Shown here: positions 1 through 32,000 of the stretch, one piece after another
Layout: each line of letters opens with the position of its first letter
How positions within the stretch are numbered: the first letter of the stretch is position 1
DNA from: Paramicrosporidium saccamoebae KSL3
Taxonomy: Eukaryota > Fungi > Cryptomycota
Assembly (NCBI GenBank): GCA_002794465.1
Contig: MTSL01000113.1
Span: 1-32,000 of the forward strand
DNA length: 32,000 nucleotides
Reading direction: 5' to 3'
Position numbers and translations under genes: made by a program
The notes under the pieces: model-generated
What the model was told of the DNA's origin: nothing
Seen by the model: the letters and a program-made list of their open reading frames with translations, nothing else
The model's database searches: none

Positions 1-1
1 A

Positions 2-271
2 GCTCTTCGTAGCGTATGTCGCGAGTCCGAAAGGCAATGGCGACCGGGCCGGGAATTGAAACGGGAACGGCAACTGCAAAGAAAACTGCGACGGGAACGG
101 AGATTGCAACGGGAACGGCAATGGAAATTGGAACAGGAGCTGGAATTGGAACAAGAATCAGAACTGGAATTGGATCTGGAACATGAGCTGGAATTGGATC
201 TGGAACAGGAATGGGAATGGGATCTGGAAAAGGAATTGGGTCTGGAAGAAGAACTAGAACAGGAATGGTAA
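2..271 (+). CDS. Probable 3' end of a gene entering from the left edge; low-complexity R/E/Q then E/L/W-rich tail
   Basis: Frame +2 is open from base 2 to TAA 269-271 (...RERQWKLEQELELEQESELELDLEHELELDLEQEWEWDLEKEL...). AATAAA follows at 318-323, then an AT-rich gap before the convergent OSBP stop. Two minus-strand frames are also open to the edge, so the frame is not certain. Confidence 0.45.
   Translation, partial: ALRSVCRESERQWRPGRELKRERQLQRKLRRERRLQRERQWKLEQELELEQESELELDLEHELELDLEQEWEWDLEKELGLEEELEQEW
52..270. repeat. Degenerate hexamer array, consensus GGAA(C/T)N (GGAACT/GGAATT/GGATCT/GGAACG)
   Basis: Visible 6-nt periodicity across about 220 bp. Confidence 0.8.
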
Positions 272-564
272 CGGAAACTAGGGTGACGACGGGGGATGAG
301 AGAGTATGGACGCCAGAAATAAATAGGATGGATGGTTGAGATAGCTAACACTCGGAGGATATTGAACGGGCCCAAATAGGTAGTCAATAGAGTGACTGAC
401 ATGCCTCGTACAATTACTGACATTAAATATAGTTAGATAATAGAATTTTTCAATTATTACCGCACTTGTTTCACTACATCTTTTACGACACCCATGGTAC
501 ACTTGTGCTTGCAACTACGCTTACAAAACCCTCGAAACGACACAGTACAACAATATTGCTTTAA

Positions 565-3525
565 TTACTCGCTACTGAGTGACGATTCCGTGTATTCAGA
601 GGATGATCCTTGAGTGTCGCTGCAACTCAACTGCGGGGTAGATTTCTGGCTAGCCATCAGACTAGTGGGAGCCGAGGATATTTCTGATACAGTTTTGAAA
701 ACGTCCAGTCCTTCCCACTGACCCGTCCTTCGCGTCTCCCAATATCCGCCAAGATATTTCCAGTACGGCTCACCACTGTCAGCATCTTCTTCTTTCCGGA
801 ACCAACGCGGCTGATAGGTAAAATCGGGAATGGCTTCCTGTTCCTTCCGTCGGGCCCGTTGACGCTCTTCCAGCTCCACTTTGATGTCATTGGCACTCTC
901 AAATTGTCCATCTTCCATCGCGCGCTGATCTGGACGACGGCGTGCATCGGTAGGAGGGAGCATGGAGGTCAGTTTGGAGGACAGCTCGTTGAGGGTGGTG
1001 GTAAAGTAGGTGAAATTGTACATCTCTGGCGACCATGGTGGCAAGGCCCGTCGACGCCACAACTCTACCACTTGTCCCGTCTTGAGATTTTTGCTCCGGA
1101 GATAGCGATGCCAATAGCCCTCTAATTTGTACAAGGGAGTGCCATCGGTCCCCATAATTGTGCCCTCAATGCGACGGGGATCTGAGGTCCTCCATCCAGT
1201 TGCCTTAAAGTCCAACTCTACCGTATGGCCCGTTTGATGGTTCACCACGCGCATCGGCCCATAATGATCCAACCACATCTTTCCCATAATCAGGTTGTAC
1301 ACGGCCGTGGTGACTTTGCGATAGCTAAAGTGTTCCTTAGTGTCCTTTAGGTAGACGTGATTTAGACCGTCTGGAACGAGCTCTAAAGTTTTCCAAAACT
1401 TGGTCTTGACCAGCACCTCTGCATAGTATACATAGCGTTGACTTTCACAATAACACGCGCTGATTGGCGGATGGTGGCTGACCTGTTCAGAAATGTATCG
1501 GAATCCATGTTCGTGGCTAATGTATTCAAAAGTTTCGCCCAGAAGAGGATTGAAGGGTTTGGAGACGCGGCCATCGGTGCTAGAATATGGCGATACGGCA
1601 AAGGCAGCGACGTATTGCAGTCGCATCAGCGGATCTTCGGCGGTGCTGGCCATATACAGCAGATCTGCATATTCCAAATCTTCACACAGACGCTGCAACA
1701 TGGACAATGGCTCGCTAAAGTTGACTGGAACGGGAATGCGAGTCAGATCCTTTCCAATGGCATTTTTGATGAAATTCCATATGCTGATGGGTGGGATCTT
1801 GTTGGATTCTACCGGGATTTTATCACGTCGCATCTCGCTATATCCCTCTGCGTCATCGGCAATAAAGAGTAGATCCCCTGCAGGAACCGCCCTGTGTGGC
1901 GCATTCGGTTCATCAAATGTCTCGGCTGAGGTTGCACGGGGTATCACTGGCGACTCCTCGGAAAGAGCCTCCTGCTCCAGTTCGGATATTTCCTCATCCG
2001 TAATCGCCAGATTCTCATCCAAGGCATCATAGAACTCTTCGTCCATCATGGGCGAGCTGACTTTGGTTGAATATTCTCCAGCACTGGCTGAACAATCTCC
2101 AGTCTGAGTTGGATATTCGCCAGTTCGAGCTGAATACTCGCCACTTCGGGCGGAATACTCGTCATTTATAGTCATTTTGGTTTTGTTTAGATTTCTGCGC
2201 AGTGCTTCCTCTACCATGGCCCTCTGTCGAACTTCAGCGTTCAGACGACCTTGCCAGTATTCTTCACGCTCACTGCAGAGACGGAAGAACTCCTGAAGGG
2301 ATTGTAACATATGCTGGCACACGGAGTCAGGAGCAGCTCCCAATTGGACCATTGGGGAAGATCCGCTATTCGTCGGATGGGATTGCACCAATTGGTCAAG
2401 ACACTTTTTGGCTGCCTCCAAAGTCTCCAAAAAGTCTTCAGACGGATCGACCATGGAGGTTTGAGAACGACGATGTAAAGTATCGGCAACCTTTAGGGCA
2501 CGCTGATTCTCGGTCAAATCATCCTCGACCAGATCGCGTTGCCACCGACCAAGCGCCATCACCCACCTACTCGCTTCAGCCTGTGTGTAGGCGCGAAAGT
2601 AGAGCGAATACTTGGCCGCTCTTAATTCAAAGCTGACCCGCTCCCCCGGAGGACAGACGAGCTTGGCAAACTGCACACTGATACTTCCTTTGCATCTCAC
2701 TGGAAAGTCCGCTTCGGATTTGAAATAGGACAAGATTCCGTCTTCAAGGACTATAAAGCGTCGTTTGTATCCACTGGCAAAATTGACATATTTCATCAGA
2801 TAGCCACTTAGTCGGGCGCTATTATCGGCAGGGATTTCGGGCGATCCCACCATGGGTGCTTCCTTCAAGAGCTGTCTAATTTCCACCGATTGGGTAATCT
2901 CTAGAGGCAGTTTTCCCTTTTTGTTTTTTGCAAATGGATCTGCTCCTATGGACAAACATGCCTGCACCACTTCGGGCTTGCCACTCTTCACAGCTCGATG
3001 GAGCAGCGTCTCTCCCGAAGTGTCGGCCTCGCCAAGATCCACCAGATTCTTGGCCCGCTCGCTCATCATACACGTCCGAATCCGCTCCACATCACCCTTT
3101 TGCACGGCCGAGAAGAGGTCGGCTGTTGTCGAGGCAACAAAGCAGCTCCGGGCATATTGGAAGGCAGCCTCAATTTGACGGGTTTTGGAGACTTCAATAG
3201 GCGTCCTATCTTTGCTGTCGCGCAATGTGTCATCAATGTTTGGAGCGGCTAACAGCACTTCGACAGTGGAGAGTCTACCCGCCGCGGCGGCCACGTGGAG
3301 TGCAGTGGAGCCATCTTCCCGCGGGGCATTTGCGTCCACGCCGGCCCCAAGAAGCGAACGTGTCAGTTCTGTGGGGCCATGGAATGCCGAAAGGTGCAAT
3401 ACAGTAGAGCCGTCGGTCGTGCGGTACTCTGCCAGCGTTGTTCCAAATTTTTCCACAATCCTACGCACATTGCTCAGCACGCCCTCGTCAACCGCCAGGA
3501 GGATTTTCTCATGGATATCCGCCAT
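565..3525 (-). CDS. OSH1: Oxysterol-binding protein, Osh1/Osh2 type (ankyrin repeats + PH + FFAT + ORD), 986 aa
   Basis: First ATG is at 3525 (the track start at 3576 is TTG). N-terminal ankyrin repeats (GSTVLHLSA, GSTALHVAA, GETLLHRAV), a PH domain (SGYLMKYVNFASGYKRRFIVL), an FFAT-like EEFYDALDE, and ORD signatures KPFNPLLGETFE and EQVSHHPP. Osh1 versus Osh2 cannot be resolved here. Confidence 0.93.
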   Translation of the reverse strand: MADIHEKILLAVDEGVLSNVRRIVEKFGTTLAEYRTTDGSTVLHLSAFHGPTELTRSLLGAGVDANAPREDGSTALHVAAAAGRLSTVEVLLAAPNIDDTLRDSKDRTPIEVSKTRQIEAAFQYARSCFVASTTADLFSAVQKGDVERIRTCMMSERAKNLVDLGEADTSGETLLHRAVKSGKPEVVQACLSIGADPFAKNKKGKLPLEITQSVEIRQLLKEAPMVGSPEIPADNSARLSGYLMKYVNFASGYKRRFIVLEDGILSYFKSEADFPVRCKGSISVQFAKLVCPPGERVSFELRAAKYSLYFRAYTQAEASRWVMALGRWQRDLVEDDLTENQRALKVADTLHRRSQTSMVDPSEDFLETLEAAKKCLDQLVQSHPTNSGSSPMVQLGAAPDSVCQHMLQSLQEFFRLCSEREEYWQGRLNAEVRQRAMVEEALRRNLNKTKMTINDEYSARSGEYSARTGEYPTQTGDCSASAGEYSTKVSSPMMDEEFYDALDENLAITDEEISELEQEALSEESPVIPRATSAETFDEPNAPHRAVPAGDLLFIADDAEGYSEMRRDKIPVESNKIPPISIWNFIKNAIGKDLTRIPVPVNFSEPLSMLQRLCEDLEYADLLYMASTAEDPLMRLQYVAAFAVSPYSSTDGRVSKPFNPLLGETFEYISHEHGFRYISEQVSHHPPISACYCESQRYVYYAEVLVKTKFWKTLELVPDGLNHVYLKDTKEHFSYRKVTTAVYNLIMGKMWLDHYGPMRVVNHQTGHTVELDFKATGWRTSDPRRIEGTIMGTDGTPLYKLEGYWHRYLRSKNLKTGQVVELWRRRALPPWSPEMYNFTYFTTTLNELSSKLTSMLPPTDARRRPDQRAMEDGQFESANDIKVELEERQRARRKEQEAIPDFTYQPRWFRKEEDADSGEPYWKYLGGYWETRRTGQWEGLDVFKTVSEISSAPTSLMASQKSTPQLSCSDTQGSSSEYTESSLSSE
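2069..2165 (-). repeat. About 4.5 copies of a 21-nt coding repeat (SARSGEY/SARTGEY/PTQTGDC/SASAGEY) immediately N-terminal of the FFAT motif
   Basis: Plus-strand units start at 2069, 2090, 2111, 2132 and 2153. Confidence 0.8.
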
Positions 3526-3759
3526 TATCTGTTGACACAGACCAGAGCAGAGCAGAACAGCGCGAGCACCAATCAACAGCCGATATCCCCATAACTTTTC
3601 CTAATCGGGATACAAATTGTGCAATCCAAATTGGGAGACGCCCCCCACTGGCCAATAGGTGCCTCATGATGGAGTTTTATTGGCTGACGTGTTACTAAAT
3701 TTAACTCTGACGCATAATATAAAACCACTTGCTGACCTTGGACAGCAAGTGTCTAAAGC

Positions 3760-4410
3760 ATGAACGATACAAAAGAAATGAGTGAGACGACCAAGCTACT
3801 TGAGGAGGGAGACCACAAGCAGGCGATAGCAAAGGCGGAACGTGAATTGCTGGGACCCGTCTACGATCCGGAGGAACACGTCCAGCCGCTCCCCTCCATC
3901 TTTGGTATTACTGATTGTGCGGCCTTTATGCTTGGATATTTGATGCTTGCGGTAGGAGCCAATGCCTACATGGCCACCAAGTATTCTGGCACGGCCACCT
4001 ACTTTTACACTGTCAATGCCGCCTTTTCTTTTGTGGGTCTGATCGGCCTGACTATGCTGCATCCGCTGACCATGTTCATTTATGGAGGCTATCTCTGTGC
4101 ATCCTTCCTATTCAGTGCTGTCATATCAGGAGGAGTGGTACTTTTCATCTTGCAGAGCAATGTGTGTGAGGTTGTGGAAGAGATTATGCCGGGTCGCAAG
4201 ATTCGAGAGCTCTGTATTTCTGGACCTGGTAATTTCCAAGCCACTGCAGTGGCTACTGTGCTCCTAGAACTTGGTCTGGAAGTGTTTGTCATGTGGCAAT
4301 TGAAGAAAATGTATGATTATGCCATTCAATGTCCCGTGAACTTGCCAAAGGGATCCAAATGGGGCCCACCCAAGGGCAAGCTTGGATCAGTGGCCATCAC
4401 TGAGCCGTAA
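3760..4410 (+). CDS. Four-transmembrane protein with tetraspanin/LAPTM-like topology, 216 aa
   Basis: Four hydrophobic stretches (about aa 47-72, 80-100, 103-131, 160-180). The loop between TM3 and TM4 has two Cys. TATAAA at 3717-3722 upstream and AATAAA at 4420-4425 downstream. Confidence 0.8.
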   Translation: MNDTKEMSETTKLLEEGDHKQAIAKAERELLGPVYDPEEHVQPLPSIFGITDCAAFMLGYLMLAVGANAYMATKYSGTATYFYTVNAAFSFVGLIGLTMLHPLTMFIYGGYLCASFLFSAVISGGVVLFILQSNVCEVVEEIMPGRKIRELCISGPGNFQATAVATVLLELGLEVFVMWQLKKMYDYAIQCPVNLPKGSKWGPPKGKLGSVAITEP

Positions 4411-4445
4411 AGTGTTTCCAATAAAAATGCCAATTGAATTACAGC

Positions 4446-4633
4446 TGTGAGAGATATAGGGGGGAGTGTGAATGTGAGTCATAGGTGTGGGCTATAGATG
4501 CGAGTCACAGTGTAACTGCACTGTTAAGCATGTGCGATAATAGTTCCTGTACCTATAGGGGTCCTACGTCCCCGTGTCGTAAGAAATAAACGATAATAGT
4601 ATTAATGTTTATCAACTCGACTTTGAAATCACA
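4446..4633. repeat. Candidate degenerate LTR-like segment (TGTGA...TCACA, 188 bp)
   Basis: 5-bp terminal inverted repeat and an internal AATAAA about 45 nt before the right end. There is no target-site duplication and no second copy in the window. Confidence 0.2.
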
Positions 4634-4702
4634 GTACAGCATACGCCCCACAAGTGCAACCTATAAAAACAACGACGCTGATTGGTGGACGCTTTTCTGA
4701 CC

Positions 4703-7700
4703 ATGAGCGAAAAGGATACGGCTGTTCCTCCCCGTATTAGGCTCCATGACGACCTGAGTGCGGTGGCACGTGTCACACAGACATGGACAGAGCCTATACT
4801 CGACAAGGCACGGCATGATATTCTTGGTCTGAAAGATTTGGGACCCCCTCCGGCCTGGCTTGCCACTGAGCTGTCCACGAAGCGATTCTTGCATTTTTGG
4901 ACCGAGGCCAAACGGAAACAGAAGAGCTGGTTTTGGATAGTTTATCGGTTTGCGAGACGAGATCTGGGATACAGTGCTCTAGCCTCATTCGGATGCGATA
5001 TTTTCTTGTGGCTACAGACCTTTTTACTGAAGAGCATTGTCAAGGGAATGTCTCAGAATGAAGACCAAATGAAGCTTTATTCTTTTGCTACGCTGCTCTG
5101 TTTAGTTTCCATGGCGCGTCTATGGTTGCTGACATATTCAACCGGAAAATTATTTGATGTGGGCTACGTGACGCGGTCAGCGATCATGGGAGCAATCTAT
5201 CGCCGGTCGCTACACTTTGCCAATGGGCCGCGTCAAAAGTATTGTGGAGGAAGAGGCATCACCGTCTTGACAAACGATAGCAGCAGAATTTGCTCCACAG
5301 TCGTCTTGACAAATTTTCTGTGGCTCCTGCCAGTCCGTATTCTCACATCTATCTGTTTTGCATATTATTACATTGGACCCTTTGCGATCCCTGCAATCGC
5401 CTTTATTGTCATGACCACTGCCTCTCTGTATATTGTTGCACGAATGCTGAGAACCCGACGCAACAGACTGGCAGTCGCCATAGATGCGCGGATGGGTCTG
5501 ACACAGGAATGTCTGCAGAACATCAAAGTGGTCAAGTATTTGGCATTGGAGGACATGTGTGCCGCCAAGGTGGACAAGGCCCGGAGTGAAGAATTGGGTC
5601 TGCTGTTCAGCACTAATGGAATAACGGCTGTTTGTGGTGCAGTAGACTTTTGGGCGCCCATCTTTGCCGCCACCTTATCCGTGTCACTGATGGCGTTCTA
5701 CGGTTCTCCAGTTGCACCGGACAAGGTTATTGCCTTTATGCAGGCCTGTATTGCACTTACGGTGCCACTCTGGGTATTACCGTCTCTAGTGGGAAGTCTT
5801 GTCGCCAGCAAAGTATCTATTAAGCGTATCGATGATATTCTACAAGCTGCAAGCGTCAGCACTTCAAATAGCCCCATCATGCTGGAAAAGGAAGAAAAGG
5901 CTGTGATCCTGGAAGATGCAACATTTCAATGGGACGCCCCACCACCTGATTTAAAGAAGAAGAAGAAGAATAAACGCAGCGCAAGAGTTTCGGTTCATCC
6001 AATGCAAGAGAAAGCCCTCTTTTCGCTAAATTCAATGGCCATGATTATCCCTAGAGGAAGTCTTGTGGCAATTATTGGGAAATCGGGATCTGGAAAAACT
6101 TCACTTCTTGCAGCACTGGTTGGAGATATGCAATTAAAAAGTGGCAAGCGCTCCATGTACGGCAGTATTGGCATCTGTGAGCAAAATGGCTGGCTCGTCA
6201 ATGCGACTGTGAGGGAGAATATCCTCTTTGGTCTGCCCTATGATCAGGCCCACTATTTAAAAGTAATTAGACAGTGTGCTCTGGAGACGGACCTGTCTAC
6301 ATTTCCCTCGGGCGATTCTACGATGATTGGCGAACGCGGTGCAACTGTCAGCGGAGGACAACGACAGAGAATAGGACTTGCCCGGGTAGCATATGCCCAG
6401 CCAGAGATTGCTCTACTGGACGACCCGCTTTCGGCCGTAGATGCAAAGGTCGGACAGTGTTTATTCTTTGACTGCATCAAACATGGCACGCTCAAGCAGT
6501 CCACAAGAATCCTGACCACTCACCATACGGGATTTCTGTCTGCCTGTGACATTATCATTGCCATGGACGACGGGAGAATTACTGCCATGGGAAAGTTCCA
6601 GGAACTTTTACATTCAATCAGTCCGAGCCACTCGACGGTCCGTGACATTTTGCTAAAATCTCCCGTGTACAGCCACGACCAGCCTCCCGTAGACACTACA
6701 TCAGAATGTGTAGTTGCTAATTCGACGGGAGTGGAGGAGGCGCAGTATTGTGAAAATGTCAATCGACATGCTGGCAAGGCGGCTCTCAGAACCTATATCA
6801 GAGCCCTGGGAGGTTGGTGGCCGATTGTATTGTTGGGAATTATTGCAATCACGGCAGAAATATTCAAAGTCGCCCGAGAGTATCATCTGCGAGTCATCAT
6901 CAGGGGAGGAGGCGAGAATGTTGTTGGGGTAACCGCAGAGGACAGGTTGACCGCCGCCATCATTTATGGCATTCTGGGATTCCTTCAAGGCCTCTTTTCC
7001 GGCGTTGCCTCCATCTTTGCCGTCTGGCTATGTCAACGTGCCGCAGAGCGACTCCATAAAGAGTGCATAGACAGACTGCTGGCTGCTCGATTGTCCGTCT
7101 TTGATGTCACGCCGGTTGGACGAATCTTGAACCGGTTTAGCCACGATTTGGACACGATTGATTCCAACTTTCCCGATCGATTTACTCAGCTCCTCATGTG
7201 CTTTTCCACAGTCTTCTCGACAGTCCTCCTGTTTGGCGCATACTATCCACGCATTCTGCCCACTATTGTGATCCCCCTAGTGTTTTCATTCTTCTTGCTC
7301 CAGAAATTCCGACGAGGATGGCGTCAACTACAGCAGCTAATAGGCATATCCCTTGGGCCAATTGTCTCGCATTACACGGAGAGTCTGTCGGGTCTGACTA
7401 CAATCCGGACCTTTGGACAGGAAAACTGGTTCACTAGCAAATTTGATGCGTTTGCTGATCTCCACGCCTACTCTTGCATTTGGAGGATGGCGGTACGTCG
7501 GTGGGTGTCACTGAGAGCAGAGGCGGTTTGGATTGCATACTTGTCCATTCTCGCTGCCTTCTGTGTGTGGCTCAAGAGTCCGGCAGACATTACCGGCCAG
7601 ATTCTCATGTACGTCTGCATGACCATTGATTCAGTGGATTGGTCAATGAGACATTTTGCCGAGTTGGAATCGAGTTTTGTGTCAGTAGAGCGTCTCCCCC

Positions 7701-8506
7701 AATACATTATGGCCCTTGAGACTGAGGTAGAGTCTTCAGTTGTGACGAGTCCAACAAACTGGCCGAGCCAGGGAAGAGTAGAATTTCTAAACGTCATGGT
7801 TCAGTACAAGCCCAGTTTGCCGGCGGTCGTCTCGGGCTTTAATTATCTATTTGCCCCAGGAAAGCGAGTGGCCATTGTGGGTCGATCTGGAGCGGGAAAA
7901 TCAACAATCATTGCCGCCCTGTTCCGCTTCACAGAGTTGGTGGAGGGTGCAATTCTCATTGACGGAGTTGATATTGCAACAGTCCCCATGAAGCAGTTGA
8001 GAACGGCTCTGGCCATGGTGCCGCAAGACCCGGTATTGTTCACCGGGACGCTTCGGAGTAATCTTGATCCGTCTGGACATTATTCCGACGAAAAACTCTG
8101 GAAGACTTTGACTGAAGTCAAGATGCGCGAGGAGATTATGGAGAATCCCCAGAAGCTTGACATGGTGATTGACGAGACGGGCGGTGGATTCTCTGTAGGC
8201 CAACGCCAATTATTGTGTCTGGCCCGTGCTCTTTTGCGTGGTTCCAAGATTATAGTTATGGATGAGGCCACGTCCAATCTGGATCGCGAGACGGAAGCCC
8301 TGATGCAGGAAGGTCTTACTGATGCCATGAGTGGGGTCACTGTGATCACCATTGCACATCGTTTAGAGACGATCATAGGCCACGACGAGGTCATTGTGAT
8401 GGGAAACGGGAGAATCATTGAACATGGAAAACCTTCAGAGTTGGCTCACGCCGGAGGAGAATTCACAATGATGCTGAAAGCTGCAAGCGTCAATTTTGGA
8501 GCTTAG
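4703..8506 (+). CDS. ABCC/MRP-family full ABC transporter (short form TMD-NBD-TMD-NBD, Yor1-like)
   Basis: First ATG is at 4703 (the track start at 4682 is TTG). NBD1 has GKSGSGKTS, VSGGQRQR and LLDDPLSAVD. NBD2 has GRSGAGKST, FSVGQRQ, MDEATSNLD and IAHR. PVGRILNRFSHD is the ABCC TMD2 motif. Confidence 0.95.
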   Translation: MSEKDTAVPPRIRLHDDLSAVARVTQTWTEPILDKARHDILGLKDLGPPPAWLATELSTKRFLHFWTEAKRKQKSWFWIVYRFARRDLGYSALASFGCDIFLWLQTFLLKSIVKGMSQNEDQMKLYSFATLLCLVSMARLWLLTYSTGKLFDVGYVTRSAIMGAIYRRSLHFANGPRQKYCGGRGITVLTNDSSRICSTVVLTNFLWLLPVRILTSICFAYYYIGPFAIPAIAFIVMTTASLYIVARMLRTRRNRLAVAIDARMGLTQECLQNIKVVKYLALEDMCAAKVDKARSEELGLLFSTNGITAVCGAVDFWAPIFAATLSVSLMAFYGSPVAPDKVIAFMQACIALTVPLWVLPSLVGSLVASKVSIKRIDDILQAASVSTSNSPIMLEKEEKAVILEDATFQWDAPPPDLKKKKKNKRSARVSVHPMQEKALFSLNSMAMIIPRGSLVAIIGKSGSGKTSLLAALVGDMQLKSGKRSMYGSIGICEQNGWLVNATVRENILFGLPYDQAHYLKVIRQCALETDLSTFPSGDSTMIGERGATVSGGQRQRIGLARVAYAQPEIALLDDPLSAVDAKVGQCLFFDCIKHGTLKQSTRILTTHHTGFLSACDIIIAMDDGRITAMGKFQELLHSISPSHSTVRDILLKSPVYSHDQPPVDTTSECVVANSTGVEEAQYCENVNRHAGKAALRTYIRALGGWWPIVLLGIIAITAEIFKVAREYHLRVIIRGGGENVVGVTAEDRLTAAIIYGILGFLQGLFSGVASIFAVWLCQRAAERLHKECIDRLLAARLSVFDVTPVGRILNRFSHDLDTIDSNFPDRFTQLLMCFSTVFSTVLLFGAYYPRILPTIVIPLVFSFFLLQKFRRGWRQLQQLIGISLGPIVSHYTESLSGLTTIRTFGQENWFTSKFDAFADLHAYSCIWRMAVRRWVSLRAEAVWIAYLSILAAFCVWLKSPADITGQILMYVCMTIDSVDWSMRHFAELESSFVSVERLPQYIMALETEVESSVVTSPTNWPSQGRVEFLNVMVQYKPSLPAVVSGFNYLFAPGKRVAIVGRSGAGKSTIIAALFRFTELVEGAILIDGVDIATVPMKQLRTALAMVPQDPVLFTGTLRSNLDPSGHYSDEKLWKTLTEVKMREEIMENPQKLDMVIDETGGGFSVGQRQLLCLARALLRGSKIIVMDEATSNLDRETEALMQEGLTDAMSGVTVITIAHRLETIIGHDEVIVMGNGRIIEHGKPSELAHAGGEFTMMLKAASVNFGA

Positions 8507-8718
8507 AGAGCTCATGATAATAGTCATTTAATGGATAGAAAATGCCCCAATAAAGAGATTAAATTAAAGTAAAGATCCTATCCCTTTATGATGGGCATTT
8601 TAATCCTATTCCCGTTAGGTATTCCCGCGATCCCGTCAGCCACCCCACAATCTCCTTAGTTACCCCCGATTCAAGCCCTGGTATATACATACCACCTTAC
8701 AGAACTCTAATATTCGCC

Positions 8719-9744
8719 ATGTTAATTCGACGTGTAATTGCTCATTCTTGCAAGCGTCTTTCAGTGTATGGAGGACCATTATGTAGAGTTAGACTGTCGA
8801 CAGAGTCTCGCGCGACCCAGAAGGAGACGACTGGAATTGCTGGTCAGGCCCCGCTTCGCGCTGGGGTTGGCGCTAAACGGACCGTTATCCGTCGACGCAT
8901 TGGTGCTGCTCCTGAAAAGTATACAGTCGTGGCCACTTGCACTGCTCAGGCCTATAATATCAACCGGTTGGGGAAATATCTGACAGAAACGTTGGGAAAA
9001 GCGGCATGCATCCAAGAGGATGTTTGGCACGTGAATCTGAATGGTAAAATTGAAGCATTCTTCTTTGGCGATGGATGCTTTGTCCTATGGGGAGCACAAG
9101 ATGACGTTGCCTCTTATTCAACAAAACTGCGGAGAGAACTACGACCTTTTGAGCTTGGATCAATGTCAGAGGTGGAGACTGAAATGCTATTTTATAGACA
9201 AAACGTATCGGAGCAATTCTTTGCTGGAATGGAGGGTGAGACGATTATTGTTGACATTGCCGAGTCGGAGAGGCTTGAAGGGATTCGGGCAAAGTTGGCC
9301 TTTTCGAATGGGCTGGCTGATTCAGTCAAGCTCGCTGTTTTGGAGAATGCGTTAGAGGAACACATTGAGCGGGTAAAACCGATCCCACTGGCGCTAGCGA
9401 GTGGCAAGCGTCTGAATGTTGGCCGAGCCGAGGTTCTCAAGCTCACAGGAGAACTGCTCAAATTTCGGGCAGATCTAAACTTGCATTCCGAGCTTACAGA
9501 CACTCCGGACATGTACTGGAGTGAGCCACAGTTGGAGGAACTTTATCATAGAGTGGCCAGAGTACTAGATCTCAGACATCGGGGCCATATTCTGAACAAG
9601 CGACTGGATTATGCCAATGAGCTGGCATCGGTGCTTCGGTCTCATTTAAGTGAAGAGCACGGCCTAAAGCTAGAATGGGGTATTATTGCCTTGATTGCCG
9701 TAGAGGTAGCATTTGAGACTCTCCACTGGCTAGTTGACCCGTGA
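8719..9744 (+). CDS. RMND1: DUF155 (RMND1/Mrx10/Rmd1 family) protein, probably mitochondrial
   Basis: FFFGDGCFVLWG, FSNGLADSVKLAVLE, R..ILNKRLDY and a C-terminal LEWGIIALIAVEV TM. The Arg-rich, acid-poor N-terminus resembles a presequence. Confidence 0.88.
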   Translation: MLIRRVIAHSCKRLSVYGGPLCRVRLSTESRATQKETTGIAGQAPLRAGVGAKRTVIRRRIGAAPEKYTVVATCTAQAYNINRLGKYLTETLGKAACIQEDVWHVNLNGKIEAFFFGDGCFVLWGAQDDVASYSTKLRRELRPFELGSMSEVETEMLFYRQNVSEQFFAGMEGETIIVDIAESERLEGIRAKLAFSNGLADSVKLAVLENALEEHIERVKPIPLALASGKRLNVGRAEVLKLTGELLKFRADLNLHSELTDTPDMYWSEPQLEELYHRVARVLDLRHRGHILNKRLDYANELASVLRSHLSEEHGLKLEWGIIALIAVEVAFETLHWLVDP

Positions 9745-9748
9745 TACT

Positions 9749-9788
9749 GGGATAGTGGGATAGTGGGATAGTGGGATAGTGGGATCGT
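9749..9788 (+). repeat. Minisatellite (GGGATAGT)4 + GGGATCGT in the 3' flank of RMND1; G-quadruplex pattern
   Basis: Units at 9749, 9757, 9765, 9773 and 9781. Five GGG tracts separated by 5-nt loops. Confidence 0.9.
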
Positions 9789-10011
9789 GGATCCGGAAAT
9801 GGAAAAGATAAATTTGTGACTGTCTCTGTGGAAGGTTAATGGTGAATCTGAGAGTACGCAGTCCATTATTTACAAGCCCAGCACTCTAGAGTAACGGTAA
9901 TAAAATCAAGTCCATCGACAGCTTAATGGGTTCATAAAGATTTGCGCAACCACCAATCATGAGATTTCCCTACCGACCTCGGAAACGAATAATAGCATTT
10001 CGTTCCACCTC

Positions 10012-13000
10012 ATGGCTGGTGGTCGTACAAGTCTCTATGAAAGACAGTGGAATGAAGTCGATGCTATCAAGTCAATCTACATTGTAATCACTGCTATTTT
10101 TGCCAAAGTATTAGGATGAATATGAGGAAATAGCGTATCCATGGAGCGTATATCATTCAAGTAGAATTCACATTCAAATAGGTCGACCATCCCCCGTGTT
10201 TTGTAATACATCTGAGCATCACTGAGACTGGAGCTCAGGGCAGCACTTGCGCAGTTGATTTAGAGTTCAAGTACCTACTGTTATTTTTCCGACAATTTAG
10301 ACTGACCCCGTCATATCCGGATACAGTTCCCGAAATCAAAATAACCAAAAAGCGTGGAATGCAGTCTTCGCAGACTCATTCGATGCAGGAGCAAATGTGC
10401 CAGAAAGCAAGGACCCTGCTCGGATCTGAAATGATATTTGATTTGGTTGAGCACGCAAAAGTATTGAATCGTCTGCTCTCTTTAACCTAGCAGGAGTTGT
10501 TGACCATGGCGACAAAGAAAAAAGTGTCCTTTCATGACGAAATGACAATGAGAAAAACTTTGAATCGCGCAACTCTGGATCAGGAGACTTTGCATGCAGA
10601 CTCATCCAAGGCAAACGTGAGTCCTGAAGCCGAGGAGCTTGGTATCACCTGGATAACTCTGCTAATCCAGTAGCAAGCCGAATCAAGCACGAATTGGAGG
10701 TAAAGGAAAAACTGGTCAAGTCGGCGCGGGATAGGAAAAATTCCGAAGATCCCAGCGATTTTAGCAAAATTCTCCACTTTGACCCTCCGCTAAGCATCCA
10801 ACTTCCCGATTCTGAAAAACCTTTAAAAATTCCCAAGCTTTTTGTGGGCGACGCGCTGGTAGAATCGGTGCTAGGGGGAAACACTTTTTGCGCAGAGTTT
10901 GATGGACTAGAGTTTCTAGCAACATCGATCCGATTTGAGGGCGCCTTTTATCACACCACCCACGGAAGGAAGAAATTACACGCCGTCGGTAAGAAGATTC
11001 AGGAACTTTCCCATCTGGGATACAGCCCACTGTATTGTCGTCTGTTGGGGTCCACGCTGGTCGAGGTGGGTGAGAAAATGTCCGACTTGTGGATTGTGAC
11101 AGATAATTATTCTGGAATGACCATGGAGTGGTTGTTAAACTGCAGTGGAACATTCAGTCTGAGCAAGTCCATGTCGTATGTAGAGGATATTTTGCATTCA
11201 TTATCTGATTTGCACTCGAGCAATGTTGCCCATCAAGGTACATGGCACGATGACGAGCTTCTAATGTCTGTAGATTTGCTACTTTCAAACATTATCATCT
11301 CAACTGGAATTGCTGGGTTGAGGCTGATTCATCCTGCAATCACACGCCTACTTAGAGATTTGCATCAGACACATCCAATTTCTGGTCGTTTTACCTTGCC
11401 CAGTGAGATTTCGTGGCGACCACCAGAGGTAATTTCCAAAGGCGGTCAATCTGGCAAAAAGGCAGATATTTGGCATCTTGGCCACGTGTTCCTCCAAATG
11501 CTCTTTGGAATCTCATTCCCTGCAGCATTTGAGACTGCCGATGATGCCTTGGAGGTGGTCAGTGGTCTTCCCGCCAGTGTTCAAAGTCTAATCAATTCCA
11601 TGCTTGAAAGGGAGACCACATGCCGGCCCTCAGTTGCCGAAATTTTGAATCACATTGCCTTTTCACCAAAATCTATGAAAGAGTATGAATCATACACCAC
11701 CAAAAACATTTCTCTCGCACCAAGGAACATTCCCGTCGACATTTCCAGTCGAAGTGATCGCCGAGAATCTTCACGATACAAGACTGATTTTGAAGAGATT
11801 CAATTTCTTGGACGAGGCGCATTTGGACAGGTCATCAAGGTTCGCAATCGCATTGACAACCGATTCTATGCCATCAAGAGGATCCGGTTGGATCCATCAA
11901 ATTTTGACTATAACAACAAGATTTTAAGAGAAGTCACCACCCTTAGTCGGCTTCACCATGACCGGGTAGTCCGGTATTATCAAGCATGGATTGAGGGGGG
12001 TTTGGCATCCCGGTCGGAAGACTTGAGGGAGACAAGTGAGTCGTCTGAGGAGGAGGAAGACGATGGGACTGATGACGAGTGGAGCAGGGAAGGCATTAGC
12101 AGCAGAAAAATGTACTCGAGTAATATGATCCAGTCCAACTCCAGCCTGTCTTCACTAATCCAATTCCACACTGGATTCACCTCGTCCGAAGCATCCAGTC
12201 AGAATGCCCTTGAAAGTACAGCCGAGACAATGTTGGCTGCTGGCAATGGGCCACAATATTTGTACATTCAAATGGAATATTGCCCTAATCAGACCCTAAG
12301 GGATGTTATTGATGCTGGTGTTGACAGCGACGAGGCCTGGCGACTATTCCGGCAGATTGCCGAAGGCCTTTGTCATGTGCATTCTCAAGGAACGATCCAT
12401 CGTGATTTAAAGCCGGGAAACATTTTTCTGGACACTAATGGGGATGTTAAAATTGGAGATTTCGGCCTTGCCGTTGGAGAAGATGGTGAGATTGTCAGCA
12501 AATCTGCGCCTGTTGAAGTTGTGGATACTGGTGAATCTTTGACAGGAGGAATTGGCACTCCTCTGTACGTTAGTCCTGAACAAGAGGCTCATGGCAGTCG
12601 CTACAATCAAAAGGTTGACATGTACAGTCTTGGTATCATTCTGATCGAGCTGTTGGTTCCTTTCACAACCGGCATGGAACGTGTTCTAGTCATAAAAGAT
12701 GTCAGGAGTGCTGCCGTAAAGCTCCCTGACATATTTAGCAGACCCAATATGACAAAAGCTGCATCAATTTTGAAGAATCTGCTGGGACACGATGCCAAGA
12801 CTCGATTCACGTCAGAGGAGCTTCTTCGGAGTGACTTGCTTCCCGTCAAGATGGAAGATGAGTACATTCGCGAGGCTATCAGAACCGTGTCATCTCCAAA
12901 TACCCCGTACTACAGTAAACTATTGACGACAGTCTTTTCCCAGGGATATGATCCGCTCAAAGCGTTCACATTTGATTACCACGCGGGAATTACGAATGAT

Positions 13001-14701
13001 GCAGCCATCCTGTCTGGCTTGGACAAGGTGGAATCCATCTTGACGACCGTGTTCAGTAGACATGGTGCGGTTCGCTTCGAACCTCCGCTACTCGTCCCCA
13101 AAGGAAGTACGGCGGGACCCACGTTTCTGTCATCTTCGGGACAGCTCGTGCAGCTTTCTGACAATCTCACCACACCATTTGCAAGGTTTGTGGCTCTAAA
13201 CTCCATCGCCGATATGAAGCGGTTTACGATTGGTCCAGTGTTTCGAGAAAACTTGGCGGGAGGGCAGCCTCGCCAGCCTCTGGAGGCTTCATTTGATCGC
13301 GTCTACTCCAGTGAGGATAACCTAATACCCGAGTTGGAGGTGATTCGAGTAGCTAGCACAGTGTTGGATGAAGTGGTGGGCTCCCAATCCTTTGTTTTAC
13401 GGTTGAATCACGCCGATATTTTGTCAGCTGTACTTACGCAGTGTCTTGTGCCCGCCAACAAAAAGAAGGACGTGATGGAGGTTTTGTCTCAATTCAGCAA
13501 ATCCAGCTGGATTAAAGTAAAAAGTCTGCTCACTTCACGCGTGGTCCTGCCTCCCGCCGCGATTGATAGTCTTGGTAAAATTGTTGGGATCAAAGGTAAT
13601 TGTGCAAGTGAGGTTGGTAGTAAATATCTAGATTTGGAGCCTCTTGTTGCTGTCAAGAGATTGGGAGACATTTTAAAGAGTATGAAAGAGTCTGCAGAAG
13701 CCATTAGGTACATTAATTTACTAGTGGCATGCATTCCCCAAATTGGTATCAAATATCGCATATCAGTCGATCCGCTGTTCAATCTCAATGATGTCATTTA
13801 TTCTGGGACCATGTTTCAGGTCATAATGGAGGATCGAAAAAAGACGGACGGACTGGTGTCTGGAGGTTCGTTTAGGAAACTTGTCGACAGCTTCAGGTTT
13901 CCCACAGACCGTGTTCGCAACATTAACGCAGTGGGGGCGGTCTGGAATCTCGGTCGACTTTTGAATATGAGGTCGTCTCTCGGGATACGAATCGGAAAGG
14001 AGCCTATTGTTCTCATCTACTCGGCTGGTCCGGATATGCTGCTTGAGAAGCTGAACATTGCATCGCTACTATGGGATTCCGGCATAGTTGTGGATATTAT
14101 CCGGGAAGACATTGTGACCGGCGAGTATATCAATCAGATTGTTCGGATAAGGGGAATCTCTGCCACCATTCACTTGAAGGATCATTCTTCCCGAGGACAA
14201 TTTGGTGTTGTCAGGTTAAAGAGCATTGAGAAAAGGCAAGAATTTGAGTTGACCCGATCGGAGATTGTCGACGCGCTTTGCTCAATTTTTGCCGAAACCG
14301 ACAGGGAAGTGTCTCGAGATGAGCAAGGTATGACCCCACAGCCATCCTCGACGCCCCTCAATGTGTCGCTGTTTGCGCCATATGCCAAGATTAAGGGAGG
14401 CCAGAAGACTATTATTATGGAAAAGGCTGTCCGCGCCATGTCTCCCTTGCTGGCCACCATGTCTGGGACTGCGCCCATTGAAGTAATTGCTCATGACATG
14501 TCTCGGGACCTGTTGCGGCGTGTAATGGACACTCTTTCTGAGGGCGATGATTCATTCAAGAAGCTGGTGGATTCGCGCGACGATCGCAATGCAGCCACGA
14601 AAATGAGGACGCTGCTTAGAGGACTCCGTGAAAAGTCGTTTGCCTTCCTTTATCATTACAAGGATAATTGCATCGACCTGGCGCCGTTGACAATTCAATA
14701 A
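10012..14701 (+). CDS. GCN2: eIF2-alpha kinase GCN2 (RWD, pseudokinase, kinase, HisRS-like, CTD), multi-exon
   Basis: Hand-spliced exons 10012-10083, 10115-10147, 10182-10270, 10301-10460, 10491-10641 and 10671 onward give an RWD domain (RQWNEVDAIKSIYIDEY...VDLEFKLTPSYPDTVPEI...GSEMIFDLVEH) in frame with the long ORF. Kinase motifs are LGRGAFGQV, YAIKRI, LYIQMEYC, HRDLKPGNIF, KIGDFGLA and GTPLYVSPE. The HisRS-like part includes VFSRHGA and PFARFVA. Confidence 0.95.
10084..10670 (+). other. Five spliceosomal micro-introns in the GCN2 5' region: 10084-10114 (31 nt), 10148-10181 (34), 10271-10300 (30), 10461-10490 (30), 10642-10670 (29)
   Basis: All begin GTA and end TAG or CAG. Removing them yields a continuous frame matching the RWD domain. 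GCTAAT in intron 5 looks like a branch point. Confidence 0.85.
11238..11273 (+). other. Probable in-frame, stop-free 36-nt intron hidden inside the GCN2 ORF
   Basis: GTACAT...CTAAT...TAG. Removal converts VAHQGTWHDDELLMSVDLLLSNIII into VAHQDLLLSNIII, a subdomain VIb-like HxD...NI motif. Confidence 0.7.
13596..13631 (+). other. Possible in-frame, stop-free 36-nt intron in the GCN2 HisRS-like region
   Basis: GTAATT...CTAG, phase 1, same size class as the other introns. No protein motif confirms it. Confidence 0.35.
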
Positions 14702-14755
14702 ATATTCTATTTCTGGAATGGCGAGTCCAAAGAAACGCAGCCTGGCCAAGGAGAC

Positions 14756-15325
14756 ATGAAGGAGGTGAGATTCAAGAGACGTATGATGAAGCAATTTCTC
14801 CTGGATGCGACAATCTGTGCATTCCAAGAACGCCGAGCAACACTTCCCAGACCAAACACAATTCGTGTTGAAGAGGACGCTCTTAACTTTGACGACAATA
14901 GCAATATGGAAAATTCCTTGCTCGAGAGTCCCTCTATATCGCTGAAAGGAATATTTGCCCATTTCAAAAAGACGAGTGCAGTCACCATAAAGCACAAGAA
15001 ACCGACGTACGAGTGTGTTCCATTCTCTGATGGCAAGATCTTTGATTCCCAAAGCTACAAAGATTGTCCCCGATCCATAATGGAGCCCCCTGACGAGAGA
15101 GATAAGAGGGGTAAGGAGGATGAGAGAGATGGAAGAGATGAGAGAGATGGGAAAGATGGGAAAGATGAGAGAGATGGGAAAGATGACCATGTTCAGTCGT
15201 TCAGGTGTCAGCCAGACGCGCCTGTCAAGTCGTCCAGGCGTTGCCCTGATGACCAGTCCATGTCTTCATTGCAAGATGCCTTGAGTATATCAATGGGCAT
15301 TGAAATTGATAGTTTTGAAGGGTAA
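14756..15325 (+). CDS. Orphan hydrophilic protein, 189 aa, with D(E/G)(R/K) repeats
   Basis: ATG-to-TAA ORF filling the gap between GCN2 and Doa10. I recognise no domain. Confidence 0.5.
   Translation: MKEVRFKRRMMKQFLLDATICAFQERRATLPRPNTIRVEEDALNFDDNSNMENSLLESPSISLKGIFAHFKKTSAVTIKHKKPTYECVPFSDGKIFDSQSYKDCPRSIMEPPDERDKRGKEDERDGRDERDGKDGKDERDGKDDHVQSFRCQPDAPVKSSRRCPDDQSMSSLQDALSISMGIEIDSFEG
15092..15190 (+). repeat. Eleven degenerate 9-nt units (GATGAGAGA/GATGGGAAA) encoding DER/DGK
   Basis: Direct reading of the 9-nt periodicity. Confidence 0.85.
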
Positions 15326-15607
15326 TCTAGTTTTTGTGGTAACATTTTGGTAGGAGTGACTTTTATGACTAGCCGTTATAGTCTGCGTGAGAAGCAAGAG
15401 AGCGTATGTTTGTGCTTGGGCAATACTATCATGTCGACGGAACAGAGACAAAGTGCGCGATAGTGCATAATCTCATCCAATATCGTACCATATTATCTCC
15501 TCTAGTATCGTGTCGCGTCATTCCATTTAGTACCGTCTCATAGTATGGCTTAGCATCTCTGCAAGCCGGGATATTGATGCGTTTGACAGTTCCTATTTCG
15601 GTCAGCA

Positions 15608-15616
15608 GCCAATCAG
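15608..15616 (+). promoter_or_regulatory. CCAAT box (AGCCAATCAG context) 10 nt upstream of the Doa10 ATG; related CCAATCA boxes at 3569-3575, 4679-4685 (reverse) and 9953-9959
   Basis: Matches the NF-Y/HAP consensus and recurs within 60 nt of four start codons. Confidence 0.5.
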
Positions 15617-15625
15617 GCGGACCTC

Positions 15626-18600
15626 ATGGTCGCTGATACTGCGCATGACCATAGCGCTCCCGGTACGCAGTCCTATTTTCCGTCTGACTTGGCGGTAGAA
15701 ATATGTCGCGTCTGTCGTGGAGAGGCCACAAATGATCAGCCTCTATTCTATCCTTGTCTATGCTCTGGTAGCATCAAGTACGTCCACCAAGAGTGCCTGC
15801 TGGAATGGCTGAAACATTCCAAGAAAAAGTATTGTGAGCTATGTAAGCACCCATATTCGTTCAGTCCAGTTTACGAAGAACTCATGCCCGCTCGTCTGCC
15901 CATAAGTGTTATCAGTCTAGGACTGGCACGGCAATTTTTTGGAATCCTTCGAATCGGCCTACGCTATGTATATCTTTCTGCCATTTGGCTTGTCCTCGTG
16001 CCCACCATTACCACTTCAACACTCTGTCTTTATCTGGGATGGGGAATGGTGGGACTCAAAGAATTAAGCCTTGTCACTGCCATCTTTAATGTGGGAGTCG
16101 GCCTAGGAATTACGTCAGTAATGGTGTTACTTTTGATGAGCTTATTATTACTGAGAGACTATATGTTGACACATCGACTGTTGCGTGTTCGGAGACGAAG
16201 ACGTGCCAACGGTATGGGTATGGGAGTGGGTGTCGGTGCGGGTGCGGGTGTAGATGTGGGGATAAATGAAGGGGGTAATGGGGAGATGAATAGAGATGCG
16301 AATAGAGAGGCGAATGGAGAGGTGAATAGAGAGGCGAATAGAGAGGCAAATGGACAAGAACCTGGAGATGCAAATAGAAGGGAAAACGAAAGAGAACTTG
16401 CAGATGAAGCTACAGGCATTGATGAAAATTCAGCCATCGGAATTCATCGCAACAACAATCCAACCATGGGAATCTATCGCAATAATGATCCAACCACGGA
16501 AATCTATCGCAACAAGAATCAAACCGCAGGAATCCGCCGCAACGACAACCTACCCACGGGAATCCACAGCAGCGATAATCCAACCGCAGAAATCCACAAC
16601 AGCGTTAATCTGACCGCAGAAACCCACAACAGCGATAATCCAACCACAGAAATTCACAACAATACCCGTCCAGCCACAGGAATCTACCGCAATGGAAATC
16701 CCATCGCAGAAATTTATCGCAGTGAAAACTCAGTTACAGAAATTCATCACAATGGTAATTCAGAGACAACGGCGAGGACCTTTGTGACTCGACAATCTGA
16801 GAGGTCATATTGGCTACAAAATGTCGTTCCTCGTGAATATCGAGCATATCTCCGACGTCGCGACCTTTACCGCGAGAGAAATCTTCGAGGGAGCCATTCT
16901 CATCTTGATGCGGACACTAGCGCGCTAACCTCCAGACCACAAGCGGTCGAGAATGCTGCCGTCGCTAGCTCTTCAATCACAAATTCAAATGTAGAAGAGG
17001 GTGGAACTTTTCATCGCAGGAACAATGGACTAAGAGAGCACAATCGGGGAGAAACGTCCCACATAGCCGGGTCAAGCACATTGAATGTCACGTTCCGTGA
17101 TAATATTCGCTGCAAGATTTGCTCTAGTGTAGTCTGTATCGACAAGGAACATGTTGTTTTGGCATCTCAGAGGACCCGACAGCAAGAAGCTACAAGCGGA
17201 GCCGAGCCAGAGGAAGGCCAAGGCACCACAACTGATCCGCTCCCTGTGGCACCCGTTGCTGACATCCCTCCTCCCCCTCGACGGGTAGAGGATGCTGCGG
17301 TAGAGGCTAATCAGTGGAATTTCTTGGGAATGAACTTTGAGGGTGATAACGGGGCAGCCATGACATTGTCCGAGTTTATTGGGCTGACCGGCTCACTTCT
17401 GTCTGTAATCCAGAATGCCTTTGTCATTATTTCTTGCAATGTCATGGTTCTTCACTCTGCAGTTTTCGTTCCCCAAATGGTCGGGAAAGCCGTCCTCAAA
17501 GGCGAACTGCCGCTTTGGCTATCCAATGGAATTTCATTTATCGAATCCACAATTTTCAATGTCGCCACTTCCGAATCAGATGTGACAAAAGTATATCCCT
17601 TGGCCAAGAACGCATTGGCAGCTATTGTATCGCATGGCAAGCCAGCTATTACATCTCTATCGATGATTCCAGACTATCTGATAACTCTACTGCCAAACAA
17701 CTTTCAAGGATTGCTATCGGAACGACTTGCAACAATTGGAACTAATGCTAGACTCGCAACGACTTTATTTTCGTACTCGGAGGGGTATTATATGGATTTC
17801 ATCTTGCAGCTCTTTGCCGGGTACTTGGCAATTCTCTGCACTTGTGGTGTATACCGGCTGCTTGTGATTGATAATATGCGCAAATTGGATGACTTGCATC
17901 GCGGCCTTTTGCAAATGTTTCAGCTTTTTTCGTCATATTTGAAACTTGTTTTTTTCATGATGATTGAACTGATTGCTTTTCCAATTTACTGCGGGTGGAT
18001 GGTGGACCTTTCGTCACTAAACATGTTTGCATCAAACTTTGCCGGGAGAATTGGGTTCTACAACAGTTATCCATTTTCATCGCAGCTGATCCACTGGTCG
18101 GTGGGCACAATCTTTCTTATTCAGGTATCGGTGATGATCAAGTGGTATCGAAGCGTGTTTCGGCCAGGCCTGCTCTACTTTATTCGAAATTCGGATGATC
18201 CGGATAATTTGCCCTTGAAAGAGGTAGTGGAACGATCCGTCCACGACCAGCTATTGAGATTTGTCAACTCTTTGATTCTCTTTGGGATAGTCATTGTCTG
18301 CCACATTTATGGCTTTTCGGTCATGTGCCAGTTGTTTGTCCCCAATCTAATTCCCCTGAACATTAGTTTCCGTAACTACACTGCCGAGGTGCCGTATGAC
18401 TTGTTTGGAAACCTCTTTGCCAAAGTCTTGGTAGATTTTCTCAATCCTGGTACGATTGGAAAATTGTCGCGGGCATTTATGCGATCCGTTCTGAAGCTTC
18501 TCAGACTCAGTTCTTACTTTTATGGAGGCCGATATCTTTATGAAGAGTCGCTTACTACAGGAAAATGGGTGTTTGTTCCAGATGCTGAACGGGTGTACAA

Positions 18601-19633
18601 GGCTGAAAAGGTCCGGGACATGTTTCAAAGGCGGGTTGAGCCTCTTGATATCGCCAAGATTCCAGTTGTTGAAGGTCGCGATCCGTCCACTGTACCAATT
18701 GCCCCGACTGTCCCGGTTGAGCCCAGACGGCCAAGAAGAGTGGGCGCGGGCCGACGTGCTGAAGACCCAACCAAGGGATTCACCGTGGTATATCGACCAA
18801 ACAATTGTGCTGCCCGAGTATACTTGTTCTTATTTACCGAATGGCTCTACTATCAACTGGTGGGAATGCTTCTTGTCGCTACGCCCATTCTAATTGGACG
18901 CTACATCTTTGGCCTCTTCTTGACTGATGGTACCAAGGCACATGAGATGCACACTTTTATGGCAGGATTCATGGTCATGGGGGTGTTGATGAAGACGGTT
19001 CAGCTGACATACAATGTCCTATGCGATGGGGGCTTGGTAAATGTCCTCAAAACTAGCATAAGAGTGCCAGTTATTGCTCTCAAAGCGGCCATTGTGGGGG
19101 TCTTTATTTCATTCCTCTGGCCCACAATGATTGGGGCTTACTTGATGCTCATCTTGTCACCTTTGCTCTCATCGGTGAATGAGACACCCATTTTACCGCT
19201 CTTTACGTGCTGGTTCATTGGATTCATGTATATCAAGGTCTTTTACACTGTGCGCGACGTTCTTTGTTCGACTGAAAGAGTCCAGATTCTTGATCGACTC
19301 GCTACATTAGAGGGATGGACAGATATGCAATTTATGCAGGTCATGCTCCGTGTTGTTCTGCCATACACCATGCGTCTCGTAACGCTCATCGTCGGTCCTC
19401 CATTGGCCGTTGTCCTGCTGGCGCCGCTGATTGACCTCGATTTTGTCCAAATGTTGATTATCGGCAGATGGTCCTACCTGTTGAGCCTGGCTGTGCCTGC
19501 AGTTGTTCTGGGGGTGGGTTTGATATCCAATCTTCGACAAAGTATGGCCATGCGCATTAGAGATGACAACTATCTCGTCGGCCGACGGCTCCATAATCTC
19601 GAGAGGCCCCCAAGCCAGCCTCGATTCCCGTAA
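15626..19633 (+). CDS. DOA10: ERAD E3 ubiquitin ligase Doa10/Ssm4/MARCH6, with a large low-complexity insertion
   Basis: N-terminal RING-CH (CRVC...PCLCSGSIKYVHQECLLEW...CELC), EFIGLTGSL, the TD region (IELIAFPIYCGWMVD, HWSVG, FRPGLLYFIR), many TM helices and a C-terminal IRDDNYLVGRRLHN. Confidence 0.95.
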   Translation: MVADTAHDHSAPGTQSYFPSDLAVEICRVCRGEATNDQPLFYPCLCSGSIKYVHQECLLEWLKHSKKKYCELCKHPYSFSPVYEELMPARLPISVISLGLARQFFGILRIGLRYVYLSAIWLVLVPTITTSTLCLYLGWGMVGLKELSLVTAIFNVGVGLGITSVMVLLLMSLLLLRDYMLTHRLLRVRRRRRANGMGMGVGVGAGAGVDVGINEGGNGEMNRDANREANGEVNREANREANGQEPGDANRRENERELADEATGIDENSAIGIHRNNNPTMGIYRNNDPTTEIYRNKNQTAGIRRNDNLPTGIHSSDNPTAEIHNSVNLTAETHNSDNPTTEIHNNTRPATGIYRNGNPIAEIYRSENSVTEIHHNGNSETTARTFVTRQSERSYWLQNVVPREYRAYLRRRDLYRERNLRGSHSHLDADTSALTSRPQAVENAAVASSSITNSNVEEGGTFHRRNNGLREHNRGETSHIAGSSTLNVTFRDNIRCKICSSVVCIDKEHVVLASQRTRQQEATSGAEPEEGQGTTTDPLPVAPVADIPPPPRRVEDAAVEANQWNFLGMNFEGDNGAAMTLSEFIGLTGSLLSVIQNAFVIISCNVMVLHSAVFVPQMVGKAVLKGELPLWLSNGISFIESTIFNVATSESDVTKVYPLAKNALAAIVSHGKPAITSLSMIPDYLITLLPNNFQGLLSERLATIGTNARLATTLFSYSEGYYMDFILQLFAGYLAILCTCGVYRLLVIDNMRKLDDLHRGLLQMFQLFSSYLKLVFFMMIELIAFPIYCGWMVDLSSLNMFASNFAGRIGFYNSYPFSSQLIHWSVGTIFLIQVSVMIKWYRSVFRPGLLYFIRNSDDPDNLPLKEVVERSVHDQLLRFVNSLILFGIVIVCHIYGFSVMCQLFVPNLIPLNISFRNYTAEVPYDLFGNLFAKVLVDFLNPGTIGKLSRAFMRSVLKLLRLSSYFYGGRYLYEESLTTGKWVFVPDAERVYKAEKVRDMFQRRVEPLDIAKIPVVEGRDPSTVPIAPTVPVEPRRPRRVGAGRRAEDPTKGFTVVYRPNNCAARVYLFLFTEWLYYQLVGMLLVATPILIGRYIFGLFLTDGTKAHEMHTFMAGFMVMGVLMKTVQLTYNVLCDGGLVNVLKTSIRVPVIALKAAIVGVFISFLWPTMIGAYLMLILSPLLSSVNETPILPLFTCWFIGFMYIKVFYTVRDVLCSTERVQILDRLATLEGWTDMQFMQVMLRVVLPYTMRLVTLIVGPPLAVVLLAPLIDLDFVQMLIIGRWSYLLSLAVPAVVLGVGLISNLRQSMAMRIRDDNYLVGRRLHNLERPPSQPRFP
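16277..16360 (+). repeat. Seven 12-nt units (AATAGAGAGGCG consensus, NREA)
   Basis: Direct reading within the Doa10 insertion. Confidence 0.85.
16439..16768 (+). repeat. Eleven 30-nt coding units, consensus (G/E)I(H/Y)(R/N)(N/S)xNPTx
   Basis: Units start every 30 nt from 16439 to 16739. Confidence 0.9.
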
Positions 19634-19765
19634 CTCGCTCTAGATGCTGCTGCTAATGAAACAAAAAAATTATACTATTCTAAAGCACTGGTAGGGGGTT
19701 GGTTGTATGTTTTAGAGTCGTAATGTTTGGACCTGGGTGGTTAAACGATCCTGTTAGTGTCCACT

Positions 19766-19921
19766 TGTGATTGGTAACCCTGATAGCTATTCCATGCTCC
19801 AGTATACTAGGGGTAGCAGTCTAGAATGATGTCTTTTATAAAGGAATACTCTCGTCCACCAATCGATCCTTGACATGTCTACGGGCTAGGAACTCTAAAG
19901 GGCTTTTACTTGAACCTCACA
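19766..19921 (-). repeat. Candidate second, older LTR-like family (TGTGAGGTTCAAGTAAAAGCC...TATAAAAG...TCACA)
   Basis: TGTGA/TCACA ends and an internal TATAAAAG. Its first ~21 nt match 25235-25255 (TGTGGGGTTCAAGTAAAGACC). No TSD. Confidence 0.3.
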
Positions 19922-19927
19922 ATATAT

Positions 19928-20138
19928 TGTTGCGTAGTGGGGATAGAACCACGGGCCCTGCCAGGCGGGAAGAGAGGAGATGGGACGAGAAGAGAATTTA
20001 TTCAGTCAACCCAACGACCCATTTATAGTCTCCCAAGTGGCATGGCAATAGTCTTCAAATACCCAGCAACTAGGTCTTCTCCAAACTAGGGGACTATCCT
20101 CAAAACCCAACTAATCAACCCTCTATCTCTACGTCACA
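19928..20138 (-). mobile_element. Solo LTR-like element, copy 1 (211 bp)
   Basis: Plus-strand ends TGTTGCGTA...TACGTCACA; flanks ATAT/ATAG (3 of 4 match). Homologous to 25372-25544 and 27649-27860. On the minus strand, TATAAA is followed by AATAAA. Confidence 0.75.
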
Positions 20139-20189
20139 ATAGCATAACTTGGCCAGGGATCATAATCCACTACCCAACACCGCAGGTCC

Positions 20190-20786
20190 ATGAATGGGGC
20201 CTTGACAAAGACATTGGCCACAAGAAAGCTTTCACTATTTATTCTCACTAGTCTTGACGGAAAAGTTGCGCGAAGTAATGGTGAGATTGACTGGATTTGG
20301 ACAGACCCAGTGGAGGGACCCAACAGCGACTGCAACTATGGCAAATTCATGTCCAGTGTTAAATATGTTGTCACGGGACGCAAAACGTTTGACATTTCGG
20401 CATCGTTTGAAAAGCTTCCATTTGCAGGGAAGCAAAAGTATGTCTTTACGCGGACGGCAGGCTCATCTCGCCCAAACGACGAGACGACCTATATCAGCGA
20501 CGATCCGGCACAGTTTGTTCGCGAGCTCAAAACAAGGGCACCTCTTGATAATGTGGAAGATGAGAAAATTTGGCTTCTGGGAGGAGCAGAAATATTCAAG
20601 CAACTGCATGATGCGGACTTGGTGGACGAAATCATTCTTACCATCCAGCCCATTATAATTGGCGCCGGGATAAACCTGTTTGACGGAATCACTCTAGAGA
20701 CCAAATGGAATCTCGTCTCTTGCGAGAGCTGGAAAGAGGGACTAGTTCAAATGACATATTCCCGTAGCCCAACTCCCACTGTATAA
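20190..20786 (+). CDS. Bacterial-type dihydrofolate reductase family (RibD C-terminal domain) protein, 198 aa
   Basis: RKLSLFILTSLDGKVAR.NGEIDW, VVTGRKTF, IWLLGGAEIF and DLVDEIILTIQPIIIGAGINLF match stand-alone RibD_C/DHFR-fold proteins. Intronless. Confidence 0.88.
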   Translation: MNGALTKTLATRKLSLFILTSLDGKVARSNGEIDWIWTDPVEGPNSDCNYGKFMSSVKYVVTGRKTFDISASFEKLPFAGKQKYVFTRTAGSSRPNDETTYISDDPAQFVRELKTRAPLDNVEDEKIWLLGGAEIFKQLHDADLVDEIILTIQPIIIGAGINLFDGITLETKWNLVSCESWKEGLVQMTYSRSPTPTV

Positions 20787-20895
20787 TAAAACACCGAAAC
20801 CTCTTCCATAATGAGCATAGCGACAGGGGATTCCGACTGTCAAATTTGTTCAGTCACCTGCGACAGGATTGTTTAGTGACCACTTTTAGATTTGG

Positions 20896-23364
20896 ATGGA
20901 CCTCGCAAACAGAGTCGATCGAGCTAGACAGTGGGAATCTGTCATTGCAAGTGTCGAGTCGACACCTCTAGAGCCCGGCAATTGGTGGTTCCTGATTAGT
21001 GCTGGTTGGTTGCGTAGCTGGCAATCCTACTGCCAAGACTTGACTGGTGCGGCTCCACCTCCTGGGGGAATCACGACAGACAACCTCATCCATCCGCTGT
21101 CAAGCAAACTGGGATTTGCCCAGACTCGGGATGGTCTGGTTGTGGACGAGGACTATGTTGTTGTGCCAGAGGAAGCTTGGAATCTATTGACATCTTGGTA
21201 TGGGTTATCAGAGGGATCACTTGCAATTTCTCGTCCTGTTGCTGTCAATGGCGAAAGTGCCTTTATTGATGTAAATCTCCCAAGTGTCAAATTTCGCATC
21301 GGAAATGGCACAATGAGAAGGCTTTGTTTTCCCCGAGGCTACACGGTCGGTCAGCTGAAACGGATATTTATTACTAAGGAAGAAGCGGAAAAGAGGGAGG
21401 AAAGGCTGATGTTTGGTGAGGAAAATAATGAAATTTGTGTCACGTCGTTTACTGGAGAGGAGGACATTTCTGTCACGTCTTTTACTGGAGATGAGGACAT
21501 TTCGGGTGCGCCGTTTAATAGCAAGGACAAAATCGAACAGAGCCCCTTATTTACCGTCTATTACAATGAGGGACGCAAATCTCTTGACAATGATGCAGTG
21601 CTAGTTAGTGATACTCATTTGCTCAACTCGGATGCCTATCTCGTTGTTGATGCGGCGCCGGAAATGTTGCAGTGTGATGCAGAAGACGTGAAGCAATCAT
21701 TGATAAAATTAAATGACACATCTGGTCTTTCTGGACTACGAAATTTGGGAAATACATGTTTCATGAATTCCGCGCTTCAATGTCTGTCTAATTGCGAGCC
21801 TCTGACAAGTTTTTTTTTGCATGGTCATCACGTGTCGCAGATCAACCGATCAAATCCAATAGGCACCGGCGGGGCACTGGCTGAAGCCTATGGAGCATTG
21901 GTGAAGGACATTTGGCAGGGTAATGGATGCTGTGGCAATGTGGCTGATCCGAGCCGATTCAAGCACATTCTTGGTCGTTTTGAACATCGCTTTATGGGCT
22001 ACCATCAACAAGACTCGCAGGAACTATTGTCTGCACTTCTTGACAGACTTCACGAGGATGTTAATAGAATTGTCCACAAGCCCTACATTGAGCTACAAGA
22101 CTCTGACGGTAGACCAGACTGTGAGATTGCCAAAGAGTCTTGGACAAACCACAAACTCAGAAATGACTCTGTAGTTGTGGACAATTTCCATGGACAATTC
22201 CGATCAAGTGTAGTGTGTCCAAACTGTGGCTATAATTCTGTCACTTTTGACCCATTTTTATTTGTCAGCCTCCCACTTCCAAATGCAAGCCTCTCCACAC
22301 TCGAGGTTACCTTTGTACGCCATGACCATGCCATCCAGATGCGTATTCCGGTAGACCGAGTTCACGCAAAAATTGACAATCTCCTCGACTCTATTGGGGA
22401 GGCTACGGGGATTTCCGTGTCCCAATTGGTACCGGTGGAAATTTATGATCATAGTCCTTACAAAGTCTACCGGAAGGACTATCCGTTGAGTAGAATCAAT
22501 CAGCCTTCAGACGACATTAAAGTGTATGTTGCCGAATCGGATTTTCCAGTTTGGATTACATTTAAACTGGAGGCTGGCGGTGGATATACACTGCCAGTAG
22601 CATTCCCCCTGCTACTCTCCATGGAGAAAGATGAGGAAATTGTTCCAGCGATTCGCTCACTAGTCGCTGGTATTATCAAGACGGCTCTGCCTAACATTGA
22701 TCTTTCTACTATTGACTGGGACAAGCTTGCTCGCATAGATGAGGATCGGAGCCTGGGCATTGACTGCCTGTATTCTGGATACATCGTCGTGTTCTCCCGC
22801 ACTTACTGCAGGGACGAGCTTGGAGTTGACCTCGGCACTGTATTTGAGAATCTTGAGCCAGAGGTTGGTCCTCCAGTAAGCCAACCAAAAGCCGTGTCCT
22901 TGCAGGACTGTCTTGACCTTTTTACCATGGAAGAGCGTCTATCTGCAGACGAGTTGTGGTATTGCAAGCGATGCAAGGACCATCAGCAGGCTTCGAAAAA
23001 GATGGATCTCTGGCGTCTTCCCAATGTGCTCGTCATTCATCTAAAGCGTTTTTCTTACAGCAGGCTATGGGGAGAAAAGGTTTCGACGCGTGTGGACTAT
23101 CCCATAAACGGGCTCGATTTGAGATCCAACCTCCCTTCAGGCGAGCACCCCGTGTACGATCTGTTTGCAGTTTCCAATCACCACGGAGGGCTTGGAGGAG
23201 GCCATTACACGGCCTTGGCCAAAAACTTTGTCAACGGACAATGGTTCAACTTTGACGATTCATACGTGAGCAAAGTTGACGCCTCCACCCTGCAGAGCAA
23301 GGACACTCAGCGCTCCGCCTACTTGCTCTTTTATATTCGACGAGACGACACGAATAATAGATAG
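20896..23364 (+). CDS. UBP12: Ubiquitin-specific protease, Ubp12/USP4/11/15 type (DUSP + USP)
   Basis: DUSP (WWFLISAGW...DYVVVPEEAWNLLTSWYG), Cys box GLRNLGNTCFMNSALQCL, QQDSQE, CPNC/CKRC Zn ribbon, and His box YDLFAVSNHHGGLGGGHYTA...WFNFDDS. Confidence 0.93.
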   Translation: MDLANRVDRARQWESVIASVESTPLEPGNWWFLISAGWLRSWQSYCQDLTGAAPPPGGITTDNLIHPLSSKLGFAQTRDGLVVDEDYVVVPEEAWNLLTSWYGLSEGSLAISRPVAVNGESAFIDVNLPSVKFRIGNGTMRRLCFPRGYTVGQLKRIFITKEEAEKREERLMFGEENNEICVTSFTGEEDISVTSFTGDEDISGAPFNSKDKIEQSPLFTVYYNEGRKSLDNDAVLVSDTHLLNSDAYLVVDAAPEMLQCDAEDVKQSLIKLNDTSGLSGLRNLGNTCFMNSALQCLSNCEPLTSFFLHGHHVSQINRSNPIGTGGALAEAYGALVKDIWQGNGCCGNVADPSRFKHILGRFEHRFMGYHQQDSQELLSALLDRLHEDVNRIVHKPYIELQDSDGRPDCEIAKESWTNHKLRNDSVVVDNFHGQFRSSVVCPNCGYNSVTFDPFLFVSLPLPNASLSTLEVTFVRHDHAIQMRIPVDRVHAKIDNLLDSIGEATGISVSQLVPVEIYDHSPYKVYRKDYPLSRINQPSDDIKVYVAESDFPVWITFKLEAGGGYTLPVAFPLLLSMEKDEEIVPAIRSLVAGIIKTALPNIDLSTIDWDKLARIDEDRSLGIDCLYSGYIVVFSRTYCRDELGVDLGTVFENLEPEVGPPVSQPKAVSLQDCLDLFTMEERLSADELWYCKRCKDHQQASKKMDLWRLPNVLVIHLKRFSYSRLWGEKVSTRVDYPINGLDLRSNLPSGEHPVYDLFAVSNHHGGLGGGHYTALAKNFVNGQWFNFDDSYVSKVDASTLQSKDTQRSAYLLFYIRRDDTNNR
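21438..21503 (+). repeat. Tandem duplication of 33 nt (VTSFTG(E/D)EDIS x2), 2 mismatches
   Basis: 21438-21470 versus 21471-21503. Confidence 0.9.
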
Positions 23365-23570
23365 ATGATTTGTAAATTGCCAATGTGGGTGCTGGCGTTT
23401 AATTGGGGGAATGACTGATCGGTCAAATAGAAAAGAGGAGATAAACAGATTTGATTTGATTTGCTTTATATTAATCTGTTGTACCCCCATACCCACGACA
23501 GTGCTTTTATAATCAAATTGCTAGACCATTTGGTGCGGATGATAATAAATAGACGCTTTATTCTCGGGTA

Positions 23571-24423
23571 CTATTTGGGACGACGGTAGACAAATTGTGA
23601 AGTCTTTAGCAAGCTCCACTTATAACGCTTCCAATACCAAGACAAGCCAACGAGCGAGGCGGTCAGCAGTAGCCCTTTTAAACCTAGCAGCTTCCGTTCC
23701 TCCATCTCGGGCTCTGCTGCCCAGCTGAGAAAGGTTGTGACATCCTTTGCCATTTGAGAGGTGGTTGCAGGAGTACCATCGTCATACTCTACGATGCCAT
23801 CATAAAGATTCCTGGCCATGGCAATTGCTCCTCCTGGGAAGTACTTGTTGTAGTGCAAATTTCCTCGCATCTCTATACCCTCAGGAGGATCACAGTAGCC
23901 GGTGATTAGTGAAAAGACATAGTTTTGTCCGTCAGGGCGGGCCTTTGTCATGAGTGTCAGGTCTGGGGGCAAGGCGCCGGCATTTGCTGCTCTCGCGGCT
24001 TCCTCGTTTGGGTATGGATTTGGAAACCTGTCAGTGAGCTTTCCAGGTCGAGTGAACATGGCGCCAGTGTCATCTGGGCCGTCTTCAACCTCTATTTCAG
24101 CGGCCTCTGCCTTGGCTTCCGCCAGAGTGTGCGAAACTCCGACGAGGTTTCGATACGCCAATTTGAGAGAGTGGCAGGCGGCACATACTTCTTTGTAAAC
24201 CTGATACCCGCGACGGATGCTAACAGTGAGAATAGGCTGCAATGTGGGCCTACCTGGCATGGTCGTATGAGGACATTAGTCCCGAATGCGACCAAGGATA
24301 CTTTGGAGGCTCCACATTCTCCTCTGCCAGCACACGAGTTGGGAAGCGACAGAGGAAATCAAAACTCGTGAATCCGGCTACAGCGCCAGAAGCAATGCCG
24401 ACCAAATGAGCAACTTGACGCAT
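23571..24423 (-). CDS. CYT1: Cytochrome c1 (complex III), two exons: 24423-24254 and 24219-23571, 272 aa
   Basis: A 34-nt intron at 24253-24220 (GTAGGC...TTAG) joins [10 protein letters not shown]...SYDHAS to [16 protein letters not shown]. Also NAGALPPDL, the FPGGAIAM distal Met and a C-terminal TM. The track ORF starting at 24260 reads through the intron. Confidence 0.95.
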
Positions 24424-24506
24424 TGTCCGACCAATAGGAGTGCAATGGTGGTGGGTGTTATGGAGTGGTAGATTGGGCTGAATTTTGCTCTTGAAGAGAT
24501 GGTGGG

Positions 24507-24940
24507 ATGGATCCTTTAGTCAAGTCTGTGGCATTGGTAGTACTCGAAAAATTGGTTGGTATTATCCAATTATTACGCTGGATTCGGGGTGACCGATGGC
24601 AAGTGTTACGTGGTGATACGACCCACATACAGGAACTTGCCTGTGGTCCCCTTGTTACCATTGAGATGGCCAACGAGACAGCTACGATGGGGATACATTG
24701 CCGCTCCAGATTGGCTCATTAGGAAAGACCGATGGGCATTTCCATTGAAAAAGTTTATTGAACAGAGATTGCTGAATCAAAGAGATATAGAATTATTGTA
24801 ATGGGTGTTCCGCAATGGACCCAAAAGACTCTCAGACTCGAACGTCCTGGCTACGGAAATTGGGATTTACCAAAGAATCTCAAGTATGTTAATACTGTAA
24901 CAGCACAAAATAAAGGGGCCATTTGAATTACTGCAATTGG
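24507..24940 (+). pseudogene. Decayed paralogue of the ankyrin-like (A..G.L..L.W) repeat family
   Basis: Frame-hopping repeats: VGIIQLLRWI; MANETATMG|YIAAPDWL (a +1 shift in GGGG 24689-24692); RDIELL*WVFRNG (TAA 24799-24801 where Q/E/K is expected); KGPFELLQL. These resemble GHLQIFQWLYNQG and AAAEAGHTNILDWV of the 25660 gene. Confidence 0.55.
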
Positions 24941-25234
24941 AAATGTGCGGAGGTAATGGGGAAGGCGTGTAAAGGGATTGCTTAATAAAATTCGAGTCTG
25001 ATCTAAAGTTAGAGATGGAATTTTGATCAAAGTCGAGGGCTCTTTATGTATTTACCGTAGGCGCTGAAAAATCGTTAGGGTCAGCTCTTCAACTGCGCCC
25101 GCCAGCTATCAGCACATTTGGTAGGCTTTGTATTTGCTGTCGTTTTTCCCAACCCGCCGATCACAGTGTAGCGTCATCTGTTTACTTGGACGTAAGTGGT
25201 TAAAAGGCTGTGTCTTTTAACTTGTATTTAACAG

Positions 25235-25321
25235 TGTGGGGTTCAAGTAAAGACCTTGTTGAAGAGCAAACTTATTTTTATAAAAGTATGCGGCATATAG
25301 GCAGCCATCCTCAACGTGACA
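25235..25321 (+). repeat. Short LTR-like remnant of the second family (TGTGGGG...TATAAAAG...CGTGACA)
   Basis: The 5' 21 nt are similar to the reverse complement of 19901-19921. TGT...ACA ends, no TSD. Confidence 0.3.
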
Positions 25322-25371
25322 GAAATGGCTTGTGGGATCACTATCTGGGTCGGACTCATCAATGATAAGTG

Positions 25372-25544
25372 TGTGACGCAGAGGCAGAGGGTTGATTAGC
25401 TGGGTATTTTTGTGCTATAGTGGATCGCTTTGCTGGGTATTTGAGGACAATGAGACGTGTATCCATACTATTATAGGATTAGCAGTGAACAAACCCCTCT
25501 TTCTCGCCTGACAGTCCATACTATTTATCCCCCACTACGCGACA
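25372..25544 (+). mobile_element. Solo LTR-like element, copy 2 (173 bp)
   Basis: TGTGACG...CGCGACA, flanked by a perfect 4-bp duplication AGTG (25368-25371 and 25545-25548). The first 34 nt match the copy 1 reverse complement at 30/34. The last 44 nt match the copy 3 reverse complement with a single indel. Confidence 0.8.
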
Positions 25545-25659
25545 AGTGTATGATGCTTAACAGGCCCTTTATTCGAGTCTTTGGTCCATAGTTATGCTAT
25601 CTCACAACTGGGGATCACTTTAGAAACAGTAAATTACTAAAAGTGGCACAGCCACACCA

Positions 25660-27630
25660 ATGGTGTATTATACGGCAATTCCGTTACTATTACTCTTATT
25701 TCGAGGAACTCACTCCGCTGTGGCTAGTTCTAGTAGCGACAGCGATGACTTTGCCCTCCCTGCATCGGTTGAAGCTAATGTCCCCATAAATTTCGACACC
25801 TTGATTAAAGCTGGGGGAGACTTGGACTTTACCACACTCGAATCCCAACTTCAGGGTGGTGACCCAGAATCCATCTCTAAGCAGTGTCAGTCAATATCTA
25901 TCATAGTGGCCAAATTCTGTATGCTCAAAAATACCGAAAATGTCGTACAGCAGGCACTCGATGCGGGCTGCTACAAGGCTCTGCAGTGTTTTATGTGCCA
26001 GGCAATTTGGAAGAATCAAGAGCGAGAACATTGGGTTTGGGCCAAGATTTATGGCACTCCCGCTTTTGATCAAGAATCTTGGAATCGGCGAAAATTCCAA
26101 TGGGAAAAATTCTGGAAGATGATAATCAAGGCCGATAATAGAAAGTTCTACTTGCTTACGAGCAGTGCGCCATGTTTAAAGGTCTTTTCTGATGAAGATT
26201 TATACAAAGCTATTATCGAATTTGATGCGGTCAACATCCTCTCCTCTCTCGGTGCAGAGGCGGTGAGAAAGTTGGCAGGAAAGGTAGATTTGATAATCGA
26301 ATACATGCCGCCTAGAGTAATTGCCTGGATCATCGGCAGCGTTCACGAAATTAAAGCTAATACCAGACATCTCATCCCTCAAATGGTCAAGTCTTCCAAA
26401 GCACTCCAGTATCTCCTCCATGTTGGCTACGACCAGATTCCAAGGCCCTGCCTGTATATTAAGAATGATCTGCCGGCTGTCTACAGCAATTATGCATATT
26501 GGCTTGCCAAGCGAAATTGTCTGTCCTTACTGCAGGAAATGCTCAAGGAAAATCCCAATTTTAATCGCAACTATGCTTGGTTTCGAAAGTCCGCCATCAA
26601 GGGAGGCAGTCTCGACGTTCTAGAGTGGCTGTACAAGATGAAGAAAATCAAGCTTGTACCCGCAGAATTGGTGTGTCTTGTTGTCAAAAAGGGAGATTTA
26701 AAGACCATCAAATGGATAATCGAAAAGTTTGGACATTGTATTAATTGGGATCACGTGTTACGGCAGTCTTATTCATCTTGTCGTTCGCGTAAAACTATCA
26801 GATATATACAGAAAAACACTAGTGCCATTTTGCCCGACCATTATATCCCAAGTTTCCTCGCAGCAAAAGGTAATCTTCCCGAATTACAGGCTACAATTGC
26901 AAGCTCAAGGAGCACTTTCTCGTGGAAGAAGGTAGCCAATGCCGCAGCTGAAGCTGGCCATACCAATATTCTCGACTGGGTCTACCAAACATCATGTACT
27001 CTTCCGAGCTCAAAAGCCGTGGAACAAGCTTGTAAGATGGGTCATCATACTGTCCTCATTTGGATATTCAAGGTTGATTCCTCTCAGATAAACTTTGATG
27101 GCTCATATCGCAAAATTGGTGCAGCGTATTGCCTTCTCTACGCCGCCATGAACAACAATCAGGAAGATATGGAATGGATATTAGAGAACCTCTTTAAGAC
27201 TAACCTGCCAAGCATGGATAAAGTTTATCGAGAAACCAAAGTCGTCCCTGAAGAGGCACAATTAAGAGCTCTCAAATGGATCGCATTAAAGGGTGCCACA
27301 GAGATCCAACCAGAGATGATGACAAGGGCGGCCAGTTTGGGCCATTTACAAATTTTCCAATGGCTGTATAATCAAGGACAGCCCGTAACTATTAATGCTG
27401 TGGAAGTGGCTGCTATGGATTGCAACGTAAATATTTTGGCCACCATATACGAAATTGATCAATCTTTGGTGTGCACTGTAAGAGTGGCTAACCTGGCAGC
27501 GATGCGCCGTTTTTGTTTACAAAGATATACCGTCTTAGATTGGCTGTGGAGGGTGTGTAACGTCCTCCCTACAAAATGGGATTTCGATGAAAAATGCCTT
27601 GAAGAGTGGATAATAAGCAAGCGATTGTGA
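25660..27630 (+). CDS. Putative secreted protein with about 9-10 degenerate ankyrin-like repeats (AAxxGHLxILxW type), 656 aa
   Basis: Signal-peptide-like MVYYTAIPLLLLLFRGTHS. Repeats include SAIKGGSLDVLEWL, VVKKGDLKTIKWI, AAAEAGHTNILDWV, ACKMGHHTVLIWI and AASLGHLQIFQWL. Confidence 0.85.
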   Translation: MVYYTAIPLLLLLFRGTHSAVASSSSDSDDFALPASVEANVPINFDTLIKAGGDLDFTTLESQLQGGDPESISKQCQSISIIVAKFCMLKNTENVVQQALDAGCYKALQCFMCQAIWKNQEREHWVWAKIYGTPAFDQESWNRRKFQWEKFWKMIIKADNRKFYLLTSSAPCLKVFSDEDLYKAIIEFDAVNILSSLGAEAVRKLAGKVDLIIEYMPPRVIAWIIGSVHEIKANTRHLIPQMVKSSKALQYLLHVGYDQIPRPCLYIKNDLPAVYSNYAYWLAKRNCLSLLQEMLKENPNFNRNYAWFRKSAIKGGSLDVLEWLYKMKKIKLVPAELVCLVVKKGDLKTIKWIIEKFGHCINWDHVLRQSYSSCRSRKTIRYIQKNTSAILPDHYIPSFLAAKGNLPELQATIASSRSTFSWKKVANAAAEAGHTNILDWVYQTSCTLPSSKAVEQACKMGHHTVLIWIFKVDSSQINFDGSYRKIGAAYCLLYAAMNNNQEDMEWILENLFKTNLPSMDKVYRETKVVPEEAQLRALKWIALKGATEIQPEMMTRAASLGHLQIFQWLYNQGQPVTINAVEVAAMDCNVNILATIYEIDQSLVCTVRVANLAAMRRFCLQRYTVLDWLWRVCNVLPTKWDFDEKCLEEWIISKRL

Positions 27631-27648
27631 GAGCGGACTGAACAATGG

Positions 27649-27860
27649 TGTCGCGTAGTGGGGGTAAATAGTATGGACTGTCAGGCGAGAAGGGAACCCG
27701 TTCATTTTTAATCCAATAGCCCTTTTATAGTCTCCCAAGTGGCATAGTAATAGTCCTCAAATACCCAGTATAGTGATCCACTCAAATACCCAGCAACTAG
27801 GTCTTCTCCAAACTAGGGAACTATTTCTAAAAGACATACTAATCAGTCTTTTACGTCACA
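27649..27860 (-). mobile_element. Solo LTR-like element, copy 3 (212 bp)
   Basis: Plus-strand ends TGTCGCGTA...TACGTCACA, flanked by a perfect 4-bp duplication ATGG (27645-27648 and 27861-27864). CTATAAAAG lies on the minus strand. The central ~100 bp closely matches 20023-20097 apart from a 25-nt insertion. Confidence 0.85.
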
Positions 27861-27899
27861 ATGGGATCTGTATTAATATTATATTCTCAAGCTTGTTCA

Positions 27900-28056
27900 T
27901 GTCATTTGCAAGACTAAAAATAGACTGTCGGAATAGCGGTGAACGACCATGAATGGCAGCGAGCAGCAATTAGCGAGTTTTCTTCCCTCCTCACCTTTTT
28001 CCTTTTCGTCTCTACCCGCCTGATAAAGTCGGTGGAGTCCTTTCCACTACGTGGCA
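27900..28056 (+). mobile_element. Diverged copy 4 of the same LTR-like family
   Basis: The 3' end CTCTACCCGCCTGATAAAGTCGGTGGAGTCCTTTCCACTACGTGGCA aligns with the copy 1 minus-strand end CTCTTCCCGCCTGGCAGGGCCCGTGGTTCTATCCCCACTACGCAACA. The 5' boundary is uncertain and there is no TSD. Confidence 0.5.
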
Positions 28057-28078
28057 ATCCCACCCTCGCCACGCACCA

Positions 28079-31000
28079 TTACAACTCTAATTTCCAAACT
28101 TTCTCCCAATCTGTAGCAGCCTTGTCGTCGGCAGCTTTGCATTCTTGCACAAGATCCAAAGTCTTTCCCTCAACTTCAGCCTTTAACACCATCTGAACAA
28201 AAGTCCAAAGATCACTGCCCAAAGCATGGCGTAAAGGAATCCATACCTTGTCCCCTTCCGTCCTGTCATATAGCATTTTTGCGTTTGTGGAAGGGGCGTT
28301 TGGATAGAGGTCACTCTGTAGCATGTACAATTTGCCCTTTTGCAGAGTCACCGGCTGTTGTAGCAAAGAACTTTCACATAAATTTGTGGGTCCCGAGTCT
28401 ATGTGGCAATCTAAATACTTTCCCCAATGTAGACAGGACAAGTGTGGCCACGCTGGCCTACTTCCCAGGGTGAAATTTTGATATTGAATGCGGATGCGAA
28501 GAATCGAATCAACAAAGTCATTCTTACTGACGCTGGCCTCTTTAAATTTTCTGAAAATTTCAGATATCGGACCGTGAAGCATTTGTGTATACTGTCCCAA
28601 GTTACTGCATTTTTTGCTGATGGCCGCAAATGCCACCAGCAATCTGGGATCGTATGATACGAGGATGGCTAGAGCGCTGCTAATTTTTGCAAAAGTGCGA
28701 GTGCCTGGCGTTAGGGACTCGAGGAATTCGTGCAACTGTTTGTTGCAGTCATTTACTGTCTCAAAAAACATGGAGGTGATTGAAGTTTTGATAAACTCTC
28801 TTGCTGTATGCGCACTTAAGGCATCTACTAGCTTTTGGCAAGTAGGATCTTCTGCGCACGAGTTGATGACAGTGTCAGGATCAAAAGCGAGGTCCCTTAC
28901 AGATCCAAATACGTTGCTCAGAATGAATGTATCGAATAGATTTGGAAAGACTGCCGCCACATTGTAGCCTATTTGGGCGCCGAGATCATTACCTATCAGA
29001 ATCAATTTGTCGCCCTCGCGCCATCTTGACTCGTCATTCCGTATGGCCATGGCTAACAGCGCAACATCATTGGAAACGTACTCGCCAGAGAGATTTGCCA
29101 TTTTGAGTTCATTGGCTTGGGCCTTGTTCCATGGAACGCCTTTGAGATGGCTATACTCTTCCAGTCCACGATATTGGCTTAGATAGACCACAAAGCCAAG
29201 TCGAGTCAAGGATCTTGCATACTCGAAATTTTTGCTGGTCAAGTATTCCGCCGAGTCGGTTAACAGAATTACATGACCCCCGCTGACGCGGCTATCCTTT
29301 AGCTGGCCGCAATTCCAGACTTTAAATTCGAACCGCTTCTCAACGGACCGCTTGTAGTTGACTGGGAAGGAGATTTGGCACATCCTACAGCCGGACTCGT
29401 CATCTTCAGTTTCTTTGAGCCGAAAGTCTTGGTGTACCAAATTGCCAATCCAGTCTGCGTGTGTGGGCATATCCATTGATGATATGACCGCTCCCTTTCT
29501 AGTCACTGTTGGGAGGGCGATTGGCGCATCTTTTACCATGGACCATATGTTTTTGAATGGATGTTCCGTCTCTGAAAATTCCCATTTGATGGGCTCACTC
29601 TGATTGCTCTCCTCAAAGCACTGCTCTGCGGCCAATGTGGACTGGCCATAGACTGCAGCAAGAATGTATTTGGCTTCGCACGGCCCGGTAAGGTTGTGGC
29701 CACGATTGTTGACTGGTTGAAAGATTTTTGATGGCACGGTTACCCGGTTAAAGAATTCCTCTCCGCCACGGTAGCTTGTTCGAGCATCAAAAAGTCCTTG
29801 CATATGAATTGTTGCAGTCTTTGCAGAGTTAAGGTATCCCTGAGAGTGTTCATCCTGTCCAGCTAGACAAAATTTGCAGAACATGGACGCTGGGAAGGGA
29901 TTGGTGAGCTGATAATTATAGTACGGATGGAGTTCTGAACGTTTTTTTAGCGAGCTGTCATTGGAAATGTTGAAATTGACAATTTGGTTGACAAAGCTGT
30001 TGGATTCGTTAAGACTCCATTCAATCTGTCTGACAGGACCCGTGTCCTGTTTGTACTTTTGAACAGCATTCTTTAGCGGTAAGATGACATTTTCCACGTA
30101 CCCATCAAAGTCAGTACAATCTACGGTCGCCTTGACAAATGGTAGTAAAATTTGAACATTGGTCCACGTTGCTCCCGGTAAGGGCGCTACAAAGACAAAC
30201 TTTCTAAGATAGGCCGAAATGGACGAAATTATAGACTCTGGAGTGCCGCTGGGGATTTCCAGTTGTCGACGCATTTCCTTCACGCAACGATTAGCAAATT
30301 GCTTTCCGAGTCTCTCGACCATTGCTGAAAAGGCAAGGGGAATGTCAGAACCCATTTTAGAGCTGCAGAATGGATCTAATTTGCAGTGCTCCAAGATGCC
30401 CCAAAGAGTGTAAGCTTCTTCCGAGCCGTTGCGCGCTGGCATACCTCCAAGAATGATTGAATCAAACAAATTGGGCGCTAGTTGAGCTGCTTCATGAGCC
30501 CACAATGCGCCATATGAGAATCCGTAGACTGACAGCCGACTGTCAGGGTCACCGTGGCTCAGGGCTGACGCTATTATATTGACATCCAAGGCAGCATTGA
30601 CAAGTTGCAGATCCTTCTCATCAAGTTTCTTGTTGACAATTGCATTCTTGAGATCAGATGTTTCTATTTCCCACGATTCCTTTGTCTCGGTAAATTGACC
30701 TGATTCTCCAAGGCCGCGATGATCAACAAGATAGGTCGCAACGTCGCCATTTGTCAATTCGGAAATGAGCGTCGCATTGTCGCGATATGCCACGCCTGGT
30801 CCTCCAGGACCGCCGTTTAGAAATAGCAAATGTGCTCGTGGGATCTGTCCGCGTTGGGTGTATTGATAAAATGTCAGTTCAAATGTGCCCCCTTCGGGAT
30901 CCTTGTAGTTGGATGGGACCTTGAGTTGGCCCCGTTTGCAGATCCGCCCCTTTGAATAGTGAATGTTGTCTTTTTCACACTTGGACCATTTAATGCAGTC

Positions 31001-31996
31001 TTTGCACTCGGGCCCATTAAATTCTAATAAGATTCTTTCCAAGTCCTTTTGCTCTGGCTGTGGTACATACCCCGCGTCTATTTGTGAGAGGCCCGCAAGG
31101 CGCTTTTTTGGATCATCTAGCAATTCGGGGGTTAAATAATCAAATGTAAACTTGAGATTTTGTCTGCACTTTTCAGAGAAAGCAACTCTCAGCCAGGTAT
31201 ATCGGAGGTACTCCCCTTTGCGTAGGCTTGCACAGAATTCCGGAGGTATGTATTCAATGACTGAGGCCGCATTTTCCACATTCTTTAGCGTAGCGAAAAG
31301 ATGAATTCCAGCGCGCTTCTGGTGACACACAGTGATGCCCTCTGTAATTACTGGTCCCAGAATGTCGTACAAGTTGACAGGAAGGGTTTTGGCTCTGACT
31401 ATCAATGCGTGTGCGAGCAGAGGAACAGTAGCCAGTAACGATTTCAAATGTTCCTCATCAAGGTCGCAACTGGGAAGATTTAATAGGCCAATGTCATCTT
31501 GACCTTTGAACAATTTCTCCGCCCATTCTGGCGCTCGATCTTGAGAAAATAATAGTTCTGCCCACACAAACTGTGGTATTCTAGTTCTATCAGATAAGGC
31601 AACGTTTTGAAAGCCTTGCGGATGCTGTTTCATCCACCCTAGCAGTACGTCTTTGGGGATGACTTGGAACGCTTGCCCAAGTGCTCCTGTGGGTTTGCTA
31701 AAGTATCCCTCGAGGCAATTTTTTGTAACACCGGCCATTGCATACAAGGATACTTGGTCTAAACCTAGCTCATTACAGATCATTGGCTGGTCTAATTTTT
31801 CGCCAAACGAGGCTAGCTGCTCTTTGGTGATTCTTTTGAGTAGCGCGGCTGACAATGGTCCATTATAGAAGGAGAATGCATCTGGACCAAGGTTTTTGAC
31901 TGCCGTATCTCCAGCGGTACCAAGATCTGAAAGATGCGCTACACATGATGGGGGGATGATCACGGAATATATAGCGAAATAATCCAGCTTCATCAT
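28079..31996 (-). CDS. Large protein: uncharacterised N-terminal ~330 aa + intact S33/TAP-like alpha/beta hydrolase + degenerate second hydrolase domain; may be 5'-truncated by the window edge
   Basis: Domain 1 has LNGGPGGPG, VDHRGLGES, GFSYG (Ser 30515-30517), QGLFD and RGH. Domain 2 has SQYRG, GNDLG and PNLFDTFIL. The frame is still open at the right edge, so the start may lie upstream. Confidence 0.88.
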   Translation of the reverse strand: MMKLDYFAIYSVIIPPSCVAHLSDLGTAGDTAVKNLGPDAFSFYNGPLSAALLKRITKEQLASFGEKLDQPMICNELGLDQVSLYAMAGVTKNCLEGYFSKPTGALGQAFQVIPKDVLLGWMKQHPQGFQNVALSDRTRIPQFVWAELLFSQDRAPEWAEKLFKGQDDIGLLNLPSCDLDEEHLKSLLATVPLLAHALIVRAKTLPVNLYDILGPVITEGITVCHQKRAGIHLFATLKNVENAASVIEYIPPEFCASLRKGEYLRYTWLRVAFSEKCRQNLKFTFDYLTPELLDDPKKRLAGLSQIDAGYVPQPEQKDLERILLEFNGPECKDCIKWSKCEKDNIHYSKGRICKRGQLKVPSNYKDPEGGTFELTFYQYTQRGQIPRAHLLFLNGGPGGPGVAYRDNATLISELTNGDVATYLVDHRGLGESGQFTETKESWEIETSDLKNAIVNKKLDEKDLQLVNAALDVNIIASALSHGDPDSRLSVYGFSYGALWAHEAAQLAPNLFDSIILGGMPARNGSEEAYTLWGILEHCKLDPFCSSKMGSDIPLAFSAMVERLGKQFANRCVKEMRRQLEIPSGTPESIISSISAYLRKFVFVAPLPGATWTNVQILLPFVKATVDCTDFDGYVENVILPLKNAVQKYKQDTGPVRQIEWSLNESNSFVNQIVNFNISNDSSLKKRSELHPYYNYQLTNPFPASMFCKFCLAGQDEHSQGYLNSAKTATIHMQGLFDARTSYRGGEEFFNRVTVPSKIFQPVNNRGHNLTGPCEAKYILAAVYGQSTLAAEQCFEESNQSEPIKWEFSETEHPFKNIWSMVKDAPIALPTVTRKGAVISSMDMPTHADWIGNLVHQDFRLKETEDDESGCRMCQISFPVNYKRSVEKRFEFKVWNCGQLKDSRVSGGHVILLTDSAEYLTSKNFEYARSLTRLGFVVYLSQYRGLEEYSHLKGVPWNKAQANELKMANLSGEYVSNDVALLAMAIRNDESRWREGDKLILIGNDLGAQIGYNVAAVFPNLFDTFILSNVFGSVRDLAFDPDTVINSCAEDPTCQKLVDALSAHTAREFIKTSITSMFFETVNDCNKQLHEFLESLTPGTRTFAKISSALAILVSYDPRLLVAFAAISKKCSNLGQYTQMLHGPISEIFRKFKEASVSKNDFVDSILRIRIQYQNFTLGSRPAWPHLSCLHWGKYLDCHIDSGPTNLCESSLLQQPVTLQKGKLYMLQSDLYPNAPSTNAKMLYDRTEGDKVWIPLRHALGSDLWTFVQMVLKAEVEGKTLDLVQECKAADDKAATDWEKVWKLEL

Positions 31997-32000
31997 TGCG

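Follow-up and report, generated by a model that had tools for sequence, protein, structure and literature searches.

Introduction

Solo LTRs of Ty3/gypsy retrotransposons (Metaviridae), such as yeast sigma, have TGT...ACA ends that form a short imperfect inverted repeat, are flanked by duplications of 4-5 bp with no fixed sequence, carry in one orientation a TATA box followed by AATAAA together with repeated motifs in the U3-like part, and far outnumber full elements. The repeat family that we describe here, from Paramicrosporidium saccamoebae, an amoeba parasite of the Rozellomycota, resembles them in each of these respects. It differs in that neither a full-length partner nor a PBS, PPT or gag/pol was found in the ~98 kb sampled, and in showing no targeting of tRNA genes, none of which is present in the window (the whole stretch of 32,000 nucleotides analysed, from contig MTSL01000113.1). 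At 106-226 bp its copies are also shorter than most fungal LTRs, and this size, close to the lower limit of LTR lengths, counts against a solo-LTR origin. Fungal Ty3 and Ty1 elements mostly produce 5-bp duplications, whereas those of the family read most simply as 4 bp.

The short inverted repeats of LTRs follow the consensus TGTTRNR...YNYAACA, and the att motif of rGmr1/Sushi-type LTRs is TGTNANR...CGTNACA (PMC3601003). The ends of the family in sense orientation fit both, its 5' TGTGACG corresponding to TGTNANR and the CGTAACA of copies from a close relative to CGTNACA. The DNA transposons Ginger1 and Ginger2 (Tdd) likewise have TGTNR-type termini and, through a gypsy-like integrase, produce duplications of 4 bp (5 bp for Tdd), similar in length to those of the family (PMC2836005). 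Their TIRs, however, span 40-270 bp compared with 10-14 nt in our copies, Ginger1 targets CCGG/CCGT and Ginger2 RTATAY whereas the duplications of the family read CACT, ATGG and ATAC, and no rve-type transposase was seen in the sample. A Ginger-derived non-autonomous element is disfavoured, both the long TIRs and the target specificity of that group (PMC2836005) being missing from the copies.

TRIMs share with the family terminal repeats of 100-250 bp, a position near genes and the lack of coding capacity of their own, but no direct pair with a short PBS-PPT core occurs among the sampled loci, the closest arrangement being L010 4721-4967. Tourist-like MITEs of the PIF/Harbinger group are similarly small and lie in gene spacers, and the regions that hold the family also contain a Harbinger-type element; nevertheless, PIF/Harbinger elements duplicate 3-bp TWA sites, and the Harbinger-like repeat at contig ends terminates in ...GCTCCAATATA and not in ACA. 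Given duplications of 4-5 bp that are not TWA, and ends unlike those of this contig-end repeat, a PIF/Harbinger Tourist-like MITE is disfavoured as well. The P. saccamoebae genome comprises 7.3 Mb, of which 76% is genic. Its published description reports only 0.53% of repeats, mostly simple, and leaves transposons unmentioned (PMC5701793).

Results

A dispersed repeat family in P. saccamoebae

Our sample consisted of ~98 kb from six contigs (~1.3% of the P. saccamoebae genome), picked through paralogs of a cassette of S33-hydrolase and ankyrin-like genes and therefore biased towards it. It contained 17 copies or fragments of the family, dispersed over at least six contigs (4 in the window and 13 on the other five contigs), that measure about 110-230 bp and make up ~2.6% of the sampled DNA. 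Sequence comparison showed that the subfamilies are mosaics of one another and that internal deletion variants are numerous, while truncated and inverted fragments occur in clusters. Related copies are present in metagenome contigs of the close relative, and between the two organisms the termini alone are conserved, the interiors having diverged. Dispersal, the presence of copies in the relative and the perfect target-site duplications around the best-preserved copies together support a mobile-element family. The copies are genuine, unannotated mobile-element relics and represent ordinary biology.

Within the window, repeat finding, MAFFT alignment, blastn and nhmmer agreed on the homology of copies 1 to 3 (Table 1), with E values of 1e-15 to 1e-17 in blastn and 1e-39 to 1e-56 in nhmmer. 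An HMM built from the other-contig copies alone retrieved all three (E 1e-17 to 4e-26) and gave zero matches in 640 kb of shuffled window sequence. These results bear out the three homologous segments that a preliminary description of this DNA had claimed, and its inverted TGT...ACA ends and flanks (ATAT/ATAG, AGTG/AGTG and ATGG/ATGG) proved exactly as given. The TATAAA followed by A(A/T)TAAA that it had reported in copies 1 and 3 was found on the minus strand. Its diverged fourth copy is real (nhmmer E=4e-8, copy 4 being left out of the model), and its statement that the first 19 kb are free of copies holds even at E<=1.

Table 1. Copies of the repeat family in the window, their flanks and signals, and the adjacent cassette genes
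Feature	Positions	Strand	Remarks
Copy 1	19928-20138	+	211 bp; TGTTGCG...CGTCACA in the orientation of the preliminary description
Copy 1, left flank ATAT	19924-19927	.	Right flank ATAG at 20139-20142; 3/4 match
Copy 1, TATAAAT and AATAAA	19997-20027	-	Motif search; TATAAAT 20027-20021, 25 nt on AATAAA 20002-19997
Copy 2	25372-25544	-	173 bp; subfamily with a different middle segment
Copy 2, duplication AGTG	25368-25371	.	Perfect, 4 bp; again at 25545-25548; CACT in element orientation
Ankyrin-like ORF	25660-27630	+	656 aa; lineage-specific family; half of the repeated cassette
Copy 3	27649-27860	+	212 bp; starts 18 bp past the ankyrin-like stop codon
Copy 3, duplication ATGG	27645-27648	.	Perfect, 4 bp; again at 27861-27864
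Copy 3, TATAAAA and ATTAAA	27707-27729	-	Motif search; TATAAAA 27729-27723, then ATTAAA 27712-27707
Copy 4	27887-28056	-	Old, 3'-truncated 5' part of ~170 bp; 5' end TGCCACGTAGTGG at 28056
S33/alpha-beta-hydrolase giant gene	28079-32000	-	1901 aa; continues to contig position 33784

Copy 1, whose transcriptional sense would be the minus strand, lies between a Doa10/MARCH6-like gene (stop 19633) and a RibD_C/DHFR-like gene (ATG 20190). Copy 2 reads TGTGACGC...GCGACA on the plus strand, which would direct its sense at the ankyrin-like gene. Copy 3 is a mosaic, with 97.7% identity to copy 2 over its 5' 44 nt and 87-98% to copy 1 over its 3' part, and has an additional copy of the AAATACCCAG motif. 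Copy 4 starts 22 bp past the S33-hydrolase stop codon. A copy occupies the same place in the same orientation at the paralogous S33 gene on MTSL01000137, so copy 4 probably predates the duplication of the S33-hydrolase gene.

Termini and target-site duplications

Every well-preserved copy has TGT at its start and ACA at its end. The window copies have the ends TGT(C/T)GCGTAGTGG...(A/G)CGTCACA; on the sense strand, P. saccamoebae copies read TGTGACG...CGC(A/G)ACA and those of the relative end in CGTAACA. The terminal inverted repeat is imperfect and covers 10-14 nt, beyond which complementarity ceases, and hairpin folding of the copies was no better than that of shuffles (z from -1.95 to +1.15).

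Tabulation of the flanks of the 11 both-ended copies confirmed duplications for part of the family. Three copies have perfect 4-bp duplications (copy 2 CACT, copy 3 ATGG and L010b ATAC), for which we calculated a chance probability of ~1e-5 (1/256 each), and two match at 3 of 4 positions (copy 1 and L005a; CTAG/CGAG was also observed), the flanks of copy 1 being a decayed 4-bp target-site duplication. No recognisable duplication was found around the other six, which are older or clustered, a point against the solo-LTR reading. The duplications differ in sequence, so no fixed target is required, and their length becomes 5 bp when the terminal A is counted with the target.

This end structure effectively refutes a tRNA-derived SINE, a reading to which we assign almost no probability. 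It would be suggested by the 5' TCGCGTAGTGG, which resembles a Pol III A box and matches the A-box consensus (TRGCNNAGTGG) at 10 of 11 positions, but ARAGORN and Rfam found nothing, a B box and an A-rich or simple-repeat tail are absent, the 3' end is sharp with a conserved CGTCACA, and the duplications are fixed at 4-5 bp, neither variable nor long.

Promoter and poly(A) layout

In six of the 11 both-ended copies (copy 1, copy 3, L006c, L010b, L003c and L010f), a sense AATAAA or ATTAAA is located 60-73% of the way along the element. These six cover diverged subfamilies and two organisms, and a canonical TATA box precedes the hexamer in copy 1, copy 3 and L003c. On the opposite strand no such hexamer occurs anywhere in these 11 copies; it appears there only in two incomplete or composite ones, L005b and L010a. 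The copy-2 subfamily (copy 2, L005a and L006a) has no canonical poly(A) hexamer, which counts against an LTR. Upstream of the TATA box, a motif of 13-17 nt, GCTGGGTATTTGAGGAC in sense orientation, is present in one to three copies. Judged from sequence, the TATAAAT and AATAAA of copy 1 resemble a U3-like promoter and poly(A) signal arrangement, to which a U3-R-U5 division may be assigned, and the repeated GCTGGGTATTTGAGGAC motif and the mosaic subfamilies are as would be expected of U3 enhancer repeats and recombining retroelement RNAs.

The one-sided layout also weighs on the principal competing reading, that of a MITE-like, non-autonomous cut-and-paste DNA element whose TGT...ACA ends would be used by an integrase-like DDE transposase, Ginger/Tdd-like or undescribed, encoded elsewhere. 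A strand-specific TATA/AATAAA arrangement conserved in position would have no role in a MITE, the copies lack hairpin potential, their inverted repeats and targets depart from those of Ginger as described above, and the sole transposase trace seen is of PIF/Harbinger type (DDE_Tnp_4), with its 3-bp TWA duplications and other ends. Speaking for such an element are the imperfect inverted repeat itself, the size of 106-226 bp with numerous internal deletion variants, the TGTNR ends and 4-bp duplications that Ginger elements share (PMC2836005), and two observations taken up below, a 62-bp unit in the relative and the retrotransposon body not found in the ~98 kb sample. On balance we regard this reading as unlikely.

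Search for a full-length element

The ~98 kb yielded neither gag/pol between paired like copies nor a PBS or PPT beside any copy, a weak negative at ~1.3% of the genome, and the full-length elements proposed as a check on the family were thus not encountered there. In ~11 kb of unannotated sequence surrounding the copies, six-frame Pfam scans returned zero domains. One direct pair (L002 6961/8513) encloses an ordinary membrane-protein gene, and another, L010 4721-4967 in the relative, consists of two direct copies 14 bp apart and is cut by the contig end. The relative also contains a 62-bp unit with TGTGAG...CTCACA ends that recurs at three places and resembles a miniature element more than an LTR. 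More speculatively, the family could be, in place of a set of dead solo LTRs, a miniature unit of 60-230 bp, intermediate between TRIMs and Ginger-type MITEs, that would combine only integrase-recognition ends with a promoter/poly(A) module, would be mobilised in trans now or in recent times, would land preferentially within ~20 bp of stop or start codons and would alter how the secreted-protease/ankyrin cassette is expressed in a reduced parasite genome; we give this little credence.

We consider it probable that the copies are relics of one integrase-mobilised family of retroelement ends, most likely Ty3/gypsy-type (Metaviridae-like) solo LTRs, once active in the Paramicrosporidium lineage. 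LTR-consensus ends, 4-5 bp duplications, TATA followed by AATAAA in one orientation and the absence of hairpin folding make solo LTRs a better, though not proven, reading of these sequences than MITEs, Ginger elements or SINEs. The once-active LTR family of the preliminary description is accordingly upheld as a mobile family, and its LTR nature stays at the level of best reading. Under the solo-LTR reading, an element with two LTRs of ~200 bp would insert through a DDE integrase that recognises the imperfect inverted ends TGTGACGTAG...CCACTACGCGACA (sense orientation), and its staggered cut would leave a 4-bp duplication (5-bp counting the terminal A). Recombination between the LTRs would then remove the body, leaving a single LTR between the original duplications. 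Insertions would persist only in the short spacers of so compact a genome and survive mostly in fast-evolving contig-end regions with the S33-hydrolase and ankyrin-like cassette, where some old copies may later have been duplicated along with the cassette genes.

Genomic setting

Copies occur in 12 of 21 spacers within ~8 kb of a cassette and in none of the 10 more distant ones (Fisher p=0.004, in a cassette-biased sample), and the spacers that bear them measure 448-1236 bp compared with 54-271 bp for the copy-free spacers measured. The S33-hydrolase gene of the window has four paralogs, which NCBI names 'Proteinase (secreted protein)' and which all lie at contig ends. Regional enrichment near the cassette at contig ends holds, within this biased sample, but the proposal that copies mark every accessory gene was overstated: in the window each of them also borders a core gene (Doa10/MARCH6 or cytochrome c1). 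Nor do they sit only beside non-housekeeping genes, as had been suggested, since others adjoin glutamine synthetase III (one copy lies 14 bp past its stop) and LeuRS (39 bp from the stop codon), and some ankyrin-like paralogs have no adjacent copy.

A further reading gives the segments a non-mobile origin, either as a conserved promoter/terminator module or as gene flanks carried along by segmental duplication of the S33/ankyrin cassette. In its favour, copy 4 and L005 7950-8077 correspond in place and orientation, lying 22 and 12 bp past paralogous S33 stops, a copy lies immediately upstream of where paralog homology begins in three S33 paralogs, and the four copies located 12-22 bp past a stop codon share one orientation. 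Against this, copies adjoin unrelated genes (LeuRS, glutamine synthetase III, DHFR-like and cytochrome c1) in both orientations, young copies are sharp-ended with perfect flanking duplications, truncated and inverted fragments are clustered, duplication-flanked copies were seen, in part, at non-paralogous sites, and in the relative one copy splits a Harbinger-type ORF, three other copies of which are intact. Segmental duplication accounts for a few old copies and not for the family, and a non-mobile origin is very improbable.

The PIF/Harbinger-type element occurs at contig breaks; together with the relics of the family, it indicates that two or more kinds of mobile element have been active in the genome. 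Their relics are concentrated in contig-end regions with a lineage-specific, repeatedly duplicated S33-hydrolase/ankyrin-like cassette, a compartment pattern of clean core genes and transposon-rich variable families that is familiar in other parasites and fungi; general principles are left unchanged. The family is useful for dating mobile-element activity in the Rozellomycota-Microsporidia transition and for judging how genome reduction purges retroelements. It also helps in the re-annotation of P. saccamoebae, as several gene models near copies look wrong.

Homologous segments in the window and their dispersal

The preliminary description had proposed that three segments of the window (copies 1-3) are homologous, which was borne out by direct and inverted repeat searches, MAFFT alignment, blastn and nhmmer; copies 1 and 3 share one orientation and copy 2 has the opposite one. 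Their flanks were also as claimed (ATAT/ATAG for copy 1, AGTG/AGTG for copy 2 and ATGG/ATGG for copy 3), and the minus strand of copies 1 and 3 has a TATA box with AATAAA or ATTAAA downstream of it. The suspected fourth, diverged copy is real: it is old and 3'-truncated, and was recovered with E=4e-8 by a model from which it had been left out. A model built from copies on other contigs alone likewise recovered the window copies and gave zero matches in 640 kb of shuffled sequence. As previously stated, the first 19 kb of the window contain no detectable copy.

We then searched outside the window, sampling contigs that bear paralogs of its ankyrin-like and S33 proteins, which brought the P. saccamoebae DNA covered, window included, to ~98 kb. 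This search yielded 13 further copies or fragments on five other contigs, and the resulting 17, on six contigs, account for ~2.5 kb (2.6%) of this total (table below). Scanning with two LTR patterns gave no match in viral contigs or in a metagenome contig collection; since L003 and L010, environmental contigs from a close relative, hold the second pattern and yet were not returned, that collection lacks their samples. The RibD_C/DHFR-like ORF of the window has the very same coordinates in contig MTSL01000113.1 of assembly GCA_002794465.1. The genome (MTSL00000000) belongs to a member of the Rozellomycota that lives as an intranuclear parasite in amoebae (PMC5701793); reverse transcriptase and integrase terms are absent from the supplementary files of its genome paper, and we found no transposon survey for this species in the literature.

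Positions of LTR-like copies, cassettes and neighbouring genes (copy strands follow the preliminary description)
Sequence	Feature	Positions	Strand	Remark
MTSL01000113 (window)	LTR-like copies			4 copies
	Doa10/MARCH6-like gene	14756-19633	+	
	copy 1	19928-20138	+	
	RibD_C/DHFR-like gene	20190-20786	+	
	UCH/DUSP ubiquitin hydrolase gene	20896-23364	+	
	cytochrome c1 gene	23571-24423	-	
	copy 2	25372-25544	-	
	ankyrin-like ORF	25660-27630	+	
	copy 3	27649-27860	+	
	copy 4	27887-28056	-	
	giant alpha/beta-hydrolase (S33) gene	28079 onward	-	reaches contig position 33784
	cassette	25660-33784		
MTSL01000073 (L002)	cassette	1-4857		3 copies
MTSL01000137 (L005)	cassette	2346-10265		2 copies
MTSL01000174 (L006)	cassette	1331-8420		4 copies
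MTSL01000039 (L007)	cassette	3920-11229		3 copies
MTSL01000099 (L008)	cassette	1382-5972		1 copy
L010 (relative)	related copies	1187-1318, 1812-2017, 4721-4933		
L003 (relative)	related copies	2452-2640, 2826-2886, 6203-6267		

Anatomy of the copies

In the orientation of the preliminary description the copies run from TGTCGCGTAGTGG to (A/G)CGTCACA, and in the opposite orientation from TGTGACGTAG to CCACTACGCGACA. The inverted repeat formed by these ends is imperfect and only 10-14 nt long, and the copies fold no better than shuffled sequence (z -1.95 to +1.15). Perfect 4-bp duplications (CACT, ATGG and ATAC) flank 3 of the 11 two-ended copies, for which we calculated a chance probability of ~1e-5, and the flanks of 2 others match at three of four positions. 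All three perfect duplications can also be read as 5 bp by assigning the terminal A to the target, and a 5-bp duplication with TGT...CAC ends fits these cases; we did not adopt it as our main reading, since the terminal A is retained in older copies even where T or G stands in the left flank. The element would then be TGT...ACA with a 4-bp duplication, possibly with a preference for A at position -5.

The copies are made up of modules recombined between subfamilies. Copy 3, for example, is a mosaic that matches copy 2 at its 5' end (97.7%, 44 nt) and copy 1 in its 3' part (87-98%), and a 13-17 nt motif (AAATACCCAGC...) is present one to three times. In the TGTGACG orientation, six copies from diverged subfamilies and both organisms have a canonical poly(A) hexamer 60-73% of the way along the copy, preceded by a canonical TATA box in three of them. 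On the opposite strand none of the 11 two-ended copies has a hexamer, which appears there only in the incomplete or composite copies L005b and L010a. In copy 1 AATAAA begins 25 nt past the TATA box, and a transcript started from this box would have the poly(A) signal at the 3' end but not at the 5' end, the usual solution among retroelements (see PMC3601003).

Nature of the element

The ends of the copies fit the consensus recognised by LTR integrases, TGTTRNR...YNYAACA, as well as the TGTNANR...CGTNACA motif of rGmr1 (PMC3601003). Because of this fit, and because Ginger elements, SINEs, Harbinger elements and segmental duplication fail as accounts of the family, its best reading is solo LTRs, which we consider more likely than not. 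Ginger DNA transposons have TGTNR ends, 4-bp duplications, TIRs of 40-270 bp and CCGG/CCGT or RTATAY targets (PMC2836005); the copies share the first two features but have neither the long TIRs nor these targets. A fixed 3' end, a short fixed duplication and the absence of tRNA and Rfam matches rule out a SINE, while the length of the duplication and the ends rule out Harbinger/Tourist. Segmental duplication would explain a few old copies, such as copy 4 and the one at L005 7950-8077, which lie at matching positions downstream of S33 paralogs, but it accounts neither for copies adjoining unrelated genes nor for the L010 copy starting at 4721, which interrupts a Harbinger-type ORF of the relative that is intact in three other copies. 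A unit of 62 bp bounded by TGTGAG...CTCACA is found repeatedly in the relative, a hint of miniature derivatives. We consider a MITE-like element unlikely.

The ends and the flanking duplications agree with the solo-LTR interpretation of the preliminary description, and the TATA/poly(A) layout may reflect a U3-R-U5 organisation. Its defining evidence, a pair of LTRs with gag/pol, a PBS or a PPT, was not found in the ~98 kb sampled. Translation in six frames of L007 1-3920 and of ~7 kb of unannotated spacer DNA by copies (~11 kb altogether) gave no Pfam domain at E<=0.1. Two pairs were rejected as the ends of single elements, the direct pair L002 6961-7186 / 8513-8655 and window copies 1 and 3, as both enclose ordinary genes.

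We also discarded as an element interior the sequence common to the contig ends L006 1-725 and L008 1-787 (89% identity), which forms the 3' portion of a unit of the PIF/Harbinger type. It codes for the last ~165 aa of an ORF bearing GAPKRTRRNTQ repeats, and in L011, a contig of the relative, the homologous ORF adjoins a DDE_Tnp_4 (PIF/Harbinger transposase) fragment. Most likely the end repeat belongs to a DNA transposon of the Harbinger type at which the assembly breaks off.

Related copies in a close relative

The contigs of the relative come from JGI metagenomes 3300042203 and 3300042205 (L003, L010 and L011, found through protein matches) and Logan SRR23683175 (L012). They carry the same gene families as P. 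saccamoebae together with related LTR-like copies, whose termini are conserved and whose interiors are not. Identity between the two organisms is 80-83% for DNA in the Harbinger-like repeat and 40% for protein in the ankyrin-like family. At L010 4721-4967, a spacer of 14 bp (GTAGTATGTCCCAT) separates an LTR-like copy from the first part of another copy in direct orientation, which is truncated where the contig stops. The arrangement may represent two LTRs in tandem or the margin of a larger structure.

Position relative to genes and association with a repeated cassette

Among the measurable spacers of the window, those without copies span 54-271 bp versus 448-1236 bp for those with copies, a lengthening that we attribute largely to insertions. 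Four copies (copy 3, copy 4, L005 7950 and L006 12044) begin 12-22 bp past a stop codon, and all four turn their TGTCGCG end toward the gene, so that the LTR, in its inferred sense, and the gene converge; with a chance of 1/16, this shared facing is suggestive only. The inferred promoter is aimed at the gene in 3 of the 7 copies located ~120 bp or less upstream of a start codon, which indicates no bias but leaves copy 2 (ankyrin-like gene), L005a (S33 paralog) and L002B (membrane-protein gene) as candidates for promoter donation.

Four paralogs of the S33 gene, which carry the name 'Proteinase (secreted protein)', each lie at a contig end, and an ankyrin-like paralog adjoins the S33 paralog in every locus, therefore defining a repeated cassette. 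At least six contigs carry this cassette at an end. Telomere repeats were not found at contig ends. Protein identity between paralogs is 49-56% for S33 and 34% for the ankyrin-like family, and the sole matches elsewhere were to the relative from the JGI metagenomes and, weakly, to ankyrins; the cassette is a lineage-specific expanded family.

The preliminary description had placed copies only beside non-housekeeping genes. This strong wording fails, because copies also adjoin the genes for glutamine synthetase III (14 bp past the stop codon), LeuRS (39 bp from the stop codon), cytochrome c1 and Doa10/MARCH6, and several ankyrin-like paralogs in L002 have no adjoining copy. What stands is a regional enrichment around the cassette, in a sample biased by choosing loci through cassette paralogs: copies occupy 12/21 spacers within ~8 kb of the cassette versus 0/10 farther away (Fisher p=0.004), and 8/14 spacers touching a cassette gene versus 4/17 others (Fisher p=0.075).

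Additional observations on gene models and repeats

The gene termed DHFR-like encodes a YyaP/RibD_C-type protein of the dihydrofolate-reductase family, whose best solved relatives carry the depositor names 'Dihydrofolate reductase' (3jtw, E=1e-22) and 'Hypothetical protein yyaP' (2gd9). The ankyrin-like ORF of the window encodes 656 aa without interruption, and the deposited 351-aa model with introns (25660-27395) looks wrong. In L006, the deposited 'glutamine synthetase III' model (10272-14401, 1171 aa) spans ORFs at 12059-14401 and 10694-11644 and appears to be a fusion of two genes; the 414-bp gap between them contains an LTR-like copy (11905-12044) and a tandem array (11671-11830) of ~20-bp units, AGTCACGAGTACCAATAAAT. 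At one end of its 11-kb contig, L007 1-3920 has no called gene, ORFs of at most 145 aa and no Pfam match in any frame, and such a stretch of ~4 kb is unusual in a genome that is 76% genic. Finally, in-frame short tandem repeats lie within coding regions of the window at 29-268 (12-bp period) and, in the Doa10/MARCH6-like gene, at 15092-15181 and 16265-16666 (9-, 12- and 30-bp periods); they encode low-complexity inserts (NREANGE..., NPT.EIH...).

Follow-up and report, generated by a model that had tools for sequence, protein, structure and literature searches.

Near-identical inverted ends beside an ankyrin-like gene of Paramicrosporidium saccamoebae are probably a subfamily trait of a dispersed LTR-like repeat

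Introduction

The delta, sigma and tau elements of yeast are solo LTRs of the fungal Ty1/copia and Ty3/gypsy retrotransposons and usually lie within a 5-bp target-site duplication. Inverted Ty/LTR repeats mediate rearrangements in yeast, and the Tf1 and Tf2 elements of Schizosaccharomyces pombe insert upstream of RNA polymerase II promoters. LTR retrotransposons of Microsporidia, such as those of Nosema bombycis, are mentioned in PMC11585130, which cites Xu et al. (2006). For Paramicrosporidium saccamoebae, an amoeba parasite, the genome paper describes a genome that is 76% genic, in which repeats account for 0.53% and no transposons are reported (PMC5701793).

Here we analyze bases 1–32000 of P. 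saccamoebae contig MTSL01000113.1 (GCA_002794465.1), a 32-kb stretch referred to below as the window, in which a gene for a secreted ankyrin-like protein lies between two inverted copies of a short repeat. An earlier note on this DNA read the copies as LTRs and offered gene conversion between them, an invertible or excisable cassette, or selection on a shared regulatory end as explanations of their near-identical inner ends; from the orientation of the copies it also suggested an LTR-driven promoter together with an antisense switch. The repeat resembles the yeast solo LTRs in its length (~170–210 bp; intact copies 173–212 bp), TG...CA termini, imperfect terminal inverted repeats and short target-site duplications, as well as in its dispersed intergenic copies, internal TATA-like sequence and mixture of decayed fragments with a few intact young copies. 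It differs from them in that its duplication spans 4 bp, or 5 bp with the first T included, that no copy is linked to a tRNA gene in any locus, and that neither a full-length parent nor a PBS, PPT or gag-pol was found in the 98 kb sampled. The family may also be likened to the LTR elements of N. bombycis, as retroelement remnants in related reduced intracellular parasites, with the difference that P. saccamoebae has no described transposons.

Results

The two copies that bracket the gene are both solo-LTR-like, inverted relative to one another and 2.1 kb apart. Between copy 2 (25372–25544, + strand, 173 bp, TGTGACG...GCGACA) and the ATG at 25660 there are 115 nt, and copy 3 (27649–27860, − strand, 212 bp) begins 18 nt past the stop codon (27628–27630), distances that agree with those first reported. 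The inner 44 nt of copy 2 (25501–25544, + strand) are the reverse complement of 27649–27691, with 43 matches and one extra T in copy 2 (TTTA[T]CCCCC) that leaves perfect blocks of 27 and 16 nt. The claimed 43/44 inverted match is confirmed by blastn of 25501–25544 against 27691–27649 (97.7% over 44 columns, one gap, E ~1e-15 within the window), and the same arms were returned by a separate repeat search of the window. The remainder of the two copies is as diverged as had been claimed: with the last 44 nt excluded, 94 of 176 columns align identically and the differences take the form of whole segments, although a further block (25419–25451 against 27750–27782) is shared at 88%. The outer end of copy 2 is 86% identical to copy 1 over 37 nt, and for the middle of copy 3 the identity to copy 1 is 86% in a stretch of 59 nt and 98% in one of 43 nt. 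Both likenesses had been noted before, and given such segment-wise matches among copies 1, 2 and 3, to call the copies mosaics is fair wording.

By segment, copy 2 combines a type-B middle with a young 3′ end variant, and copy 3 has the same young 3′ end variant with a type-A middle containing GACTATAAAAGGG. Copy 1 (19928–20138, − strand, 211 bp) is a full-length member combining a type-A middle with the older 3′ end variant; it lies between a MARCH6-like gene and a RibD_C gene, with flanks (CTAT/ATAT) that match at three of four positions. A fourth copy (27872–28057, + strand; nhmmer E 3e-14 and 3e-22) is older, diverged and 5′-truncated, has an ancestral-type 3′ end (...CCACTACGTGGCAA) and is separated by 21 nt from the stop codon of the neighboring hydrolase gene. 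It adjoins copy 3 and was absent from the earlier note.

Each member of the bracketing pair has its own perfect target-site duplication, for which the chance of a 4-bp flank match is 1 in 256. Copy 2 is flanked by AGTG at 25368–25371 (left flank GATAAGTG) and at 25545–25548 (right flank AGTGTATG), and copy 3 by ATGG on the + strand at 27645–27648 and 27861–27864. Read in LTR orientation, the flanks of copy 3 are GATCCCAT and CCATTGTT and the duplication is CCAT. Elsewhere in the family, the flanks of the copy L004a (CTCG/CTAG), like those of copy 1, match at three of four positions, and older copies have none. Because the duplications at copies 2 and 3 differ, the copies derive from two separate insertion events, and because each duplication is matched, each copy has kept the orientation in which it landed and there has been no net inversion through the pair. 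The outer flanks (AGTG at 25368–25371 and ATGG at 27861–27864) are not a duplication of a single unit, and we rejected a composite or TIR transposon carrying the gene as passenger on the basis of this difference and of the separate duplication of each copy.

To place these copies within their family, we searched 98 kb from six contigs of the 7-Mb genome, the window included. All of the additional loci were reached via paralogues of two gene families, and the sample is consequently biased. Searching further with a profile of seven paralogues brought in no P. saccamoebae locus other than PSACC_01592, the truncated gene model of the window itself. In the 98 kb, nhmmer identified 16 copies or fragments of the repeat on the six contigs, all but one of them intergenic (the exception, L005 11912–12044, falls inside the span covered by a glutamine-synthetase gene). 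Twelve of the 16 are beside a gene of the ankyrin-like or hydrolase family, and most are within ~250 nt of some gene start or end. The intact copies all read TGTGACG...GCGACA, except copy 1, which ends in GCAACA; the 5′ TGTGACG agrees at 5 of 7 bases with the 3′ end when the latter is reverse-complemented (TGTCGCG). Type-A copies contain TATAAAA or TATAAAT; an AATAAA ~20 nt further on is confined to copy 1, L002a having GATAAA in its place.

No full-length element, with two LTRs, PBS, PPT and gag-pol, was present in the 98 kb. Pfam scanning of the large and unannotated ORFs from the window and from L002, L020 and L021 yielded neither a reverse transcriptase nor an integrase or Gag, and the ten largest ORFs of the window matched housekeeping genes only, with no recombinase, transposase or reverse transcriptase among them; the extra loci examined encode none of these three either. 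An Rfam scan of the window returned no RNA family at the gathering score, and there were no tRNA genes in any locus examined, so no tRNA-linked targeting was seen. Three further candidates were set aside. L002a and L002b are a direct pair that might have been the LTRs of one full-length element, but they enclose a host membrane-protein gene rather than gag-pol. None of 14 metagenome loci with TGGGTATTT-N(88–118)-CACTACRCRACA matched the family HMM, and these were taken as chance hits. Another repeat, termed "X" (TGTGrGGTTCAAGTAAA; 25235 and 19921), was examined by alignment and blastn as an empty-site paralogue that would continue across the copy 2 insertion site, and only a 17-nt and a 10-nt match were obtained.

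The end structure and duplications seen in the 98 kb are thus what suggests the label LTR. The TG...CA ends, target-site duplications and dispersed copies all favor this reading of the earlier note, whereas the sense direction that it gave to the LTRs is an assumption, since TG...CA is identical on both strands and the loci examined contained neither an internal region nor a PBS or PPT.

The bracketed gene is a 656-aa ORF (25660–27630, + strand) that is annotated as PSACC_01592 in a truncated 351-aa model only. The N-terminus of the protein is hydrophobic and, judged by eye, signal-peptide-like, and is followed by an ankyrin-like alpha-solenoid. The ankyrin matches in Pfam are weak: Ank_4 scored 26.9 bits (cut-off 22.7) and other ankyrin models fell just under their cut-offs. 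An AF2 model of residues 240–656 (pLDDT 73) is made up of paired short helices, for the most part at pLDDT 75–95, and its top PDB matches in a structure search were AnkB (4rlv, E 4.7e-5), DARPins and FEM1C, with low TM-scores of 0.15–0.25. Whether judged by Pfam or by structure, the product is predicted to be an ankyrin-repeat protein. The description of the locus as a secreted ankyrin-like gene between inverted copies consequently holds, with a real ORF, Ank_4 above cut-off and a predicted signal-peptide-like N-terminus. Exact-sequence look-ups of the 656-aa and cytochrome c1 ORFs gave no match, as neither ORF agrees with its deposited gene model. A 1901-aa alpha/beta-hydrolase gene is convergent with the ankyrin-like gene; its 3′ part occupies 28079–32000 (− strand), and the rest extends beyond the window. 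The 1901-aa protein maps to contig MTSL01000113.1, and its paralogues carry the name "Proteinase (Secreted protein)". Protein identity among paralogues is 35–44%.

Immediately upstream of the ankyrin-like gene, 25575–25659 (+ strand) is likely its native core promoter or 5′ UTR. This region has motifs in common with the paralogues, namely a degenerate CCAAT-like box, ...AAATTAC... and AAGTGGCACAGCC right before the ATG. In an alignment of six paralogues, the shared upstream motifs end in AGTGGCGCAGCCGTAC-ATG, and those of the window gene lie downstream of copy 2. As these motifs fall within the 115 nt that separate the ATG from copy 2, transcription probably starts from the gene's own promoter. 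A transcript that started in copy 2 would contain three short uORFs, beginning at upstream ATGs at 25550, 25553 and 25594, and with the shared motifs 3′ of copy 2 the proposed LTR-driven promoter becomes unnecessary and somewhat disfavored.

The near-identical inner end is also found outside the pair. L004a (L004 2110–2286, contig MTSL01000137) is unlinked to the window pair, and its 44-bp end matches copy 2 at 42/45 and copy 3 at 41/44, as compared with 43/45 within the pair. Within the 44 nt, copies 2 and 3 share a single base against L004a, and with one outside copy these three values are statistically indistinguishable. The match between L004 2179–2286 and copy 2 is continuous (92% over 111 nt), and L004a is 84% identical to the 5′ part of copy 3 over 81 nt, so that it represents a third combination of segments, with a copy-3-like 5′ part and a copy-2-like middle. 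Three copies with the young CTGACAGTCCATACTATTTA end were seen in all, and it is the single unlinked one that speaks for calling the end subfamily-wide. With regard to how widely the end is conserved, on which the earlier note had made its proposals depend, the outcome goes largely against those proposals: the end is not private to the pair, as L004a carries it, though neither is it universal, as copy 1 and others have the older variant. That an unlinked copy has both the same end and mixed segments places the shared end and the mosaicism at the level of the family rather than of the pair.

Discussion

Our analysis indicates with good probability that the solo LTRs, or solo-LTR-like remnants, on either side of the ankyrin-like gene belong to one dispersed family and inserted independently of each other. 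On this reading the matching 44-base ends are a subfamily trait that gives no sign of a gene switch, and the arrangement is an ordinary one. Both copies would descend from one young subfamily, hence their near-identical inner ends; its 3′ end variant, CGCCTGACAGTCCATACTATTTAyCCCCACTACGCGACA, also occurs at the unlinked locus. Members of the family are combinations of interchangeable segments (two 5′ ends, two middles and two 3′ ends), and we infer that such mosaics arose through recombination between element lineages, by template switching during reverse transcription or by ectopic conversion among many copies. No event private to copies 2 and 3 would be needed. In a compact genome insertions may be tolerated chiefly in short intergenic spacers, and here one would have landed just upstream of the proximal promoter of the gene and another, in the opposite orientation, just past its stop codon.

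A more local history, in which gene conversion between the inverted neighbors homogenized the inner 44 bp after insertion, appears improbable to us. The pair is slightly more alike than either copy is to L004a; the T in CTCGCC occurs in copies 2 and 3 alike, as does a 33-nt block (AGTGGATC...CTGGGTATTTGAGGAC, 88%), and both are missing from L004a; the two copies are, moreover, 2.1 kb apart, all of which conversion would accommodate. The excess over L004a is, however, one or two positions and not significant, and the occurrence of the same end on another contig means that conversion is not needed and that the end is no evidence for it within the pair. In addition, the unbroken match of copy 2 to L004a suggests that its 3′ end goes with its own middle and is not an imported patch. 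Far less probable still is that the gene is an invertible or excisable cassette, moved by homologous recombination of the 44-bp arms or as a composite element. It is true that the gene has inverted arms of 43/44 identity on its two sides, much as inverted LTRs bracket a unique segment in the yeast rearrangements, and that the ankyrin-like and hydrolase neighbors are convergent, tandem or divergent elsewhere in the genome, which points to past rearrangements in the family. Yet a flip would have swapped the inner flanks to give AGTG...CCAT and CACT...ATGG, whereas each copy retains its matched duplication (AGTG/AGTG and ATGG/ATGG), and the disagreement of the outer flanks leaves no composite transposon. 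Unlike the yeast cases, the identity here is confined to 44 bp with short perfect blocks, the window has no recombinase or transposase gene, and at 35–44% protein identity among the paralogues their differing arrangements long predate the young LTR copies.

There is somewhat more to be said for co-option of the LTRs, with copy 2 as promoter or enhancer, copy 3 as source of an antisense RNA or as terminator, and possible pairing of the mRNA ends, although we consider this unlikely as well. In the assumed sense direction, copy 2, L004a, L005a and L002b point into a gene start 59–245 nt away, the family has TATA-like sequences (TATAAAA in type A, TATTATAGG in type B), and an RNA duplex of the two arms has a computed energy of −83.5 kcal/mol. 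About as many copies (copy 1, L004b, L005b, L020 and L021) sit upstream of genes the other way round, though, and the sense direction is itself assumed; moreover, the paralogue-shared motifs lie between copy 2 and the ATG, and a start in copy 2 would place the three short-uORF ATGs ahead of the real one. Little probability likewise attaches to the repeat being no LTR at all, but another short mobile element or a duplicated regulatory module of the ankyrin-like/hydrolase pairs. This would fit the lack of an internal retroelement region in the loci scanned, the almost repeat-free genome reported, the 12 of 16 copies beside genes of the two families, and the element 3′ end that lies antisense 8–21 nt past the stop codons of two hydrolase paralogues. 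Against it, the combination of TG...CA ends, 4-bp duplications and imperfect terminal inverted repeats is the signature of an LTR, orientation and distance to the gene vary as they would not in a fixed module, and copies are found at unrelated genes too (MARCH6/RibD_C, the membrane-protein gene and the glutamine-synthetase span). The copies are also 70–95% alike, as opposed to ~65–75% for the flanking paralogous coding DNA, which makes them younger than the gene duplications and led us to reject co-duplication of LTR fragments with the gene pairs.

Two independent insertions of a dispersed LTR-like family thus remain our preferred reading, and they invite comparison with Tf1 and Tf2, as copy 2 and L004a are ~25–60 nt from the paralogue-shared upstream motifs of the neighboring gene. 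Unlike in S. pombe, targeting is only putative here, in a small and biased sample of copies, and a 76% genic genome puts almost all tolerated insertions near a promoter or terminator. There is a slim chance that the family is concentrated at the expanded ankyrin-like/hydrolase pairs with copies that are not inert, but settle next to promoters and terminators of these candidate host-interaction genes, exchange segments and aid regulation or reshuffling of the gene pairs. If this were true, an LTR-initiated or antisense transcript, or pairing of mRNA ends via the 44-nt arms, would be expected in the window.

No new mechanism is called for: a gene is flanked by two retroelement remnants whose ends are inherited from a common subfamily. 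More generally, matched target-site duplications offer a simple, sequence-only test of whether a pair of inverted repeats has ever flipped. The P. saccamoebae repeat is a hitherto undescribed, dispersed, partly young, LTR-like family, and although its novelty is modest it is worth entering in repeat libraries for Rozellomycota and early Microsporidia. Its clustering, in the DNA sampled from this 7-Mb genome, at two co-located, expanded and badly annotated secreted-protein families hints at a repeat-rich host-interaction compartment.

Repeats flanking the ankyrin-like gene

The ankyrin-like gene (25660-27630, plus strand), a clean ORF of 656 aa, lies between two inverted solo-LTR-like repeats, copy 2 (25372-25544, plus strand), which ends 115 nt before the ATG, and copy 3 (27649-27860, minus strand), which starts 18 nt past the stop codon, a geometry that agrees with the earlier note. 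The near-identity of their gene-facing ends described there is real and far beyond chance, as blastn aligns 25501-25544 with 27691-27649 over 44 columns at 97.7% identity, with a single gap (E about 1e-15); the sole difference is an extra T in copy 2, and on its two sides the match is perfect, for 27 and 16 nt. Beyond these 44 nt the copies are much diverged (just 94 of 176 columns align), with a second common block of 88% identity (25419-25451 and 27750-27782). That the copies are mosaics was also borne out, the outer end of copy 2 resembling a third repeat, copy 1 (19928-20138, minus strand), at 86% over 37 nt and the middle of copy 3 resembling it at 86% over 59 nt and 98% over 43 nt. The family HMM additionally detected copy 4 (~27872-28057, plus strand), an older, 5'-truncated member absent from the earlier note, whose 3' end is 21 nt from the stop codon of the convergent hydrolase gene. 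Because copy 4 adjoins copy 3, nearly all of the 448-nt spacer between the two genes is LTR-derived. At L004, a further P. saccamoebae locus, 7946-8061 occupies the antisense position equivalent to that of copy 4, 8 nt after the stop codon of the paralogous hydrolase.

Intact copies of the repeat are 173-212 bp long and have the termini 5'-TGTGACG ... GCGACA-3' (GCAACA in copy 1). Copy 2 is flanked on both sides by AGTG (25368-25371 and 25545-25548) and copy 3, on the plus strand, by ATGG (27645-27648 and 27861-27864), where a perfect 4-bp match would occur by chance 1 time in 256. Flanks matching at three of four bases were found for copy 1 (CTAT/ATAT) and for L004a (CTCG/CTAG), an unlinked copy at L004. 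It is possible that the duplication is of 5 bp, because the T after the right-hand repeat in copies 2, 3 and L004a equals the first base of the element. The TG...CA ends, short target-site duplications and dispersed copies are the hallmark of solo LTRs; this assignment rests on end structure, since no full-length element was found in the window or the extra loci sampled, and domain searches of their ORFs gave no reverse transcriptase, integrase or Gag. The single direct pair of copies (L002 6962-7182 and 8513-8650) surrounds a host membrane-protein gene. Hints of LTR orientation come from a TATA-like box and, in copy 1 only, an AATAAA about 20 nt further downstream; the "sense" direction is putative, because TG...CA reads alike on both strands.

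The duplications of copies 2 and 3 differ (AGTG versus ATGG), and the two copies were therefore inserted separately. The possibility that they bound a composite or excisable unit was considered and rejected, as the outer flanks, AGTG and ATGG, do not form a duplication. The intervening segment has also kept its orientation from the time of insertion, because the same four bases flank each copy on both sides; recombination between the inverted arms would be expected to leave AGTG...CCAT and CACT...ATGG, with the inner flanks exchanged and reverse-complemented. No recombinase or transposase is encoded nearby among the window ORFs. The sequence thus argues against inversion and against excision as a unit, contrary to the cassette proposed previously, and the arrangement is that of a gene with a separate solo-LTR-like insertion on each side, in a genome that is compact.

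Origin of the shared 44-bp end

Additional P. saccamoebae DNA (loci L002, L004, L005, L020 and L021) was retrieved via paralogues of both flanking genes, and nhmmer identified 16 copies or fragments of the repeat family in 98 kb. The unlinked copy L004a (L004 2110-2286, contig MTSL01000137) is full length and ends in the 3' variant of copies 2 and 3, CGCCTGACAGTCCATACTATTTAT-CCCCACTACGCGACA. In the final 44 nt it agrees with copy 2 at 42/45 positions and with copy 3 at 41/44, compared with 43/45 between copies 2 and 3; its match to copy 2 extends further (92% over 111 nt), and its 5' 81 nt are 84% identical to copy 3. Alignment of the family revealed interchangeable segments, the 5' end occurring in two forms. 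The middle designated type A (...CACTTGGGAGACTATAAAwGGG...) is present in copies 1 and 3, L002a, L002b and L002c, and a type-B middle (...GTGTATCCATACTATTATAGGAkTAGCAGTGAAC...) in copy 2, L004a, L005a and L005b (suffixes denote the repeat copies of a locus). The older 3' end (...GGCAGGGCCCGTGGTTCTATCCCCACTACGCAACA) and its relatives occur in copies 1 and 4, L002a, L021, L004b and L005c, and the young 3' end in copies 2 and 3 and L004a. As these last three represent distinct combinations of segments with the young end common to all, mosaicism is a property of the whole family.

Gene conversion between the inverted pair was among the origins suggested earlier for the 44-bp end. In favor of a contribution of local conversion to their likeness, copies 2 and 3 have in common one base of the tract and a 33-nt internal block, both of which L004a lacks. 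However, the identity of the pair over the 44 nt is not distinguishable from that with the unlinked L004a, conversion is not required, and the sequence argues against an event private to the pair. The near-identity of the inner ends is instead probably inherited from a common young subfamily, and the mosaics may have arisen when element lineages recombined in the course of reverse transcription, or by ectopic conversion among many copies.

Sequences upstream of the ankyrin-like family

The ankyrin-like family is lineage-specific, in that its database matches were limited to P. saccamoebae itself and a single JGI metagenome protein (34-40% identity), with weak ankyrin matches elsewhere beyond the family itself. 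By tblastn, complete paralogues were found at L002 (a tandem pair), L004, L005 and L021, while L020 has a distant paralogue. Six ankyrin-like paralogues have upstream motifs in common although their proteins are merely 35-44% identical: yCCAATyAAAA at about -80, AGATGmAATTTAC at about -55 and AGTGGCGCAGCCGTAC directly preceding the ATG (window 25575-25659; L004 about 8130-8218; L005 about 6000-6088; L002 about 430-529 and about 2740-2826; L021 about 1330-1420). The motifs are candidates for promoter or 5' UTR elements in a family under common regulation; the hydrolase paralogues share a different, ATTGG-containing motif, which at L004a lies between the LTR and the ATG of the hydrolase paralogue and is common to other hydrolase paralogues, so that L004a, too, looks to have been inserted just upstream of a putative native promoter or 5' UTR.

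Recognisable versions of the motifs (...TAAATTAC...AAAAGTGGCACAGCCACACCAATG) lie within the 115 nt between copy 2 and the ATG of the window gene, and for this reason copy 2 looks to have been inserted just upstream of the family's own putative proximal promoter or 5' UTR. Before the true start codon, a transcript initiated in copy 2 would pass ATGs at 25550, 25553 and 25594, with uORFs of 13, 12 and 9 codons. The 16 copies show no uniform orientation to the nearest gene start, with copy 2, L004a, L005a and L002b pointing into a gene start and copy 1, L004b, L005b, L020 and L021 pointing away. Enhancer effects, or antisense RNA from copy 3, may nonetheless occur. Copy 2 had been suggested to act as an LTR promoter; these features mildly disfavor LTR-driven expression, and copy 2 probably does not drive the ankyrin-like gene.

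The ankyrin-like protein and its gene models

Judged by eye, the N-terminus (MVYYTAIPLLLLLFRGTHSAVA...) combines a hydrophobic core with small residues at the would-be cleavage site, a signal-peptide-like pattern conserved among the paralogues. Ank_4 exceeded its Pfam cut-off, with other ankyrin models slightly under theirs. An AlphaFold2 model from a five-sequence alignment (mean pLDDT 73) was confident for residues 240-656, predicted as paired short helices, and its best PDB matches were AnkB, DARPins and FEM1C. The TM-scores were low, as is usual for solenoids differing in curvature. Based on these predictions, "secreted ankyrin-like protein" is a reasonable label; calling the protein an effector would be guesswork.

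The deposited model PSACC_01592 (P0010; L003 6515-8250) has merely 351 aa compared with the continuous 656-aa ORF. Among the paralogues, one 517-aa model fuses two tandem genes, others are broken into pieces of 227, 120 and 80 aa, and a further paralogue has no model. Because of these faulty models (25660-27630; L002 500-4818; L004 8219-10297; L005 6089-8221; L021 1382-3430), the family is hidden from protein searches.

Genomic setting

P. saccamoebae (Rozellomycota) is an intranuclear parasite of Saccamoeba amoebae. The window is densely packed with genes, as long ORFs with few introns, their products being an oxysterol-binding protein, an ABC transporter, a GCN2-like kinase, a MARCH6-like ligase, a RibD_C protein, a ubiquitin hydrolase, cytochrome c1, the ankyrin-like protein and the large hydrolase. 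The last corresponds to a minus-strand ORF of 1305 aa (28079-31996), a portion of a 1901-aa hydrolase protein from GCA_002794465.1, contig MTSL01000113.1 (33,909 bp), whose coordinates are identical to those of the window. Short-period tandem repeats occur at 29-268 (12 nt) and 15092-15181 (9 nt), and those at 16265-16348 (12 nt) and 16427-16666 (30 nt), inside the MARCH6-like ORF, would encode low-complexity peptide repeats. The motif TGTGrGGTTCAAGTAAAr-CC-TT is present at 25235-25262 (plus strand) and 19894-19921 (minus strand), both times with TTTATAAAAG 40-70 nt later, and in L001, a related metagenome contig (6241-6266, minus strand); likeness between the sites stops there, and the motif may terminate a second repeat family or represent some conserved signal.

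Genes for the ankyrin-like proteins and for the very large alpha/beta-hydrolases (1400-1900 aa; "Proteinase (Secreted protein)") adjoin at six loci (window 25660-27630 with 28079-32000; L004 2346-10297; L005 1331-8221; L021 1382-5972; L020 3920-11229; L002 1-4818), where their arrangement varies between convergent, divergent and tandem (in either order), each locus being at a contig end. This pairing may reflect a functional pair or a subtelomere-like compartment. L005 1-725 and L021 1-787 share the same roughly 750-bp contig end (89% identity, without a long ORF), which is another repeat that may have broken the assembly.

The LTR-like repeats are concentrated at the paired loci; twelve of the 16 repeat copies adjoin members of one or the other family. 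The family HMM found nothing in window 1-19,900, and between the housekeeping genes of L002, L004 and L005 there is no copy. The one copy in these housekeeping parts (L005 11912-12044) is inside a glutamine-synthetase III gene, where it presumably occupies an intron, and adjoins a short tandem duplication (L005 11671-11817). The repeat family makes up ~2.3% of the sampled DNA, a biased sample as every extra locus was reached through the ankyrin-like or hydrolase families, compared with 0.53% total repeats reported for the P. saccamoebae genome (PMC5701793). A literature search found no paper describing transposons in P. saccamoebae. Only the previously undescribed repeat family, and its apparent concentration near two paired families of secreted-protein genes, are new here.
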